Shown here: positions 1 to 64,000 of the stretch, piece after piece
How positions within the stretch are numbered: position 1 is the first letter of the stretch
How the letters are laid out: each line of letters opens with the position of its first letter
NCBI GenBank assembly: GCA_964407285.1
Contig: CAYOVG010000003.1
Span: 40-64,039, forward strand
Reading direction: 5' to 3'
Source: an uncultured Syntrophobacteraceae bacterium
Lineage (GTDB): Bacteria; Desulfobacterota; Syntrophobacteria; Syntrophobacterales; Syntrophobacteraceae
DNA: 64,000 bases
The notes under the pieces: generated by a model
What the model was told of the DNA's origin: nothing
The model's database searches: none
What the model saw: the letters and a program-made list of their open reading frames with translations, nothing else
Position numbers and translations under genes: made by a program

Positions 1-50
1 AGGATGCTCGCTTCATCATCGACGAGAAGAATTTTCGCTTTCATGTTCAT
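1..50 (-). CDS. Response-regulator receiver domain, first ~16 codons only (gene runs off the left edge); likely NtrX-like partner of the adjacent kinase
   Basis: Reverse complement of 1-50 reads MNMKAKILLVDDEASI, a canonical receiver-domain start (LLVDDE). It is on the same strand as the kinase, 157 nt downstream of the kinase stop. Confidence 0.5.
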   Translation of the reverse strand, partial: MNMKAKILLVDDEASI

Positions 51-206
51 GGCGTATTCCGCATGTTTCGTTTTCCGGCGCCGTTCTTACACAGGCTGCG
101 GGCAAAAGACGCCTGTCCATGACAACCGGACCGATACAGCCCCGATCCGCCCGGTCTCCCGATCTTCCGGCCGCCAGTTACACCCGTATTTTATACCATA
201 GTATTG

Positions 207-2405
207 TTAAGCCGGTAACTCAATAACGATTACGGTCCCTTGCGGATTATTGTCGTGCACGCGGATGAACCCGTTGTGATCGGCGATGATGCCGGCGACG
301 ATGGCGAGTCCCAGTCCCATTCCCTTTTCCTTCGTCGAATAGTAGGGTTCGAATATCCGGAGCTTGTCTTCCGCCGGGAGTCCATGGCCCGTGTCCGCAC
401 ACTCCATCTTTGCGATCCTCAGCACGGGATCGTATCCGAGCGAGACCCGGATATCCTTCTCCTCCCCGTTCAGGGCCTGCACGGCGTTCTCCAACAGGTT
501 CGTCAGCACCTGCTTGAACTGGACCTGGTCCAGCTTCAAGATGGGAAAAGACGGGTCCTTCTCGGTCTTGAACGACACATCGGGGTAGGTATGCCGGAAA
601 AGAGCGATACACTCCTCGACGATGGCCCCCAGGTCCGAGGGAACGGGATTGGCGCGGGGAAGCCTCGCGAAATTGGAAAATTCGTTGACGAGGTGCTTCA
701 TTATATCGACCTGCTGGGTGATTGTGCGCGTACACTCCTCGAGGAGCGCCCCGTCGGGCGTGTCCAGCAGGTCCGCGTACTTTCTCCGAAGTCTCTGCGC
801 CGACAACTGTATGGGGGTGAGCGGGTTCTTGATCTCGTGCGCAATGCGGCGAGCCACGTCACGCCATGCGGCCATCCGCTGGATCTTCACCAGGTCCGTC
901 AGGTCGTCGAAAACGACGACGGTCCCGAGGCATTTGTCCTGCTCATCCCGAAAAACGGTGACTTTGATGAGAAGCACGACGGGCCGGTCGTTGAAGATCA
1001 CGTGCACCTGCTGTTCCAGGTAGGAGTTGCCGCTCGCGTGGTACATGTCCAGAAACGACTGGACGATATCCATGTGAGCGGGGGTCAGGCCCCGGGCGTA
1101 ATGCCGGCCGATGACGTCCTCGGCCTTGAACCCGAGCATGGTTTCCGCGGACTTGTTCATTGTCGTGATGTTGCCCTCCGCGTCGGCGCTTACAACGCCT
1201 GCGGCGATGTTTCTGAGAACGATCTCCATGTACCGCCGCCGGGCTTCCAGTTCCAGGTGGCTGTTCTGAAGGGCGGTATAGGCCCCCGCCAGTTGTTCGC
1301 GGCTCTCCGAAAGGTCCCGCACCATCTTGTTGAAGGAGGACACCAGCATCCCGATTTCGTCCTTGTGTTCCCAAACCAACTGAACGTCGAGGTTCCCCTC
1401 GGCGATGGTCTGCGTGGCCTCCACCAGGTGCTGAATGGGGATGGTGATGTTCTTGGCCAGCGAGAAACCGAACCAGATGGCGGCAAAAATGACCAGGAGC
1501 GTCACTATGGAAAAGGTGATGACGTGGCTCGTCCTGACGGGCTTGTGGAGAAGCTTGATCTGGAGGAAATCCTCGTAACCGTTGGTAAAAGAGGCGATCT
1601 TTTCGGTCAGGCGCTGCGGCAGAAGGCGAAGCGCCACAAGGGTCCCTGTTTCCGCCCCGGAGGGGGAGTTCGATTCGGTGATGGGACAGGAGGTGATCAG
1701 GGCGTCCTGGGGATCGAGGGAGAGCACGTGGACCTCCGCTGCGCTTTCCAGTTCATTTCGGAGCAGATCCTGCATCTCGCCTGCCTGGAGCGCCTGAAGG
1801 TGGGGAGGATGAGCGCAACTCCACACCAGTTTTCCGGAAGGGTCCAGGAAATACAGCGCATTGAGGTGATATCTGCGCATCAGCGTCGCGGTGACCTGTT
1901 CCGACCGGATGTTGGGCAACCCGTCGGCTCCGAACATGTCGATGAGATCGGACTTGATCATGTCGCAGTCGATGGTGAGGTCGTCCCGGACTTCCTTCAT
2001 ATAATCCCGCCCGAAGTCCACGGCCTGAAACAGGGACTGCTCCATCTTCCGGCTGAACCAGTAGTCGATGCTGTGGGAAATGAACTTCGTGGCCATGCCG
2101 AACAGGGGCAGCGTCGGGATGACGGTAAGGCCGACGAAAGCGATCACGAGCCGCGTGCGGAGGTGATGTCCGAGGATATTGCGCTTGCGCTCGAACACCA
2201 GTTTGACGATTCTTCGAAGGACGAGGTAGACGAGGACCAGGAGCAGGACGACGTTGAGATTTATCAGCGCGATGAGCAAAATATTGCTGAGCGCCGGCAG
2301 TGGGAACTGGAAACGGAAAAACCAGCCTTCCATCAGACCGAAAGCGGCGACGAAAATGGCGATTACGATAAACCACAACGTTTCTCGATACGTGTATCGG
2401 CTCAT
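207..2405 (-). CDS. ntrY: NtrY-type sensor histidine kinase (N-terminal TM segments, HAMP, PAS, HisKA, HATPase_c)
   Basis: 732-aa ORF. It has hydrophobic N-terminal helices, a HAMP-like segment (IPIQHLVEATQTIAEGNLDV), a PAS (NIAAGVVSADAEGNITTMNKSAETMLGF), the H-box RIAHEIKNPLTPI, the N-box LLENAVQA and the G-boxes DTGHGLP / GMGLGLAIV. Confidence 0.85.
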   Translation of the reverse strand: MSRYTYRETLWFIVIAIFVAAFGLMEGWFFRFQFPLPALSNILLIALINLNVVLLLVLVYLVLRRIVKLVFERKRNILGHHLRTRLVIAFVGLTVIPTLPLFGMATKFISHSIDYWFSRKMEQSLFQAVDFGRDYMKEVRDDLTIDCDMIKSDLIDMFGADGLPNIRSEQVTATLMRRYHLNALYFLDPSGKLVWSCAHPPHLQALQAGEMQDLLRNELESAAEVHVLSLDPQDALITSCPITESNSPSGAETGTLVALRLLPQRLTEKIASFTNGYEDFLQIKLLHKPVRTSHVITFSIVTLLVIFAAIWFGFSLAKNITIPIQHLVEATQTIAEGNLDVQLVWEHKDEIGMLVSSFNKMVRDLSESREQLAGAYTALQNSHLELEARRRYMEIVLRNIAAGVVSADAEGNITTMNKSAETMLGFKAEDVIGRHYARGLTPAHMDIVQSFLDMYHASGNSYLEQQVHVIFNDRPVVLLIKVTVFRDEQDKCLGTVVVFDDLTDLVKIQRMAAWRDVARRIAHEIKNPLTPIQLSAQRLRRKYADLLDTPDGALLEECTRTITQQVDIMKHLVNEFSNFARLPRANPVPSDLGAIVEECIALFRHTYPDVSFKTEKDPSFPILKLDQVQFKQVLTNLLENAVQALNGEEKDIRVSLGYDPVLRIAKMECADTGHGLPAEDKLRIFEPYYSTKEKGMGLGLAIVAGIIADHNGFIRVHDNNPQGTVIVIELPA

Positions 2406-2501
2406 GGGCTCAACTCGCTGTGCCGGGATTGCGAAGAGGTTCTATGAAAGTGGCTTCTTTTCGATGCGCTGTTCACAATATACTGCTCACTTCCATACAA
2501 C

Positions 2502-3101
2502 TTACTTGACTTCTATCGATGAACCCAGGCTGGTGAAATGGATCGCATGCCAGTCGGTTTCAAAGTCCCACAGGGATACGAAAAAGAGGATGTAACGGAA
2601 GAACATCGGCAGGTTCTTCTTGGAAAGTTCGGCCTTGACCCGCAGCTTGTAGGTCTTTCCCCGTTCGAGTTCCGGCAGTGGAATGAGATGGATATCGCCC
2701 ACTTCGCTCATCCACGTCTTGGCCTCTCCGAAGTCCCGCGTGCTGAGGATGTTCTCGGGAGATTCGGATCGCTGCACTATGAAAATGTTCTTCAGGAGAT
2801 CGTACCTGATGGTGTGTTCGGCGACGTTTTCAAAAATCTTCTTCCGGAGCATAACCCGCTCCGGCGCATCGATCGCCGCCCGAATCCAGAAGGTGGTGGG
2901 CACGCCGCTCCATATCGCCTCCTCCATATCGGGTGTGAAGCAGTTGACGAGGCGAAACCTCGTCTGCACCCGGCCGTTCGCCTCGAAAACGCAAAGGTCC
3001 GCCACTTCGGCCTTATTGACGCCGAAGGCCGTGCCGGGTGACAGACCGACGGCGGCCGTCGCCAGGGCGATACAAAACGTGAAAAAGAAACCCCTCGCCA
3101 T
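2502..3101 (-). CDS. Secreted DUF4390-like protein, found immediately upstream of ntrY as in many proteobacteria
   Basis: 199-aa ORF with an N-terminal signal-like segment (FFFTFCIALATAAVGLSPGTAFG). Its position directly upstream of an NtrY-type kinase matches the usual DUF4390-ntrY pairing. The family call is from memory of that synteny, not from a search. Confidence 0.55.
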   Translation of the reverse strand: MARGFFFTFCIALATAAVGLSPGTAFGVNKAEVADLCVFEANGRVQTRFRLVNCFTPDMEEAIWSGVPTTFWIRAAIDAPERVMLRKKIFENVAEHTIRYDLLKNIFIVQRSESPENILSTRDFGEAKTWMSEVGDIHLIPLPELERGKTYKLRVKAELSKKNLPMFFRYILFFVSLWDFETDWHAIHFTSLGSSIEVK

Positions 3102-3199
3102 AGACCTGCGCTTCTTCCGCTAGAGAACCCCGAGTTGTCGGGATTCTAGCGAAGCGCAAGCTCCATGACAAGCGGTTTCTCTTTATCGGCGGACCGTCG

Positions 3200-4153
3200 T
3201 CAAACGGCTTTCGGACTGAGGGCGAAATTGCCCACAAAGGACGGAAGGGGATTGTGGTGCTGGAACACGGGTGGAATGTACGGCATCGGGACGACGAGGC
3301 TGCAGAAGTCCTTCCGGTTCATGAGGGTCTCGAGGAACTGATTGTGCAGCTTGTGTCCGGCCTTGTGGACCTCGAAACGGCCCAGCAACGGCTTGCCCGC
3401 CAAGGCTACATCGCCCATGAAATCAAGAACTTTGTGTCGCACGCATTCGTCGGGGTAGCGGAATCCTTCATCATTGAGCAGCCCCCTGTCATCGAATACG
3501 ATGGCATTTTCGAGGGAGCCGCCACGGGCAAGCCCCATGCGCTGGAGTTGCTGCACGTCCTTGAGAAAGCCGAAAGTCCTCGCCTTGGCGATATCGCGCG
3601 CAAAGGCGGACTTCTCGAAGCACCACGAGAACTCCTGCCTGCCTATCAGCGGATGGGGAAATTCGATGGTGTAGCAGACTTCGAACTGGTCGGAAGGGAT
3701 CGCCTTGATGAAAGCGTCGCCTTCGCGTACGGTAAAGGGCCTTTCCACCTTGAAATAGTGGCGGTACGCCCCCTGCTTTTTCAGCCCCGACTTCTGGATG
3801 AGCTTGAAATACCCGGCGGCGCTCCCGTCGAGAATAGGGACTTCGGGACCCGTAAGCTCCACCAGCACATTATCGACCCCCATTCCAACGAATGCCGCCA
3901 TCAGGTGTTCGATGGTGGAAACGGTCGCCCCGTTCGAACCGATAGTGGTCGCCAGGGATGTGTCGGTTACTTCATCGTAGCGGGCGACAACGGTGGGACG
4001 CTCCGGCAGATCCAGCCTCCGGAACCTTACACCGAAGTTCTCGGGTGCGGGCTTCAACCTCAAGGCTATGTCCAGCCCCGAATGAAGCCCGGTCCCCTCA
4101 CACCGCACCTCTTTCTTCAGCGTATGCTGCTTATGAAAAAATATATGCCCCAA
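3200..4153 (-). CDS. lpxC: UDP-3-O-acyl-N-acetylglucosamine deacetylase
   Basis: 317-aa ORF with LpxC hallmarks: TGLHSG, VSTIEHLMAA, VPILDGSA, HKxLDxxGD (VRHKVLDFMGDVAL) and HKAGHKLHNQF. Confidence 0.9.
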   Translation of the reverse strand: MGHIFFHKQHTLKKEVRCEGTGLHSGLDIALRLKPAPENFGVRFRRLDLPERPTVVARYDEVTDTSLATTIGSNGATVSTIEHLMAAFVGMGVDNVLVELTGPEVPILDGSAAGYFKLIQKSGLKKQGAYRHYFKVERPFTVREGDAFIKAIPSDQFEVCYTIEFPHPLIGRQEFSWCFEKSAFARDIAKARTFGFLKDVQQLQRMGLARGGSLENAIVFDDRGLLNDEGFRYPDECVRHKVLDFMGDVALAGKPLLGRFEVHKAGHKLHNQFLETLMNRKDFCSLVVPMPYIPPVFQHHNPLPSFVGNFALSPKAV

Positions 4154-4482
4154 GCTCTTTTCTCCTCCGCCGCATTACCAAAGCACTAAGCGTGCCACAC
4201 GAGCCCTTCCCCCGTTTCCGGAACTCCGCCCGCATGGGAAGTATTTATTCCGACTCCCTTTTATGGACCATGCTCCCGGGAGTGAAGCCGCGAAAGCGGG
4301 AGAGCGCCGGGACTTCGTTGTGTTGTAAAGAACACAGAAAATGCTGTCGGTTGTGCTTTTTTTGCAACACATCCCGTTCTCCTTGCTTTATAGATTCGTT
4401 CAGCTTAAGATGGAGGACGCATTTTCGATGTACTTCGATGTACGTTGGAGACGCTGTTTCGCGTCTCCCGTATTCTTTTCCG

Positions 4483-6000
4483 ATGGAGCCACAGGTTATG
4501 AAACTCGAACAATTTCCATCCGATATACAGCCCTATCTCATTCCCCGCCCCGGCGGCGAGTACGTCTACCACTGCATCGGCTGCGGGAGGGAATACGGGG
4601 TGGACGAGCTTCTCTATACGTGTCCGGACTGCACGAGCGTCATGGTGATAAGGGACGGGCAATGGGAGCGTCTGAAGGCGATTCCCGGCCCGTTGTGGAG
4701 AAAGATATTCGACTACCGGAGCATGCTGACCGTTCCGGCCCTTCGAGGCATCTTTCGATACCACGAGTTGCTCGGGTCGATCATCCCGCTCGATGCCGTC
4801 ATTTACCTGGGCGAGGGCCATACCCCGGCCATCGCCGCCAACGAACGGTTGAGCGGGTGGGCGGGAATCGAATTCCTCTTCAAAAACGACGGCCAGAACC
4901 CCAGCGCCTCCTTCAAGGATCGCGGAATGGCCGTTGCGTTCAGCTACCTTAATTACCTCATAAAGACCGGGCGGGTCGGCGAAGTGCTGGCCATATGCGC
5001 CTCGACCGGCGATACTTCGGCTGCCGCGGCCCTGTTTGCGTCCTACATGGTCGATGGAGTGAAGTCCTCGGTACTGCTGCCCAAGGGGAAAGTCACCCCC
5101 CAGCAGTTGGGGCAGCCGCTGGGCAGCGGGGCGAGGGTCATAGAGATTCCTGGTGTGTTCGACGATTGCATGAAGGTCGTGGAATACCTGGCGGACCATT
5201 TTGCGGTGGCCCTCATGAATTCCAAGAACTCCTGGCGCATCCTCGGCCAGGAATCCTACAGTTTCGAGATCGCCCAGGCATTCGACTACGATGTGGGGGA
5301 CCTCGTGGTAGTGGTCCCGATCGGCAACGCGGGCAACATCACCGCCGTAATGGAGGGGTTCCTCAAGCTGCACGATCTCGGGATCATCGAGACCCCGCCG
5401 GCCGTTCTGGGGGTGCAGTCGGAACACGCAAACCCCGTGTTTCTCTACTATTTCGAACCCGATCCGCGGAAGCGGACTTTTCGGCCCGTCACCGTGCGGC
5501 CCAGCGTGGCGCAGGCCGCCATGATCGGGAACCCGGTTTCCATGCCGCGCGTCGTGCGGCTCGTGGAGCGCTACAGGGCGGTCGCGGGGGACGATGCGGT
5601 GCGGATGGTCGAGGTGAGCGAGCAGGAAATCATGGACGCGATGCTGACGGCCAACCGCAACGGGCACATCGCCTGCACGCAGGGCGGGGAGTGCCTGGCG
5701 GGAATCCGGAAGGCGGTCGGGAACGGGTATGTCGCCGCGGGGCGCCGGGCGGTGCTGGATTCGACGGCGCATGCTCTCAAGTTCGCGGGGTTCCAGGAGA
5801 AGTATTTTATGGACGAATTTGAACCGGAGTACGAGATTGTTCCCAGGGCGGAGTTGCGTAATGCGCCGGAGCCGGTCGATATCCCGGTCGGTACGGCCGT
5901 GCCCGAACCGGGCAAAACTCTTGCTCCGGCGGAGTTCCAGGCTTTTGTCGAATGCGCCGCCCGCGACGTGGCGCGCAAGCTGGGGCTGAAGCAGCGCTGA
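4483..6000 (+). CDS. thrC: Threonine synthase, long form with an N-terminal zinc ribbon
   Basis: The track ORF 3958-6000 is over-extended. Plausible starts are ATG 4483 (MEPQV) or ATG 4498 (MKLEQ). Motifs seen: CIGCG...CPDC zinc ribbon, the PLP lysine motif PSASFKDRG, and GNAGN. Confidence 0.85.
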   Translation: MEPQVMKLEQFPSDIQPYLIPRPGGEYVYHCIGCGREYGVDELLYTCPDCTSVMVIRDGQWERLKAIPGPLWRKIFDYRSMLTVPALRGIFRYHELLGSIIPLDAVIYLGEGHTPAIAANERLSGWAGIEFLFKNDGQNPSASFKDRGMAVAFSYLNYLIKTGRVGEVLAICASTGDTSAAAALFASYMVDGVKSSVLLPKGKVTPQQLGQPLGSGARVIEIPGVFDDCMKVVEYLADHFAVALMNSKNSWRILGQESYSFEIAQAFDYDVGDLVVVVPIGNAGNITAVMEGFLKLHDLGIIETPPAVLGVQSEHANPVFLYYFEPDPRKRTFRPVTVRPSVAQAAMIGNPVSMPRVVRLVERYRAVAGDDAVRMVEVSEQEIMDAMLTANRNGHIACTQGGECLAGIRKAVGNGYVAAGRRAVLDSTAHALKFAGFQEKYFMDEFEPEYEIVPRAELRNAPEPVDIPVGTAVPEPGKTLAPAEFQAFVECAARDVARKLGLKQR

Positions 6001-6133
6001 GCGGTGAGTGGAGACGATCTTTCGGTTGGTGGGTCCGAGGGTTGGGGCGCGCGGTTCTCCCGTAGAGGTGTCGATGCATGGACGGGGAAATGCGGGGAGA
6101 AGTAGTCCGAGGCCCGTATGTTGACGTATTTGC

Positions 6134-6733
6134 ATGGAATTGATCCGTCAGAGCACGGAAGATGAGGATTTGGAAGAGATGAGCTTGCTGGCGTACAGGG
6201 AATCATATCCCCGGTTGGGCGAGGATGTTTTCATCGCTCCGGGGGCATGGCTGATCGGCGACGTAATGATCGGAGACCGGAGCAGCGTCTGGTTCAACAC
6301 TGTTGTTCGCGGAGACGTTCACTACGTGAGGATCGGGTCGGAGACCAACATCCAGGACAATTGCACGCTCCACGTGACCGGCGGAAAGTTTGCGCTCGAA
6401 CTGGGGAGCCGCATCACGGTGGGGCACCGCGCGGTGGTGCACGGTTGTGTGGTGGAGGATGAGTGCCTCATAGGGATCGGGGCCGTGGTGCTCGACGGCG
6501 CCAGGATAGGGAAGGGCTCCATGGTGGCGGCGGGAGCGGTTGTGACTCCGGGCTTCGTGGCGCCGCCCGATTCCCTCGTGATGGGGGCGCCGGGCAAGGT
6601 GGTGAGGGAGATCAGCGAGGAGGAGCGGCGGCTCATGGTGGAAAGCGCGGCGCACTACGTGGAACTATCCGCGGAGTATCTGAATGCCGGGAGGATAGAT
6701 GTGTCCAGGCGCGTGCGCGGCTTTCTGGGGTGA
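6134..6733 (+). CDS. Gamma-carbonic-anhydrase-family / left-handed beta-helix (hexapeptide repeat) protein
   Basis: Motifs: PRLGEDVFIAPGAWLIGDVMIGDRSSVWFNTVVRGDV, NIQDNCTLH and repeated hexapeptide units. The true start may be ATG 6179 (MSLLAYRE). Confidence 0.8.
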   Translation: MELIRQSTEDEDLEEMSLLAYRESYPRLGEDVFIAPGAWLIGDVMIGDRSSVWFNTVVRGDVHYVRIGSETNIQDNCTLHVTGGKFALELGSRITVGHRAVVHGCVVEDECLIGIGAVVLDGARIGKGSMVAAGAVVTPGFVAPPDSLVMGAPGKVVREISEEERRLMVESAAHYVELSAEYLNAGRIDVSRRVRGFLG

Positions 6734-6818
6734 GAGGAGCCTACGGAAACCTACGGAAAGGGGCCATGGAAGCCCCCGGAAGCGGTTATGGTCCGCCGGC
6801 CCCCGCCGGCAGGCCGTT

Positions 6819-7079
6819 TCAGCCGTTGCAGGTCCATTTGTCGCTGGCGTTGACCCGCAAGGTATCTTCTTCCCTGACGGGCGTGCCGGACTGCAGGATT
6901 CCGCAGCCGGCCAGTTCGTCGATGGCCTTGTGGAGGGCTTCCTCGTCGCCGCTCCAGCGCGAACGGATATAGTCCAGGTTGGGGGACAGTCCCTCGTCGA
7001 GGAGGGAGCAGACGATGATGTAGAGGGATACTGCTTCTACGCTGGCCTTTTGGTTGAAGATCGCACGGTCCATATGCAT
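6819..7079 (-). CDS. Small hypothetical protein (86 aa)
   Basis: This is the only ORF in this gap whose composition looks protein-like rather than Arg/Pro/Gly-biased. No motif recognised. Confidence 0.35.
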   Translation of the reverse strand: MHMDRAIFNQKASVEAVSLYIIVCSLLDEGLSPNLDYIRSRWSGDEEALHKAIDELAGCGILQSGTPVREEDTLRVNASDKWTCNG

Positions 7080-7386
7080 GAGATTGACTCCGGTCGCAAA
7101 ACGGGTAACGGGTTATAAGTTCTTTGGTTGATTTCATCCTTTCCGTGTAACCTAACAGAGACTTTTCCCGGAGTCAATTCGGCCGGCGCTCGAGAGCGGG
7201 TTGTGGCGGCGATGATGCCGCCGGTCCCGGCAGGGCCGGTCCGGCGGGAAATGCGGGCCGGTTGCTCGAACGAGGCCGGGGGCTGCGGAGACGTCGGGCG
7301 CCCATGCGGCCGGCGAGTTCCGTCGGATTGTTTGTTTTTCCTTGTAAACAAGCGTATGTTTTGGTAGTAGATAGTGTTGCCCGTTA

Positions 7387-7473
7387 GCCTGGGTGGCGGA
7401 ACAGGTAGACGCAAGGGACTTAAAATCCCTCGCTCCTCGGAGCGTACGAGTTCGACTCTCGTCCCAGGCACCA
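7387..7473 (+). tRNA. tRNA-Leu, anticodon UAA, with encoded CCA
   Basis: Cloverleaf folded by hand. Acceptor GCCTGGG/CCCAGGC; anticodon stem AGGGA/TCCCT with loop CTTAAAA (anticodon TAA); long variable arm CGCTCCTCGGAGCG; T arm ACGAG-TTCGACT-CTCGT; discriminator A followed by CCA. Confidence 0.9.
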
Positions 7474-7990
7474 AGGAAAATCAACGGGTTGTGAGAATGC
7501 TTCAAAATACGCTTTGCCCTGATTTTCGGTGATAGGTCTATTTGCCCCGCGTTTGCCCCATGGAAGCCGTCTGTACCACACGCGGAAATCTCATGACGGT
7601 GAACGGAATGCGAGCAAGGGGAGGCTTCCCCGGACCCCGCCGCCATCGGCGGGCAGGCTCAAGATAGGTTGTACCATCATCAGGTCCGCTCGAACGTAAT
7701 ACTGCGGTTCGTCATATTCGCGCATCCTCGGGAAGCGCTTCCTGGTGAGGGACTCCAGGGGAAACCGGCCTTGTCGGGCAGGCTCGCGACTTCCCGCTCT
7801 ATCCCCTGGAAAAATCGAAATTACCGGATGGTGTCATTTCTTCATGCGCTCAACCAGTCATCCCGGCTGATTTCCGTTTGCTTTAGAATCCCTTTTAAGC
7901 ACCCGGGCGGAAGTTTTTTGGCCATTTTGGATTGCGGAATCCCAAGTCTTCATCAGGAAGAGCCTCCAAGTTTCGTTAAGAAACTTTTAC

Positions 7991-8164
7991 TCACCTGCTT
8001 ATCAGCGCTGAATCTATCTGCCCGGCATGAGGATTTGGTATAGTCAGTCTGAACTTGCCTTTTTTCACATATAAATGCCGACCACCTGGATAAGGACCAT
8101 CAAAACCGAGCCGGTCTAGTTTTCGGATCAGTTCAGCCCTGCTACATGGCGGGATTTCAGGCAT
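7991..8164 (-). pseudogene. HicA-like toxin remnant (57 codons), followed by a second detached HicA C-terminal fragment at about 7850-7935
   Basis: Reverse strand reads MPEIPPCSRAELIRKLDRLGFDGPYPGGRHLYVKKGKFRLTIPNPHAGQIDSALISR*. The HicA-type tail then continues through two in-frame stops (VKVS*RNLEAL). A separate frame further on encodes MAKKLPPGCLKGILKQTEISRDDWLSA*, a typical HicA C-terminus. Confidence 0.4.
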
Positions 8165-8384
8165 TCATCGCCCCCGCTTCGGGAGGGTCGGCAACGGCAA
8201 GCTTGCTCACGTTAACCACGGGTAAGGCTTGTGATGGTGATGGTGAATGAAGCTTGCATCGTCCGGGTGTGCCGGGAGGGGTTCTCCGTCCCCCCATTGC
8301 ACGGAGGGGTTGGACGGCGGGGAAAACGGGATGGAAACGGAGGGTCTCCCGGTCCCGCGCCGCCGGCGGGCGGCAAGGCCCGGG

Positions 8385-8945
8385 TCAGCGCCTGTTTTCC
8401 TCTTTCAACAAGCCGTAGACGACGTGGTCCAGATGTTTGCCATTCACTTTCTCAGCCCGGCGAATAATGCCCTCTTGCTGAAAGCCCAAGCGTTCTGGAA
8501 TAGCCCGACTTCTGCGGTTTTCCACCGCACAGCGGATCTCGATGCGATTGAGCGAATAGTATTGAAAGCCCAGCCTCATTAAATCCTGGACGCTTTCGCT
8601 CATAATTCCTCTGCCGTTGTATTCCTGCGCCAGCCAGTAGCCGACGTAGCCAATGCCGTTAACCTGATCGATCCGGTTATAGCCCAACACGCCGGCGGGC
8701 TTATCTCGATAGAAAACTGTGACGTGTAACGCCTCGCCCTGTTGAAACCGAAGTAATTGCTTTTCGATGAATCTTCCAGTGTCGGAGGGCTGAGTGACGG
8801 TATCGAGCCAGGGCAGCCATTGTTTAAGGAATTCTCTGTTCTTGTTCGTCAGCTTGAACAATTCTTCGGCATACTGCGGTACAGTCAAGCTGAGTTTGAC
8901 TTCATCATTGATATGTCGGAAGAACATTCCTCTGGATACCTCCAT
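8385..8945 (-). CDS. GNAT N-acetyltransferase, RimJ/RimL-like
   Basis: The track ORF extends to 9194. The likely start is ATG 8945 or ATG 8927 (MFFRHINDEVKLSL). The GNAT core is seen in IGYVGYWLAQEYNGRGIMSESV, IEIRCAVENRRSRAIPERLGFQQEG and DHVVYGLL. Confidence 0.8.
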   Translation of the reverse strand: MEVSRGMFFRHINDEVKLSLTVPQYAEELFKLTNKNREFLKQWLPWLDTVTQPSDTGRFIEKQLLRFQQGEALHVTVFYRDKPAGVLGYNRIDQVNGIGYVGYWLAQEYNGRGIMSESVQDLMRLGFQYYSLNRIEIRCAVENRRSRAIPERLGFQQEGIIRRAEKVNGKHLDHVVYGLLKEENRR

Positions 8946-9118
8946 GAGTGCTGATACTGTCGTTGAACGCCATTGAACGGCTTCTACGACATGCTGATTG
9001 TCCGATACTCCTATCGGCTCCAGGTGAGGCTTCGTCCAATGCGGCGCACGGCCGCGCGGCCATGGGCTTCCAGAGAGTAAGATCGTCGCCTTCTCCGCGC
9101 GTCGCCCGGATGTTTTCG

Positions 9119-9640
9119 TTATGCTTTGGCTGTTTGCACCTCGGATACCGCCACCACATAGTTCTTGCCGTAAACTTTCGCGCACTTTGGGCACGTGGTG
9201 TAGAAGAAATAGGTCTTCTCGACATGCATTCCCTTTTCATTGGCGTAGGCCGCCATTTCCTTTGCCCATTTCGGTGCGTTCCCGTAGGGTCCCTCGAATA
9301 CCCTGGTGAGGAAGTCCCCGCTCAACTCCACCATCTCGTGACCCGGAACCGCATGGGTGACCGCGAAGTAATGCTCCGCCCTCCAGGCGGAAGGGTCGTG
9401 GGACAGGACCACAAAATTATCGTCGTTGTGGGCATTAGCATTCTGGATGGCGGTGAAGGTTCTGGGAAAAACTGAACCCATATTCAACGGGATGTGGAAC
9501 AGGCTTCTCGTGGTGGCTTTCAGAAACAGCTTATTTCTGAAATGAAGCTCCTGAGCGTCCCAGCCCGCGGGCTTGAACCGGGGGCAGCAATGGGTCGGAT
9601 TGTCGCTCATATCGTATCGTGGCAATGCGTTTATTTCCAT
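9119..9640 (-). CDS. Conserved hypothetical protein with a C-terminal CPKC motif
   Basis: Likely start is ATG 9640 (MEINALPRYDMSDNPTHCCPRF); the upstream part of the track ORF overlaps a repeat element. The composition is protein-like and ends ...FFYTTCPKCAKVYGKNYVV. Family not identified. Confidence 0.6.
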   Translation of the reverse strand: MEINALPRYDMSDNPTHCCPRFKPAGWDAQELHFRNKLFLKATTRSLFHIPLNMGSVFPRTFTAIQNANAHNDDNFVVLSHDPSAWRAEHYFAVTHAVPGHEMVELSGDFLTRVFEGPYGNAPKWAKEMAAYANEKGMHVEKTYFFYTTCPKCAKVYGKNYVVAVSEVQTAKA

Positions 9641-9752
9641 CGGGACACCTCCTGCATGTTCAAAACGCCAAAATCCAGTACTTCTCAAGGATAACAAAGA
9701 GCGGCATGGTTCATAGGCCATGACTCCGAGGTAACGCCCGAGAGGACTCATC

Positions 9753-9828
9753 GTCATTCCAGCGCATGTCGGAATCCAGTCCTTTCAAGGTTTCACGGCC
9801 CCCGTTCGCCGCCTACGCGGGGACGACC
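9753..9828. repeat. Copy A of a structured intergenic repeat family (shared pattern cgtcattcc...ggaatcc...tttcaagg...cccccg...gcgggg.gacg)
   Basis: cgtcattccagcgcatgtcggaatccagtcctttcaaggtttcacggcccccgttcgccgcctacgcggggacgacc aligns by eye with the copies at 28345-28440, 54181-54273 and 59150-59258. Confidence 0.6.
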
Positions 9829-9960
9829 CTGGAGTGTTACCCTGTTTCGAACCATGCCCAAAAAGCCGGCCGGACGCGCCGAAGCAGCATTGGCCCTCCT
9901 GTTTACAGCGACTGCTGTGCGGTCCGGTCGAACGGTTCTCTGTGCGGCTTCTCGCATCAA

Positions 9961-10359
9961 TCAGCTATAGTCGGTGAGCGTATGGATCTTCCCCTCGCGG
10001 AAAGTAAACTCCGAGCGTCCAGCGAGCCTGAGTTTCTCGCCGGCTTTCACCCCATTTGGCAGGTCTACAGCCGCTATACCCTCATAGTCCACCTCTATGG
10101 ACACTCCATCGGCAGTAAAACTGAACTTCGTTACCGTTTGCCTTCGCGATGAGAATAGCCGCTTCGACTCCTCGGCCAACGATCTGAATTCTCTCATGCC
10201 CGAGGCGCTCGCATTGACCTTGCCGCCCGAGACGTTCCTGAATTCGATCTCTGTGTGCGCCGCTTTCATCATGCCCTCTATATCGAAGCTACTGTAAGCG
10301 TCGAGATAGCGCTCAATCAAGGCCCGTTTCTCTTCAGCATCCATGAATGAAATCTCCAT
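9961..10359 (-). CDS. NTF2/SnoaL-like fold protein
   Basis: Likely start is ATG 10359 (MEISFMDAEEKRALIERYLDAYSSFDIEGMM...). The pattern (xIxRYxxAxxxxDxxxM ... F.F..GKI) is typical of SnoaL-like/NTF2-like domains. Confidence 0.6.
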   Translation of the reverse strand: MEISFMDAEEKRALIERYLDAYSSFDIEGMMKAAHTEIEFRNVSGGKVNASASGMREFRSLAEESKRLFSSRRQTVTKFSFTADGVSIEVDYEGIAAVDLPNGVKAGEKLRLAGRSEFTFREGKIHTLTDYS

Positions 10360-10756
10360 ATCGGGCGAGGCGTCGTAACGAACGTTGGAGCGGCGAGCAA
10401 CCACGCGGCCGATGAGCCGGAGGAAATGCGAGAAAGCTCGCACCGCTTGGTTGTTCGTCCGGTTCCAAGCGATTGTCGGCGTTCATACTCTTCCTTTGGA
10501 TGATTGGGGACGTGGTGACTTCTTTCCACTCTATCCATCGTTCACGGTTAAAACCCGCAACCGGCCAACCATGGGATGATCTCCCTGAAATTGATGCTGC
10601 AACGTGAAGGTACAGTAGGACATAAACCAAGGCCGGTCAAGGACATAGTCATCAAAAGTGATGGTGGATTCCATCGGATTCCCCGGATAAAATGAAGCTG
10701 CGGCGAGGGTATGAAAGGCAAAATTCCGCAATGCCGACAGGATCTGAAACCCAACG

Positions 10757-11167
10757 TTGACAGGAGTTGAAACCCGTATGACAGCACGATACGCTCTGGC
10801 ATGGGTCCCTATGGTCATTATTGCCGTTGCAAATGGAGCGGCTCGCGATCTCGTCTACGGAAAGCGCCTCTCCGAGTTGCGGGCCCACCAGGTTTCGACG
10901 GTTACGGGTATTGTGCTCTTCGGCCTCTACATTTTCGCACTCACTCGATACTGGAAGATAGAATCTTCCGGGCAGGCGCTCTCAATAGGATTTATCTGGC
11001 TGCTGCTCACTCTCGCCTTTGAATTCCTCTTCGGGCGCTTCGTGGCGGGGCGCTCATGGGAAAGGCTCCTTCACGACTACAACCTCTTCGCCGGGCGTAT
11101 CTGGATTCTTATCCCGGTCTGGATTGCGGTTGCCCCGTATCTGTTCTATCTCATAAGAAAACCATAA
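10757..11167 (+). CDS. Small integral membrane protein (about 4 TM helices)
   Basis: Four hydrophobic stretches (WVPMVIIAVANGA, VTGIVLFGLYIFAL, LSIGFIWLLLTLAFEFLFG, IWILIPVWIAVAPYLFYL). Alternative start at 10778. Confidence 0.55.
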   Translation: MTGVETRMTARYALAWVPMVIIAVANGAARDLVYGKRLSELRAHQVSTVTGIVLFGLYIFALTRYWKIESSGQALSIGFIWLLLTLAFEFLFGRFVAGRSWERLLHDYNLFAGRIWILIPVWIAVAPYLFYLIRKP

Positions 11168-11356
11168 GACGTGACATATACTCTGAATGGCTAAGGTTTG
11201 GATTTTACAAAGATAATGCTTCTGCTACGCGCGGATGAATTCTGAGCTTTTTGTCAACCCTGTGTGGTTACGGCTTGCAACCGTGACCCGGTAGACAAGC
11301 AGAGAGCAGTCGCGACTGGATGCCGTAACCGCTCGGCACGGTTTTGTCTCGTATGC

Positions 11357-11426
11357 GCCGGGCTTATCCGGATTCTGATCCCGGTCTGGACCGCATCTGC
11401 CTCGTATCGGTCCTATCTCATGAGAA
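11357..11426 (+). pseudogene. Degenerate partial duplicate of the 3' end of the membrane-protein gene at 10757-11167
   Basis: The 70 nt at 11357-11426 align to 11090-11159 at roughly 80 percent identity by eye (gccgggcttatccggattctgatcccggtctgga... versus gccgggcgtatctggattcttatcccggtctgga...). The translated remnant is GLIRILIPVW versus GRIWILIPVW. Confidence 0.5.
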
Positions 11427-12199
11427 TGGCACGGGAAAAGCAGCGCCTGCGGTGCGGGTGTTAATGTCATATCGAAAGACTTCGGTGAAATAAAATATGG
11501 GACAGTTTATTGTACGGACTATCATGGTGAGGAGAGCCTCGCCGAAGGCCGGAGGCATCCTGCAACACCTGATATTCTCGCGGCGGACTTGAGGAAGCGG
11601 CCGGTCGGCATGGTTCTCCTCTGATTTCTATTCCGAAAAGCATCGACGTGACGACGTGGAGTATAAGTGCTGGAATGCTTTCTGTCCGGCATCTCGGATT
11701 TCCGTCCGGCAGACGTTCATCCGGTGTTTATCATAGGGGATGGTCTTCTCGCGAAGCCTGAATAATCCGTATTGGAGGCAATCGCGCACCATTTTGTATT
11801 CTCGTTTTTGATTTGGATTGCAGCGGAATTAAATGGTTGGCGTTATATAGATGTTATAACAAGGAAAGATCTTTCTGTTGAGCAGCAGGGAACGAGGGGC
11901 TGAAATTCCCGTCGGCAACCGAAAACCGGCTTCCAAAATGGATGCGCCTTTCAATACAGCGTCAGCGGCGGGGTTTCGTCCCCGCCCTGCCATTGGTTCA
12001 TCGGCCCGCACGGGCAGGGTGTCGAGTCGACGCACATGCGCTCCCCGCGTGAGAAGGGGAGGCTTCTGCGTGGGTACGGGATGTCCCTGCTTCATACGAT
12101 ACCCGGCTTAGCTTAGCGTGAAGCCCACGGGGTCAGGCGCACCCGTCCTCCGACGCCCGGCGCCCGTCCACCGGATGCCGGTCCTGCCATGATCCGGTT

Positions 12200-12409
12200 C
12201 TACGTATCGTCGGATGAAAATTCCCCGAGCTTGGAAAGCGTCTCCGGCCCCAGCCGTTCGGCCTGTGAATCCACCACCGTACGCTTGAGGGTCCAGAACA
12301 CGTTTCTGAACAATTCCTCGAAGCCGGAAGGCGAAACTCTTCCCAATTCAATGTACTTAACCACAATCTCTTTAGCCAGCTTCAAAATCTTTTCATCGTC
12401 CGGATTCAT
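12200..12409 (-). CDS. Small hypothetical protein (69 aa)
   Basis: Likely start is ATG 12409 (MNPDDEKILKLAKEIVVKYIELGRVSPSGFEELFRNVFWTLKR...). The upstream part of the track ORF runs through a strong hairpin. Confidence 0.4.
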   Translation of the reverse strand: MNPDDEKILKLAKEIVVKYIELGRVSPSGFEELFRNVFWTLKRTVVDSQAERLGPETLSKLGEFSSDDT

Positions 12410-12627
12410 AAGCGGTCCCTGATATTGGTCGAGTCGTTTTAGGTGGAAAAAAGCCTCTGCTGGTTGGAAGGAAGACCGGCTTTGCGGCCGAAGCAGAGGC
12501 TTTTTTAGCCGTTCGAAATACCCGTGAAGCATTTCAAACGAGCTAAGTCTATATTAGCACGGCAATTACGGATATGACAAGCGATCTCTCACGGTGCAAG
12601 TTTTAATTTGACATCAGGCAAATCGGG

Positions 12628-13137
12628 GTGATAAAACGTCCCAAAGTGGGAAAAAGTGGAGGCAAGGGGGAATTTGTGGGAGTTTTGAATAAACCCTACT
12701 TCAGAGGTCAGTCCTTCAACCGCGTCGATGGGAAGGGACGACTGCGAGTTCCCAACAAGTTTCGAGAAATCCTCCAAACCCACTACACGGATGCTTTGAT
12801 TACCACCATCATGGGAGAATGCCTGGTGGCTTATCCCCCTGAAGTGTGGGAGAAAATTGAAGCCAAGGCTTTGGAGTTCTCCCAGGTGCAGCCGCAGCAG
12901 CGGGCCTTTATGCGATATTTTATCTCCAGCGCCGTTGAATGTGAGTTTGACAACCAGGGTAGGATACTGCTCCCTCCGTTCCTGAGGGAGAGAGCGAAAA
13001 TAGACCAGGAAGTAGTACTGGCGGGAATGCTGACAAGTTTTGAGATATGGGATAAAGCGAGTTGGGAAAAACACACGGAATGGAGCAAGGACAATTACCA
13101 GCAGATTGCCGAGGAAATGGCCGGTTTCGGACTCTAG
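12628..13137 (+). CDS. mraZ: Transcriptional regulator MraZ
   Basis: Two SpoVT/AbrB-like repeats with the MraZ signature DxKGR (FRGQSFNRVDGKGRLRVP and CEFDNQGRILLPPFLRE). It is the first gene of the dcw cluster. The true start may lie inside the ORF, just before the FRGQ motif. Confidence 0.85.
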   Translation: MIKRPKVGKSGGKGEFVGVLNKPYFRGQSFNRVDGKGRLRVPNKFREILQTHYTDALITTIMGECLVAYPPEVWEKIEAKALEFSQVQPQQRAFMRYFISSAVECEFDNQGRILLPPFLRERAKIDQEVVLAGMLTSFEIWDKASWEKHTEWSKDNYQQIAEEMAGFGL

Positions 13138-13331
13138 CGCCCTTTCCGTTCCCTGCTTCCGGATCATCCGACCGCTTCTGCTCGCCGTCCCTGCTTCGCA
13201 TGCGCCGATTGACCTTGTCCGTTCTCGCGCTCGTGATAGTTACGGCCTCATGGGAAGGCTCGAATTCTCTCTGTCTGATGACGTGCGCCATTGATTTTAC
13301 AGAATATTCCTGATCCCGTTGGCGGATTCTG

Positions 13332-14300
13332 GTGGGTGTTGTACGGGCGGCTTGTATGGATGGTTCCGGTTGCCGGCACGTACCGGTGATGCTCGACAGT
13401 GTCATGCGATTGCTCCGGTGTCGTTCCGGGGAACGCTACATAGACGGAACGGCGGGGGCCGGCGGCTATAGCGAAGCCATCCTCCGGGCCGGCGCCCCGG
13501 ACGGGCTTCTGCTGGCTCTGGATTGGGATGCCGAAGCCTTGGAGCGCACCCGGGAAAGGCTCGCTCCTTTCGGCGCGAGGGTCGCGCTGGAAAAAGCCGG
13601 CTTCGCCGAATTGCCCGAGGTGGTGGAAAGGCTGAGTTGGGGGGAATCCGACGGGATCGTGCTCGACCTGGGGGTGTCCGGTTACCAACTGGAAGACCCG
13701 CGGAGAGGCTTCAGCTTCCTCCATGACGGACCGCTCGACATGCGGATGGACAGAGATCTCCCCCGAACGGCCGGGGACCTCGTTAATTCGCTGCCCGAAA
13801 AGGAACTGGCGAAACTCATATTCGAATTCGGGGAGGAGCGGTTCTCCCGGCGCATCGCCCGCGCCATAGTGGAGCGCCGCAAGGAGTCGCCCATATCGAG
13901 CACCGGCATGCTGGCGCAACTGATACGACAGGCGGTTCCGAAAACGAGGGATGCCGCCCGGATTCATCCGGCCACCCGCACGTTTCAGGCGTTGCGGATC
14001 GCCGTAAACAGGGAACTGGAGGCGCTGGAAACTTTTCTTGCGGGCGCATTGGAGCTCTTGAAACCCGGTGGGAGGCTGTGCATCGTCTCGTTTCACTCCC
14101 TGGAGGACCGGATGGTCAAGAGAAAATTCAGGGAGTGGGCCAGGTCCTGCCGTTGCCCGGAGGAAGCGCCGATATGCACGTGTGAGAGAAAACCTCTGGC
14201 GCGGCTTTTGACGAGGAAGGCGGTCCGTCCCGGACCCGAGGAAGAGGAAGCGAATCCGAGAGCCCGAAGCGGAAGGCTCCGATGTGTGGAGAAGTGCTGA
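13332..14300 (+). CDS. rsmH: 16S rRNA (cytosine1402-N4)-methyltransferase
   Basis: Motifs: HVPVML, DGTAGAGGYSEAIL, DLGVSGYQLEDPRRGFSF, GPLDMRMD, SFHSLEDRMVK and ANPRARSGRLR. Confidence 0.9.
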   Translation: MGVVRAACMDGSGCRHVPVMLDSVMRLLRCRSGERYIDGTAGAGGYSEAILRAGAPDGLLLALDWDAEALERTRERLAPFGARVALEKAGFAELPEVVERLSWGESDGIVLDLGVSGYQLEDPRRGFSFLHDGPLDMRMDRDLPRTAGDLVNSLPEKELAKLIFEFGEERFSRRIARAIVERRKESPISSTGMLAQLIRQAVPKTRDAARIHPATRTFQALRIAVNRELEALETFLAGALELLKPGGRLCIVSFHSLEDRMVKRKFREWARSCRCPEEAPICTCERKPLARLLTRKAVRPGPEEEEANPRARSGRLRCVEKC

Positions 14301-14644
14301 TGGGAATCCCCATGATGGAGAGAGCGAGGACATGCGACTTCGATGGAATCCTGGAGAAATCGCCCTCTCGCCGGTCGGTGAGGGGATGGGCGGTTTCGAC
14401 GGCGTTTCTCGTGGCGCTGGTCATCTTTCTCTCCGTGTTCTACGTATGGCTTCGCATTCAACAGATCCAGGGTGGCTACCGCCTGGCGAAACTCCAGGAG
14501 GAGTACTCTCAGTTGCTGGTGGTGCAGCGGAAATTGCACCTGGAGTGGAACAGGCTCCAGGACCCGTACTTCCTGGAGAGGCTGGCTAAGGAGCGGTTCG
14601 GACTCAGTCCGCCGCGCAAAGACCAGAGATTGCTGGTGCGCTGA
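14282..14644 (+). CDS. ftsL: Cell division protein FtsL
   Basis: Small bitopic protein (TM segment AVSTAFLVALVIFLSVFYVWL followed by a coiled-coil) between rsmH and ftsI. Start uncertain (several in-frame Met). Confidence 0.65.
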   Translation: MCGEVLMGIPMMERARTCDFDGILEKSPSRRSVRGWAVSTAFLVALVIFLSVFYVWLRIQQIQGGYRLAKLQEEYSQLLVVQRKLHLEWNRLQDPYFLERLAKERFGLSPPRKDQRLLVR

Positions 14645-14670
14645 ACTTTGGATGAGTAGAAAGGCTGATT

Positions 14671-16695
14671 ATGGAAATGCGCCAGGCCAGAAGCTTTTTG
14701 AGTGCCCGCTATTGGTCCATGTGCGTTTTCTTCAAAATTGTGCTCACCGTAGGGTTCTGCATTGTACTCGCCAAGTCTTTCATGCTGCAGGTCCTCGATC
14801 ACGACGCCTGGGTCGAGAGAGCCAGAAATCAGAGTGAAGCGACGGTTTGCGTGCCCACCTACAGGGGGTCGGTGTACGACAACCAGGGACGCCTGATGGC
14901 CTATTCGGTCCCTCAGTCCTCGCTTTTCGCCGACTGTGAGGAGATGGGGAGCGAGCAGGAACTCGGGAATGCCGCCGCCCGCCTGTCCCCTGTTCTCGGG
15001 GAGAGCGAAGCGTCCGTACGGAAAAAACTGGTCAAAGGACGCCGCTTCTGCTGGATCAAACGCTATCTGACGGACCAGCAGGCATCCGCCGTCTCCAGGC
15101 TGGACATCAAGGGGTTGCACTTCCTGACCGAATACAAGCGGTTCTACCCCCACCGCCAACTGGCCGGACAGGTGCTCGGGTTCGTGGGAACGGACGGGAC
15201 CGGCCTGGAAGGCATCGAGAAAGCCTGTGACGACATCCTGAAGGAAGATCCCCGGACGATGGAACAGCTCCGCGATGGGGTGAAAAACCGCCTCTGGCTC
15301 AAGGACTCCTCGCCGGAGGAACCCGCCGAGAAATCGTCGATCCGGCTCACCCTGGACGGATACATCCAGTACGTGGCCGAATGTGAACTGGAAAAGACCG
15401 TGAACCAGTACCGGGCCAAGGGCGGGGAAGTGGTGGTCATGGACCCTTCGACCTTTGAGGTCCTGGCGATGGCCAACTGGCCGGCGTTCGACCCCAACAC
15501 CAACGAGAGGGAAAGCTCCAGGGTCTGGCGCAACCGTACCGTCTGCGACCTCTTCGAACCGGGCTCCACCTTCAAGGTCTTCATGGTGGCCGCGGCCCTG
15601 GAAGAGCGCACGGCCAGGGAGGGGGACAGGATATTTTGTGAAAACGGCAAGTTCAAGATGGCCGGGCATATGATCAACGATGTGCACCACTACGGCTGGC
15701 TTACCGTATCGGAAGTGATAAAATATTCGAGCAACATCGGCGCCGGTAAGATCGCCATGCAACTCGGAAGAGAACGCTACTACCGCTATATCCGGGCGTT
15801 CGGATTCGGGGAGACCGGCGGCGTCGGGCTGCCGGGAGAGGCTAAGGGTCTTTTGCGGCCGTGTTCGAAATGGCGTCCCATCGACCTGGTCACGATCTCC
15901 TTCGGGCAGAGCGTCGGGGTCAGTTCGCTTCAACTGACGGCGGCGGTGTCGAGCATCGGCAACAAGGGCCGCTACATCCAGCCCGCCATCGTCAAGGAAG
16001 TTGTGGCGTCCGGCGTCCGGCGCATGGTGGACCCCGACAGAGAAAGCCGGCAGGTCGTAAGCCCGAAGACCGCCGAGAAGGTCGCCGCGATGATGGCGCT
16101 GGTGACGCAGGAGGGCGGCACCGGCGTGGGCGCGGCCATTCCCGGTTATACCGTCGCGGGGAAGACGGGGACCGCGCAAAAGGTCGATCCGGCCACGCGT
16201 CGTTACTCATCGAGCAGATACACGTCCGTCTTTACCGGTTTTGTACCCGTCAACAACCCGCGGCTGGCGATCACGGTGGTCATTCACGAGCCGCAGGGAG
16301 CGATTTACGGCGGAGTAGTCGCCGCTCCCGTTTTTCGAAATATTGCCGTTCAGGCCCTTCCCTATCTCAGGGTCCCTGCAACCGGCACGGATCATGCCCC
16401 TGTATCGGGCTTGCGGCTGGCCAATACTTCGGCCTCTCCCGCCGCCGTAGCCCCGGTCCTGAACACGCTTCGGGAAGAGCCGATGACGACGGGACCGGAC
16501 GGCGTGGAGGATCCGGACCTCATGCCGGACCTCACGGGCCTGAGCCTGAAGACGGCCATGAAGCAGCTCGCTCGCTTCAAGGTGCAGATGAAGTGCAAGG
16601 GGAGCGGGGTGGTAGTGAAGCAGAAGCCGCTCCCGGGCGCGCCGATGAAGTCGGGCGGCGTGGTTGAACTGGCGCTCAATGAAAGTCCGGGTTGA
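14671..16695 (+). CDS. ftsI: Peptidoglycan D,D-transpeptidase FtsI (class B PBP) with a C-terminal PASTA domain
   Basis: Motifs: STFK (EPGSTFKV), SSN (YSSNIG), KTGT (AGKTGTAQ). The C-terminal 60 aa (PDLTGLSLKTAMKQLARFKVQMKCKGSGVVVKQKPLPGAPMKSGGVVELAL) are PASTA-like. Confidence 0.9.
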   Translation: MEMRQARSFLSARYWSMCVFFKIVLTVGFCIVLAKSFMLQVLDHDAWVERARNQSEATVCVPTYRGSVYDNQGRLMAYSVPQSSLFADCEEMGSEQELGNAAARLSPVLGESEASVRKKLVKGRRFCWIKRYLTDQQASAVSRLDIKGLHFLTEYKRFYPHRQLAGQVLGFVGTDGTGLEGIEKACDDILKEDPRTMEQLRDGVKNRLWLKDSSPEEPAEKSSIRLTLDGYIQYVAECELEKTVNQYRAKGGEVVVMDPSTFEVLAMANWPAFDPNTNERESSRVWRNRTVCDLFEPGSTFKVFMVAAALEERTAREGDRIFCENGKFKMAGHMINDVHHYGWLTVSEVIKYSSNIGAGKIAMQLGRERYYRYIRAFGFGETGGVGLPGEAKGLLRPCSKWRPIDLVTISFGQSVGVSSLQLTAAVSSIGNKGRYIQPAIVKEVVASGVRRMVDPDRESRQVVSPKTAEKVAAMMALVTQEGGTGVGAAIPGYTVAGKTGTAQKVDPATRRYSSSRYTSVFTGFVPVNNPRLAITVVIHEPQGAIYGGVVAAPVFRNIAVQALPYLRVPATGTDHAPVSGLRLANTSASPAAVAPVLNTLREEPMTTGPDGVEDPDLMPDLTGLSLKTAMKQLARFKVQMKCKGSGVVVKQKPLPGAPMKSGGVVELALNESPG

Positions 16696-16700
16696 GAGTA

Positions 16701-16731
16701 CGGGTTGCGGGTTGCGGGTTGCGGGTTGCGG
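16701..16731. repeat. Tandem heptamer GGGTTGC x4, immediately after the ftsI stop
   Basis: cgggttgcgggttgcgggttgcgggttgcgg. A related degenerate version (gagttgcgggcttcgcgttgcgggttacgagttgcc) follows the pstS stop at 42022-42056. Confidence 0.8.
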
Positions 16732-16943
16732 AAAATCGCACGGGCCGCCATGCCGTGTCAAGCAGAATCGAATGGCGGCTGGAGGGAGTGCGGGGTCGGA
16801 ATTTCGGCGTTAATGGGATTGTGACGCGACAAAAACATGAACAATGTGTCGGATGTTTGACAAGTAACCGAAAAAATAGTATTGGCCGGACGTTTCAACG
16901 TCCGGCCTGACGGCTTTTGACAGCATGTAGCGCGAAGAAGACC

Positions 16944-18509
16944 ATGGAAAGAGTACTGTCGGAACTTCTCAGTGAATTGAAGGTGTTGGAAACCCGGGGC
17001 GATACCGCCGGGGCGGTCCGCGGCGTCTCGTACGACAGCCGCCGCGTTCGGGAGGGCGACCTGTTCGTCGCCGTCAAAGGAACGCGCATGGATGGCCATC
17101 TCTACATTGTGGATGCCGTGAAGAAGGGCGCATCGGCCGTCCTGGTGGAAGAAATGCCCGGAAGCAACGGAATGCCGGCAACGCTCGTTCGCGTGGAGGA
17201 TACCCGGAAGGCCCTGGCGAAGCTGGCCGCGCGCTTCTATGGCCACCCCTCCGGGGACCTGAAGATGATCGGAGTTACGGGGACCAACGGAAAGACTACC
17301 ACCACCCTGGTGCTCGAGAGCATCCTGAGGCAGGCGGGCGCGTCGGTGGGCGTCATCGGGACTCTTGCATACCGCTGGGGCGACGTGTGCATGCCCGCCC
17401 CGCTGACGACGCCGGAATCCCTGGACCTCCAGAGGCTTCTGTACGAGATGCGCCGGGATGGCGTCGAATATGTGGTGATGGAGGTGTCCTCCAACGCTCT
17501 CGCCATGGGAAGAGTGGACGGTTGTGCGTTCAGGGCCGGCGTCTTTACGAACCTCTCCCAGGACCACCTGGATTTTCACAAGACGATGGAGGATTACTTC
17601 GCCGCCAAGACGCGCCTTTTCTCCCGCCACCTCGGGTCGGATTCGGAGCGGGGGCCGGCCGTCGCGGCCATTAACCGGGACGACCCCTACGCGGGCCGCA
17701 TGGAGGATGCCGTCGCCGAAGGAAACGAGATCTGGAGTTTCTCCCTGGAAAACGCCGACGCCCGTGTCCGGGTGGAGCGGATGGATCTGAGCGCTTCGGG
17801 GATTCGCGCCATGCTTGCCACGCCTCACGGGGACCTGGAGATAGACTCCCCGCTCCTGGGCCGACTGAATCTATACAATATCCTGGCCGCCGCGACCACC
17901 GCACTGGGATTGGGGATTCCGATGGACGCCGTTTCTCGCGGCGTGCGTGCGGTGGGTTCCGTGGACGGACGCCTCCAGCGTGTTTCCGTCCCCGCGGGTT
18001 TCGATGTCGTGGTGGACTACGCGCATACTCCGGACGCCATGGAAAAGAGCCTCACCTGTCTCCGGGAGCTGTCGAAGGGCAGGCTGATCGTGGTGTTCGG
18101 CTGTGGAGGCGACCGCGACAGAGGGAAACGCCCCCTCATGGGTGGTGTGGCCGGGCAACTGGGCGACCTGGTGATCGTCACGAGCGACAATCCCAGGAGT
18201 GAAGATCCCGGCGCGATCATCCGGGACATCGAGGAAGGGGTCCGCGATGCGGGACTCCCCCGGCTCCCCGGCCGAAAACTGAACTGCGGCGGCAAGGGGT
18301 ATGCCGTCGAACCGGACCGGCGGCGGGCGATAGAACTGGCGTTGTGGTCGGCCTGTCCGGGAGACCTTTTGTGCATCGGCGGCAAGGGCCACGAGACATA
18401 CCAGATCATCGGGAACCGGACGTTTCCTTTCGATGACCGGGTGGTGGTGCGCGATTATTTCGAATCCCCTAAAGCCGAGGTGGAGAACAGACTGGCGGGG
18501 AGCGCATAG
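16944..18509 (+). CDS. murE: UDP-N-acetylmuramoyl-L-alanyl-D-glutamate--2,6-diaminopimelate ligase
   Basis: Motifs: GVTGTNGKTTTT, VMEVSSNAL, DYAHTPDA, and the DNPR motif (TSDNPRSEDP) typical of meso-DAP-adding MurE. Likely start is ATG 16944 (MERVLSEL). Confidence 0.9.
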   Translation: MERVLSELLSELKVLETRGDTAGAVRGVSYDSRRVREGDLFVAVKGTRMDGHLYIVDAVKKGASAVLVEEMPGSNGMPATLVRVEDTRKALAKLAARFYGHPSGDLKMIGVTGTNGKTTTTLVLESILRQAGASVGVIGTLAYRWGDVCMPAPLTTPESLDLQRLLYEMRRDGVEYVVMEVSSNALAMGRVDGCAFRAGVFTNLSQDHLDFHKTMEDYFAAKTRLFSRHLGSDSERGPAVAAINRDDPYAGRMEDAVAEGNEIWSFSLENADARVRVERMDLSASGIRAMLATPHGDLEIDSPLLGRLNLYNILAAATTALGLGIPMDAVSRGVRAVGSVDGRLQRVSVPAGFDVVVDYAHTPDAMEKSLTCLRELSKGRLIVVFGCGGDRDRGKRPLMGGVAGQLGDLVIVTSDNPRSEDPGAIIRDIEEGVRDAGLPRLPGRKLNCGGKGYAVEPDRRRAIELALWSACPGDLLCIGGKGHETYQIIGNRTFPFDDRVVVRDYFESPKAEVENRLAGSA

Positions 18510-18512
18510 AGT

Positions 18513-19919
18513 ATGGACTGGACAGTTGCCGAAATGGTTGAGGCCGTAGCGGGCCGCCTGCTATCCGGGGATGAAAGGGCGACCGTTGCAAGGATTGCGA
18601 CGGACACCCGGACGATAGGGGCGGGTGATGCTTTTGTAGCCCTTCTGGGGGAGCGCGACGGGCATGACTTCATACCCGATGCCTTGGCGAAGGGTGCGAA
18701 GGCGCTCGTAGTGCGGGAGGACCATCCGCTTCCCCCCATACCGCCGGAGATAGGGGTTGTTGCGGTTGCGGACACGCTCTACGCCCTGGGAGAACTGGCG
18801 CGGCGCAGACGGTCGAAGTTCTCCATACCGGTTGTCGGCATAACGGGCAGCAACGGCAAGACCAGCACCAAGGAGATGGTGGCGGCGATCCTGGGGCAGA
18901 ATGCGAAGGTCCTCAAGAACCACGGCAATTTCAACAACCTGATCGGGGCGCCGCTGACCCTCCTGTCCCTCGAACCCGCTCACCGGGTCGCCGTGGTCGA
19001 GATGGGGATAAACGTTCCCGGTGAGATGGCGCGCCTGGCCGAGATATGCCGGCCCGGCATCGCGCTGATCACGAACATCCATACAGCGCACCTGGAAGGG
19101 CTGCGGAGCGTCGAGCGCGTCCTGGAGGAGAAGGGTAAGCTGTGGGAGTCCCTGCGTCCGGAGGATACGGCGGTGGTGAACGTGGACGACGAGCATCTCG
19201 CAAGATTCGCAGGAAGGATCGCGGCCCGGAAGATCACCTGCTCTTTGAGCGATACCGCGGCAGACGTGCATGTGGCGGGAAATGTGCATACCGAGGATCT
19301 GGAAAGCGTATTCGATCTTGTTATGGCCGGTGAGGCGCACTCCGTCCGGCTGCCGGTCCTGGGCATCCACCAGGTGCGAAATGCGGTGGCCGCCGCCGCG
19401 GTCGCCTGCGCGCTGGGAGTATCTCCCGAAGCCGTCGTTCGTGGACTGGCCCTGCACCGTCCGGTCAACCAGCGCATGCAGGTGCATCGCCTGGCGGACG
19501 GAATGGTCCTGGTTGATGATACCTACAATGCCAATCCGGCTTCCATGCTGGCCGCCGTCAAGGCGGTCGCGTCCGCGCGGGGTGCGAGCCCGTTCGTGGC
19601 GGTGCTGGGAGAGATGCGGGAACTCGGGGCCGGGAGCGCCGCGCTGCATCGGCAACTGGGAGAGCGGATAGGCGAGACCGGCGTGGATATGCTGATCACG
19701 CTGGGAGATCTGGCCGCGGAGATTGCGGAAGGAGCGAAGAGGTCCGGAATACCCGCGGACGCCTGCTGTCACGCCCGGAGCCACGAGGATGCGGTTTCGC
19801 TGCTGACCGGCCCCGGACTGCGCAGTCGCGGGCTGGGGGGCGCCTGGGTCCTGGTGAAAGGGTCCAGGGGGATGGCCATGGAGCGTATTGTGAAGGGTTT
19901 AATGAATGGAACCGTCTGA
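18513..19919 (+). CDS. murF: UDP-N-acetylmuramoyl-tripeptide--D-alanyl-D-alanine ligase
   Basis: Motifs: GITGSNGKTSTKEM, VVEMGINVPGEM, DDTYNANPASM and LVKGSRGMAME. Confidence 0.9.
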   Translation: MDWTVAEMVEAVAGRLLSGDERATVARIATDTRTIGAGDAFVALLGERDGHDFIPDALAKGAKALVVREDHPLPPIPPEIGVVAVADTLYALGELARRRRSKFSIPVVGITGSNGKTSTKEMVAAILGQNAKVLKNHGNFNNLIGAPLTLLSLEPAHRVAVVEMGINVPGEMARLAEICRPGIALITNIHTAHLEGLRSVERVLEEKGKLWESLRPEDTAVVNVDDEHLARFAGRIAARKITCSLSDTAADVHVAGNVHTEDLESVFDLVMAGEAHSVRLPVLGIHQVRNAVAAAAVACALGVSPEAVVRGLALHRPVNQRMQVHRLADGMVLVDDTYNANPASMLAAVKAVASARGASPFVAVLGEMRELGAGSAALHRQLGERIGETGVDMLITLGDLAAEIAEGAKRSGIPADACCHARSHEDAVSLLTGPGLRSRGLGGAWVLVKGSRGMAMERIVKGLMNGTV

Positions 19920-21282
19920 TATAGCCTGCACATCACCCGGGAAAGTCCTCGTAGTGGGGCTGGGGATATCCGGATTGTCCGCATGCGAACTGCTGTTGCG
20001 CCTTGGCGCGCAAGTCGTCGTCACGGATATGAAGCCGAGGGAGAATTTCGGCCCGGAAGTGAAATCCCTGGAGGAGCGGGGGTGCGTGCTTCGCCTCGGC
20101 GAGCATCGTGTGGAGGATTTCCTGACCGCGGACCTGATCATTGTGAGTCCCGGCGTGCCGCTGGATCTGGGACCTTTGCGGGAGGCCGCCCGCAGGGGCG
20201 TAGAGGTCATCGGCGAGTTCGACTGGGCCTGTTCCCGGGTAAGCGTTCCCGTCATCGCGGTCACCGGCACCAACGGCAAGACGACGACCACATCGCTCAT
20301 CGGGGAGATATTGAAAAACGCCGGAAGGCGGGTTTTCGTGGGGGGCAATATCGGGACCCCGCTGAGCGCCCGGTTGATGCAGGATGCGCGAGACGACATC
20401 CTGGTGCTGGAAGTGAGCAGCTTCCAGTTGGACACCGCCCATCGCTTCCGCCCGGAAGTGGGGGTCCTTTTGAACATTACCGAGGACCACCTGGACCGTT
20501 ACGAAAATTTCGCGGCATATGCCGATTCGAAGTTCTCGTTGTTTTCCCGCCAGGATTCGTCGCACGTCGCCGTAGTGAACGGCGATGACCCGCTTTGTGC
20601 GGAGAGGGTCGGCCGGCTGCCGTCCCGGACCCTGGTATTCGGCGGAAGGCATGGAAACGCGGATGCGTCCGTGCGGGATGGGCGGATTGCGGTAACGATA
20701 CCCGGTGAAACCGCTTTCGAGCTGGATCTCGGACGCACTCCGCTACGGGGGGTGCACAACGAGGAAAACATCATGGCGGCGGCCCTTGCCGTGTCCGCTG
20801 TGGGGGTTCCTCCGTCCGTCATCCAGGAAACGATAGACGGCTACAAGGGCCTTTCGCATCGCATGGAGTGGGTCCGCAGTTGGAACGGGATCGACTTCTA
20901 CGACGATTCGAAGGCCACCAACGTCGGAGCGGTGCTGAAGGCGCTGGAAAATTTCGAGCGTTCCGTGCTTCTGCTCCTCGGGGGGCGCGACAAGCTCGGG
21001 TCCTACGACCCGCTGATAAAACCGTTGAAGGACAAAGGAAAGGGCGTGTTCGTATTCGGAGAGGCTGCGCCGCGGATCAACCGCGAACTGGAGGGGAAGG
21101 TCCCCGTCCGGTCCTTTGCCGGCCTGGAGGATGCGTTCCGGGAAGCCGTCGCGGCCGCCCGGTCCGGTGATGTCGTGTTGCTCTCTCCCGCCTGCTCGTC
21201 GTTCGATCAGTACGAAAGCTACGCCAGGCGCGGCGACCACTTCAAGAGTCTCGTCGCGCAGCTCTCGGAGGAGGCCCGCTGA
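19906..21282 (+). CDS. murD: UDP-N-acetylmuramoylalanine--D-glutamate ligase
   Basis: Motifs: VVGLGISGLS Rossmann start, AVTGTNGKTTTTSLIG, LEVSSFQLD and DDSKATNV. It overlaps the murF stop by 14 nt. Confidence 0.9.
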   Translation: MEPSDIACTSPGKVLVVGLGISGLSACELLLRLGAQVVVTDMKPRENFGPEVKSLEERGCVLRLGEHRVEDFLTADLIIVSPGVPLDLGPLREAARRGVEVIGEFDWACSRVSVPVIAVTGTNGKTTTTSLIGEILKNAGRRVFVGGNIGTPLSARLMQDARDDILVLEVSSFQLDTAHRFRPEVGVLLNITEDHLDRYENFAAYADSKFSLFSRQDSSHVAVVNGDDPLCAERVGRLPSRTLVFGGRHGNADASVRDGRIAVTIPGETAFELDLGRTPLRGVHNEENIMAAALAVSAVGVPPSVIQETIDGYKGLSHRMEWVRSWNGIDFYDDSKATNVGAVLKALENFERSVLLLLGGRDKLGSYDPLIKPLKDKGKGVFVFGEAAPRINRELEGKVPVRSFAGLEDAFREAVAAARSGDVVLLSPACSSFDQYESYARRGDHFKSLVAQLSEEAR

Positions 21283-22445
21283 TGGGAAGCTTCGTGGGAA
21301 TGCCGTCCACCGCGCCCGATGCGCCCGCCAATGAAGAGCGCGGCGCGCCCGCGAGGACCGTCTCTCTGCAGGCTCAGCTCATCATCGTCGTTACGCTGCT
21401 CATCGTGATCGGCGTGGTCATGATCTACAGCGCCAGTTCCGTCATGGCCATCAAGAAGCACGGCGACGCCTTCTATTATGTGAAGCGGCAGTTGCTTTGC
21501 GTCGGCCTCGGGACGGGGGCGATGCTCTTCGGCAGCTTCTACCCTTACAGCAGGTACAAGGAGCTGGCCCCGGCGCTTCTCATTTTAGTCTATATCAGCC
21601 TTATACTTGTGCTCATTCCCGCCATCGGAAAGGAAATCAACGGCGCCCGCCGCTGGTTCCGGCTGGGGCCTTTTTCTCTTCAACCCGCGGAATACGCCAA
21701 ACTCGTATGGATCATGTATCTGAGCGGTTTTCTGGTCCGGAAGCAGGAACGGCTCAAGAAATTCAGTGCTGGACTTTTGCCGCCGATTGTTCTATGTGGA
21801 GTATTCGGTGTATTGTTATTACTCGAACCTGATTTTGGAACTTCCTTTGTTATAGGTTTATTAACGGCGTGTATGCTGGCGGTGGGCGGAGTCCCGTGGC
21901 ATCATTTGTTTTCCCTGGCGCCGCTCGGGCTGTTGGTGTGCTACCGCTTTGTATACCATGTGGAATACCGGTGGGAGCGGGTTACGGCGTTCCTCAACCC
22001 CTGGAACGATCCTCGGGATTCGGGGTATCAGCTCATTCAGTCCTGGATCGCCATAGGTGCGGGGGGGCTTTTCGGAAAAGGGCTGGGAGCGGGGCAGCAG
22101 AAACTTTTTTATCTCCCCGAACCTTACACGGATTTCATTATGGCCGTAGTGGGGGAGGAGACCGGCTTTGCGGGCATCTGCATCGTGTCGGCGCTCTTCT
22201 GCATGGTGGCGTGGATCGGGATAAGCATCGCTCAACAGGCGAAGGACCATTATGGCGGGTTGCTCGCGTTCGGACTGACCATGATGATCGCTTTGCAGGC
22301 CATAATCAACCTGGCCGTCGTATTGGGGCTGTTTCCCACCAAGGGCCTTCCGTTGCCCTTCATTTCTTACGGAGGAAGCGCGTTTATCGCCAACTGCCTT
22401 GCTGTGGGAATCCTTATAAACATTGCTCGCAAGTGCGTGAAGTGA
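21282..22445 (+). CDS. ftsW: Lipid II flippase / SEDS glycosyltransferase FtsW
   Basis: Multi-TM SEDS protein with the motifs IYSASS, RWFRLGPFSLQPAEYAKL, LEPDFGT, PEPYTDFIMA and PFISYGGSA. Its start overlaps the murD stop by 1 nt. Confidence 0.9.
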   Translation: MGSFVGMPSTAPDAPANEERGAPARTVSLQAQLIIVVTLLIVIGVVMIYSASSVMAIKKHGDAFYYVKRQLLCVGLGTGAMLFGSFYPYSRYKELAPALLILVYISLILVLIPAIGKEINGARRWFRLGPFSLQPAEYAKLVWIMYLSGFLVRKQERLKKFSAGLLPPIVLCGVFGVLLLLEPDFGTSFVIGLLTACMLAVGGVPWHHLFSLAPLGLLVCYRFVYHVEYRWERVTAFLNPWNDPRDSGYQLIQSWIAIGAGGLFGKGLGAGQQKLFYLPEPYTDFIMAVVGEETGFAGICIVSALFCMVAWIGISIAQQAKDHYGGLLAFGLTMMIALQAIINLAVVLGLFPTKGLPLPFISYGGSAFIANCLAVGILINIARKCVK

Positions 22446-22455
22446 GCCGAAGAGT

Positions 22456-23838
22456 ATGTACAAGCGTTATCAGCACATCCATTTCGTAGGGATCGGGGGA
22501 ATCGGCATGAGCGGCATCGCCGAACTCCTTTTGAACCTCGGGTACCGCGTAAGTGGTTCCGACATGAGGGAGACGGAAACCACGCAGCGGCTGGCCCGGC
22601 TGGGTGCCCGGATATTTATCGGGCATCATGGCGACCACGTGCAGGGAGCGGATGTGGTGGTCCTTTCTTCGGCCATATCCGAGGACAATCCCGAGGCGGT
22701 GGCTGCTCGCGCCGGAGCAGGCAAGGCGCCGGTGATCCGGCGGGCGGAGATGCTTGCGGAGTTGATGCGCCTCAAGTATTCCGTCCTGGTGGCGGGGGCC
22801 CATGGAAAGACGACGACCACCTCCATGGTCGCAACGGTGCTGGCCCGCGGAGGGCTCGATCCCACGGTGGCCATCGGAGGCAAGCTCAACGCCTGGGGCA
22901 CCAACGCCAAGATGGGCCGTGGGGACTTCATGGTTGCGGAAGCCGACGAGAGCGACGGCACGTTTCTCCTGCTCTCCCCCACCATCGCGGTGGTCACCAA
23001 TATAGATCTGGAGCACCTCGACTTCTACAGGGACATGGAGCATATCCAGCAGACCTTCCTGCAGTTCATCAACAAGATACCATTCTACGGGCAGGCCATC
23101 CTTTGTCTCGAAGACGAAAATATCCAGTCGATCCTCCCCAAGGTCGGAAAGAGGTTCACCACGTACGGGTTTTCGTCCCAGGCGGACTTTCAGGCGCGCG
23201 ATGTCAGGGCGGACGGCTTTCATTCCATCTACCGCGCATGGTGCCGCGGAGAGGAACTCGGAGAGATCGAGGTTACGCTTCCGGGACGGCACAACGTACT
23301 CAATTCGCTCGCGGCCGTGGCCGTGGCGCGGGAGCTGGAGGTGGACTGGCCGTCGATTCGGGCGGGACTCAGGGATATGACCGGCGTGCAGCGCCGCTTC
23401 CAGGTCAAGGGCGAGGCGGGCGGCGTGCTGGTGCTGGACGACTACGGACATCACCCTACGGAGATCCGGGCGGTGCTGGAGACCTTTGCGGCGTGTTTTC
23501 CCAACCGCCGCCGCATCGTTGCGTTTCAGCCGCATCGGTATTCGCGGACCAAAGGGCTCATGGACCAGTTCGCACGCTGTTTCTATCAGTCGGACGCGCT
23601 TTTCATGACGGAGATCTATGCGGCCGGCGAGAAGCCGCTTTCGGGCATATCGGGCAAGGCCCTGGCGGACCGGATTACGGCTCACGGACACCGCGACCTG
23701 CGCTACTGTCCGACCCTCGATGAAATGCTCGAAGAGATGCTTGCCTTCGTCGCGCCGGGCGATGTGGTGTTGACGCTCGGAGCGGGCAGTATCTGGCAGA
23801 CGGGAGAAGCGCTTCTCCGAAGGCTGGAGGAGCGATGA
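22456..23838 (+). CDS. murC: UDP-N-acetylmuramate--L-alanine ligase
   Basis: Motifs: HFVGIGGIGMSGIAE, VAGAHGKTTTTSM, AEADESDG, DDYGHHPTE and QPHRYSRT. Confidence 0.9.
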   Translation: MYKRYQHIHFVGIGGIGMSGIAELLLNLGYRVSGSDMRETETTQRLARLGARIFIGHHGDHVQGADVVVLSSAISEDNPEAVAARAGAGKAPVIRRAEMLAELMRLKYSVLVAGAHGKTTTTSMVATVLARGGLDPTVAIGGKLNAWGTNAKMGRGDFMVAEADESDGTFLLLSPTIAVVTNIDLEHLDFYRDMEHIQQTFLQFINKIPFYGQAILCLEDENIQSILPKVGKRFTTYGFSSQADFQARDVRADGFHSIYRAWCRGEELGEIEVTLPGRHNVLNSLAAVAVARELEVDWPSIRAGLRDMTGVQRRFQVKGEAGGVLVLDDYGHHPTEIRAVLETFAACFPNRRRIVAFQPHRYSRTKGLMDQFARCFYQSDALFMTEIYAAGEKPLSGISGKALADRITAHGHRDLRYCPTLDEMLEEMLAFVAPGDVVLTLGAGSIWQTGEALLRRLEER

Positions 23839-24839
23839 TGAATAGCGAAGCGAAAGCCGGACGCCGCGTTTTTTCCATGCCTGACTGGGCGGATGTCGTT
23901 GCCGGTTCGGCGGATATTGACTGCAAGTGGTCGGAGTCTTTGTCGCGCCATACTTCTTTCCGGGTGGGAGGGCCGGTTTCCTGCATGGCCCGGCCCCGGA
24001 CGGAAGCGGCCTTTGCCTCCCTGGTGCGGCTGGCCATGAGGGAGCGGATTCCGTACGTGTTGCTGGGCGGCGGGAGCAACGTGCTGGCGCCCGATGACGC
24101 CTGGGATGTGCTGGTGGTGCAGCCTCACCTGGCTTGTGGAGAGATTCGCAGGTTCGGAGGCCGGGGAACGTGCCTGTATGTGGGGGCGGGCGTGAAGCTC
24201 GCAACGTGGCTTTCCTTCTGTCTGCGGCGCGGGTTGGGCGGCGCGGAGTGCCTGGCGGGAATTCCGGGCACGGTCGGAGGGGCGCTCTTCATGAATGCAG
24301 GCACGCCGGATGGTTGCATCGCGGATATCCTTGTGTGGGTGGATGTACTGGACGCTCGCGGGAGAAGATGCCGGATGGACATGTCCCAGTTGGCGCCCGG
24401 CTACAGGACGATGGGACTTTCGGATGACTGGGTCATCCTGGGGGGATGTTTTCAGATGCGTCCGGCGTCCGTGGAGTTTCTGAGAGCGCAGATGCGTGAG
24501 ACCATGCTCCGGCGCAAACACGTTCAGCCCCTGGGGGCGCCGTCGGCGGGGAGCGTGTTCAAAAACCCGCCCGGTGAGTATGCGGGGGCGCTGATAGACA
24601 GGCTCGACCTCAAGGGGTTTCGTATTGGGGATGCCGGGGTTTCGGAGAAACACGCCAACTGGATCGTGAATTTGGGACATGCGAGGGCGAGGGACATCCT
24701 TGCCGTGATGGGACATATAGAGAAACAGGTTTGGGAAGGCTTCGGCATTCGCCTGGAGCGCGAAATCAGGGTGCTGGGCAGTGAAAGCGAAAGAGAACCG
24801 CTATCGACACACGCGCAAGAGCTTCAAGCCCGGGTTTAA
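23835..24839 (+). CDS. murB: UDP-N-acetylenolpyruvoylglucosamine reductase
   Basis: Motifs: TSFRVGGP, LLGGGSNVL, GIPGTVGGALFMNAG, SAGSVFKNP and SEKHANWIVN. ATGA overlap with murC. Confidence 0.9.
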   Translation: MMNSEAKAGRRVFSMPDWADVVAGSADIDCKWSESLSRHTSFRVGGPVSCMARPRTEAAFASLVRLAMRERIPYVLLGGGSNVLAPDDAWDVLVVQPHLACGEIRRFGGRGTCLYVGAGVKLATWLSFCLRRGLGGAECLAGIPGTVGGALFMNAGTPDGCIADILVWVDVLDARGRRCRMDMSQLAPGYRTMGLSDDWVILGGCFQMRPASVEFLRAQMRETMLRRKHVQPLGAPSAGSVFKNPPGEYAGALIDRLDLKGFRIGDAGVSEKHANWIVNLGHARARDILAVMGHIEKQVWEGFGIRLEREIRVLGSESEREPLSTHAQELQARV

Positions 24840-25644
24840 GCTCCGCGGTTTGAAGCTGAAGCTGAGCATCCCGTGGCGGGGACTCAAGGCGACGGCCGCC
24901 TTTGTGGCCGCAATAGCCCTGGTGCTGGGGCTCAGCGCCGCGCTGGCCCACTCTTACTACGCCTTGGAAGACGCCCCGTGGCCGAGGGTGGAATCGATCG
25001 AGATAAAGGGGCTCAAGCGTGTGGACCGGCGCGAGGTGCTGAACGCCCTGGGGATTGCCAGGAACGCCAACGTCTTGACCCTTCGAATATCGCAACTGGC
25101 AGGGCGGGTGGAAGCCCTTTCTTGGGTGCGTTCGGCGGTGGTGAGGCTCGATTTCCCGTCGCGGATGATCGTTGAGGTTGTCGAGCGGGAACCGCTGGCC
25201 ATTGTGTACACGGATGCTTTCTACCTCATGGACGGCGAGGGGAAGCTCTTCCTGAAGGTCAATCCGGAGAGCCATGCGGGTTTGCTGCTGGTTACCGGGG
25301 TTGCGCGGCAGGAAATCCGGGAGGGGGGCGTTCTTTCGGAAGAACCTCTGGAGGCCGTGAAGGCGTTGCTCCTGGCCCTGGAGAAGTGCCAGAGCTGGTT
25401 GCCGTTGAGTCTTATTTCGCAGTGTCACTGGCAGAGGGAGGTCGGAGTCGTTCTCTATCCGAGCAGCAAGGTGATTCCCATTCAACTCGGAAAGAACGAT
25501 TTCGAACTGAAGCTGAGCCGGTTGCATAAGGTGATAGATGCTCTGATGAATCGCCAGTGGTGGGACCTGGTGACGCGCATCGATCTCGATTACAAGAGCA
25601 GAGCGTACATAAAGGGGAACTTCCCGATTCCCAAGGGGATATGA
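24781..25644 (+). CDS. ftsQ: Cell division protein FtsQ (POTRA domain)
   Basis: Bitopic protein: TM segment AAFVAAIALVLGLSAALA, then a POTRA-like IEIKGLKRVDRREVLNALGI ... VVERE. GTG start; the 59-nt overlap with murB suggests the true start may be later. Confidence 0.8.
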   Translation: MKAKENRYRHTRKSFKPGFKLRGLKLKLSIPWRGLKATAAFVAAIALVLGLSAALAHSYYALEDAPWPRVESIEIKGLKRVDRREVLNALGIARNANVLTLRISQLAGRVEALSWVRSAVVRLDFPSRMIVEVVEREPLAIVYTDAFYLMDGEGKLFLKVNPESHAGLLLVTGVARQEIREGGVLSEEPLEAVKALLLALEKCQSWLPLSLISQCHWQREVGVVLYPSSKVIPIQLGKNDFELKLSRLHKVIDALMNRQWWDLVTRIDLDYKSRAYIKGNFPIPKGI

Positions 25645-25702
25645 ATTTCGAGGTCTCATTCGACATCATTCAAGGAGGCGAGGGGGGCCAAGAGGGGGCG
25701 CG

Positions 25703-26938
25703 ATGGGAAGGCGAGAGGAACTGATTGTTGGGCTGGACCTGGGAACCACGAAGATTTGTGCGGTCGTGGGAGAAGTGACCCCGGAGGGGATCGATATCGT
25801 GGGGGTCGGTACCTACCCGTCCGTGGGCATGAGGGGCGGGGTGGTGGTCAATATAGACCAGACGGTCAATTCGATCCGAAAGGCCGTGGAAGAGGCCGAA
25901 CTCATGGCCGGATGCGAGATATCCTCGGTGTACGCCGGGATCGCCGGGACTCATATCCAGAGTTCCAACAGCCATGGGGTAATCGCCGTCAAAAGCCGCG
26001 AGGTGGGACAGCCCGACGTGGAGCGGGTGCTCGAGGCGGCGAAGGCGATTGCGCTGCCGGTGGACAGGCAGATCATTCATGCTCTCCCTCAGCAATACAT
26101 TGTGGATGATCAGGAACGGATTCAGGACCCTCTGGGGATGTCCGGAGTGCGGCTCGAAGCGAAGGTGCACATCGTCACGGGGGCCAGTTCCGCGGTTCAA
26201 AACATTCTGCGGTGTTGCGAGAAGGGCGGGTTGCACGTCCAGGAGGTGGTCCTGGAGTCGCTGGCTTCCGCGGAGTCGGTCCTCGACAGGGATGAAAAGC
26301 AGTTGGGGATAGCCCTGGTGGACATGGGGGGAGGCACGACGGACATAGCGGTTTTCATCGACAATGCAATCCGGGCCTCCTCCGTGGTGGGGCTGGGGGG
26401 AGCCCACATCACGTCGGATATTTCGGTAGGGCTGCGCACCTCGATGGAGGAAGCGGAGAAGATCAAAAAGAAGTACGGCTGCGCTCTCGTGGAGAAGACC
26501 AACCCGCAGGAAGTGATCGAAGTGGGTTCGGTCGGAGGGCAGAAGCCGCGTCAACTTGCACATTCGATTCTGGCGGAGATTATTGAAGCCCGTATGGAGG
26601 AGATGCTCAAAATCATCGAATGGGAGCTGGTCAGATCCGGATACATCGACTCGCTCCATGCGGGGGTCGTGCTCACCGGCGGGGTTTCTCTCCTCCCGGG
26701 GGTCAGGGAACTGGCGGAGAGCATATTCGATCTCCCGGTCAGAATCGGTTTTCCATATCATTTCGGCGGGCTCGGGGATGTAGTGAAAAATCCCATCTAT
26801 GCAACGGCGACGGGCCTGGTGTTGTACGGCAGGAAACACTCCCAGCAGGGCGCTACAATGGCTGTAGAGAGCCACGGCGGAGGAGGAATGAGGAACTTCG
26901 TGGAGACTATCAGACGCTGGTTCGGTGAGCTTTGGTAG
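25703..26938 (+). CDS. ftsA: Cell division protein FtsA
   Basis: Actin-fold motifs: VGLDLGTTKICAVVGE, VDMGGGTTDIAVF and VLTGGVSLLPG. Confidence 0.92.
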   Translation: MGRREELIVGLDLGTTKICAVVGEVTPEGIDIVGVGTYPSVGMRGGVVVNIDQTVNSIRKAVEEAELMAGCEISSVYAGIAGTHIQSSNSHGVIAVKSREVGQPDVERVLEAAKAIALPVDRQIIHALPQQYIVDDQERIQDPLGMSGVRLEAKVHIVTGASSAVQNILRCCEKGGLHVQEVVLESLASAESVLDRDEKQLGIALVDMGGGTTDIAVFIDNAIRASSVVGLGGAHITSDISVGLRTSMEEAEKIKKKYGCALVEKTNPQEVIEVGSVGGQKPRQLAHSILAEIIEARMEEMLKIIEWELVRSGYIDSLHAGVVLTGGVSLLPGVRELAESIFDLPVRIGFPYHFGGLGDVVKNPIYATATGLVLYGRKHSQQGATMAVESHGGGGMRNFVETIRRWFGELW

Positions 26939-27019
26939 TTAAGGCGCTCGACCAGTTTCAGTTTTGGAATGCTCTTGGCAGTATGGGATCATCTCTTGAG
27001 AGAGAAGAGGGGCGGAAAA

Positions 27020-28249
27020 ATGTTGAAAGCGGAACCGGGTGGGGCAAAAATCAAGGTATTGGGAATTGGTGGCGGGGGCGGCAATGCCATCAACAACATG
27101 ATCAGCAGTGGGTTGGATGGTGTTGAGTTCATCGCGGCCAATACGGATTTCCAGGCGCTGGATCAGAACCTGGCTCCCATCAAGATCCAGTTGGGCGTCA
27201 ATCTGACCCGTGGGTTGGGGGCCGGGGGCAACCCGGAGATGGGTTCGAAGGCCACCCAGGAGAACATCGACAGCGTTCGTGAAGTGGTGGAAGGAAGCGA
27301 CCTGGTCTTCATCGCGACGGGCCTGGGCGGCGGAACGGGCACGGGCGGCGCGCCGATTGCGGCGCAGGTGTGCAAGGAGGTCGGGGCGCTCACGGTAGCG
27401 GTGGTGACCAAGCCTTTCGCGTTCGAGGGGCGGGCGCGGCAGCGCCGGGCGGAGGAGGGGCTCAAGGCGCTCCAGAACGTGGTGGACACCCTTATCGCGA
27501 TCCCCAACAACCGGTTGGTGACCATGGCCGACAAGCGGGCGACGCTGCTCGAGATGCTCAAGCGGGCGGACGACGTGCTGCTCGATGCCGTGCGGGGTAT
27601 TTCGGATATCATCGTCAAGCCGGGCCTCATCAACCTCGACTTCACCGATGTGCGCTCCGCGATGAACGAACGGGGTCTGGCCCTTATGGGAACGGGAGTC
27701 GGCAAGGGCGAAGGCCGTGCGGCGCAGGCGGCGCAGCAGGCCATCTCCAGTCCGCTCCTGGAAGATATTTCCATTCACGGAGCGCGGGCGGCCCTGATCA
27801 ACATCTGTGCCGGGCACGACCTGACAATGCACGAGTTCGAGGAGGCCTCCTCGATCATTCAGAAGGAAGTGGACGAGGATGCGGAGATCTTCATCGGCAC
27901 CACCATCGACCCGCACCTGGAGGACGAACTCCGGGTCACCGTCATTGCCACGGGCATCGGCAAGATGGAAAAGCAGCCCCAGCGGTCGGAGAGCGCGGCG
28001 GTGGTTCGTCCCGGCAGGCGTTCGAGGACCGAGGCGATTGTGCCCGACGTGGTGAACGACGACTACATCCGCATCCCGACGATTTACCGCAATCGCTCCG
28101 TCAGAGGGGAGAAGGACGTAGCGGCGGGGGCCCAGGAGGAGCCTCAGCAGCCGGTGAAGAAAAGGACCTTCCTGAGCCGTATTGCCGGAATTTCCGGGGA
28201 GGACCAGGATCTGAACATCCCGACCTTCATCCGGCGCCAGGCCGATTGA
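27020..28249 (+). CDS. ftsZ: Cell division GTPase FtsZ
   Basis: Motifs: GIGGGGGNAINNM, the tubulin signature GLGGGTGTGGAP, NDRL-type (IPNNRL), and the C-terminal peptide DLNIPTFIRRQAD. Likely start is ATG 27020 (MLKAEPGGAKIKV). Confidence 0.95.
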   Translation: MLKAEPGGAKIKVLGIGGGGGNAINNMISSGLDGVEFIAANTDFQALDQNLAPIKIQLGVNLTRGLGAGGNPEMGSKATQENIDSVREVVEGSDLVFIATGLGGGTGTGGAPIAAQVCKEVGALTVAVVTKPFAFEGRARQRRAEEGLKALQNVVDTLIAIPNNRLVTMADKRATLLEMLKRADDVLLDAVRGISDIIVKPGLINLDFTDVRSAMNERGLALMGTGVGKGEGRAAQAAQQAISSPLLEDISIHGARAALINICAGHDLTMHEFEEASSIIQKEVDEDAEIFIGTTIDPHLEDELRVTVIATGIGKMEKQPQRSESAAVVRPGRRSRTEAIVPDVVNDDYIRIPTIYRNRSVRGEKDVAAGAQEEPQQPVKKRTFLSRIAGISGEDQDLNIPTFIRRQAD

Positions 28250-28368
28250 GATTGCCGGCTCGGGAGGATGTCGCCGGTTGCGGTTCGCGCAATCGGCAGG
28301 GAGACTTCACGTATGCCCCCATGACGGGGGAATTTTAGCCGGTTCGTAATTCCGGCGCGTGTCCGCGT

Positions 28369-28418
28369 GTGCGGGCGGGAATCCATAGACCTCGAGGTCT
28401 ATGGATTCCCGCCCGCAC
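28369..28418. repeat. Perfect 50-bp palindrome (25-bp arms, no spacer) 120 nt downstream of ftsZ; a head-to-head dimer of the intergenic repeat family
   Basis: gtgcgggcgggaatccatagacctc|gaggtctatggattcccgcccgac-type arms: the right arm gaggtctatggattcccgcccgcac is the exact reverse complement of the left arm gtgcgggcgggaatccatagacctc. The flanks (cgtaattccggcgcg... / ...ccattcccg) resemble the cgtcattcc...ggaatcc module of the copies at 9753, 54181 and 59181. Confidence 0.85.
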
Positions 28419-29124
28419 GGGCATGCCGGTCCACGCCTGTCCATTCCCGTATTGACCAACATCGTTGTGACTTCCTCGCACTACCTGCCGGATAATCAGT
28501 GAACGGATAGAATCTGAACTTTTCTCGTGCAATTGCGGCTTCCATCCAAAGTTTGTGCTTTCTTTGCGCGGTTACGGCCGCCGGTTGCGACCGGGCTGTC
28601 GAAACGCATGCCGCGAATGGTGGAAATCCGGACTCTCTGCAGGAGGAGGGCGCTTATGAAGAAGCGAAGGCCCAAGCGGTTGCACGCGTGATCATGCGGC
28701 AGACTGTCGAAAAGATGCGCAAACGGGGTAACGCGTATGAAAACGGAAACGGCCGGGCGGAAGCGCACGAGCCGGACTCGGGTTGATCGGATTCTCAAAG
28801 CAAAGGGCAACGCGACGATCAAGACGCTCCAACGTGCTGCCGTTCTTGTCGGGCGTGAACTCCGCGTTGAGTTGGCGCAGGCGGGGGCTTTGTTTTCCTG
28901 TCCTGAGATGTTGTCGGAGTTCCAAAATTATAACGGGAGGACCGAGGATTCCCGGATCAATTTCCAGTAGGAGTAGGGGGCCGGGCAATGCTTCAGGCAA
29001 TGAGGCTTCGAAAAACGTACCGAAGCATAGTCTTTCGATGCAAGATTGCGTAAACGTTCGCCTCTTCCAGATCCGGGAATTCTCTCCGTCGTCACTGTTG
29101 AACCGGGTTCGTCCCGGTCCAACG

Positions 29125-29508
29125 TCAGTTCCGATAGTTCGCCGAATGCGGAACTTTGAACATGACCTTCAGCCGCATCGGGTCTTCGCCCTTCAGGACG
29201 TAAGGCTCTTTCACCCGCACCCTGGCGCGAGGGGCCATGTCTCCCAGGCTGATACGTTTTCGCCAGTAAATCCTGGTTTCCTGTGGATTCGTGGTATACA
29301 TATCGAGCTTGACCGCGCTCAGAACGGAACCGGAATCGTTGATCACATATCCGGTCAGGAAGCCGTCAGGGGTAAGGTCGAATCCCTCGTACCTGAGATT
29401 GAGAGTTTCGTCGATCACCCCCTCTCCGACAGCCAGAACGGCAAAGCAGGACAAGGGGTAGATCAGCAGGCCGGCGATCAGAAGCAATGTGGCCATTCTT
29501 TTCGACAT
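29125..29508 (-). CDS. Secreted hypothetical protein (127 aa)
   Basis: Signal-peptide-like N-terminus MSKRMATLLLIAGLLIYPLSCFAVLA, then a beta-rich sequence. No motif recognised. Confidence 0.55.
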   Translation of the reverse strand: MSKRMATLLLIAGLLIYPLSCFAVLAVGEGVIDETLNLRYEGFDLTPDGFLTGYVINDSGSVLSAVKLDMYTTNPQETRIYWRKRISLGDMAPRARVRVKEPYVLKGEDPMRLKVMFKVPHSANYRN

Positions 29509-30142
29509 TTGTCATCCTCCTTTGGTGGTATGTACCAATTCTCATGACCGGCAGTTCTGGTTCACGGTGCAGACCGCCCGGCTGAACCGGAGCCGTAACC
29601 CGTTCGCGAACATGACCTCCGACAACCGTTTGAAAAACCTCCGTCGTCGGATTCGATGCCGGCGCAAATTCAAGGAATCAGTTTGGGATTCGTGGATCAG
29701 GTGCTAAATATACCAGGAGGGGAATTAACGCAACAGGAATCGATTGATTTCATCCACGTTGACTGCCGGGGCGAGCAATCGCCTTCTTCGCCTATCCATC
29801 GGTATGGTCGGTTCCCGATTTCCGCCGCGCCATTGCGACCGGAAACAATTTGCCCCCATGCCGGGGCCTTTCGGGTGCGTTTTGGACCCGGTAAGACTCG
29901 CCTCGCCGTCATCGTAAAAACGGCAAACGCGGTTGATCTCAGCCGCTTTTGCCTGTCCTTGCCGCATTCCCGTCCCTCCGGCATTTTTACCCGGGCAGTG
30001 GCATAGCTCTTGTAAGAGGTCTGTCCGGATGCTATTTTGCCCGGTATCACTTACAAGACCATATCTGCGGAATACTGAAGCCGGAGTTATCGTACGCTTC
30101 CGCTTCCCATCGTCGAGCAGGAATAAAGCGAGGAAAATCCCG

Positions 30143-31846
30143 ATGAAAAAAGATTTGCGCGTGTTGATTATTGGTGGGGTTGCCTGTGGACCCAAAGCGG
30201 CGTCCCGATTGAAACGTCTGCTTCCTGAGAGCGAAGTGACAATGATCGATAAGGGAGGGCTGGTTTCATACGGGGCCTGCGGGTTGCCTTACTATGTCGA
30301 AGGAGTGTTTCCCGAAGTCGGCATGCTCACGGAAACTCCCGTGGGTGTCCCCCGCACCCCTTTATTCTTCGAAAAGGTGAAAGGTTTCAAGACTCTTACC
30401 CGAACGGAAGCCATCCGGATCGATCGGGAGAAGAAGACTGTGCGGGTGAGGAACCTCGATACTCATGAGGAGAACGACCTCTCCTACGACAAGCTGGTCC
30501 TTGCAACGGGAAGCCGTCCGCTCCGGCCCCCCATTCCCGGTCTCGAACTGAAAAATGTCTGGTACATGCGCCACCCGGACGATGCCGAGAGCATGGTTGC
30601 GGGGATTGAGTCGGAGGGGCTCCATGACGCGGTCCTGATCGGAGCGGGATACATCGGCGTCGAGATGGCGGAAGCTTTGCGCAAGCGAGGTCTGAACGTC
30701 ACCATGGTGGAGATCTTCGACCAGATCATGCCCCAGTTCCTGGACCCCGAGATAGCCATGCTCGCCGGCAAGCACCTGAAGCAAAAAGGCGTTGCACTCG
30801 CTCTGGGCGAGAAGGTCCTCGCCGTAGAGGGCAATGGGAAGGTCGCATCGGTTCGAACGGATAAGAGAGTGATCCCGGCCGACCTCGTTCTCGTAGGCGC
30901 GGGCGTCCTCCCCAACGATGAGCTCGCCCGCGGCGCGGGACTTGCGTGCGCTCCCAAAGGCGGCATCATCGTCAACAACTATTGCCAGACGAGCGACCCG
31001 GACATCTATGCCGGAGGAGACTGCGTGGTAAACCGCTATATCGATCCTATCACCAGGGTCCCGCTTTTCGTGCCTCTGGGCTCGACCTCCAATAAGCACG
31101 GCAGGACCATTGCCGACGATATAGCGGCTCGTCCGCACACATTCACGGGAATCACCTCAACGGGAGTATGCAAGGCTTTCGACTTCACGATCGGACGAAC
31201 CGGCCTGACCGAAAAGCAGGCCAGGGAACTGGACCCGGATGTCGAGTCGGTTATCTGGGCGGGGCTCGATATGCCCCATTACATCCCACGGAGCAATCCG
31301 CTCATCATCAAGATGGTCGCCTCCCGGCGCTCGCGAAAACTTCTCGGGGTTCAGGTGGTGGGTCCCGGAGATGGCTGCAAGCGGCTGGATGTGGCGGCAG
31401 GCGCAATCTATTTCGGAGCGAGCATATACGATATCCCGAACATCGATCTGGGCTATGCGCCTCCATATTCCGTTCCCATCGACCCCATTGCCGGTGCGGC
31501 GCATATTCTGGCGAACAAAATGGAAGGCATCGCGAAGTCCATTTCCCCTCTGGAGGCCAAGAGGCGCATTGACGGCGGGGATGACGTCGTGCTCCTCGAT
31601 GTTCGAACACCCGATGAGTTCGAGATGATGCGGCTTCCTTATCCCGGCGTGGTTCACATTCCCCTCGGCGCTCTGCGGACGAAAGCCGGCGAGTTGCCGA
31701 AAGACAAAGACATTCTGGCATTTTGCAAGATCAGCTTGCGTGGATATGAAGCCCAGTTGATTCTCAACAGCGAGGGGTTCCAGAGGGTGTGGTTCATCGA
31801 GGGAGGGCTGGCGGCATGGCCCTTCGAGGTTGAAGTTCGCAGCTAA
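30143..31846 (+). CDS. CoA-disulfide reductase / NADH-oxidase-family flavoprotein with a C-terminal rhodanese domain
   Basis: True start is ATG 30143 (MKKDLRVLIIGGVACGPKAA). It has the redox Cys motif SYGACGLPY, a second dinucleotide fold (VLIGAGYIGVEMAE), GGDC, and a C-terminal rhodanese with the active-site loop FCKISLRG. Confidence 0.85.
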   Translation: MKKDLRVLIIGGVACGPKAASRLKRLLPESEVTMIDKGGLVSYGACGLPYYVEGVFPEVGMLTETPVGVPRTPLFFEKVKGFKTLTRTEAIRIDREKKTVRVRNLDTHEENDLSYDKLVLATGSRPLRPPIPGLELKNVWYMRHPDDAESMVAGIESEGLHDAVLIGAGYIGVEMAEALRKRGLNVTMVEIFDQIMPQFLDPEIAMLAGKHLKQKGVALALGEKVLAVEGNGKVASVRTDKRVIPADLVLVGAGVLPNDELARGAGLACAPKGGIIVNNYCQTSDPDIYAGGDCVVNRYIDPITRVPLFVPLGSTSNKHGRTIADDIAARPHTFTGITSTGVCKAFDFTIGRTGLTEKQARELDPDVESVIWAGLDMPHYIPRSNPLIIKMVASRRSRKLLGVQVVGPGDGCKRLDVAAGAIYFGASIYDIPNIDLGYAPPYSVPIDPIAGAAHILANKMEGIAKSISPLEAKRRIDGGDDVVLLDVRTPDEFEMMRLPYPGVVHIPLGALRTKAGELPKDKDILAFCKISLRGYEAQLILNSEGFQRVWFIEGGLAAWPFEVEVRS

Positions 31847-31938
31847 CGGGTGATGGAGGTTTTCCGGCGCCGGAGTTCCCGGCGCCGGAGCGCCCGGCGC
31901 GCATCTTTTGCGTGTTGCTTCATGGTGTAACGATCTCT

Positions 31939-32982
31939 TTACTTCCTGCCGTCGATCACGCCTTGCGCAATGGACCTGAAGACCCTGCCGGTCTCCGAAT
32001 CGGGCGCTTCGACCATGAGCGGCAATCCCTTGTCGCCGCCCTTTCTGAGTTCAATGTCGATGGGAATGGAGCCAAGGAGCGGGATGCCCGCCTCATGGCT
32101 CAGCATATCGCCGCCCCCGCTTCCGAAGATCTCTATTCGTTCCTTCGAGTCACCGTAACTGAAGTAGGACATATTCTCCACAATACCGCATATCCTGATG
32201 TTCATGGATTTGAACATCGTGATGGCCTTGCGCACGTCGGCAAGAGCCACTTCCCGCGGGGTCGTCACCATGACCACCGAGACGCTCGGAACGGACTGCG
32301 CTATGGTGATCGAAGGGTCTCCCGTGCCGGGTGGAAGGTCCACAACGAGATAGTCCAGTTTCCCCCACATCACATCGTCCAGAAGTTGCCTGACGGTCTT
32401 TGCGACTAGAGGCCCGCGCCGGATGAGCGGCCTGGTCTCTTCCACGAAAAACCCGAAAGACATGATCTTCAGACCGAATTTCTCGAGGGGCGCAATCATT
32501 TTTGCTTCGAAGCGGGGCCGCTCCGAGAGGTGCAGCATGGTCGGAATACTGGGGCCGTAGAGGTCGGCATCCAGAAGTCCCACCTGAAAACCTTCCGCGG
32601 ACAGAGCAAGCGCGAGGTTGACCGCAACCGTGGTCTTTCCGACCCCGCCCTTGCCGCTTGCAACGGCAATGAAAGAGGCCACCTTCTCGATACCGGCAAG
32701 AGGGTGTCTGGGGAAGAGACGATTCAATTCCTCTTTGCTCATGACGGTCAGGTCCACATGGGCCTGAGACACGCCGGGAACAGCCCGGGCCGCCCGCATA
32801 ACCTCCTCGATGAATCTCTTCTTCATAGGACAGCCGAGAGTCGTCAGAGCCAGAGTAATGTGCGCTTCGCCGTTGCTGACGGAAATATCCTTCACCATCT
32901 GCAGATCTACTATGTTCCTTTTCAGTTCCGGATCCAGCACCGCTTTGAGGGCTTCTCTAATATCCGCTTCCATGCTCATCAT
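31939..32982 (-). CDS. mrp: Fe-S cluster carrier ATPase Mrp/ApbC/NBP35 with an N-terminal DUF59-like domain
   Basis: Motifs: LDPELKRNIVDLQMVKD (DUF59-like), the deviant Walker A ASGKGGVGKTT, DADLYGPS, DLPPGTGD and CGIVENMSYF. Confidence 0.9.
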   Translation of the reverse strand: MMSMEADIREALKAVLDPELKRNIVDLQMVKDISVSNGEAHITLALTTLGCPMKKRFIEEVMRAARAVPGVSQAHVDLTVMSKEELNRLFPRHPLAGIEKVASFIAVASGKGGVGKTTVAVNLALALSAEGFQVGLLDADLYGPSIPTMLHLSERPRFEAKMIAPLEKFGLKIMSFGFFVEETRPLIRRGPLVAKTVRQLLDDVMWGKLDYLVVDLPPGTGDPSITIAQSVPSVSVVMVTTPREVALADVRKAITMFKSMNIRICGIVENMSYFSYGDSKERIEIFGSGGGDMLSHEAGIPLLGSIPIDIELRKGGDKGLPLMVEAPDSETGRVFRSIAQGVIDGRK

Positions 32983-34321
32983 TATCCCCTTCCCATGCCG
33001 GTTGATCGTTCCCGAGAACCAAACCCGAGCAAACGAGAACCATGGAAAAACCAAGATGACGGTGAATGATGATACCCGATCTTGAGATGATAGGAGCCCT
33101 GAAGATACAATTTAATTATCTTTGACTATTTTCATATGTTCATTATGCTCGATATCCATTTGACTTACCGGAGTGTTGCAACAATCGGGCCGCTGGAAAG
33201 CATGCGATGTCTTCAGGCATGGGAGTAGAGGCCGCGAAGACGACGGAAGGCGCCGACTTCTGGGCCTGATCCTCCGAAAGGGGTTCTCAACCGGAGCGCC
33301 GGAGGGGAGTATGGCCGAGCGGGTGCATTTCGCACCCAGACGGAGCTTATGAGGGAACAAAATTCATCGGCGTCTGCGAGTTTCGCAACTCGAGGACGCA
33401 CGGCGATCCGGTTCGGTCGAAGGGATTGGATGGGAGGCTGTTGCGAACCTAATGCATGGGAACACCACGACGCGCGCAGGCGTTCAAGGATGATTTGCAG
33501 GCAGTTGCCATTCGTTCACCCCATGAGAAGAAATTGTGGTTGTCGTCCCCCATGAGGAGGTAAAGCACGAGTGGGGCAGGAGACAAGGGGGACGACAAGG
33601 AGAGGTGGACGGGACTGGAGGTCGGAGAATGGCTTCCGCGCGGCACGTCCGTCCAACCTCCGCCACCAGTGAAAGCGGGAGATTGAATTCGTTCCTGTCA
33701 ATGCTGTTCGCGACAGCGCTTGCAGCATAAAGGGCATCCCTGTTCGTTCTCTCTCTTCGGGATTGCCCATACGATCGATCCGTCATATCGATCACTATCA
33801 AGGAACGTGCCAGAGCTTCGGTATCCATGAGTTCCCGCGCGCATGCCGGCTCCGGCAGAATACGGAATTTCGAGCAAGTGACTCGACCCGGCGATAGCGA
33901 TAGTCCGGCGGCCGTCGTACACAATTCTTTCTTTCGAGACGGGGTAACGGCAGAATAACGGTGTCGGCTGCTGCGGAAACCGGGTGCAAAATGCACCCGT
34001 AGCGGCGGCTCCGGGGCGACGGAATGCACCGGGAATGCAGGGGGCGCTGTGAATCCCGCCTCCTGTGGAATACGGTGCGGGGACTTTTGCACAAAACCGG
34101 AAAAAGAACGGGCGGAAGTTGCCGTAACCGGCTGATTATTGCGCCGGCGGGGACACCGTTCGGAGCGATTCTCGCGTCCGCGGCCCTTGACGAGATCTCC
34201 TCAAATAGGCGAACATTACAGATTGTCATCGATCGTCAATCTCATTCGGGAAAGCGGAACGGGAACCCGCGAAGCGCTCAACGACGTCAAGCTGAACTGA
34301 ACGACCTCGACAAGGAGAATC

Positions 34322-36112
34322 ATGAAGGTAAGAAACGATCTACGCAATCTGGCCATAATAGCCCACGTCGACCACGGAAAGACGACGCTCGTGGACGCCA
34401 TGCTCTGGCAAAGCGGCGTCTTCCGCGAGAACGAACAGGTTGCCGAACGGGTGATGGACAGCATGGCCCTCGAAAGGGAAAAGGGCATCACCATCATGGC
34501 CAAGAATACCGCCGTTTCCTATAACGGCGTGAAGATAAACATCGTTGATACGCCGGGCCACGCGGACTTCGGCGGCGAGGTGGAACGGACCCTCAACATG
34601 GTCGATGGAGTCATGCTCCTTGTCGACGCCACGGAGGGGCCGCTTCCCCAGACGAGGTTCGTGCTCGGGAAGGCCCTGGAGCAAAAACTCCCTCCGATCG
34701 TCGTGATCAACAAGATCGACCGCCCCGACAGGCGCATCAACGAGGTGCTGGAGGAGATCTACGACCTCTTCATCGACCTGGACGCCACCGAGGAGCAACT
34801 CGAATTCCCCGTGCTCTACACCAACGCCAAGGCGGGAGTCGCGCTCCTCGACCCGGAAGACGGGGAGGGCAGGGACCTGTCGCCTCTCTTCGATGCCATC
34901 ATCGACTCCATTCCCCCTCCATCGTACGACCCCGACGCGCCGCTCCAGTTCCTGGTCACGAACCTGCAGCACAGCGATTATGTCGGCAGGATCGCCGTCG
35001 GAAAGGTCATCAACGGGAGCCTGCGCTACGGCCGGGAGGTAGCGCTTCTCAAGGCGGGCGAACCCATGCGCAAGGCGTCTCTGAGCGTGCTCTACACGTA
35101 CGAGGGGCTCAGCCGGGTTGAGCAGAAGGAGGTCGGGGCCGGGGACATCGCGGCGGTGGCCGGAGTCGAGGACATCTATATCGGCGATACCCTCGGCGAC
35201 TTGGCGGACCCGCGACCCTTGCCGGGCATTACCGTTGAGGACCCCACCATATCGATGGTCTTCTCGGTCAACTCCTCGCCGTTTTCCGGCAAGGAGGGGA
35301 AGTACCTCACCTCGCGACACATCAAGGACCGGCTGGACAAGGAACTGCTCTACAATGTGAGCATACGGGTCGAACAGGCGGACAACAGGGATTCCTTCCG
35401 CGTGAGCGCGCGCGGGGAACTGCAACTGGCGGTCATGGTGGAGACCATGAGGCGGGAAGGTTTCGAGCTGTCTCTTTCCAAACCCCGGATCATCACCCGT
35501 AGTGTGGACGGACAGGTGCTCGAACCCATGGAACTGGCCGTGGTGGACATCCCCGACAAATTCGTGGGGATAGTCACCGAGATGATGAGCAGTCGCCGGG
35601 GGCAGATGGTCAAAATGATAAACAACGGCTTCGGCCGCGTCCGGCTGGAATTTAAGATCCCGTCCCGCGGCCTCATCGGTTTTCGAAGCCAGTTCCTGAC
35701 CGATACGCGCGGCACCGGGATACTGAACACGATCGTCACCGGCTACATGCCCCATGCGGGAGACATCACCAGCCGCTCCAACGGCGTCCTCGTCTCGGAC
35801 CGCGACGGGAAGGCCGTGGCGTACGCCATATTCCATCTGCAGCCACGGGGGACCATATTCGTCGAACCCGGCGACCCTGTCTATGCCGGGATGATCGTCG
35901 GGGAGAACTCGCGCGCGGAAGACATATGGGTCAATATCACCAAGGAGAAGAAACTCACCAACATCAGGGCTTCGGGGTCCGATGAAGCATTGCGCCTGAT
36001 TCCTCCCCGCCGTTTCACGCTCGAGCAGGCCATGGAGTACATCAGCGACGACGAACTGGTGGAAGTGACCCCGCAATCGATACGGCTTCGGAAGGTGAAG
36101 CTGCAGAAGTAG
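34322..36112 (+). CDS. typA: Translational GTPase TypA/BipA
   Basis: Motifs: [38 protein letters not shown] and the C-terminal [30 protein letters not shown]. Confidence 0.95.
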
Positions 36113-36259
36113 AAGAGAGCGGGAGCAAAAGAACGTCGCAATGAGTAGATAAAGAGGAACGGGATTGTTTTTTTGACATTTCCATTCGAATAGTCCATTG
36201 TCATACTCGGAATACGGAGACGTTTCGTAAGGATCGGTTAGCTGGATTTCGCCTCGGAG

Positions 36260-36910
36260 GTGACTATGAAGATCATACAGACCTGTGTCGGAATGTTGGA
36301 AGTGTTCTGCTACCTGGTTTACGATGAAGAAAGCGGGGAGGGGATACTGATCGACCCCGCGGGGGACGAGGACCGCGTGGTGGAACTGCTGCGGGAAAAC
36401 GACATCAAGTTGCGCTACATAGTGAACACCCACGGGCATGCCGACCATAGCTGCGGGAATCCGGGGCTCAAAGCCCGCACGGGGGCCCCGATAGTGATGC
36501 ACGCGCTCGACGACGATTTCTTTCAGCAGCCCCGAAACCAGGAGTTCGCGCGGATGATGAATCTTCCCGTCTCTCCGCCCGCGGACATCCGCATAAACGA
36601 CGGCGATACGCTGCTCTTCGGAAACCTTACGATGGAATTCCTCCATACGCCGGGACATACGCCGGGGGCGTGCTGCATCCGCATCGGAGACAACCTGTTC
36701 ACCGGGGACACCCTGTTCGTGGGAGCGGTCGGAAGGACGGACCTGCCCGGCGGGTCTTTCAACGTGCTGCTCGAATCCCTGCGGACGAAAATCCTTACGC
36801 TGCCGCCGGATACGGTCATCTGGCCGGGCCACGACTACGGAGACCAGCCCCACAGCACAGTTCGAAAAGAGATGGAAAGCAATCCGTATATTACGGATTT
36901 TTTGCTTTGA
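36260..36910 (+). CDS. MBL-fold metallo-hydrolase (glyoxalase II-like)
   Basis: Motifs: NTHGHADHSCGN (HxHxDH), HTPGHTPG and GDTLFVGAVGRTD. Confidence 0.85.
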   Translation: MTMKIIQTCVGMLEVFCYLVYDEESGEGILIDPAGDEDRVVELLRENDIKLRYIVNTHGHADHSCGNPGLKARTGAPIVMHALDDDFFQQPRNQEFARMMNLPVSPPADIRINDGDTLLFGNLTMEFLHTPGHTPGACCIRIGDNLFTGDTLFVGAVGRTDLPGGSFNVLLESLRTKILTLPPDTVIWPGHDYGDQPHSTVRKEMESNPYITDFLL

Positions 36911-37140
36911 GTTTTGAGTAACTTGAGCAATAAATTAGCTGTTTGTGGATTAAGCCTGTAGCCAAAGGACGAAAAAAGTCCTATAAAGGTACCGCTTTTT
37001 GCTCCGGATCGACGTGAATGGGAGAAATCCGGGCGTTGATGATGCGGCGAGGCCGATCGACTTTTCGTGTTCAAGAGAAAACGGAGCTTATTCAAGATAA
37101 TGGAGGAGGTTCGACATTGAAGGAAGCCACACTGAAACGC

Positions 37141-38475
<1,335 letters not shown>

Positions 38476-38531
38476 AGCGAGCGGCGGCGGTACGATGCCG
38501 CGCGCGCGAATGGAGTACGCCCCCGGGCAGG

Positions 38532-38801
38532 ATGCGCATGAAGAAACACAAGCATACTTTTGTGGACGAATACGACGGGATGGTCGCTTTCGGGCTTTCC
38601 CGCGAAGTGGATGAGAAATCCCTGATGTATTATCTGCAGAAATTCAGCGACGACGATCTTCTCGCGGCCATGGTGCCGCGGATGAGCGACGAGGAGATCA
38701 ACGAGGTATTCGAACTGCTGGGCAGAATTATGCGTAAGCACCTGGTCGATGAGGAGTATCACTCTCTCTTCCTCAAAGACGAAGAACCGCACCAGCATTG
38801 A
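38532..38801 (+). CDS. Small acidic hypothetical protein (89 aa)
   Basis: Only the tail of track ORF 38139-38801 is non-overlapping and looks protein-like (MRMKKHKHTFVDEYDGMVAFGLSREVDEKSLMYYLQKFSDDDLLAAMVPRMSDEEINEVFELL...). Confidence 0.5.
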   Translation: MRMKKHKHTFVDEYDGMVAFGLSREVDEKSLMYYLQKFSDDDLLAAMVPRMSDEEINEVFELLGRIMRKHLVDEEYHSLFLKDEEPHQH

Positions 38802-39224
38802 TCCCGGCAGTCCACGACTTGCGGCAGGGGCGCGGAACCTCGTTCCGCGCCCCTGCCCGCCTCCCTCCCTATCTCCGAAAAGGGGCCTGTTTTATCTCGG
38901 ATGCGGGATCTTATCGAAAAGGAGCCTGAGCGCTTCAGGGACCAACCCGAATTGGGCGGCCGGAGCGAAACCCCGGCGCTTCGCATGCCTTGGGCCGAAC
39001 GGATCGAGAGCTTCCGGCCGGGACCTTCCAACAGGGGAGTCGCAACCTGGACGGAGCATCTGGACATCAACGGGATCATGACGGCGACCGGCTTCGCCCC
39101 CGAAGGATGTCTGACGGTCTGATATGCGGACCTCTCCGGAAATTCGAGACAACGACCGGCGCGGCAAGGGGATAGATTCCTGTGTCGAGGCGGAACGGTC
39201 GGCCGCCGGTCCGCCGGCGCTCGC

Positions 39225-39929
39225 TCAGCACCCGGGCATGTCGCATTCCTCCGGTCTTATGCCTGCCGCGCCCGCATACATTTCTCCTCGAACCAGAAAG
39301 TGGACATGCTCGGCGATGTTCGTCAGGTGGTCCCCTATGCGCTCCACGGACCGGGCGACGAAGATGAGGGAAGTATACGCCTCGATGCGACCGGGTTCCT
39401 GCTTCATGGAATCCCTCAACCGCCTCAGAAACTCCGCGTAGACTTCATCGATGTCTCTGTCGCGATGCCAGACCGCGACGGCCCGCTCGACGTCGAGTTC
39501 ATTGTACGCCTTCAGCACATCCCGAAGCATTTCCTGGGCGTATTTTGCCATGAGAACGATCATCTCGATGGAATCATCCGGCGAAACCCTGTTCAGGTCG
39601 TCTATATTTTTGGCGATATTGGATGCGTAGTCGGCGACCCGCTCCAGGTCGGTGGCGATCTTGAGGGAGGCGATAATACTCCGGAGGTCCACCGCCATGG
39701 GTTGCCGTAAGGCGAGCATCCTGATGGTGAGCGCATCGGCCTCATGCTCGAGAGCATTCACTTTCGCGTCGTTGCGTATGATCCTTTGAGCGAGGCTGCC
39801 GTCTCGCGAAGTGAGAGCTTCTACTGCGGAACCCAGTTGAGAGTTCACTTCCCTTCCCATGTTCAGAATAGTCCGCTGCAGCTTCCCCAATTCTTCATCG
39901 AAAGATCTTACGGTGTGACCATGCGACAT
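39225..39929 (-). CDS. phoU: Phosphate signalling regulator PhoU
   Basis: Two PhoU repeats: DLERVADYASNIAK and SVERIGDHLTNIAE. Confidence 0.9.
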   Translation of the reverse strand: MSHGHTVRSFDEELGKLQRTILNMGREVNSQLGSAVEALTSRDGSLAQRIIRNDAKVNALEHEADALTIRMLALRQPMAVDLRSIIASLKIATDLERVADYASNIAKNIDDLNRVSPDDSIEMIVLMAKYAQEMLRDVLKAYNELDVERAVAVWHRDRDIDEVYAEFLRRLRDSMKQEPGRIEAYTSLIFVARSVERIGDHLTNIAEHVHFLVRGEMYAGAAGIRPEECDMPGC

Positions 39930-39985
39930 CCTGCGCTCCTCATTGCAGTTCCGGCGGACGTAATCGTCCGATCCCCCTTTATCAG

Positions 39986-40860
39986 TTAATCATCGAGCGA
40001 ACAATTTGGGAGGCCTGCACCGCAACTTAGCCGACCCCAACCATGAGTTTTCTTCTTGGACCGCCTCTGTCCCTTGTACTGGTACTCCTGGGTCCGGGTG
40101 ACCGGTTCGCGCAACCAGATCCGTGTCTTACGCGACACCTGTACGAAGTGGATCATGCCCAGGTGAGATCCCACAGCAGCGGTGAAGTCCTCACTTTCCC
40201 CATGGATCGAATCGGCCAGTGCGTATTTGAAAGGAAAAACCAAGTGGAGACGCTCAAGCATCCGGCCGGTTCTAAATGGTTTCAACCACTTGCCCCATGG
40301 TAAGCGCCATTGACCCGCCCTAAGTTGCGTTGTAGGGATAAGCATCCAGGTATCCATCCGACTCCCCGATTTTCAATTTCCCTTGTCAGAGCGGTCAAAT
40401 ACTCCGCGTTGCCGATTGCTGCCCAGTCGATACCTGATGCCTGCCCGCCGAGCCGGTTCGGCATGAGCCACCATGATGGTACTGCCATTGCCGTCAAGAA
40501 AGGGGTGTCCGTGGGCCGGATATCCCATAACCTCACCCGGATGTTCTGTCGTGTACGCTTTGTCCGATCCGATTTTCAATCGGCGTACGAGGCTGCGCTC
40601 AAACTCAGCAAGAGCGCTGAACATGTGAAAGATGAGCAACCCCTGCGCGGTCGTCGTGTCTATTGCTTCCGTCAGACTCCGAAATCCTATCCCGCGCGCC
40701 CGCAAATCTTCCACCGTCTCAATCAACTGTTTGACCGAACGGGCAAGCCGGTCGGGCTTCCAGACCCGGATGTGATCGAGCACCGAGAGGACCTTTTCCT
40801 TGCGTCGGCGGGCTGGGCTGGGGGACGTGATGAAACCGATTTATCACTGGGTTGTAACAG
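39986..40860. mobile_element. Mobile-element debris between phoU and pstS: a truncated serine recombinase plus a possible integrase/transposase fragment
   Basis: See the pseudogene at 40373-40783. The ORF at 39986-40357 (-) contains EDFTAAVGSHLGMIHFVQVSRKTRIWL. This only loosely resembles the start of an rve/IS3-type catalytic core (FTA..PN.LW..DITYV), so that part of the call is weak. Confidence 0.45.
40373..40783 (-). pseudogene. Serine recombinase (resolvase/invertase family), 5'-truncated
   Basis: VWKPDRLARSVKQLIETVEDLRARGIGFRSLTEAIDTTTAQGLLIFHMFSALAEFERSLV matches the conserved middle of resolvase catalytic domains (VWKLDRLGRS...GIGFRSLTE.IDTTT..G.L.F....ALAEFER). The N-terminal catalytic Ser region is absent and the upstream frame shows no resolvase-like sequence. 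Confidence 0.65.
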
Positions 40861-40972
40861 TACTGAAATAAATCAAGAATTACAATTGGTTATTGAGTAA
40901 TTAACATAATGCAAACGAATATCAATGTATGCCGGTATGAGCTGTTCATTTCACGGAAAAGGAGAATAAGCA

Positions 40973-42022
40973 ATGAGGAAAGGTTTTGCCGGTTCGTCAA
41001 TTGCCGCAGTGCTGCTGCTCGTGATCTTTTTCTGTCCGGTGACGGTTCCAGCCGCGGACATCACGGGAGCGGGGGCCACGTTTCCTTATCCCCTCTATTC
41101 CAAGTGGGCGGAAGCCTACAAAGAGCAAACGGGTGTCGGATTGAATTACCAGTCCATCGGTTCCGGGGGCGGAATCAAGCAGATAGAGGCAGGGACCGTT
41201 GACTTCGGGGCTTCCGATATGCCCCTGAAATCCGAGGAACTCGAGCAGAAAGGCCTTATCCAGTTCCCGGCGGTGATCGGGGGTGTTGTGCCGGTGGTCA
41301 ACATTCCGGATGTCGATCCCGGCGAATTGCGGCTCACGGGTGATTTGCTGGCGAAAATCTATCTCGGCGACATAAAGAAATGGAATGATCCAGCCATTGG
41401 CGAATTGAACCCGGACGTAAAACTTCCCGACCTTCCGATTACGGTGGTTCACAGGTCCGACGGATCGGGCACGACCTTCATCTTCACGAACTACCTCGCA
41501 AAAGTCAGCGAAACCTGGAAAGACAAAGTCGGCACTAATGTCTCGGTCAACTGGCCCACCGGTGTGGGAGGGAAAGGAAACGAAGGGGTGGCCTCCTACG
41601 TCCAGCGGATCAAAGGCAGCATCGGGTATGTGGAATACGCCTACGCACAACAAAACAAAATGGCCTATGCCCTGCTGAAGAACCGGGAGGGCCGGTTCGT
41701 CAAGCCGGACGCCGAATCTTTCCAAACCGCGGCTGCGGGCGCCGACTGGGAAAAGGCGAAAGGGTACTACGAGATACTGACCAATGAACCGGGCAAGTCC
41801 AGTTGGCCGATTACGGGGGCGACTTTCATACTGATGCACAAGAAACCGCAAGATCCGGCGCGGGCCAGGCAGGTGCTGGACTTCTTCGATTGGGCGTATA
41901 AAAACGGAGACGATCTGGCGCTTGGTCTCGACTATATCCCGATGCCCGACAAAGTGGTCAACATGGTGGAGCAATCGTGGACCCAGGTCGAAGATGCAGG
42001 TGGGAATCCGGTTTGGAAGTGA
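40973..42022 (+). CDS. pstS: Phosphate ABC transporter substrate-binding protein PstS
   Basis: Signal peptide, then TGAGATFPYPLYSKWA, YQSIGSGGG, FGASD and HRSDGSGTTFIFTNYL. Confidence 0.92.
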   Translation: MRKGFAGSSIAAVLLLVIFFCPVTVPAADITGAGATFPYPLYSKWAEAYKEQTGVGLNYQSIGSGGGIKQIEAGTVDFGASDMPLKSEELEQKGLIQFPAVIGGVVPVVNIPDVDPGELRLTGDLLAKIYLGDIKKWNDPAIGELNPDVKLPDLPITVVHRSDGSGTTFIFTNYLAKVSETWKDKVGTNVSVNWPTGVGGKGNEGVASYVQRIKGSIGYVEYAYAQQNKMAYALLKNREGRFVKPDAESFQTAAAGADWEKAKGYYEILTNEPGKSSWPITGATFILMHKKPQDPARARQVLDFFDWAYKNGDDLALGLDYIPMPDKVVNMVEQSWTQVEDAGGNPVWK

Positions 42023-42075
42023 GTTGCGGGCTTCGCGTTGCGGGTTACGAGTTGCCGTTCTGAGAACTCGTAGAC
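42022..42075. repeat. Degenerate GTTGCGG-type repeat plus a 7-bp hairpin, immediately after the pstS stop
   Basis: gagttgcgggcttcgcgttgcgggttacgagttgccgttctgagaactcgt, with stem acgagtt/aactcgt. Related to the heptamer array at 16701-16731. Confidence 0.6.
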
Positions 42076-42295
42076 TGTTAACGTAAATCGCATTGCCGGT
42101 GCAGGGATCGAAGGACATACCGGAAGTGGAAAAACGGCAGGGCGGTGCTTCGCACTGCCGAATCGGGATATTCGACCCATGCAAGTCTATTGTTTCCGAC
42201 AAGGTTCCTTGTTCCTGCGATGGTATGAATCCATAGTCGCCGTACACCCGTGGCGCATCGTTGCTCGAAGATGCGCCACGGAAACGGCAATCGTA

Positions 42296-43330
42296 ATGGA
42301 AAAGAGGCGTGATTTGAACGACGGGGAAGAGACGATTAAATTCGATAGAGTAGACAGCAGAGAGGCGGTGTCGAGACGGGTTTCGGCGGCTCGCATCAGG
42401 CGGCAGGAAACAGTCGATCTGCTGTTCGGAAATACGACCAGGTTCTTCGCGTTCTTTGTTTTCCTGCTTCTGGCGGGCATAGTCGTTTCCTTAATTGTGG
42501 GGGCCCTTCCCGCCATTCGCAGGTTCGGTCTCGAGTTTCTGGTGAGCGCCACGTGGAACCCGGTTACGGAGGAATTCGGCGCTCTTGTTCCGATTGTAGG
42601 GACTTTGCTGACTTCAGTTATCGCGCTTCTCATCGGGGTGCCGGTAAGCTTCGGGATCGCCCTATTTCTGACTGAACTGTCCCCCGTATGGCTGAGGCGG
42701 CCTTTGGGAACGGCTATCGAGCTTCTGGCGGGCATTCCCAGCATCATTTACGGGATGTGGGGCCTGTTCGTCTTTGCGCCGATGTTCGCCGAATATGTGG
42801 AGCCTTGGATCATCGATAATTTGGGAGGACTGCCCCTGGTGGGCGCGCTGTTCCGGGGGCCGCCGATCGGGGTCGGCATCCTGACGGCGGGCATTATACT
42901 GGCAATCATGATCATTCCATTCATCGCTTCGGTAATGCGAGACGTTTTCGAGACCGTGCCGGCCCTTCTCAAGGAATCGGCATACGGGCTGGGCGCTACT
43001 ACCTGGGAGGTGGTATCGCGTATTGTTCTTCCCTACACGAAGGTGGGCGTTGTCGGGGGCATCATGCTCGGGCTGGGAAGGGCGTTGGGGGAAACGATGG
43101 CGGTCACGTTCGTGATCGGCAACGCTCACGAGTTGCACGCCTCGCTCCTTATGCCGGGTAACAGCATCGCTTCTACTCTGGCCAACGAGTTCACCGAGGC
43201 GGTCGGCAAGATCTATTCGTCCGCTCTCATCGAGTTGGGGCTCATACTTTTCTTCATCGCTTTTGTCGTTCTTTCACTGGCCAGGCTGATGCTGATGCGG
43301 ATGTCGCGCCGTGAAGGGAAACAGACCTGA
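42296..43330 (+). CDS. pstC: Phosphate ABC transporter permease PstC
   Basis: Multi-TM permease with the EAA-like loop ([20 protein letters not shown]). Likely start is ATG 42296 (MEKRRDL). Confidence 0.9.
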
Positions 43331-44189
43331 GGATCACCCTGTGATGATCTCACTCTACACGCGCCGCCGGCTTACAAATGCGATAAGCCTCACGGCCTCC
43401 GTCGTCACGATGCTGTTCGGCCTCTTTTGGCTGGCATGGATACTCTGGACGCTGTTCCGGCAAGGGATTCCGGGCTTGAGCCCGACGATCTTCACGCAGA
43501 TGACGCCGCCTCCGGGAAGCAGCGGGGGACTTCTGAACGCCATCGCCGGCAGTTTTGCGATGACGATGCTCGCATCGCTGCTGGGAACACCTGTAGGGAT
43601 TCTCGCCGGAATCTATCTCGGGGAGTACGGACACCGGGGTTGGCTCGCGCCCGTGACCCGGTTCATCAACGATATTCTCCTCAGCGCGCCGTCAATCATC
43701 ATAGGGTTGTTTATCTACGAGATATACGTCGTGCAGGTAGGGCACTTCTCAGGCCTGGCCGGTTCCTTTGCCCTCGGGCTCATCGTAATCCCCATTGTGG
43801 TGCGGACAACGGAAAACATGCTGAGGCTCGTGCCCAACAGCATGCGTGAAGCCGCCGCCGCGCTCGGCGCGCCGAAGTGGAAGGTGATCACCCTTGTGAC
43901 CCTGAAGGCCTCGCTCGCCGGAATCATGACCGGTATCCTGCTCGCCGTCGCCCGGATCAGCGGGGAGACCGCGCCGCTGCTCTTCACCGCACTGAACAAC
44001 CAGTTCTGGAGCGCGGACATCACTCAGCCCATGGCGAACCTTCCCGTGGTGATTTTTCAATTCGCCATGAGTCCCTACGAAGACTGGCACAGACTGGCGT
44101 GGGCCGGCGCTCTATTGATAACGCTGGCCGTTCTCGGCCTCAATATCCTCGCGCGTCTCCTCTTTCGAAAATCGAAAGCGTCGCGCTGA
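43311..44189 (+). CDS. pstA: Phosphate ABC transporter permease PstA
   Basis: Multi-TM permease with the EAA loop [20 protein letters not shown]. It follows pstC with a 20-nt overlap. Confidence 0.9.
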
Positions 44190-44212
44190 ACTTCCACTCA
44201 AATGCATGGAAC

Positions 44213-44986
44213 ATGATGAACGAACCGACATTCAAACCGAAAATCGTCATTCGGAACCTCGACTTTTTCTATGGTGAATTTCATGCGCTGAAAGACATCG
44301 GCTTCGAGGTCCCCGAGCACCGTGTGACCGCATTTATCGGCGCATCCGGGTGCGGCAAGTCGACTCTATTGCGTACGTTCAACAGGATCTACGAGTTGTA
44401 TCCCAGGCACAGAGCCACGGGTGAAATCCTCATGGACAACGTCAATATCCTCGATGGAAATCAAAACGTCAACGAGTTGAGGGCCCGGGTCGGCATGGTG
44501 TTCCAGCAGCCCATGCCCTTTCCGATGTCCATCTTCGACAATATCGCCTTCGGGGTGAAACTCTACGAAAACCTCAAGCGGGGTGAGATGGCGGAGCGGG
44601 TGGAATGGGCGCTTCGGAAGGCCGCTCTTTGGGACGAGGTGAAAGATGTGCTGAACCGGAGCGGCAACAGTCTCTCCGGAGGTCAGCAGCAACGCCTGTG
44701 CATCGCGCGGGTCATTGCCGTCAAACCCGAGGTCGTGCTCCTCGATGAACCCGCTTCCGCGCTGGACCCGATTTCCACGGCGCGGATCGAAGAACTCATC
44801 GATGAACTCAAGAACGACTACACTATCGTGATCGTGACTCATAACATGCAGCAGGCGGCCCGGGTTTCCGACTTCACGGCCTACATGTACCTCGGGGAAC
44901 TGATAGAGTTCGGGCCGACGGACTTGATATTCCACAGACCTCGGAAGAAAGCCACCGAAGATTATATTACGGGGAGATTCGGCTAG
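44213..44986 (+). CDS. pstB: Phosphate ABC transporter ATP-binding protein PstB
   Basis: Motifs: Walker [10 protein letters not shown], signature LSGGQQQR, Walker [13 protein letters not shown] and H-loop VTHNMQQA. Likely start is ATG 44213 ([10 protein letters not shown]). Confidence 0.95.
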
Positions 44987-44997
44987 CGCGCGACCGT

Positions 44998-45018
44998 GGA
45001 AGGGCGCGCGCCCTCTTC
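44998..45018 (+). terminator. GC-rich hairpin directly after pstB (possible terminator; no clear U-tract)
   Basis: ggaagggcgcgcgccctcttc forms a stem gaagggcgc/gcgccct(c)ttc with one bulge. It lies 12 nt after the pstB stop. Confidence 0.3.
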
Positions 45019-45019
45019 G

Positions 45020-45095
45020 ACAGGATTGACAGGCTCTGAATGTGCATTCGATCGATTCCCAATCCTGTTGATCCCGTACATCCTGTCAATCCTGT
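45020..45095. repeat. Perfect 14-bp inverted repeat (acaggattgacagg / cctgtcaatcctgt) around a 48-nt spacer
   Basis: Left arm 45020-45033, right arm 45082-45095, exact reverse complements. The spacer holds smaller palindromes (gaatgtgcattc, tcgatcga). The aatcctgt motif recurs at 61395-61430. Confidence 0.7.
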
Positions 45096-45203
45096 CTTAA
45101 GACCGGTACCCTTCAGATAATTCCATATGTTATAATAGATATGGACAGGAATCACGAATGGTGTTTTCGAGGCAAACGAATAATGCCCGGGGAGATGTGA
45201 GAC

Positions 45204-45614
45204 ATGAAAGCCGTAACAGTTTTATCCGCGGTGTTGGTTTTTGTTGTTCTTTGTGCGTCACCGGCCGTTGCCGGGCGAGGATGGGACCCGTCGCATCGAG
45301 GGGGCTATGTCGATTCCGGCGATGAGTTTGAAAGCGGTGTGGGTGAAGTCGCTCCGGGCGACCCGGATGCCTATCCGGTAGACGATTATCCGGGTGTCGC
45401 GCAGGATTACCCGGATGTAGTGCGAAACTATCCCGTTGTCGCCGGAGATTCCCTGAATACGACGGGTCCCATGCAGTTCACCACGGGCAATAGCCCGGCC
45501 ACAACGGGACCCATGCAATTCACGACGGGACCCTTGCGGTCGACCACCACTGACCGGCCCGCCGGCGGATTTCACCATGGAAGACGGTCCTTCGGCGAAC
45601 ACTTCAAACGTTAG
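45204..45614 (+). CDS. Secreted protein with internal short repeats
   Basis: Signal peptide MKAVTVLSAVLVFVVLCASPAVA; repeated TTGPMQFTTG units and DYP/NYP repeats. Confidence 0.5.
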   Translation: MKAVTVLSAVLVFVVLCASPAVAGRGWDPSHRGGYVDSGDEFESGVGEVAPGDPDAYPVDDYPGVAQDYPDVVRNYPVVAGDSLNTTGPMQFTTGNSPATTGPMQFTTGPLRSTTTDRPAGGFHHGRRSFGEHFKR

Positions 45615-46036
45615 GTTCTGCTGCGCACGGCGTGCACAATCCCGGTAAACCGTGCCGATAATCGGATGCTGCCGGATCTCTCCAATTTTTCGACCGCGGC
45701 CGGCGCACATTGCCGGCCGCTCAGCGGTATCTTCATTTTCTCGTGATTCATGCTTATAATATCCGGATAATACCCAAGGACGTGAAAGCCGATGCCCCCA
45801 ATTTGCGAGGAGCCGTAGAGCGTAGCCTTTTCAATGCAGGAGGAGCGCGGATGCCCTGGAAGGAATGTCGTTGACTTGCATTGTGCGGAATGCGACATGG
45901 GATTGCTGTTCGTGGTCGAAGCGTCCGATTCGAAGACCGGTCGGACCCTGAGGGCATTTGCCCAAAATGCACCCGATGGCAGGGAGAGACCGGCGGTGCG
46001 GAGGGGTTCAATACCGAATATGGAGGACGAACGAAA

Positions 46037-47200
46037 ATGTCGGAACGAGTCGGAGTGCCCTGTCTGAAGAGTGGAGAGGCAAATTCAGGCCATCCCGAGG
46101 GGACGCCCAATCCGGCTGATAGCTCCATCGATAGCCTGGCTTTCTGTAAATTCGTAATCAATAGCGTGCCGATCGGGATCATTTCCATGGATTCCGACTT
46201 CAGGATTACCGAATTCAACCATTGGGCCGGGAAAGTGACGGGCTATACCCCGGAACAAGCGATAGGCCATAGGTGTTGTGACATTTTGCAGAGTGAAATG
46301 TGCGAAGGTTCCTGTCCTTTGAAAACAGTTCTGAACCAGGCAAAAGCGACTGTATCCGGCAGGACGACCATACGCAACAGGGAGGGAATGCGCGTCCCCG
46401 TTCAGTTCGACGCTGCTGCTCTCTTTGGCGCCGAAGGCAGGCTCATCGGAGGAGTCGAAGCCTTCATGGATATAACGAAACTGATTGCCCTGGAGCGGGA
46501 GAGAGCGGACTTCATCGCGATGCTCGCTCATGACATGAGGTCTTCATTAACGGGGATCCACGGACTCGGGCTCAGGCTGTTGAGAAAGCTCGACAACCTG
46601 GATAAGGGACAGGAGAGGCAGTACATAGAGATCATCACCAGGGAGGCCGCAAAGCTGGAGTCATTGATCGATGACTTTCTCGATTATTCCCGGATTGAAG
46701 CGGGCAGGCTCAAGCTCAATCTCAGAGCGACTTCCCTCGATAAAGAACTCGAAGAGATTTTTGACACATACAAGCTCAAGGCGGCCCAGAGAGGCATCGT
46801 GCTCGATCTGCAGATAGAAGATATTCTGCCGGTTGTAGAGGCTGATACCAACAGGCTGCGCAGGGTCTTTACGAATCTCTTGGATAATGCCGTCAAGTTT
46901 TCGAGAGAGGAAGGGGTTGTCACGATCACCGCCCAGGAGAAGGATCGGGAGGTCGTGGTGATGATAACCGATGAGGGCATCGGAATAGATCCCGAGGATC
47001 TCCCCCATATTTTCGACGTCTTCCATAGGGGAAAGACGACGGGCGGGGTAGAGGGACACGGACTGGGACTGGCTACTGTCAAGGCCATTGTGGAAGGGCA
47101 TGGCGGGCGTATCGTGGTCACCAGTCAGCCCAATAAGGGCTCGACGTTTACCATATTTCTTCCCAAACGGGAAGAGGGGCCGCCCCGCTTCGATTCCTGA
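46037..47200 (+). CDS. Cytoplasmic PAS-domain sensor histidine kinase (orphan; no response regulator adjacent)
   Basis: GGAGGA lies 9 nt upstream of ATG 46037. It has a PAS (PIGIISMDSDFRITEFNHWAGKVTGYTPEQAIG) with a Cys cluster, the H-box AMLAHDMRSSLTG, the N-box NLLDNAVKF, and the G-boxes DEGIGI / GHGLGLATV. Confidence 0.85.
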   Translation: MSERVGVPCLKSGEANSGHPEGTPNPADSSIDSLAFCKFVINSVPIGIISMDSDFRITEFNHWAGKVTGYTPEQAIGHRCCDILQSEMCEGSCPLKTVLNQAKATVSGRTTIRNREGMRVPVQFDAAALFGAEGRLIGGVEAFMDITKLIALERERADFIAMLAHDMRSSLTGIHGLGLRLLRKLDNLDKGQERQYIEIITREAAKLESLIDDFLDYSRIEAGRLKLNLRATSLDKELEEIFDTYKLKAAQRGIVLDLQIEDILPVVEADTNRLRRVFTNLLDNAVKFSREEGVVTITAQEKDREVVVMITDEGIGIDPEDLPHIFDVFHRGKTTGGVEGHGLGLATVKAIVEGHGGRIVVTSQPNKGSTFTIFLPKREEGPPRFDS

Positions 47201-47266
47201 GATGCTCGCAGCACATGTGCTTGCGGAAGACGTAGGGGCGCCGCGATGCTTTCTTCCTTGTATACG

Positions 47267-47539
47267 CTATTCCAAATCCGGAAGCTCCTCCCGAGGAATG
47301 AGGAGCCTTATCGTGCGAGGCTGATTCGGCACTCTTGAAATAAAGCCCTTTTGCTCGAGCTGCAGCACCATGCTGTGAACAGATGGAGGCGTGGTCTTGA
47401 AATATCTCTGCATGTCCGCTTCCGCCGGTGGAATACCGTTCAATTTGGTGTAGTAGTGGATGAACGCCAGGTATTGGCCCTGTTTGCGCGTGTATGGAGA
47501 TCTTTGCTTTCGGTTCGCGTCGTGAATATCCGTCTTCAT
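47267..47539 (-). CDS. Small winged-helix DNA-binding protein resembling the LexA N-terminal domain; last gene of the RAMP operon
   Basis: 90 aa. YTRKQGQYLAFIHYYTKLNGIPPAEADMQRYFKTTPPSVHSMVLQLEQKGFISR parallels the LexA DNA-binding domain pattern (LT.RQ..vL.FI..y....G.pPt..EIa..lg..S.s.V..HL.aLe.KGyI.R). It starts 15 nt after the Cas6-like stop. Confidence 0.65.
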   Translation of the reverse strand: MKTDIHDANRKQRSPYTRKQGQYLAFIHYYTKLNGIPPAEADMQRYFKTTPPSVHSMVLQLEQKGFISRVPNQPRTIRLLIPREELPDLE

Positions 47540-47554
47540 AATCAGCCCTTATAA

Positions 47555-48619
47555 TCAGCTCAGCGAAAACGTTCCGCATCCGAGGTGGGTGTACCTCCCG
47601 ATGTGGAGGATGGATGCGAGTTCCAGCCACGGGATGATCTGCGGAGCAATGGGGGCGAAGACCCCTTTGCCCGCCCATCGGCCCGGAGTGCCGGTCTGAT
47701 TGGCCTCCATGTCCTTGAAGAGCAACGGGGTCCGGACGGCCAGGTCCATGGCCTCCCGGAGGGACGCTCTGCCCTCCTCGTCGAGAATGTTCCACAGGGC
47801 GTCGGCCGCCTTTTTGCCTCGCGCAAGGAAGACCAGGCGCCTCTCCACGGCTTCCAGGATGGCTTCCAGCGAGAAATCGGGGATTTCCCGGCCATCATAT
47901 CCTCGCTGCCTATGCAGAGGCGGGCCGGAATCCGCGTCCGCCTGTTCTCCCGAAATACCGGGTTGGGCCTCGAATTCAAAGGACGTGAGCCACGACAGCC
48001 GCTGCGGAGGGGCCGCCGAACCGGCCTCGAACGCCAACCCCCGCGCCCACTGCGATGTATCGGCCCGGTAACCCAGGTCCAACCGGCCGTCGCTCACCAC
48101 CGGCTCCCAGCATGGCCCTCGCGCCGCATAGACGGCATGAACGTCGAATCGGCCCCATATCCCGCCCGAGCGGCTCCACCGGGAATCCGTCGTGAAGCTC
48201 GCTTCCTCCATGGCGGGCAGCAGGGTTTCGAGGAAGAATCCATGGTCCGCCGCGTCTCCCATCACCTTGAGTTCCCAGAAGACCAGTTCTCCGAACCCGT
48301 AGGTCCGCTTTCCGGGATAGGGAAAGAGCACGACGTCGGCGGGCCACGATACGTCGGGAAATTCCCGCTTCATGCGCGGCGATCCCTTTTTTCCCTTCTT
48401 CGAATGATCGGGATTGGGGTCATCGAAATACGCGTCCCAGGGGGCGAGGGCCTTCTTCCAGCGTCCGGACTCCCTGGACGGGAGGCGGTCCGCGATGATC
48501 GAGCCGAGGACCCTCGACAGTTCGACCGAGAAGTTCTCCGGCAAGAACACGTAGGCGCCGTTTATCCTCCACACGATGAGGTAGCGGATGAGCCTAATCT
48601 TCCTGAATGAGGCGTGCAT
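47555..48619 (-). CDS. Cas6-like RAMP protein (resembles the Cas6 family formerly called DUF2276)
   Basis: 354 aa. The C-terminal glycine-rich loop LELASILHIGRYTHLGCGTFSLS is the Cas6/RAMP signature (HiGk.tsfGlG). The N-terminal half has FGELVFWELKVMGDAADHGFFLETLLPAMEEA and GGIWGRFDVHAV, matching the first ferredoxin-like fold of that family. It overlaps the upstream gene by 26 nt. Confidence 0.7.
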   Translation of the reverse strand: MHASFRKIRLIRYLIVWRINGAYVFLPENFSVELSRVLGSIIADRLPSRESGRWKKALAPWDAYFDDPNPDHSKKGKKGSPRMKREFPDVSWPADVVLFPYPGKRTYGFGELVFWELKVMGDAADHGFFLETLLPAMEEASFTTDSRWSRSGGIWGRFDVHAVYAARGPCWEPVVSDGRLDLGYRADTSQWARGLAFEAGSAAPPQRLSWLTSFEFEAQPGISGEQADADSGPPLHRQRGYDGREIPDFSLEAILEAVERRLVFLARGKKAADALWNILDEEGRASLREAMDLAVRTPLLFKDMEANQTGTPGRWAGKGVFAPIAPQIIPWLELASILHIGRYTHLGCGTFSLS

Positions 48620-49478
48620 AATCGAGAAGCTCGTGAAATAGTTTGATCCGGTTCTTGGGCCATTCCCGCACCTTCCAGGCCGTCAGCATGTCCCTGGTCC
48701 GCTGCTCGAGCCTTCCCAGAAAGCGGCCCCAGTAGAACTGGGTCTGCTTCTTATCCTTCAGGTTGAGCAGGTCGAACAGCTCCTGCTGCTCGTCGGGATG
48801 GAGCAGAGCCCGGAAGATCTCCGCCGTCTCCAGGAGACCGAGGAAGTCGGACACCTCGAAGCTGAGCATTCCCTTCTGATCGCGGGTACGGGGGTCCAGC
48901 AACTGGTACGGACTCGAAAAAAAACGTACGTGCATGCTCCCCATCGGGATGTACAGGTCCCGATGGACGGCCAGGGTGAGCACATCGCCCATGCACGTTC
49001 TCGTGCCGGCCCCCATGGTCGGGAAGATCTGCAAAATCCCCCGCAACTCCAGCCCGTAGTAGACGATGAGGTCCTGCAGCCACACTCTCACTTCCCGGCG
49101 GTGCATCATGACGAGAAAATGGTTGGCGTCGTGAATATAGACACCCTGGAGCCGCCCGCCCCGGTCCCCGCCGCCCCACTGGAGCACCTCCTCGGGCAAC
49201 TGGGTGACGAACCCCCAGATGAGCGCCGCGTTGCGGGAGATATGGGAGAGATTGGCCGTCCGCTGAAGAATCTGCCCGCACTCCCTGCAGTACAGCTCCC
49301 CCTCCCCGGTGCGGGGATAGATCCAGCACCGCGCGCACGGCCCCAGGGTAGCGGAATGGGGCGCTCCGATGTCGCCGGCGGCGGCCGGAAAATCGGGGTT
49401 TTCCGACAGGCGCCTCATTGTGGCCAGGAGTTCCGTACCCGTCCGGCAGCGGCGTAGCCAATCAAATCTGCTGAGCAT
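48594..49478 (-). CDS. Zinc-ribbon protein of unknown function, middle gene of the RAMP operon
   Basis: 294 aa. CARCWIYPRTGEGELYCRECG (CxxC-x12-CxxC) sits at aa 48-68. The rest is mixed alpha/beta-looking with no motif I recognise. It is translationally coupled on both sides (17-nt and 26-nt overlaps). Confidence 0.65.
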   Translation of the reverse strand: MLSRFDWLRRCRTGTELLATMRRLSENPDFPAAAGDIGAPHSATLGPCARCWIYPRTGEGELYCRECGQILQRTANLSHISRNAALIWGFVTQLPEEVLQWGGGDRGGRLQGVYIHDANHFLVMMHRREVRVWLQDLIVYYGLELRGILQIFPTMGAGTRTCMGDVLTLAVHRDLYIPMGSMHVRFFSSPYQLLDPRTRDQKGMLSFEVSDFLGLLETAEIFRALLHPDEQQELFDLLNLKDKKQTQFYWGRFLGRLEQRTRDMLTAWKVREWPKNRIKLFHELLDYARLIQED

Positions 49479-52400
49479 CCAACGCCTTCCGCAGTTCCTG
49501 GTAGTGTTGTATCACTTTTGGATCGATCCATTCCGCCGGATTCAGGGGCATCCGCCCCCGGGCGTCGTCGGACTTCCCGTCCCCGTTGCCGCCCGCATAC
49601 CGGCTCTCCCAGTCCGTGAGAAAACTTTCCGGAAGCAGGCTCAGCCGCAGGCTCCCGAACCCGAGGTAGCGACCCTTGCCCATCTTGTGCGCCAGCTCCG
49701 GTTCCAGCACCGTACACCACAAGAGCCTCTGCAGTTCGTCCTTCTCGAGGTTCCAGAACCGGATCGAGAATCGGCACCGGGAGCCGGGTAGGATCGCCTT
49801 GACGTAATCGGCTTTGGGGGTATCCGGGTTGAAGCCGTCCAGTTTCTCCACGCAAGGGGCAAGCGGGGCGTGCGGGAAGAGCCTCCACTTCCCGGCGATG
49901 CGCAGCATCTCGGCGGGTTGTTTCGAAGCCTCCTTCCACCGGCCGTCGATGTAGCGCCACGCCCCGTAGGGGTACGGCACTTTGAACCATGCGGCGTCAA
50001 CCTCCTCGAACGGGGCGAAATCGAAGGAAATCCTTCCCATGATCGCCTGGTTCGGACCGTTTCCCACCCAGCCGAACAGGCTGTCCGCGGGGGTGAGCCG
50101 GCCGATGTCCGTGCTGGGTTTGCCGGAGTCGGTTGCGATGGTGTAGATGTGCCGGATCATTCCCTTGATGCTCTTGGCGGGCAGAGCGTAGAGCCTGGAG
50201 GGACCCCGCAGGGCCGCTTCCGGCGGAGCCATGGCGAAGTGGTCCCATCCGTTGATGCCCCCTGCCGACGCATCATCGAGAATGTGCGCCTGCGACGGCT
50301 CTCCGCTTGCCTTGACGCTGACCAGCGTCAGGACTCGGCCCTCGACCCGCAGCAACCCGCAGTAGCCCCCGAAAGCCTTGTGGGATATGAAACCCTGTCC
50401 GGTCCTCGGCGGATTTCGCGCGCCTCTCTTGCCTTCCGGAGCGATGGGGGTCCGGAGAAACGCATCCCGGGCGGCCTCCCCCTCGACGCTGAAACCGTTC
50501 CATATGCCGTCGCGCGTGTGGACCGGGCTTGCGAAAATCCTCCTGCCGACCGCATCCGCGTCCGCGGGCGCGCAGGTCAACCACCGAATTGAGTCGATCC
50601 GGCTCTTGACCCAGCCGAAGCCGCATGTCTTTTCTCCGCCGAGAGGGATGTCCCCCTTGCGGAAGTCGTCGAGCAGGTGCGCCAGGATGGAAAACGCTTC
50701 CATGTCCTTTTCGCCCAGGTCCTGCATGTCGAGCCGCAGGTTGAACGAGAGGTCCTTGCCGAAGGCGAAGAGGTAGTCCGCTTTGGCTTCCTCGATGGGA
50801 GCGCCCGTCGCGGGGTCCATTCTCACCCCGTCCATGGCGCAGGCCGATTGAGGCGGGATCGTGGAACCTGATAGATATGCGTCGGAGAAGAAAACCATCC
50901 CCTGCCGTCCCTGCTCGCCGAAGAGACGGTCCAAAACGAACGCCGTTTTCGACGATTCCCCCCACAGGGTCTTGAGCAGTTGGGACGCGCGCTTCCTGAA
51001 CGCGCCTTTAATGGTGCTTCCCGGTATGTACACCTCCCACTTTCCCCGCCCCTCCCTGGAGGGCGCCCAGGAAAGCATCCTCATGAATACGGTGTCGAAA
51101 GGCTTGCCGTACTTCCTGGAAATCTCGCGGTTGGCTACCCCGCCGGCGCGGAAGTCGGTGTTGTACGGCTGGGACAGCTCCTCGCGGGTATGGTCGCGAT
51201 ATCCCGAAAGGAGCGCTATGATGTTCTTGTCGTTCACGATGCTTTTGTTCAGGTTCCTGCTGTTGAGCATGTGGCGGTACTGCACCCGCCGGTGGGATTC
51301 GATGAATTCCCGCCAGGTCGAGGAACGTACGCCCTCGGGTGTCAAGTCCGGGTTGAGCCATTGCCGCTCCTGCATCTTTCCCTTGAGGAGCATGTTCTTG
51401 ATGCGCAGGTGCTCTTCCCGGATGGCGATCTCCTCATCGATCCAGCTATCGCTTCGGATCAGCTTGATCTGCCTGTCCACCTGCTGGTAGAGGTTCGGAA
51501 GGACCCTCGCGCACTCGCGCGACAGAAGGTCCGTGAAGGCGGATTCGTCCTGGACGGAGCCCGCCAGCCGGTCCGCCACGTCCTTTTCGAACCCCATCGG
51601 ACCGGCGACCTTCGCCCAGGTTTCCCTGTCGAACTGCTTGCCCTTCTTTCGCTCGTGCACCACGACGTCGAGCACGCGTTTGGCCATGTTGGCTTTCCCG
51701 CCGAGAGCCTCCTTGACGGCCGCCTCGACGGCCTCCTTGTTCGGAAACGGGCGGTCCGTGAGCGGCTTTACCTGGTCCAGCACCTTCTGGGACAGAGGGA
51801 ACTTGCCCTTCCCGAGTTTCCCCACGGCGGCGGACGGGAGCATCCAGGACACCTGTTCCATGCTGGACTGCTCCATCAGCCAGGCGGCCAGTACTCTCGG
51901 AAGGAATTCGGCCAGCTTCTTCTTCCAGTTGTCCGGGCTGAGGATCGGTCCCCCTATGGTGGATTCCAGCCGCTTGCGGATCGGCTGCGGGATGCTCCTC
52001 ATGGCTTCCAGGAGTTGACGGCCTTCGATGGCGGCGAAGGCCGGTTCGTTCGGGTCGATTTTTCCCCACGGCCACCCCACGAGGACGGGGTTTTCCAGGT
52101 TGAAGGAGAGGTCGATGGCGAGGTGGTTCGCGCGAGGCGAGACGGAAGGCGCCGTATCCCGAGGCTTGAAGGGGAGTTCGATTTCCAGGCGGCAACGTCC
52201 CAATCCCTTGCTCTTCCCGGCCCCGAACCAGAAACGGCCCTCCTTCAGTTCCTGCAATGCAAAGTAGAGCCTGGCCTCGTTTTCGTCCTTCTTGAGGAGA
52301 GGATCGCTCACCGTCATGGAAAAATCGAAGACCGAATTCCGGAAAAGGGTTTCCATCTTGTAGTTCGCGTTGGCTTCCGCCGCCCAGCGGTCCTCGTTGA

Positions 52401-52719
52401 GCTTGATGCCCATGCGGATGTCGAAGAGGTGGTCCCGCGAGTAGCTCTTCTCCTCGAGGCTGCACTGGACCTTCGCGACCAGCCCTTCCGGCATGGGGGA
52501 ACCGTAGAGCCGCAGCCACAACTGGTTGAGCAATCCGATGTTCTTTCCGGTTCGCGACTTGCCGATGAACGCGTCCATGAGGGATTCGGCGGTCCCCCCT
52601 ATTTCTCCGGCGAGGGACACGAGGCGCTGCGTTCCGTCTCCGTCTCTCGTGAAAAGGGTCTTCCGCGCATTTCCCCGGTAGATCGGGGATTCGGCCAGGA
52701 GCTTACCTTTGAGAATCAT
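49462..52719 (-). CDS. Fused multi-RAMP protein: three Cas7-like modules with a large insertion (gRAMP/Cas7-11-like architecture, 1085 aa)
   Basis: AAGGAGG lies 6 nt upstream of ATG 52719. Module 1 (aa 1-185): ESPIYRGNARKTLFTRDGDG, IRMGIKLNEDRWAAEANANYKMETLF, G-loop FGAGKSKGLGRCRL. Module 2 is split: AIDLSFNLENPVLVG (aa ~200-216), then WEVYIPGSTIKGAFRKR (561-577), LDRLFGEQG, GVRMDPATGAP, G-loop IPLGGEKTCGFGWV. Module 3 (aa ~785-1030): RVLTLVSVKASGE, YALPAKSIKGMIRH, ADSLFGWVG, GRISFDFA, RFSIRFWNLEKDELQRLLW, G-loop HKMGKGRYLGFGSLRL. Confidence 0.8.
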   Translation of the reverse strand: MILKGKLLAESPIYRGNARKTLFTRDGDGTQRLVSLAGEIGGTAESLMDAFIGKSRTGKNIGLLNQLWLRLYGSPMPEGLVAKVQCSLEEKSYSRDHLFDIRMGIKLNEDRWAAEANANYKMETLFRNSVFDFSMTVSDPLLKKDENEARLYFALQELKEGRFWFGAGKSKGLGRCRLEIELPFKPRDTAPSVSPRANHLAIDLSFNLENPVLVGWPWGKIDPNEPAFAAIEGRQLLEAMRSIPQPIRKRLESTIGGPILSPDNWKKKLAEFLPRVLAAWLMEQSSMEQVSWMLPSAAVGKLGKGKFPLSQKVLDQVKPLTDRPFPNKEAVEAAVKEALGGKANMAKRVLDVVVHERKKGKQFDRETWAKVAGPMGFEKDVADRLAGSVQDESAFTDLLSRECARVLPNLYQQVDRQIKLIRSDSWIDEEIAIREEHLRIKNMLLKGKMQERQWLNPDLTPEGVRSSTWREFIESHRRVQYRHMLNSRNLNKSIVNDKNIIALLSGYRDHTREELSQPYNTDFRAGGVANREISRKYGKPFDTVFMRMLSWAPSREGRGKWEVYIPGSTIKGAFRKRASQLLKTLWGESSKTAFVLDRLFGEQGRQGMVFFSDAYLSGSTIPPQSACAMDGVRMDPATGAPIEEAKADYLFAFGKDLSFNLRLDMQDLGEKDMEAFSILAHLLDDFRKGDIPLGGEKTCGFGWVKSRIDSIRWLTCAPADADAVGRRIFASPVHTRDGIWNGFSVEGEAARDAFLRTPIAPEGKRGARNPPRTGQGFISHKAFGGYCGLLRVEGRVLTLVSVKASGEPSQAHILDDASAGGINGWDHFAMAPPEAALRGPSRLYALPAKSIKGMIRHIYTIATDSGKPSTDIGRLTPADSLFGWVGNGPNQAIMGRISFDFAPFEEVDAAWFKVPYPYGAWRYIDGRWKEASKQPAEMLRIAGKWRLFPHAPLAPCVEKLDGFNPDTPKADYVKAILPGSRCRFSIRFWNLEKDELQRLLWCTVLEPELAHKMGKGRYLGFGSLRLSLLPESFLTDWESRYAGGNGDGKSDDARGRMPLNPAEWIDPKVIQHYQELRKALDAQQI

Positions 52720-52927
52720 TCACGCCTCCTTGTCTCTTGCTCCGCGGGAAATCGTGTTCACTGGTCATCCATTCATCCTTTCTCGCCTCGACCGGGATAT
52801 CGAGTAGTGGATAGTGGATCGCCGGCTTCATAAATACGGCCGCCATGCCCGCCATAGGGTTAAATATGTATGTTTATCACTATCGTATCGTGGCTGCAAG
52901 TTGCTTCGCTCAATTATAATCCGATAA

Positions 52928-54115
52928 TCAGGCTTCCAACTCCTGGTTTCCGGCCTCCGGCCTCCGTCTCATGGCGAGACTCAGTAACCCGGCCGCGAAC
53001 GGAAGCCAGACCAGCATCCGGATGGCGAATTCGATGCCGAACCGCTCCGCCGCCATGCCGACCAATCCCACTCCGAGTCCGCCGATCCCTATGCCGAATC
53101 CGAGCATCAGTCCGGCGGCCATGGCGGCGTTTTCCGCGATTACTTCCTGGGCGGCCACGATGGTTACCGAAAACGACGCCAGGAGCGCGGCTCCGGCGAG
53201 GGCGAGCAGGATGTAGCTCGGGAGCCCGTCCGTTTGGAGGAACAGGTAGAAAAGGGGAGTGGCCGCCATCAGCGACCCCGCTATGACCGTCTTCCTCCCG
53301 AGCAGGTCCGACAGGTGCCCTCCGACCAGCCCTCCGATCGCTCCCGAGAAGAGCATCAGGAACACCAGCCTGCTCCCGGTGAGAAGCGAAATGTCCCTGT
53401 GCTGGAGGTATAGCGGCAGGAATGCGACCATGCTGAAGAACGCGAGGGACCGGAAGGCGACGACCGCCACGACCTTCGAGAGTTCGAACCGGACAGGGCG
53501 AAGCGCGGGCCAGAGGGGCGGGGGGGACGCTTTTTTCCGTGAAGGGGTCTCGGGGACCGTGAACCGGAGAACGACGGAAACTACCACGCCGGGCAGAACG
53601 AATAAAGGGGTCCACTCGAGCCCCCATGTCTCGATGAACGGGACAGCCAGGAGCGGCGTAAGCGCCCATCCGACATTTCCGGAAGTGATGAATACGGCCT
53701 GGAAGAAGCCTTTGCGGTTGCCCCCGAGGGATGAAATCATCGCGGAAGCCTGGGGATGGAAGGCGGCGGTTCCGAATCCGGCCAGGGTCACGAGCGCCAC
53801 GAGCAGCGGATAGCTCTTCAGAACTCCGATGAGGCTGAGCAGGACGGCCATCCAGAGTGTTCCGGCATACACCAGCCAGCGCTGGTCTTTCTGGTCCACC
53901 AGGTACCCGGAAACCGGCTGAAAGAGCGAGGACGTGACCGTAAAGGCGGAAACGAGGAACGCGCCCTTGCTGATTCCCAGTCCCGCCGCGACCATGAACG
54001 GCAGGAGCGTTTGAATGTAGTTCATGTACCAGTCGTTCAAGCAGTGGGCGACGCATATGGAGGCTATGCTCACTTTCCGGGAAACCTGGGATGCTTCTGC
54101 AACTTCTACGCTCAT
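52928..54115 (-). CDS. MFS transporter
   Basis: 395 aa with about 12 hydrophobic helices and MFS-like loop motifs (GYLVDQKDQRW after TM2; GHLSDLLGRK in the second half). Confidence 0.85.
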   Translation of the reverse strand: MSVEVAEASQVSRKVSIASICVAHCLNDWYMNYIQTLLPFMVAAGLGISKGAFLVSAFTVTSSLFQPVSGYLVDQKDQRWLVYAGTLWMAVLLSLIGVLKSYPLLVALVTLAGFGTAAFHPQASAMISSLGGNRKGFFQAVFITSGNVGWALTPLLAVPFIETWGLEWTPLFVLPGVVVSVVLRFTVPETPSRKKASPPPLWPALRPVRFELSKVVAVVAFRSLAFFSMVAFLPLYLQHRDISLLTGSRLVFLMLFSGAIGGLVGGHLSDLLGRKTVIAGSLMAATPLFYLFLQTDGLPSYILLALAGAALLASFSVTIVAAQEVIAENAAMAAGLMLGFGIGIGGLGVGLVGMAAERFGIEFAIRMLVWLPFAAGLLSLAMRRRPEAGNQELEA

Positions 54116-54180
54116 GGTGATTTCTTTCTTCGGCTTGGTTCATAAGCCATGTATTTAAGGTAATGCTTGAAAGGACCCAT

Positions 54181-54273
54181 CGTCATTTCCGCGCCGGCGG
54201 GAATACGGGATTTTCGAGGTTTCCCGGACCCCCGCTCCCCGCCTGCGCGGGGACAAGCTTCGCGGGGGCGACG
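54181..54273. repeat. Copy C of the structured intergenic repeat family
   Basis: cgtcatttccgcgccggcgggaatacgggattttcgaggtttcccggacccccgctccccgcctgcgcggggacaagcttcgcgggggcgacg aligns with the copies at 9753 and 59181. Confidence 0.6.
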
Positions 54274-54436
54274 GCTTAAGTGCCGCCCTATTTTGAACCC
54301 TGCCCTTTCTTCCCTCATTCATTGTGGGGTTTTGTCCGGTGACGGGACGGACGGCAAAGGGCTTTTGAACGGCTCTTCCTCCGACTCCCGGCTTCCATAC
54401 CGCGTTCGGATCATTCAATCTGTATATCGCTCATAT

Positions 54437-54456
54437 CTTATTGAACGTTCAATAAG
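54437..54456. promoter_or_regulatory. Perfect 20-bp palindrome, candidate operator
   Basis: cttattgaacgttcaataag is its own reverse complement. It lies in the 614-nt divergent intergenic region between the MFS gene (start 54115, -) and the lipoprotein ORF (54730, +). Confidence 0.3.
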
Positions 54457-54729
54457 AAGTCAAATGCGGGGAAAAAGGTGGAGTGCGGCGCGTTCGCGGG
54501 GACTGCGGTCAAATGCCGGCGGACCGCCGTCGGATGCTGTTCTTCGGGGTACTGTTAATCCAGCAGGATACGGCGCCGGGCAGTATGGGGCCGGAGGCGC
54601 CCACGTGGAGGTCCCAAATCTGATTTCCCTTGAATCCCCGGACTTTACAGGATAGATCCCGGTAGATACCTTTGTCGGGATGGGCCGTCGTTACGGCGTT
54701 GACTTACCTGAACTTGCCTGGATCTCGTT

Positions 54730-55338
54730 ATGACTCGCTATTTCGTTCTCGTAATATGTTGGGCTGCAATTGCGATGGGAATGGCGTCCTGCGCGACGGC
54801 GCACAGGGCGACGACCGCCGGGAATCCCGCTGGAGCGGTCAACCCGGAGGCGGCGCGGGCGGAAGCGGCGGGACCCGCAACCGCGTCTCCCGGTACGACC
54901 GTGTCCTCCGGCAACTCCGTGTCCCCCGTGTCCCCCGCGACACCGGCGACACCGGCGACACCCGGCGCGCCCGGAACACCGGGGACCTCCGAAGCGTCGG
55001 GGGCGTCCGGGTCCCACAAGGCTTCCAGGTCGCCCGGTTCCGGCATGCCCGGTTCGTCGTCCGGCATGTTCCTGCGGGTTTTGCGCAATACTCTCGACAT
55101 CCTGAGAGATATCGCATGGATGATCAAATCGGCCATGCACTTGTGGACCGGTTCCTACTTCGCCGATTCGCTCGACGCCGCCGCGTGCGGCGCCTGCAAG
55201 AGCAAGACTCCCCCTCCAGCCCTGGTTTCCGCTTCACGTTCAAGCCTGAACCCCGTCCCCCGGATCTGTCTCCCGGATGCGTCCGCGACCGCGGCCGGAC
55301 GAAAACCGCTAAAGTTTGACGGCGGGAGTCCGATATGA
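54730..55338 (+). CDS. Putative lipoprotein with a Pro/Thr/Ala/Gly-rich low-complexity linker
   Basis: Signal peptide plus a lipobox-like AMGMASC. The third codon position is strongly G/C in this frame. A competing minus-strand ORF (54738-55136) covers the same low-complexity DNA, so the strand call is not secure. Confidence 0.4.
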   Translation: MTRYFVLVICWAAIAMGMASCATAHRATTAGNPAGAVNPEAARAEAAGPATASPGTTVSSGNSVSPVSPATPATPATPGAPGTPGTSEASGASGSHKASRSPGSGMPGSSSGMFLRVLRNTLDILRDIAWMIKSAMHLWTGSYFADSLDAAACGACKSKTPPPALVSASRSSLNPVPRICLPDASATAAGRKPLKFDGGSPI

Positions 55339-55482
55339 AAGACATGCGGGAGATGTGGCGCCGGATGGTCGAATGGCCTGTACCTTCAGGTTTTGTGGCG
55401 AAGGGACTCCGGGAGCGCGCCGGGACGACGCGTGGACATCCGCTCCGGACTTACCCTTTGGGAATGCAAGGGAGCACCAGTC

Positions 55483-56907
55483 ATGGGCAGACCGACTCTT
55501 ACCGATGTCAATCCGTTCTATCTCGGCAATGTTATGGATCTGGCCAGGGAGCACGAAGTCGTCACGAGCGACGACATATACAGCGCCCAGGGGATGAAGC
55601 TCGTCGCCAGGGGGAGAAGAGTTGACGAAAGCCTGTACGAGCGGCTGATCAACTTCAGTTTGCGCACTCCGCTGGAATCCTGCCTGGCTGTGGGCGACGG
55701 CGTGAGGGTCGAGACGCTCATGGAGGAAGCCGAAGCATTGCTGGAAGAGGTCGGACCGCTGTCGGCGCTCATGCGGACCACGAATTCCACCCGCAAAGCC
55801 ATGTCCGTGCTCAAAGAGACCCGCCTGGACCAGGTCGGCGCTCTGCTCATCACCATGGAAAAGGGTATGGGAACTCTGCCCCACAGCGTCCTCGTCTCTC
55901 TTTTCTGCCTGGCCGTCGGGATCGGGTTGAACCTCGGCGAGGATAACCTCCGCGTGCTCGTCATGGCCGGAATGCTGCACGACGCAGGGGAGCTTTACAT
56001 CGACCGGGAGTATCTGAAACCGAACCGCCGGTTGCAGCCCCGGGAATGGAAGCACGTCGCCGTGCATCCCCACATCGGCGAACTCGTCATCCGTGAAGTG
56101 GCGGGGTATCCGGAGCGCGTGGCCGCGGCGGTCGGCGAGCACCATGAAAGGCCGAACGGATTCGGCTATCCGCGCCGGATAACCGGTGACAGGATGAGCG
56201 TGCCGGGGAAGATACTGATGGCCGGTGAGGCCCTGGGCAGTCTCTTCACGAGGGACCGCTGGTCTGTGCGGCGCGTGAGCCTGGCCGTCAGCTTCATTCC
56301 CGGAGAATACCCGCCGGAGATAGTCTCTCTTATCGCGAGCATTCCTGTATCCGACGAATCCGCAGATTCGGGGAAATCCGGAGATTCCGTGGATTCGGGG
56401 GAATTGGATGCTCCCGGTTCCGGACGCAAGCCTCGGGGGGCGTCACCGGGCGGGGCGGCGCATGCCGATGCGCCGCTGGACGGCGACCAAGTTGCCTGGA
56501 TGAAACGCATCGACAATACGATAATCGGAGCGCTCGACGGGGTGGAGCAAGCGCTGGCGCGGGAAAAGGTCCCCTCCGCCCGGAGCGCTTTCCTTCAGCA
56601 GGTGCGGAAGCGGCTGCTCGTTCTTCAGGCCGCCATGCGGGACACCGTGTTCTCCCCTCATGAGGGGCTGTATGCGGATACCGACTGTGAAACGGAAACC
56701 ATCTCCCTGGAGATCCGGACGGTCATCCATGAAATAGAGTGGAGGCTGCGCGAAGTCTCGCGCCACATGGCGCTGAACTCCATGGCCGGAAAGGGGGATA
56801 CCGGCGGTTCCGACGATTCCGGCCACTACTTCGACTGGATGGCCGACTGCCTGGATCGAACTCCCGCAAACGCCCCCCGGCGCGCCGGATGCCGCCATGC
56901 GGCGTAG
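55483..56907 (+). CDS. HD-GYP domain protein (probable c-di-GMP phosphodiesterase) with a Ser/Asp/Gly-rich C-terminal extension
   Basis: Likely start is ATG 55483 (MGRPTLTD). Motifs: HD motif AGMLHDAGELY and HHERPNGFGYPRR (HHExxDGxGYP). Confidence 0.85.
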   Translation: MGRPTLTDVNPFYLGNVMDLAREHEVVTSDDIYSAQGMKLVARGRRVDESLYERLINFSLRTPLESCLAVGDGVRVETLMEEAEALLEEVGPLSALMRTTNSTRKAMSVLKETRLDQVGALLITMEKGMGTLPHSVLVSLFCLAVGIGLNLGEDNLRVLVMAGMLHDAGELYIDREYLKPNRRLQPREWKHVAVHPHIGELVIREVAGYPERVAAAVGEHHERPNGFGYPRRITGDRMSVPGKILMAGEALGSLFTRDRWSVRRVSLAVSFIPGEYPPEIVSLIASIPVSDESADSGKSGDSVDSGELDAPGSGRKPRGASPGGAAHADAPLDGDQVAWMKRIDNTIIGALDGVEQALAREKVPSARSAFLQQVRKRLLVLQAAMRDTVFSPHEGLYADTDCETETISLEIRTVIHEIEWRLREVSRHMALNSMAGKGDTGGSDDSGHYFDWMADCLDRTPANAPRRAGCRHAA

Positions 56908-58060
56908 GGCGCCGCATGGGACAGCATGATGTGAACTGGAGCGCTTTCATGAAATAACCGCCATCCTCGTCATTTTGCCTGCGGCGCCCGCGGATTATGA
57001 AAACCCCTGCCGGGCCCCGGTCGATAACGCTTCTCCCGTCCATATCGTTCTACTCAATGCTTACCTTTACTATACCGGCAGACGGGGCCTGTCCCCGGAT
57101 ATCGATCGCGCTCTGCAATCTCCAATGGGCGGATATGCCATTCCTATCCGGACGAAAGCGCCCTGGACCGTTTGCCGGGATAGGCGCAATCTTCCTGCAA
57201 TATGCCGTATTTTGAGTTAGTCCGACTCGTGTTTATGAGTATCGCAACAGGAGAGAGCCATGCCCACCTATACAGTTCAATTCCCGGACGAGACCGACAA
57301 GGTATTGCAGGAAATGTCCAGGAAGCAGGATGTAGACAAGAAGGAGATCCTTCGCCGCGCCATCGCTCTTTACAAGTACCTGGAGGAGGAACTCGACAAA
57401 GGGGACGGAAATAAACTGGTCATTGCGGATAAGGACGATAAGCCCGTTGGATGGCCGACTGCCTGGATCGAACTCCCGCAAACGCCCCCCGGCGCGCCGG
57501 ATGCCGCCATGCGGCGTAGGGCGCCGCATGGGACAGCATGATGTGAACTGGAGCGCTTTCATGAAATAACCGCCATCCTCGTCATTTTGCCTGCGGCGCC
57601 CGCGGATTATGAAAACCCCTGCCGGGCCCCGGTCGATAACGCTTCTCCCGTCCATATCGTTCTACTCAATGCTTACCTTTACTATACCGGCAGACGGGGC
57701 CTGTCCCCGGATATCGATCGCGCTCTGCAATCTCCAATGGGCGGATATGCCATTCCTATCCGGACGAAAGCGCCCTGGACCGTTTGCCGGGATAGGCGCA
57801 ATCTTCCTGCAATATGCCGTATTTTGAGTTAGTCCGACTCGTGTTTATGAGTATCGCAACAGGAGAGAGCCATGCCCACCTATACAGTTCAATTCCCGGA
57901 CGAGACCGACAAGGTATTGCAGGAAATGTCCAGGAAGCAGGATGTAGACAAGAAGGAGATCCTTCGCCGCGCCATCGCTCTTTACAAGTACCTGGAGGAG
58001 GAACTCGACAAAGGGGACGGAAATAAACTGGTCATTGCGGATAAGGACGATAAGCCCGTT
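56836..58060 (+). repeat. Perfect tandem duplication, 2 x 612 bp
   Basis: 56836-57447 equals 57448-58059 base for base. Track ORFs 56975-57220 / 57587-57832 and 57202-57414 / 57814-58026 are identical pairs offset by exactly 612. The junction reads ...gataagcccgt|tggatggccgac... Confidence 0.9.
57260..57541 (+). pseudogene. Chimeric first copy of the RHH gene: 62 native codons fused out of frame to the duplicated 3' end of the HD-GYP gene
   Basis: MPTYTVQFPDETDKVLQEMSRKQDVDKKEILRRAIALYKYLEEELDKGDGNKLVIADKDDKPV, then GWPTAWIELPQTPPGAPDAAMRRRAPHGTA*, which is the HD-GYP 3' end read in a different frame. Confidence 0.6.
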
Positions 58061-58090
58061 AAGGAAGTCGTGATCAGGAAGAAACGGTAG
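57872..58090 (+). CDS. Ribbon-helix-helix (CopG/antitoxin-like) small protein, intact copy
   Basis: 72 aa. An N-terminal beta-strand (TYTVQFPDE) is followed by two helices (DKVLQEMSRKQDVDKKEILRRAIALYKYL), the RHH pattern. AGGAGAG RBS. Confidence 0.6.
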   Translation: MPTYTVQFPDETDKVLQEMSRKQDVDKKEILRRAIALYKYLEEELDKGDGNKLVIADKDDKPVKEVVIRKKR

Positions 58091-58106
58091 GACACGGTCC
58101 GGAAAG

Positions 58107-58964
58107 ATGTCCGGGTCCCGTTTGCGCCTTATCGAGGGTAGGGCAACCTCGGATGCATTCCGGAGGGGGATCGAGCGGGTTCGATGGGATGAAGGGATAG
58201 GAGAAAAGCGCTGTCCCGACGAATCGCTCCCCGATAGGGGACCGTCGCCGTTCAAGAGGCTTTGCCTGCGCCGGGCCGATTCATGCACATGCGCCATTGC
58301 TTTTAATGCCGTTGGAGCGGGGGAACTCACGGTCCGTGAGCTTTCACCCGAGAAGCCCGAGCACTTCCGCATACCCCGCAACGTGGACAGGGTGCTGGGG
58401 CGGGAGGTGTCCATAGCGCGGCGCATGGAGCAACTCCTGCCTGCGAAACTGGGCATTTTGGAGCGCAAAACCCGGCTCGTCAACCTGCACGGGGAAGGGG
58501 GAATCGGCAAGACCCGCCTGGCCCAGGCCGTATGCGACCGGCTGGAGGAGTACCGGCGCTTCGGGGGCGGAATATACGAGGTCGATTGCGAGGAGGTCTC
58601 CGACAGTCTCCAACTGGCCCTCGCTGTCTTCAAGGCCATGAGCGTGGAAGAAGGGCAAAGGGTTGCAGACCCCGTGCGGGCGCTTCCCGCTTTCATGGAG
58701 GATCTTTCCCGACAAAAGCGGGACCTGCTCCTCTTTCTGGATAACGTCGATGAACTCTTTGCGCCGCGCGCCGGTTTCCAGGGCGTTCACCCGGCCGTCC
58801 TTCTGAAAACGATCTTTTCGCAATGCGACTCCGTCCGTATCCTCACCACCTGCCGCACCAGGGTGGGATTGTCGGACTTCGGGTCCAATATGGAGGTAGA
58901 TCCTCAGCGGGTATCCGGATGCGTTCCTACGAAACTTCATGGTGGCCCACAACAATCTGATTGA
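58107..58964 (+). pseudogene. STAND/NB-ARC-type P-loop NTPase, frameshifted and truncated
   Basis: Motifs: Walker A LHGEGGIGKTRLAQAV, Walker B LLFLDNVDE, and ILTTCRTR. At about 58905 the expected motif continues only in another frame (LSGYPDAFLRNF...). That frame runs straight into a short helical tail ending at 59052, so most of the usual C-terminal repeat region is missing. Confidence 0.6.
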
Positions 58965-59099
58965 TGTGCTTACAAAAATGGGATGTGAAGAGGAAGTCGA
59001 AAGAGAGCGGGAGAAGCTTCGGAAAGTATTGAAGATGCTCTCCGGAGATTAGGAAGGGCTATGCTACGGCTCACTCACATTGGGGAAGAGCCGACGATG

Positions 59100-59295
59100 T
59101 CGGCCCCAACCCAACCCCTCTCCCCCAAAGGGCAATGCTGTTGGCTTAGACTCGCATTCCCCGCCCGCGTAGGGGCGGGCGTCATTCCCGCGTAAGCGGG
59201 GGAATCCAGGGATTTCAAGGTCTTCCGGACCCCCGCTTTCGCGGGGGTGACGTTGAGTCAACAACATTGTCCCCAAAGGGGGAGAGGGGGCAAAT
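59100..59295. repeat. Composite repeat element: copy D of the structured repeat family, bracketed by imperfect inverted cccctctcccccaaaggg / ccccaaagggggagagggg motifs
   Basis: The core at 59181-59258 is gtcattcccgcgtaagcgggggaatccagggatttcaaggtcttccggacccccgctttcgcgggggtgacg, with two tetraloop hairpins (attcccgc-gtaa-gcggggaat and cccccgc-tttc-gcggggg). The flanks at 59107-59135 and 59266-59292 carry inverted G/C-rich motifs. Confidence 0.6.
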
Positions 59296-59315
59296 CAATT
59301 CAGACCTTGCCCGGT

Positions 59316-60464
59316 TCAGATTTTCACCAGTTCATACTCCCTGGTTCCCAGTCCCACTTCGTGGGCGTAGTCGAGTTGGTGTTCCCACGGGATGTGGGAG
59401 TACACGGCCCGGACCTTGTCCGTGCATGCGGCGGGGTTTTCGATGCAGCACGTGGCGAGGACCGGTTGGGAGTTGAGCAGGTCCACGGAAGCCTGGTCGA
59501 TGGCCACCGGGTCGGTGGACGCCACGATCCCGATATCCGCCACGATGGGGGCGTCGGCGAAGGGGTAGCAGTCGCACGCGGGGGAGATCTGGGTGAGGAA
59601 GTTCACGTAGAGTGAGCGCTTCTCCTTGCCCTTGACGACTCCCACCGTGTATTCGACCATGCGCTCCATGAATCCGTCCAGGTCCGTCTGCCAGTTGACC
59701 GTGATGGCCCCCTGCGGGCAGGTATGGATACACCCGGCGCAGCCGACGCACGCTTCGCCGTCGATCGACGCCGTCTTGCGCGCTTCCGGCACGGGGCGGG
59801 GCGCGCCCTCCGGTCGGTCAACGAGGGTGATGGCGGAGTGGGCGCATCCTTCCCGGCAAAGACCGCATCCCACGCATTTTTCCACCTGCACCGACGGCGC
59901 AATTTCGGAATGCTGCACCATCTTGCCCATGCGGGACGCCGCGCCCATCCCCAGGTTCTTAATGGTACCGCCGAAGCCGGCCATTTCGTGCAGTTTGAAG
60001 TGGGCCACGGAAACCAGTGAATCCGCCTCCACGACGGCCGATCCGATGAAGACTTCCTTGCACCGCTTGAGATTCACCGGGACGGCGATTTCGTCCCTTC
60101 CTTTGAGGCCGTCCGCCATGACCAGGGGGGCTCCCACCACCGCATCCACGAAGCCGTTGGCGTAGGCCGTCGCCAGGTGGTCCACCGCGTTGGACCGCGT
60201 GCCCACGTAGAGGGTGCTCGCGTCGGTCAGGAACGGCTTTCCGCCCGCCGCCTTCACCGCATCCACGATGGGGCGTATCAGCAGAGGCCGGATGAAGGCA
60301 GTGTTTCCGCGCTCGCCGAAGTGGATCTTGATGGCGGACAGGCCGCCCTTTTTCGTGCATTTTTCGATTCCCGCGGCCTCCACCAGCGCCTGGATCTTGC
60401 CCAGCAGGTTCCGCTCCATGTTTGTCCGAAGATCGGTGAAGTAGACTTTGCTCTTGTTCTCCAT
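59316..60464 (-). CDS. DUF362-domain protein with an inserted 2x[4Fe-4S] ferredoxin domain
   Basis: Likely start is ATG 60464 (MENKSKVYFTDLR). Motifs: IKIHFGERGNTAFIRP, and two CxxCxxCxxxCP motifs (CVGCGLCREGCAHSA and CVGCAGCIHTCPQGA). Confidence 0.85.
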   Translation of the reverse strand: MENKSKVYFTDLRTNMERNLLGKIQALVEAAGIEKCTKKGGLSAIKIHFGERGNTAFIRPLLIRPIVDAVKAAGGKPFLTDASTLYVGTRSNAVDHLATAYANGFVDAVVGAPLVMADGLKGRDEIAVPVNLKRCKEVFIGSAVVEADSLVSVAHFKLHEMAGFGGTIKNLGMGAASRMGKMVQHSEIAPSVQVEKCVGCGLCREGCAHSAITLVDRPEGAPRPVPEARKTASIDGEACVGCAGCIHTCPQGAITVNWQTDLDGFMERMVEYTVGVVKGKEKRSLYVNFLTQISPACDCYPFADAPIVADIGIVASTDPVAIDQASVDLLNSQPVLATCCIENPAACTDKVRAVYSHIPWEHQLDYAHEVGLGTREYELVKI

Positions 60465-60581
60465 AACTCCCGTCCTTTTTCCAATCCTTTTCATTCTTGA
60501 CCACGAAAGGCGCGAAACCACACGAAAATGAAACCAGCCCTTTTCGTGTGGTTTCGCGCCTTTCGTGGTCGATCAGGGGCG

Positions 60582-61262
60582 TCAGGCCAGCAGCACGGCC
60601 AGGATGCCCGTGAGGAATATGCCGTCGAAAGTCCCCGCTCCCCCTATGGACGCCACCGGAGCGCGGAGCCGGCCCAGCTTGTTCAGGTTCAGAATGTCGG
60701 CCCCTATGAGGGTCCCCAGCGTGCCCGAAACGTACGCCGTGGCCGGGGCCCATCCGGTGGGGGACAGGATGAGCGCCGTAATGGCCGCCGCGATGGGGGG
60801 CACCAGCATGGGGGTCGCCACTCCGATTCCGGGCACCGGCCTGGCCATCCTGTGGACGACCCACGTGACGACCGCCAGCGCCAGGAGCATGCGTATCGGG
60901 TATTCGGTGCGCGCCAGCAGGAACAGCGAGAAAAGCGTCGGTATGACGGCCCCTCCGACGTTGACCGCCAGCACCATCTCCCTCGGGTCCTCCCACCGGG
61001 GCGGCCGGAACCGCAGCCCGAAGTAGGAGACATAGTCGATATCCCGCGGTTCGGCTTCTATGCGAATCCTTTTGACTGGGATATTGATCATGCTCCCCAC
61101 CATGCAGAGGAAGAAGAGCGAGAAAAGGTGCTCCGGCGGAATCCCGAGGCGCGAGAAAGCCGCCGAAATAATGCCGAACTGCACCATGGCGAACACGAAA
61201 AACAGGAGGAAGATAAAACCGAAGAAGAAAACAATCAGGAATGGAGGAAAAAACATACGCAT
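60582..61262 (-). CDS. DUF1614-like integral membrane protein
   Basis: 226 aa, multi-TM, with INIPV, VNVGGAVIP and GGAGTFDGIF as remembered for DUF1614. The family name is from memory. Confidence 0.7.
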   Translation of the reverse strand: MRMFFPPFLIVFFFGFIFLLFFVFAMVQFGIISAAFSRLGIPPEHLFSLFFLCMVGSMINIPVKRIRIEAEPRDIDYVSYFGLRFRPPRWEDPREMVLAVNVGGAVIPTLFSLFLLARTEYPIRMLLALAVVTWVVHRMARPVPGIGVATPMLVPPIAAAITALILSPTGWAPATAYVSGTLGTLIGADILNLNKLGRLRAPVASIGGAGTFDGIFLTGILAVLLA

Positions 61263-61494
61263 TATCCTTTCTCTGCGGCGGTCTGCGGCGGTCCGTCGCC
61301 CGATCGGCCCGAGCGCCCTGTCGCTCCGGTGGGGCGCCGCCGGGGTATCATTCTCTTCACGTGGATATCAGCTTGCCGGTCCCATCGCTCTTTTCCCGTC
61401 AATCCCGCTAATCCTGTCACTCCCGTCGTCCACGTCGCCCGGTCTTCCCGTCAGCCTTTCCTCGTCTCCCTCCCGTCTTTCTCTTTCACATCGC

Positions 61495-63099
<1,605 letters not shown>

Positions 63100-63293
63100 G
63101 CATCTCTCCTTCCATGCTCCGCAGGCCTGCCCGGATGGGGCCGTATGGCTTCCCGGTCCGTCTCCGCGCCGGGTCTGGAGGGCATGTTCGAAAGTTTAGA
63201 TATATATCCGTAATTATGAGCGATATTCACATTGAAAAGCGCGGCGCGGGCCTGCGATTTCATCGCCGCGATACCTTCTCCCCGTGCCTTCGA

Positions 63294-63884
63294 TTACCCC
63301 TGGCGGTCCCTCCCTCCGAAAAGGGCCGTAACGGCCCCCACAAGCGTGGAATAGCATAAGTCAGTCAAAGTTCCCCGCGGCTTCTCACGGGCGGGGTCGG
63401 CTTCTCCGGGACGGTTCAGAAGCACCCCGGTGCATCCGGCGCGTGTTGCGGCTTCGACGTCCGAGCCGCGGTTGCCGATCATGAAGCATCCGGCCGCGGA
63501 TGTGCGGAAGGTTTCCGCTGCCGCCAGTATCAGGCCGGGGGCCGGTTTTCGGCAGGCGCACCCGTCGCGGGGATGGTGCGGGCAGTAAAATGCTCCGAGA
63601 ACCTCCCCGCCGGCCTCCCGGATGTGGTCAACCATCCGGTGGTGAACGTCCCAAAAATCATCCCAGGTCAGGATGCCGCGGCTCAGCGCCGACTGGTTGC
63701 TCACGAGCACGATATCGACGCTTTGCCCGTTCAACCACCTCACGGCCTCCAGCGCGTCGGGATAGAAATGAAATTCCCGCCAACGTTTGATGTAATCAGG
63801 GCTGTCCACGTTTACAACCCCATCGCGATCCAGAAAAAGAATCGCCTGGCCGTTACTCCTCGCCGAACTCAACCAGCTTATCAT
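63294..63884 (-). CDS. gmhB: D-glycero-beta-D-manno-heptose-1,7-bisphosphate 7-phosphatase (HAD-IIIA)
   Basis: Motifs: FLDRDGVVN (DxDx), VSNQS, the zinc-binding CPHHPRDGCACRKP, and GNRGSD. Confidence 0.8.
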   Translation of the reverse strand: MISWLSSARSNGQAILFLDRDGVVNVDSPDYIKRWREFHFYPDALEAVRWLNGQSVDIVLVSNQSALSRGILTWDDFWDVHHRMVDHIREAGGEVLGAFYCPHHPRDGCACRKPAPGLILAAAETFRTSAAGCFMIGNRGSDVEAATRAGCTGVLLNRPGEADPAREKPRGTLTDLCYSTLVGAVTALFGGRDRQG

Positions 63885-64000
63885 ATCGTACGATCCGGAA
63901 ATGTCGCTCTTATCGCTTCACGCTTGACATTCGTGAAACATAACGGAAAAATAACCCAATCAACGAAATCTTAATCCATATTCGGGCTCTCTTAGGATCA

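Follow-up and report, generated by a model that had tools for sequence, protein, structure and literature searches.

The window, that is, the whole 64,000-nucleotide stretch of DNA that was analysed, very probably carries a complete subtype III-I module, cas7-11i – cas10i – cas6i, which lies in the core chromosome, is followed by a lineage-specific wHTH gene of the LexA type and would be guided by crRNAs supplied in trans. The membership of the three large proteins in the III-I families is established by scores far above the cut-offs of the corresponding NCBIfam models (NF049957, NF049958 and NF049959); these profile searches, which had been proposed in the preliminary description of this DNA, identify them as Cas7-11i, Cas10i and Cas6i. 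The combination of Cas7-11i, a shrunken Cas10 and Cas6 is the definition of subtype III-I given in November 2025 (Makarova et al. 2025, PMC12669027), with which the gene and domain content of the window agrees. The architecture, at first regarded as unassigned, thus belongs to a named subtype. The locus is a textbook copy of III-I together with one unrelated small regulator gene and is as such already known rather than new; automatic annotation at NCBI would give each of the three proteins its name, and the locus adds little as one more example of the subtype. The subtype itself is represented in the literature by neither an experimental paper nor a solved structure.

Organization of the operon and its three Cas proteins

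The gene geometry is exactly as initially described, with four open reading frames on the minus strand: cas7-11i (49462-52719, 1085 aa), cas10i (48594-49478, 294 aa), which overlaps cas7-11i by 17 nt, cas6i (47555-48619, 354 aa), which overlaps cas10i by 26 nt, and, after a gap of 15 nt, a 90-aa wHTH gene (47267-47539). Upstream of the operon, on the same strand, an intergenic region or 5′ UTR of 208 nt (52720-52927) stands out by its lower GC content (0.49 vs 0.62 in the operon), and an AAGGAGG ribosome-binding site (52725-52731) is located 5 nt before the ATG of cas7-11i, both as previously noted. This region has no Rfam match and is not conserved relative to other III-I loci. A TTGGAA element (52939-52934) spaced by 15 nt from a TATAAT element (52918-52913) was read by eye and might possibly serve as a promoter; a consensus promoter scan that required a spacer of 16-18 nt found none in the upstream region, and a scan for sigma-70 promoters and terminators returned nothing exceeding shuffled expectation. 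The flanking genes, a convergent PAS/HisKA kinase (45881-47200, plus strand) and an MFS transporter (52928-54115, minus strand), are those recognized earlier, and elsewhere the window consists of core chromosomal genes such as the dcw cluster and LpxC.

The effector aligns from end to end with the Cas_III-I_gRAMP model NF049957 (1774 bits, cut-off 800; aa 1-1085 on model positions 1-1076 of 1076). Its earlier interpretation as a triple-RAMP fusion holds, with Pfam PF03787 found in three stretches and PADLOC Csm3/Cas7_IIId matches at aa 91-177, 555-714 and 874-1049. With approximate boundaries, and all on the minus strand, Cas7 domain 1 covers aa 1-190 (nt 52150-52719), a helical insert and putative Cas11 aa ~190-530 (nt 51130-52152), Cas7 domain 2 aa ~530-720 (nt 50560-51132) and Cas7 domain 3 aa ~780-1085 (nt 49462-50382). 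The insert of ~340 aa between Cas7 domains 1 and 2 is conserved and has no significant Pfam or PDB sequence match; its designation as Cas11 is taken from one source, PMC12669027. Three aspartates, D26, D542 and D826, each located upstream of a RAMP glycine-rich motif, are conserved in 100%, 100% and 97% of 78 sequences, respectively, and are the candidate catalytic residues of Cas7-11i.

The second gene had been described as encoding a zinc-ribbon accessory of unknown fold in an operon that lacks cas10. Both statements have to be revised, as the product of this gene is an extremely diverged, shortened Cas10. It matches NF049958 (Cas10_III-i) with 414 bits at a cut-off of 175, and its AF2 model (pLDDT 86.7) has a Cas10 fold: the best 30 Foldseek matches in the PDB are all Cas10 (Csm1/Cmr2) or Csm/Cmr-complex entries (best E 1.7e-4, prob 1.0). 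The generic Cas10 models in Pfam and PADLOC do not match it. The protein has a zinc ribbon, whose CxxC...CxxC cysteines (C48, C51, C64 and C67) are invariant in the family alignment (A3), and a single palm-like alpha/beta domain, and it ends in a helical domain. There is neither an HD domain nor a conserved GGDD motif, the family consensus at the hairpin in the same alignment being HDxNH, and 294 aa is less than the length needed for HD, two Palm domains and D4.

The third gene encodes the III-I Cas6, a predicted pre-crRNA endoribonuclease with canonical Cas6 features. It scores 275 bits with NF049959 (CRISPR_3_Cas6i, cut-off 160), and its C-terminus has a weak match to Pfam PF10040. The previous assignment as Cas6-like is borne out by structure, since the best 25 Foldseek PDB matches of the AF2 model (pLDDT 84.3) are all Cas6, with a best E of 3.5e-8. 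In the family alignment (A4), H126 is invariant, as is the glycine-rich loop HIGRYTHLGCGTF at the C-terminus.

Relatives of the locus and the downstream wHTH gene

Homologues in the protein database number 472 for Cas7-11i, 307 for Cas10i and 413 for Cas6i, and the relatives in Desulforhabdus amnigena and Desulfonema magnum already bear Cas7-11i and Cas10i names given by NCBI. In all, relatives were found in about 190 species. Synteny is well established: the order cas7-11i > cas10i > cas6i recurs in about 95% of 163 related loci, mostly with overlapping junctions, and these loci are distributed over several phyla and lie in unrelated chromosomal neighbourhoods. Hundreds of homologues keep 45-75% identity, many invariant residues and overlapping gene junctions across phyla, and such conservation indicates purifying selection on the trio. 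The related loci L002/L085, L147, L025 and L116 are visibly decayed.

No accessory gene recurs beside the trio. Clustering of 994 neighbour ORFs returned the trio only, with the next family present in seven loci; no adaptation gene is recurrent beside the 163 loci, and a PADLOC search covering 118 ORFs next to the trio in the loci with the best flanks listed 25 of 53 families, none of them a Cas family, which leaves room for rare single occurrences. No relative was found on IMG/VR viral contigs or PLSDB plasmids.

The proposal that the four genes form a conserved unit stands for three of them: the trio is syntenic, and the wHTH gene is missing from 163 of 163 related loci by tblastn, so that a role as a conserved fourth component was rejected. 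Its sole other occurrence is on contig L084 of the same organism, and its GC3 is 0.64 vs 0.79-0.82 for the trio. The wHTH assignment itself was correct (PF01726 LexA_DNA_bind at 1.4e-9), and further matches are to the LexA PDB entry 3k2z at 1.6e-7 and to phrog_3502 at 3e-10. Identification as a LexA repressor was considered and rejected, as the protein comprises the DNA-binding domain alone and has no S24 peptidase domain; TIGR00498 reaches 40 bits, below its cut-off of 111, and is covered at positions 3-70 of 203. The 90-aa protein is a stand-alone LexA-DBD-like wHTH, not a LexA, and a lineage-specific neighbour that does not belong to the conserved module of III-I. Co-transcription with the trio is probable, and the protein possibly acts as a local transcription regulator.

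Arrays, guides and the likely mode of action

The window and the 163 related loci were searched for CRISPR arrays using TRF, a repeat search, an exact-k-mer finder and a sensitive search for two copies of 22 nt with no more than 3 mismatches; in synthetic controls the array finder recovers 100% of arrays with at least three intact repeats. The absence of an array from the 64 kb, as originally claimed, was reproduced by TRF, the repeat search, the array finder and Rfam, including its CRISPR-DR families; the window takes up nearly all of a 64.65-kb MAG contig, to which this result applies. Likewise, none of the 163 III-I loci has an array in its flanks, which were followed up to 10 kb out and amount to about 1.46 Mb in total; at least 5 kb is available on both sides in 33 loci, and at least 1 kb upstream in 117 and downstream in 120. 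All candidate arrays in the window and the related loci turned out to be REP-like hairpins, low-complexity tandem repeats, coding repeats or N runs, and the apparent arrays in the complete D. magnum chromosome (L038) are spacer-less tandem repeats of 14 and 56 nt. It had been anticipated that homologues of the quartet might already belong to a named subtype with adjacent arrays. The first half holds for the trio and the second does not, and since the arrays are missing throughout, adjacency to an array cannot tell III-I members from non-members.

Nor do the flanks of the trio share a non-coding element that could represent a guide or leader: all-vs-all blastn of 400-500-nt flanks and 14-mers compared over 3-kb flanks reveal synteny among close relatives and nothing else, and Rfam gives no match near the trio that could mark an alternative guide. 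Among the 52 other ORFs of the window, PADLOC and Pfam (25 of 42 Pfam families listed) yield no Cas family, in line with the claimed lack of an adaptation module, and no CHAT or TPR protein. With neither an array nor an adaptation module nearby, the suggestion that the source of the guide is remote is upheld.

Of the mechanisms considered for the III-I locus, RNA cleavage guided by trans-supplied crRNAs is the most likely. A CRISPR array at another place in the genome would be transcribed into repeat-containing pre-crRNA, which Cas6i would cleave; the crRNA would then be held along the three fused Cas7 domains of Cas7-11i, and a complementary target RNA would be cut by the effector via D26, D542 and D826. 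Cas10i, which has lost its HD and cyclase parts, is predicted to be a non-enzymatic, structural remnant of the large subunit bound to Cas7-11i, in which case cyclic-oligoadenylate signalling would not occur. The RNA guidance assumed here is an extrapolation from homology, because no crRNA, repeat or array is linkable to any III-I locus. The AF3 model of III-I in PMC12669027 was built with a crRNA borrowed from III-E or III-D, which fits the lack of a cognate array in cis, and the same paper proposes recruitment of crRNA in trans for III-G, another array-less subtype.

For such a trans-acting system, an array-less cassette that has its own Cas6 and moves between phyla is somewhat odd. The trio could instead have been exapted for a CRISPR-independent function, in which Cas6i would process a non-CRISPR RNA of cellular or mobile-element origin and Cas7-11i would use this RNA as a guide or ligand in regulation or defence. 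The consistent absence of arrays despite the dedicated Cas6, the lack of recurrent adaptation genes and the unrelated chromosomal contexts in several phyla all speak for exaptation. However, the flanks of the trio have in common neither a non-coding element nor k-mers that could encode another guide, no Rfam match is found, Cas6i keeps the canonical features of its family, and type III-B, C, E, F and G loci, which are often devoid of cis arrays, are believed to use crRNAs in trans (PMC12669027); on balance, exaptation is unlikely. A bolder version, rated slightly less probable still, would make III-I a 'CRISPR-Cas system without CRISPR', a mobile three-gene cassette with a guide or ligand other than crRNA, which in the present lineage recruited a LexA-type wHTH. 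If true, Cas6i might, for instance, derive the guide or ligand from a transcript of the host or of a mobile element.

The remaining explanations carry far less weight than crRNA-guided cleavage in trans. Reductive evolution, which is invoked by PMC12669027, and the few decayed relatives would be compatible with a defunct locus, a decaying leftover of a type III system after loss of the array, the cas10 domains and the adaptation genes. This is very improbable in view of the three intact window ORFs, which are full-length relative to the family models, and of the sequence identity, invariant residues and gene junctions retained across phyla. Even less probable, and already refuted by the profile scores and by PMC12669027, is the main reading of the preliminary description, an unclassified minimal relative or variant of the III-E effector gRAMP/Cas7-11e. 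The fused Cas7 architecture is indeed similar, and the last Cas7 domain resembles Cas7-11e (7zol, E 1e-10, aa 968-1027); but the III-E model NF041225 aligns with aa 967-1026 alone and reaches 60 bits vs a cut-off of 700, compared with 1774 for the III-I model, Cas10i and Cas6i (absent from III-E) are present while no TPR-CHAT gene is among the families listed for the window, and III-I has already been named and argued to derive independently from III-D (PMC12669027). Finally, arrays often break metagenome assemblies and about 10 related contigs end less than 500 nt upstream of cas7-11i, yet the loss of an adjacent array at a contig break is scarcely conceivable given array-less flanks of 47 and 11 kb in the window, the many related loci with long array-less flanks and the complete D. 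magnum chromosome, which is also array-less near the trio.

It is the cognate RNA of III-I that would decide whether the subtype is an ordinary user of crRNAs in trans or something more derived. At 1085 aa vs about 1600 aa for Cas7-11e, Cas7-11i is a compact Cas7-11-like effector with predicted RNA-targeting activity, and the cognate RNA is needed before it can serve as a small programmable RNA-cleaving tool.

Comparison with known type III systems

Among the reduced type III systems, III-G of the Sulfolobales shares with III-I an inactive cyclase. In contrast with III-I, to which it is unrelated in sequence, III-G has a multi-subunit Cas7, Csx26, an active HD domain and a predicted DNA target, and it does not have a dedicated Cas6 fused-effector architecture.

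The likeness to III-E is closer, and the earlier remark that the effector resembles Cas7-11 of III-E while being shorter (1085 aa vs about 1300-1900 aa) is accurate. Both subtypes feature a one-chain Cas7 fusion with an insert that is Cas11-like in III-E and putatively so in III-I, RNA cleavage by Cas7 aspartates is predicted for both, and III-E loci, like those of III-I, are often array-less. III-E differs in having four Cas7 domains with a big insertion, in processing its own crRNA and in lacking Cas10 and Cas6; its partners, the TPR-CHAT protease Csx29 and Csx30/31/RpoE, are not among the families listed for the window. The two fusions are considered to have independent origins from different III-D variants (PMC12669027).

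For III-I, descent from III-D is likely. The best matches of the window effector outside III-I are III-D Cas7 proteins (PADLOC Cas7_IIId at 1e-25, TIGR03986 at 4e-26, and 8s9t_D/E), and multi-Cas7 fusions exist within III-D, e.g. Cas7-2x and the TIGR03986 proteins (PDB 8s9t). Whereas III-D systems combine Cas5 and a Cas10 of full size with several Cas7 proteins encoded separately, in the window a single chain accounts for all but Cas10i and Cas6i.

The closest counterpart is the III-I prototype of Desulfonema magnum (Cas7-11i WP_207677910 and Cas10i WP_207677911; PMC12669027), the host of the window, probably a Syntrophobacteraceae-like bacterium of the Thermodesulfobacteriota, falling within the Thermodesulfobacteriota/Chloroflexota range of the subtype. 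The identities of Cas7-11i, Cas10i and Cas6i are 59%, 47% and 41%, respectively, with the D. magnum locus and 73%, 71% and 56% with Desulforhabdus-like proteins. Window and prototype agree in gene content and order, in the three fused Cas7 domains with a helical insert and an aspartate in each Cas7 domain, and in the shrunken, cyclase-less Cas10 with its zinc ribbon; the window locus is set apart by the downstream 90-aa LexA-type wHTH and by its chromosomal neighbourhood, and is otherwise the same.

Identity and layout of the type III-I cassette

The RAMP operon in the window is a known, already curated CRISPR-Cas system of subtype III-I. A profile search with NCBIfam release 20 was decisive for the identity of three proteins and establishes this membership: the 1085-aa protein matches NF049957 ('type III-I gRAMP effector Cas7-11i') end-to-end with 1774 bits (cut-off 800), the 294-aa protein NF049958 ('Cas10i') with 414 bits (cut-off 175), and the 354-aa protein NF049959 ('Cas6 (type III-I)') with 275 bits (cut-off 160). 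Pfam alone yields only 'RAMPs' for the large protein, leaves the 294-aa protein unmatched and places the Cas6 match of the 354-aa protein below threshold; this weak yield accounts for the orphan reading in the preliminary description. Its reading of the structure from raw sequence was largely accurate, while its claim of novelty is superseded, since the subtype was already named, first by Makarova et al. (Nat Microbiol 2025, PMC12669027), and curated in NCBIfam. The window Cas7-11i sequence is itself deposited at NCBI, as part of a contig of 64,650 bp, so that the window represents nearly the whole MAG contig; its closest named relative is Cas7-11i of Desulforhabdus amnigena (73% identity).

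An ORF listing reproduces exactly the coordinates first proposed for four minus-strand genes: cas7-11i (49462-52719), cas10i (48594-49478, overlapping by 17 nt), cas6i (47555-48619, overlapping by 26 nt) and, after a 15-nt gap, the 90-aa wHTH gene (47267-47539). The 208-nt upstream spacer (52720-52927; GC 0.49 vs 0.62 in the operon) is closed by AAGGAGG, 5 nt ahead of the cas7-11i ATG, and the operon is flanked by a convergent PAS/HisKA kinase gene and an MFS transporter gene. A candidate near-consensus promoter, TTGGAA-15 nt-TATAAT (52913-52939, minus strand), lies ~195 nt upstream of cas7-11i and spans the MFS stop codon; it was missed by a promoter scan because the scan demands a 16-18 nt spacer.

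Among the 52 other window ORFs, PADLOC and Pfam recognise transporters and kinases as well as LpxC and a dcw cell-division cluster; no Cas family appears in PADLOC or among the 25 of 42 Pfam families listed. The dcw-type cell-wall/division cluster occupies 14671-28249 (PBP transpeptidase, three Mur ligases, FtsW, FtsA, FtsZ), and further housekeeping genes, LpxC among them, are found in other parts of the window, so that the III-I cassette resides in the core chromosome, in no obvious island. PADLOC matches to mad3 (7e-32), mad8 (2e-12) and AriA (3e-10), one ORF each, probably reflect generic domains of ATPase, kinase or methylase type rather than defence systems.

Folds, conserved residues and the wHTH gene

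Structural models establish the folds of the two smaller proteins. The top 30 PDB matches of a Cas10i AF2 model built from 43 homologues (pLDDT 86.7) are all Cas10/Csm1/Cmr2 chains (best E 1.7e-4, prob 1.0); together with the profile match, they identify the 294-aa protein as the Cas10 that had been reported absent. Four cysteines (CxxC...CxxC; C48, C51, C64, C67) are invariant in the Cas10i family alignment, which contains no conserved GGDD. The top 25 structural matches of the Cas6i AF2 model (pLDDT 84.3) are all Cas6 endoribonucleases (best E 3.5e-8); H126 is invariant in the family, and the Cas6 glycine-rich loop HIGRxTHxGCGTF is kept.

The III-I effector has been described as three fused Cas7 domains plus a Cas11 domain, with aspartates conserved in every Cas7 domain (PMC12669027). 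In the window protein D26, D542 and D826, each upstream of a RAMP glycine-rich motif, are 97-100% conserved (n=78 Cas7-11i sequences), and sequence search gives no Cas11 signal in the insert at aa ~190-530.

The fourth gene encodes a winged helix of the LexA N-terminal type that lacks the S24 peptidase domain (PF01726, 1.4e-9; LexA, PDB 3k2z, 1.6e-7; phrog_3502, 3e-10), and its phage relatives carry repressor annotation. It was found in 0 of 163 related loci, is seen beyond the window on just one further contig, from the same organism (L084), and differs from the trio in GC3 (0.64 vs 0.79-0.82, with 0.79 for the upstream MFS gene and 0.45-0.88 for window genes overall), an offset that fits a different history. 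The wHTH gene is therefore a lineage-specific neighbour and no component of the III-I system, and the proposed four-gene unit reduces to three; plausibly it is co-transcribed with the trio, and plausibly it encodes a regulator.

Arrays, synteny and neighbours across the subtype

No CRISPR-like array was found anywhere in the 64-kb window by TRF (minimum score 30), a repeat search (spacing up to 120), our own array finder or Rfam including the CRISPR-DR families. Rfam's only match is the window's single tRNA gene (7387-7470, plus strand; RF00005, 56.8 bits), overlapped by a spurious long opposite-strand ORF (7152-7646). A 27-nt tandem repeat (56349-56404; 2.1 copies, 79% match) within a 504-aa ORF (55393-56907) probably encodes an acidic/serine-rich protein repeat.

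The family survey covered 163 loci: 80 from species-representative genomes (drawn from 190 species with a relative), 3 Desulforhabdus-like and 80 metagenomic (from 230 relatives). Across ~1.46 Mb of flanks, up to 10 kb per locus, with 5 kb or more to either side in 33 of them, no array lies near the trio in any locus (e.g. L003, L035, L044, L063, L067), as judged by an array finder that is sensitive according to synthetic controls, and no adaptation gene or other conserved neighbour recurs. The 'no array, no cas1/2' of the preliminary description thus holds, as a trait of the whole subtype and not a peculiarity of the window. The trio lacks an array in every surveyed locus despite its own Cas6. 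The array remarks in PMC12669027 concern III-G only and leave III-I arrays unmentioned; III-E and III-D crRNAs were borrowed for its III-I models.

The only apparent arrays, in Desulfonema magnum (L038, NZ_CP061800), proved to be tandem repeats without spacers. These long repeats upstream of cas7-11i (56-531 and 5912-6641; a 14-nt unit present ~25 times and a 56-nt unit present in 12 near-perfect copies) pass for an array in simple finders, and additional repeats and hairpins separate cas7-11i, cas10i and cas6i (13237-13318, 14602-14745). No conserved non-coding element flanking the trio was found across loci. A 16-nt motif, GACTTTGATGTACAAT, occurs in the trio flank of one Anaerolineae sub-clade (L005, L011, L012, L015, L016, L017, L029, L091, L100, L107, L111, L113), ~30-100 nt upstream of cas7-11i in L005 and L011. 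The window lacks this motif, which may serve as an operator or promoter element.

Synteny is established by tblastn: trio order is constant, and the overlapping junctions are usually the same, in essentially all loci on long-enough contigs. Decayed or rearranged loci are few: cas6i is cut to ~28 codons in L002/L085 (~14098-14181) and missing from L147 (8105-8207), and cas10i and cas6i give way to small unrelated ORFs in L025 (4521-5811, including an HNH-like protein) and L116 (13231-14015, a DUF4160-like pair). Clustering of 994 neighbour ORFs revealed no recurrent neighbour, the next family occurring in 7 loci only. Subtype III-I is known from more than 160 genomes, chiefly of Thermodesulfobacteriota and Chloroflexota (PMC12669027); our hosts comprise these two phyla, KSB1, Gemmatimonadota, Poribacteria, Calditrichaceae, Cytophagia and Rhodocyclaceae. 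Neighbourhoods are mutually unrelated (nif genes surround the trio in Desulforhabdus-like loci, for example), and no trio relatives were found on viral contigs (IMG/VR) or plasmids (PLSDB).

Proposed mechanism and relation to type III-E

In the most likely mechanism, drawn from homology and PMC12669027, Cas6i would mature crRNAs from arrays elsewhere, supplied in trans, and Cas7-11i would carry the crRNA and cut complementary RNA at its three Cas7 active sites. Cas10i would be a non-enzymatic remnant of the large subunit, so that no cOA signalling would be expected; no conserved accessory effector accompanies the trio. The remaining interest of III-I lies in the guide source for the subtype.

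That the trio has instead been exapted for a CRISPR-independent role is improbable. A defunct remnant is unlikely because III-I is strongly conserved, and the long flanks exclude that an array was lost during assembly. The reading as an unclassified III-E variant is refuted, the III-E model NF041225 giving the window effector only 60 bits (cut-off 700). As described in PMC12669027, the III-I effector resembles III-E Cas7-11 yet differs from it in descent, having arisen independently from a III-D variant.

Follow-up and report, generated by a model that had tools for sequence, protein, structure and literature searches.

By the published definition (Makarova et al. 2025, PMC12669027), the effector of a type III-I CRISPR system contains three Cas7 domains, each with a conserved Asp, and a Cas11 domain. 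In that paper, the helical domain of the effector, Cas7-11i, is labeled a "putative Cas11 domain", and an AF3 model with an ipTM of 0.75 is read as Cas11-like. No experimental test of any type III-I system was found in the literature searched. Cas7-11e, or gRAMP, of type III-E (DiCas7-11, SbCas7-11; PDB 7WAH, 7X7A, 7ZOL) is also a single polypeptide of fused Cas7 domains holding the crRNA. Type III-Dv of Synechocystis (PDB 8S9T) has Cas7-2x and Cas7-insertion subunits and, like the protein described here, Cas7x3 of type III-D2 is a three-Cas7 fusion, acting with Cas10 (PDB 9WXH; PMC13294483).

Judged by its family match, the 1085-residue protein encoded in the window (the whole 64-kb stretch of DNA that was analyzed) is an ordinary member of the Cas7-11i family, which was described only recently and is predicted to act in type III-I CRISPR as an RNA-guided effector made of one protein. 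The ORF list and translation place it at 49462-52719 on the minus strand, with an ATG start and a ribosome-binding site, AAGGAGG, 6 nt upstream. NCBIfam NF049957 (type III-I gRAMP effector Cas7-11i) was matched at 1774 bits (E = 0; cut-off, 800 bits), with aa 1-1085 aligned end to end to profile positions 1-1076 of 1076. Full-length relatives with 54-73% identity are encoded by 184 species-level genomes from several phyla. A whole-protein match to a curated family at E = 0, together with this spread of relatives, puts the observation far beyond chance. The locus is laid out as follows.

49462..52719, minus strand: cas7-11i ORF, 1085 aa plus stop codon, full-length NF049957 match, ribosome-binding site
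48594..49478, minus strand: cas10i, 294 aa, NF049958 at 414 bits (cut-off 175)
47555..48619, minus strand: cas6i, 354 aa, NF049959 at 275 bits (cut-off 160)
52165..52719, minus strand: Cas7 module 1, aa 1-185, with beta1 at aa 2-9, thumb at aa 94-124 and G-rich loop at aa 166-176
52057..52134, minus strand: first strand of Cas7 module 2, aa 196-221, with a P-h-h-h-G-W-x-W-G motif
51451..52056, minus strand: N-terminal alpha/beta subdomain of the insertion as predicted by AF2, aa 222-423
51079..51450, minus strand: helical core and return arm of the insertion, aa 424-547, with invariant D522, R524, D542 and R547
50572..51078, minus strand: remainder of Cas7 module 2, aa 548-716, with the YIPGSTIKG helix, thumb at aa 619-655 and G-rich loop at aa 694-703
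50368..50571, minus strand: connector and variable linker, aa 717-784
49630..50367, minus strand: Cas7 module 3, TIGR03986-like, aa 785-1030, with G-rich loop at aa 1014-1023
49465..49629, minus strand: C-terminal extension, aa 1031-1085, covered by NF049957

On its strand, cas7-11i is immediately followed by cas10i, whose start overlaps the end of cas7-11i by 17 nt, and then by cas6i. By sequence, the three form a canonical III-I effector trio (PMC12669027). The order cas7-11i-cas10i-cas6i is repeated across related loci, with cas10i syntenic in 83/86 and cas6i in 78/86. A PDB sequence search with the cas10i product gave no match. The reading that we favor, with a probability of roughly 0.8, is that cas7-11i encodes a single polypeptide forming the backbone of a type III-I CRISPR-Cas effector and is co-transcribed with cas10i and cas6i.

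Compared with other type III-I effectors (reference, Desulfonema magnum WP_207677910; NF049957), the protein showed no essential difference. It shares the full-length family-model match, the length (within ~10 aa), the gene order and the arrangement of three Cas7 domains plus a helical domain with a conserved Asp per Cas7. The D. magnum locus (L045) shows 59% identity, and D. amnigena Cas7-11i, the closest named relative, shows 73%. This architecture is already known, both from the published description and from the curated HMM. An earlier sequence-only reading of this stretch, which proposed three Cas7-like modules with the second one split, largely re-derived it; the publication and the HMM were missed there. 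The ORF and all nine motifs quoted in that reading were found at the residues it gave, and its nucleotide ranges for module 1 and the insertion were correct. The motifs are AIDLSFNLENPVLVG (aa 201-215), WEVYIPGSTIKGAFRKR (aa 561-577), HILDDAS (aa 812-818), YALPAKSIKGMIRH (aa 844-857), ADSLFGWVG (aa 878-886), GRISFDFA (aa 895-902) and three glycine-rich loops (aa 166-176, 694-703 and 1014-1023), which are real and largely invariant.

The protein is made of three fused Cas7 (RAMP/RRM) domains, as had been proposed. Pfam RAMPs matched it in three stretches, the AF2 topology was consistent with Cas7, and the module-2 profile agreed. The best Foldseek structures were Cas7-11e (E 2e-15), then III-Dv Cas7-2x and Csm3-type (SsoCsm) Cas7. 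Collinear sequence matches show modules 1 and 2 to be the counterparts of the two Cas7 domains in III-D-type Cas7-2x proteins. In module 1, aa 2-180 aligned to the first Cas7 of a two-Cas7 relative (P0177; E 2.7e-15), a degenerate alpha1 motif, LAGEIGGTAESL, follows the D26/D28 loop, and Pfam RAMPs on this module alone gave only 17 bits, below the cut-off. The remainder of module 2 scored 55 bits with Pfam RAMPs (cut-off, 22.1), and the module-2 profile matched Cas7-2x (8s9t_D; E 9e-22), Cas7x3 (9wxh_D; E 1.2e-14), Cas7.3 of Cas7-11e (~1e-14) and Csm3 (3e-6) in the PDB. Module 3 is, by such matches, of the TIGR03986 "Cas7-insertion"/Cas7.4 type without the big insertion, with a TIGR03986 match of 92 bits and PDB matches to Cas7.4 of Cas7-11e and to the III-Dv TIGR03986 chain 8s9t_E. 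The linker at aa 717-784 had the highest column entropy (1.54) and a pLDDT of 49-62 at aa 761-780. For aa 1031-1085, AF2 predicted short helices and strands with a pLDDT of 78-92.

Cas7-11e aligns with the protein here through Cas7.3 (module 2) and Cas7.4 (C-terminal part of module 3), but its family model, NF041225, gave only 60 bits (cut-off, 700). It has four Cas7 domains rather than three, and its Cas7.1-type processing domain and INS domain are absent here, where a separate Cas6i is found instead. Its helical domain lies between Cas7.1 and Cas7.2, whereas here it lies inside the Cas7.3 equivalent. Its partner is the Csx29 protease, in contrast to Cas10i; no CHAT gene was conserved near III-I loci. 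In type III-Dv, the subunits are separate proteins. Cas5, a full Cas10 and Csx19 accompany them, and Cas11 is fused to another subunit, whereas one chain is present here. The beta1-alpha1 loop of Cas7-2x.2 is short there, compared to ~325 extra residues here.

Residue conservation was counted over 82 sequences. D26 (nt 52642-52644), in the module 1 loop, was conserved in 82/82 and D28 in 81/82, which supports this pair of candidates. D542 (nt 51094-51096), which the sequence-only reading had missed, was invariant in all 82, as well as in relatives at 28-50% identity; this invariant Asp of module 2 lies where the catalytic aspartates of Cas7 domains are placed. HILDDAS had been put forward as a candidate acidic loop of module 3, but D815 and D816 (nt 50272-50277) are not conserved, with Asp in 31/82 at the former and Asp in 42/82 or Glu in 13/82 at the latter. 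In module 3 it is D826 in GWD (nt 50242-50244) that is conserved, being acidic in every sequence (79 D and 3 E). The GWDF motif is retained in divergent relatives and in an unfused gene (L088), and III-E relatives vary at the position matching D826. In III-Dv, both Cas7-2x aspartates, D33 and D246, are proven active sites and align with D429 and D654 of Cas7-11e (bioRxiv 10.1101/2022.06.13.496011). For module 3, the counterparts with solved structures, III-Dv Cas7-insertion and III-E Cas7.4, are catalytically inactive (bioRxiv 10.1101/2022.06.13.496011), making a third cleavage site uncertain.

We infer both the cleavage of RNA and the parts played in it by D26, D542 and D826. Pre-crRNA would be cut by Cas6i, and the crRNA would be wrapped by Cas7-11i with Cas10i at the 5'-tag end. 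Complementary RNA would bind along the Cas7 filament, and the loop-derived helical domain may serve as a built-in small subunit lying over the target strand. D26 and D542, and possibly D826, could cut the target every 6 nt. Since Cas10i appears to lack a cyclase domain, cyclic-oligoadenylate signaling would not be expected. The crRNAs would have to be supplied by an array at another site in the genome.

The insertion (~325 aa) is conserved, mostly helical and confidently folded in the AF2 prediction. Modeled alone, it had a pLDDT of 81 and consisted mostly of helices plus two short strands, in agreement with the helical character proposed from its composition. The description of it as Lys/Glu/Arg/Leu-rich was weakly true: K (8.0 vs. 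6.0% in the rest of the protein), R (8.9 vs. 7.3%) and E (7.7 vs. 5.9%) are raised in aa 220-555, but Leu is not (9.5 vs. 10.1%). Mean column entropy was 1.09, compared to 0.69-0.97 in the Cas7 modules, with 12% invariant columns. The insertion has two parts. The N-terminal subdomain (aa 222-423) combines helices with strands at aa 286-294 and 354-361 (AF2), gave no Pfam, PDB-sequence or Foldseek match, and is missing from relatives of 811-996 aa and ~590 aa with inserts of 130-160 aa. The core (aa 424-547) is, by alignment, common to a wider clade with inserts of about 130-232 aa. Five members at ~38-39% identity (P0131, P0132, P0134, P0137 and P0141) align from query aa 424-474 on, and the AF2 helices here span aa 392-445, 466-475 and 487-515.

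Module 2 appears to be split in its beta1-alpha1 loop, which is the Cas7 catalytic loop (PMC11995262); secondary-structure order, conservation and relatives lend indirect support to the split first proposed from the sequence. The insertion interrupts the domain ~10 residues past the first strand and returns ~20 residues ahead of the IPGST helix. The distance from the first strand (aa 198-215) to that helix (aa 565) is ~348 residues, compared to about 130-232 aa from the beta1 motif in divergent relatives and ~20-30 in canonical two-Cas7 proteins. AF2 places a strand at aa 198-207 (pLDDT ~80-90), which would pair with the module-2 sheet. It is quite unlikely that module 2 is instead unsplit, with aa 550-553 as its first strand, aa 198-215 as a linker strand or part of the insertion, and the helical domain interdomain like the Cas11 of Cas7-11e. 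Such an arrangement would fit the failure of aa 196-222 to lengthen the Pfam RAMPs match when spliced onto module 2 (54.5 vs. 55.1 bits) and the 7/10 canonical two-Cas7 relatives in which the spliced profile missed the strand. In the other 3/10, however, the alignment ran continuously from beta1 to beta4 with a gain of 2-7 bits. The strand at aa 550-553 has just 4 residues and occupies the place taken in canonical relatives by a pre-IPGS hairpin, which comes after a separate, longer beta1. Moreover, aa 198-219 show the classic RAMP beta1 pattern and are among the most conserved residues of the protein (N198, L200, P211, V214, W216, W218 and G219 are invariant), and every divergent relative has the P-h-h-h-G-W-x-W-G motif before the insertion, at a fixed position ahead of inserts of every length.

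The insertion is "small-subunit-like" by position only. The earlier suggestion of an embedded small-subunit domain fits this position and the published label, but similarity to Cas11 was undetected by sequence, profile or Foldseek. A true Cas11 homologue, a small-subunit gene captured and fused as in Cas7-11e, is possible but doubtful; it alone would explain the "extra" domain. In its favor are the label in the family-defining paper (PMC12669027), the helical and net basic character (55 K+R vs. 44 D+E) and a weak top Foldseek match to D. magnum Cas7-11e chain 7zol_B (E 0.43, probability 0.66), the only CRISPR protein among the insertion's matches. However, Pfam, including the Csm2 and Cmr5 families, gave the insertion no match, nor did its profile against solved Cas11 and Cas7-11e sequences or hhalign against the alignment of Cas7-11e relatives. 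Cas11, Csm2 and Cmr5 chains were not among the best 50 Foldseek matches, and the insertion is ~2.5 times the size of Cas11. Rather than separating genes or domains, it lies within the second-Cas7 loop of a Cas7-2x-type unit, so simple operon-order fusion could not yield the arrangement, and the insert lengths of 130-348 aa among relatives resemble loop accretion. We regard as unlikely the reading in which the helical domain, rather than being analogous to a small subunit, is a lineage-specific platform, for example a dock for Cas10i, a replacement for the missing Cas5 and 5'-tag cap, or a means of regulating the catalytic loop of site 2. Foldseek found no fold match for the insertion, the system is without any Cas5, Cas10i is reduced to 294 aa, and aa 222-423 are present in the full-length Cas7-11i proteins examined, always alongside Cas10i. 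Invariant D542 is on the return arm, so domain movements could gate the active site. Against a platform, Cas7 filaments of solved structure have the beta1-alpha1 loop turned toward the target strand; small subunits lie along that strand, making a target-strand role the simplest expectation, and the published AF3 model was taken as Cas11-like (PMC12669027). Finally, no CRISPR array was found within the 64-kb window or in ~1.05 Mb of flanks around 86 related loci, and no further cas genes, adaptation genes included, were found among the scanned ORFs, as would be expected if the trio were a remnant, orphaned or decaying, with no CRISPR function. This is very improbable: the trio ORFs are intact and translationally coupled, full-length identity is maintained across phyla, and the catalytic-type residues are invariant. 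Cas6i is kept in nearly all loci, implying a continued need for crRNA processing.

The copy of cas7-11i described here is unnamed in the source record. A small LexA-like wHTH ORF, absent from the other loci, follows here.

The open reading frame at 49462-52719 on the reverse strand encodes 1085 residues and starts with an ATG preceded by AAGGAGG. It scored 1774.2 bits against the NCBIfam model for the type III-I gRAMP effector Cas7-11i (NF049957; cut-off 800), and the match spanned residues 1-1085 of the protein and positions 1-1076 of the 1076 in the profile, which demonstrates membership of that family. Identity as a type III-E effector (Cas7-11e/gRAMP) was rejected, since the NF041225 score was 60.4 bits against a cut-off of 700 and was restricted to the last Cas7. 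The next two genes on the same strand are cas10i (48594-49478; NF049958, 414 bits, cut-off 175) and cas6i (47555-48619; the III-I Cas6 model NF049959, 275 bits, cut-off 160), and neighbors in this trio overlap by 17 and 26 nt. Among named proteins, the nearest relative is the Cas7-11i of Desulforhabdus amnigena (73% identity). Scanning the GTDB species representatives gave 184 loci, of which the best 80 were full length with 54-71% identity. These 80 came mainly from Chloroflexota and Thermodesulfobacteriota, and the Desulfonema magnum reference locus was among them. Both the subtype III-I and the name Cas7-11i come from Makarova et al. (Nat Microbiol 2025, PMC12669027), where the protein is presented as three fused Cas7 domains, each with a conserved Asp, plus a putative Cas11 domain. 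It is described there as lacking the N-terminal Cas7 and the INS insertion of Cas7-11e, and its partner as a Cas10 that is extremely diverged and no longer has the cyclase domain (PMC12669027). The supplementary text of that paper has no III-I content, and our literature search found no experimental work on type III-I. The window protein is a typical, previously unnamed member of this already catalogued family. The sequence-only reading, which described three Cas7-like modules with a large insertion in the second, re-derived the published architecture and was largely right.

The motifs quoted in that reading all lie at the residue numbers it gave, and the nucleotide ranges it assigned to module 1 and to the insertion are correct. 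Three Cas7 folds in one chain (module 1, residues 1-185; module 2, residues 196-221 and 548-716; module 3, residues 785-1030) were demonstrated by Pfam RAMPs matches in three stretches, by an RRM topology that AF2 models three times and by Foldseek and profile matches to solved Cas7 proteins. Searched singly, modules 1 and 3 fell just under the Pfam cut-off. AF2 confidence was low exactly at the beta1-alpha1 loops and at the hairpins of the thumbs, which an RNA-free Cas7 would be expected to show. Foldseek against the PDB placed Cas7-11e/gRAMP first (E 2e-15), followed by the III-Dv chains 8s9t_E and 8s9t_D and SsoCsm Cas7. In profile searches, module 2 matched Cas7-2x (9e-22), Cas7.3 of Cas7-11e (~1e-14), III-D2 Cas7x3 (1e-14) and Csm3 (3e-6). 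Module 1 aligned with the first Cas7 in proteins that have two, for example P0177 (E 2.7e-15), whose RDxDG and ISGTSIGGALR are the equivalents of RDGDG and LAGEIGGTAES in the window protein. Module 3 matched TIGR03986 as well as the last Cas7 in both Cas7-11e and III-Dv. The glycine-rich loops noted at the module ends are largely invariant. Alignment of the modules with one another by hhalign was weak (modules 1 and 2, E 0.003; modules 2 and 3, 0.07; modules 1 and 3, at the glycine-rich loop only) and says little, since the modules are too diverged from one another. The chain opens directly with beta1 of module 1, module 3 is ~245 residues long, and there is no extra N-terminal Cas7 or large INS. 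At 1085 residues, the protein is smaller than the retrieved Cas7-11e relatives (~1430-1760 residues). Type III-E Cas7-11e has four Cas7 domains, a Cas11 between Cas7.1 and Cas7.2 and the TPR-CHAT protease Csx29, whereas the protein studied here has three Cas7 domains and a helical domain within the second.

The claim that module 2 is split at its catalytic-loop position is the best reading, supported indirectly but consistently by the strand order, the conservation and the relatives. In Cas7 domains, the loop between beta1 and alpha1 is the catalytic one (PMC11995262). Residues 198-207 form a confident AF2 strand that is followed by the invariant P211-V214-G-W216-x-W218-G219, a classic RAMP first-strand pattern, and the next Cas7-type element is a short strand and the IPGST helix at residues 561-585. 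Canonical two-Cas7 relatives run from the first strand through a 20-30-residue, Asp-containing loop to IPG(S/T)S. An exhaustive search brought up a wider clade in which this strand motif and the Y-D-x-x-F-x-R ... IPGST return are shared, at variable spacing.

Spacing between the strand motif and the return in the window protein and related proteins (P numbers)
130-161 aa: P0131, P0132, P0134, P0137 and P0141
134-142 aa: the two-Cas7 proteins P0158 and P0161
200 aa: P0145
232 aa: P0133
348 aa: the window protein, P0123 and P0124

Another possible explanation is that the helical domain is interdomain and module 2 is not split, which appears improbable beside this shared strand and return. When the strand was spliced onto residues 556-715 (or 536-715), the family HMM ran unbroken through beta1 to beta4 in three of the 10 canonical relatives, a weak positive with a gain of 2-7 bits. 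In the other seven, the alignment begins at the IPGS motif. The Pfam RAMPs match was not lengthened on a spliced module 2 made of residues 196-222 and 548-716 (54.5 vs 55.1 bits), which made that comparison uninformative.

Conservation of the acidic residues was scored in 82 distinct sequences, namely translations from the retrieved loci and the window protein. D26 (Asp in 82/82) and D28 (81/82), the candidates in module 1, were borne out. In module 3, the aspartates had been misassigned: D815 is Asp in only 31 of the 82 and is not conserved, and D816 is partly conserved (42 Asp and 13 Glu). Modules 2 and 3 carry the following conserved aspartates.

Conserved aspartates of modules 2 and 3
D542: Asp in 82 of 82; also invariant in relatives at 28-50% identity; 23 residues before IPGST
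D826: 79 Asp and 3 Glu of 82; within G-W-D-(F/H)-F; retained by all divergent relatives and by the unfused gene of related locus L088

D26, D542 and D826 all fall within a beta1-alpha1 loop of the AF2 model, and each Cas7 has a conserved Asp. D26 takes the position of the active D33 of III-Dv Cas7-2x.1, and D542 that of the active D246 of III-Dv Cas7-2x.2 and of D654 of DiCas7-11 (bioRxiv 10.1101/2022.06.13.496011). Judged from its conservation, a third cleavage site at D826 is possible but uncertain, since the equivalent position varies among D, K, R and G in the Cas7-11e relatives and the solved counterparts of module 3 are inactive (bioRxiv 10.1101/2022.06.13.496011).

The insertion (residues 222-547) is conserved and is not low complexity, with a mean column entropy of 1.09 compared to 0.69-0.97 in the Cas7 modules and with 12% of its columns invariant. 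Modeled alone with AF2, it reached a pLDDT of 81. Its description as rich in Lys, Glu, Arg and Leu (residues 220-555) held mildly for K, R and E, each raised by ~1.6-2.0 percentage points, and failed for Leu, which is not enriched. Residues 222-423 form a subdomain of helices with strands at 286-294 and 354-361 that is missing from relatives with 130-160-aa inserts. Residues 424-547 are common to those distant relatives and comprise a long helix ending at residue 445, helices at 466-475 and 487-515 and a low-confidence return arm. The shorter relatives P0131, P0132, P0134 and P0137 (811-890 aa) and P0158 and P0161 (~590 aa), at ~31-39% identity, have a 130-160-aa loop insert and no equivalent of window residues 222-423. 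At locus L088, one gene encodes two Cas7 domains with 134 aa inserted at the same site, and a homolog of module 3 is encoded separately by the gene that follows. The insert is therefore older than the fusion, since the unfused version already has it. The two-Cas7 part and the third Cas7 are adjacent separate genes at L088 7948-10099, an apparent pre-fusion form. In another related locus, L087, the start of the following gene (99 aa) resembles Cas10i at E 0.1 only.

The insertion may, as was suggested, be an embedded small-subunit-like domain. It is a helical, conserved, folded domain, but similarity to Cas11 was undetected in every test. Pfam gave no Cas11 family and nothing at E < 0.1 for the insertion, and a profile search of all PDB sequences with it gave nothing relevant. 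An hhalign comparison with an alignment of five Cas7-11e relatives stayed below 1% probability. Foldseek gave no match at E ≤ 0.001, and its top 50 contained no Csm2, Cmr5 or Cas11 chain; the best match was the D. magnum Cas7-11e chain 7zol_B at an insignificant E of 0.43. Collinearity pairs module 1 with Cas7-2x.1 and module 2 with Cas7-2x.2, and these with Cas7.2 and Cas7.3 of Cas7-11e, respectively. The helical domain thus sits one Cas7 beyond the place that Cas11 has in Cas7-11e, and is intradomain, a position that disfavors a simple gene-fusion origin. Since the catalytic loop faces the target strand, it is plausible that the insertion works like a small subunit; that it is a Cas11 is unproven. 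There is a hint that the III-I "Cas11" may be an outgrowth of a loop instead of a small subunit that was captured. One possible reading, with a probability of roughly 0.3, is that the insertion grew stepwise out of the catalytic loop and is not a captured Cas11, the small subunit having been replaced by convergence in a minimal, trans-crRNA-dependent III-I module. A helical core of ~100-130 aa, common to the wider clade including the unfused two-Cas7 proteins, would have come first, and the ~200-aa subdomain would have been gained later. With Asp542 on the return arm, binding of the target or of Cas10i to the domain could gate cleavage there. If this is true, then, taken with the consistent lack of adjacent arrays, it would make III-I a minimal module for RNA targeting whose small subunit is built in and non-homologous and whose crRNA is supplied in trans.

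The steps of a possible mechanism were drawn from established type III biology. Cas6i would mature the crRNA, which Cas7-11i would wrap, with Cas10i at the 5'-tag end. The thumbs would flip every sixth base, and the bound RNA would be cut by D26 and D542, perhaps also by D826. Since the cyclase is absent, no cOA signaling is expected. No CRISPR array was found in the 64-kb window, in the ~1.05 Mb of flanks of 86 related loci (L001-L086), including the D. magnum reference locus, or within ~10 kb in the III-I modules sampled; in 27 of the 86 loci, the sequence around the cas7-11i stop reached 5 kb or more upstream and 7 kb or more downstream. The crRNA arrays must therefore sit elsewhere in the genome. 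Loci L045 and L086, flagged as arrays by a k-mer scan, were rejected because they are whole-unit tandem repeats with identical "spacers". These repeats lie at L045 5912-6641 and at L086 1-256 and 15629-16357, with periods of 56, 67 and 66 nt.

Type III-I was defined only in late 2025. Cas7-11i (1085 aa) is about two-thirds the size of Cas7-11e, which makes it a candidate for a compact, programmable protein that targets RNA. Mutagenesis should address D26, D542 and D826 rather than D815 and D816. Residues 222-423 may be dispensable, judging from natural relatives, and the helical domain would not be swappable like the interdomain Cas11 of Cas7-11e, since it is an intradomain insertion in the catalytic loop. 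For a genome scan, the protein is an ordinary, correctly recognized member of a catalogued family, and its value lies chiefly in these practical corrections and in the hint of loop outgrowth.

On one side of the trio lie a PhoR-like histidine kinase and pstSCAB-phoU, and on the opposite side an MFS transporter; the dcw cell-wall cluster is further left. Chromosomal core genes occupy 13332-28249 on the forward strand (the dcw cluster, with rsmH, ftsI, murE, murF and others) and 39225-47200 (phoU, pstS, pstC, pstB and the PhoR-like kinase). This core-gene content shows the cas trio to be a small insertion set among housekeeping genes. Signals of a mobile island were lacking, with no adjoining tRNA, no compositional break (GC departing no further than 60-64% vs 59%) and no informative promoter or terminator match. 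No further cas genes were found among the window ORFs scanned. The three genes form a fixed module: in the order cas7-11i, cas10i, cas6i, cas10i is kept in 83 and cas6i in 78 of the 86 related loci, and the neighbors are unrelated housekeeping genes. A 90-aa ORF directly downstream of cas6i (47267-47539, reverse strand) carries at its N terminus a winged-helix domain of the LexA type (TIGR00498, below the cut-off at E 2.9e-10). This ORF was rejected as a conserved fourth gene and is probably not part of the system, since it is absent from all 86 related loci. An association with TPR-CHAT genes, as in III-E, was also rejected and attributed to coincidence, as these genes occur near the trio in only two sampled genomes, do not recur elsewhere and are absent from the window. 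In those two, one Anaerolineae and one KSB1 (L004 1-5301 and L005 19008-23225), TPR, peptidase C11 and CHAT genes that recall the III-E Csx29 lie 5-8 kb from the trio, the CHAT genes themselves at 6-8 kb. Cas6i is 354 aa long, and the III-I Cas6 model (207 positions) covers only residues 5-216; residues 249-350 match Pfam CRISPR_Cas6 weakly (E 0.003), and the protein may have an extra or duplicated RRM half. The sole matches of Cas10i to sequences of solved structures, at residues 48-82, are weak and insignificant ones to zinc-finger and zinc-ribbon proteins, which may reflect a retained Cas10-type zinc knuckle. A 285-aa ORF with a NACHT/AAA-type NTPase domain (58107-58964, forward strand; Pfam NACHT, E 3e-9) lies ~5.4 kb upstream of cas7-11i and could be a fragmentary STAND-type defense gene.
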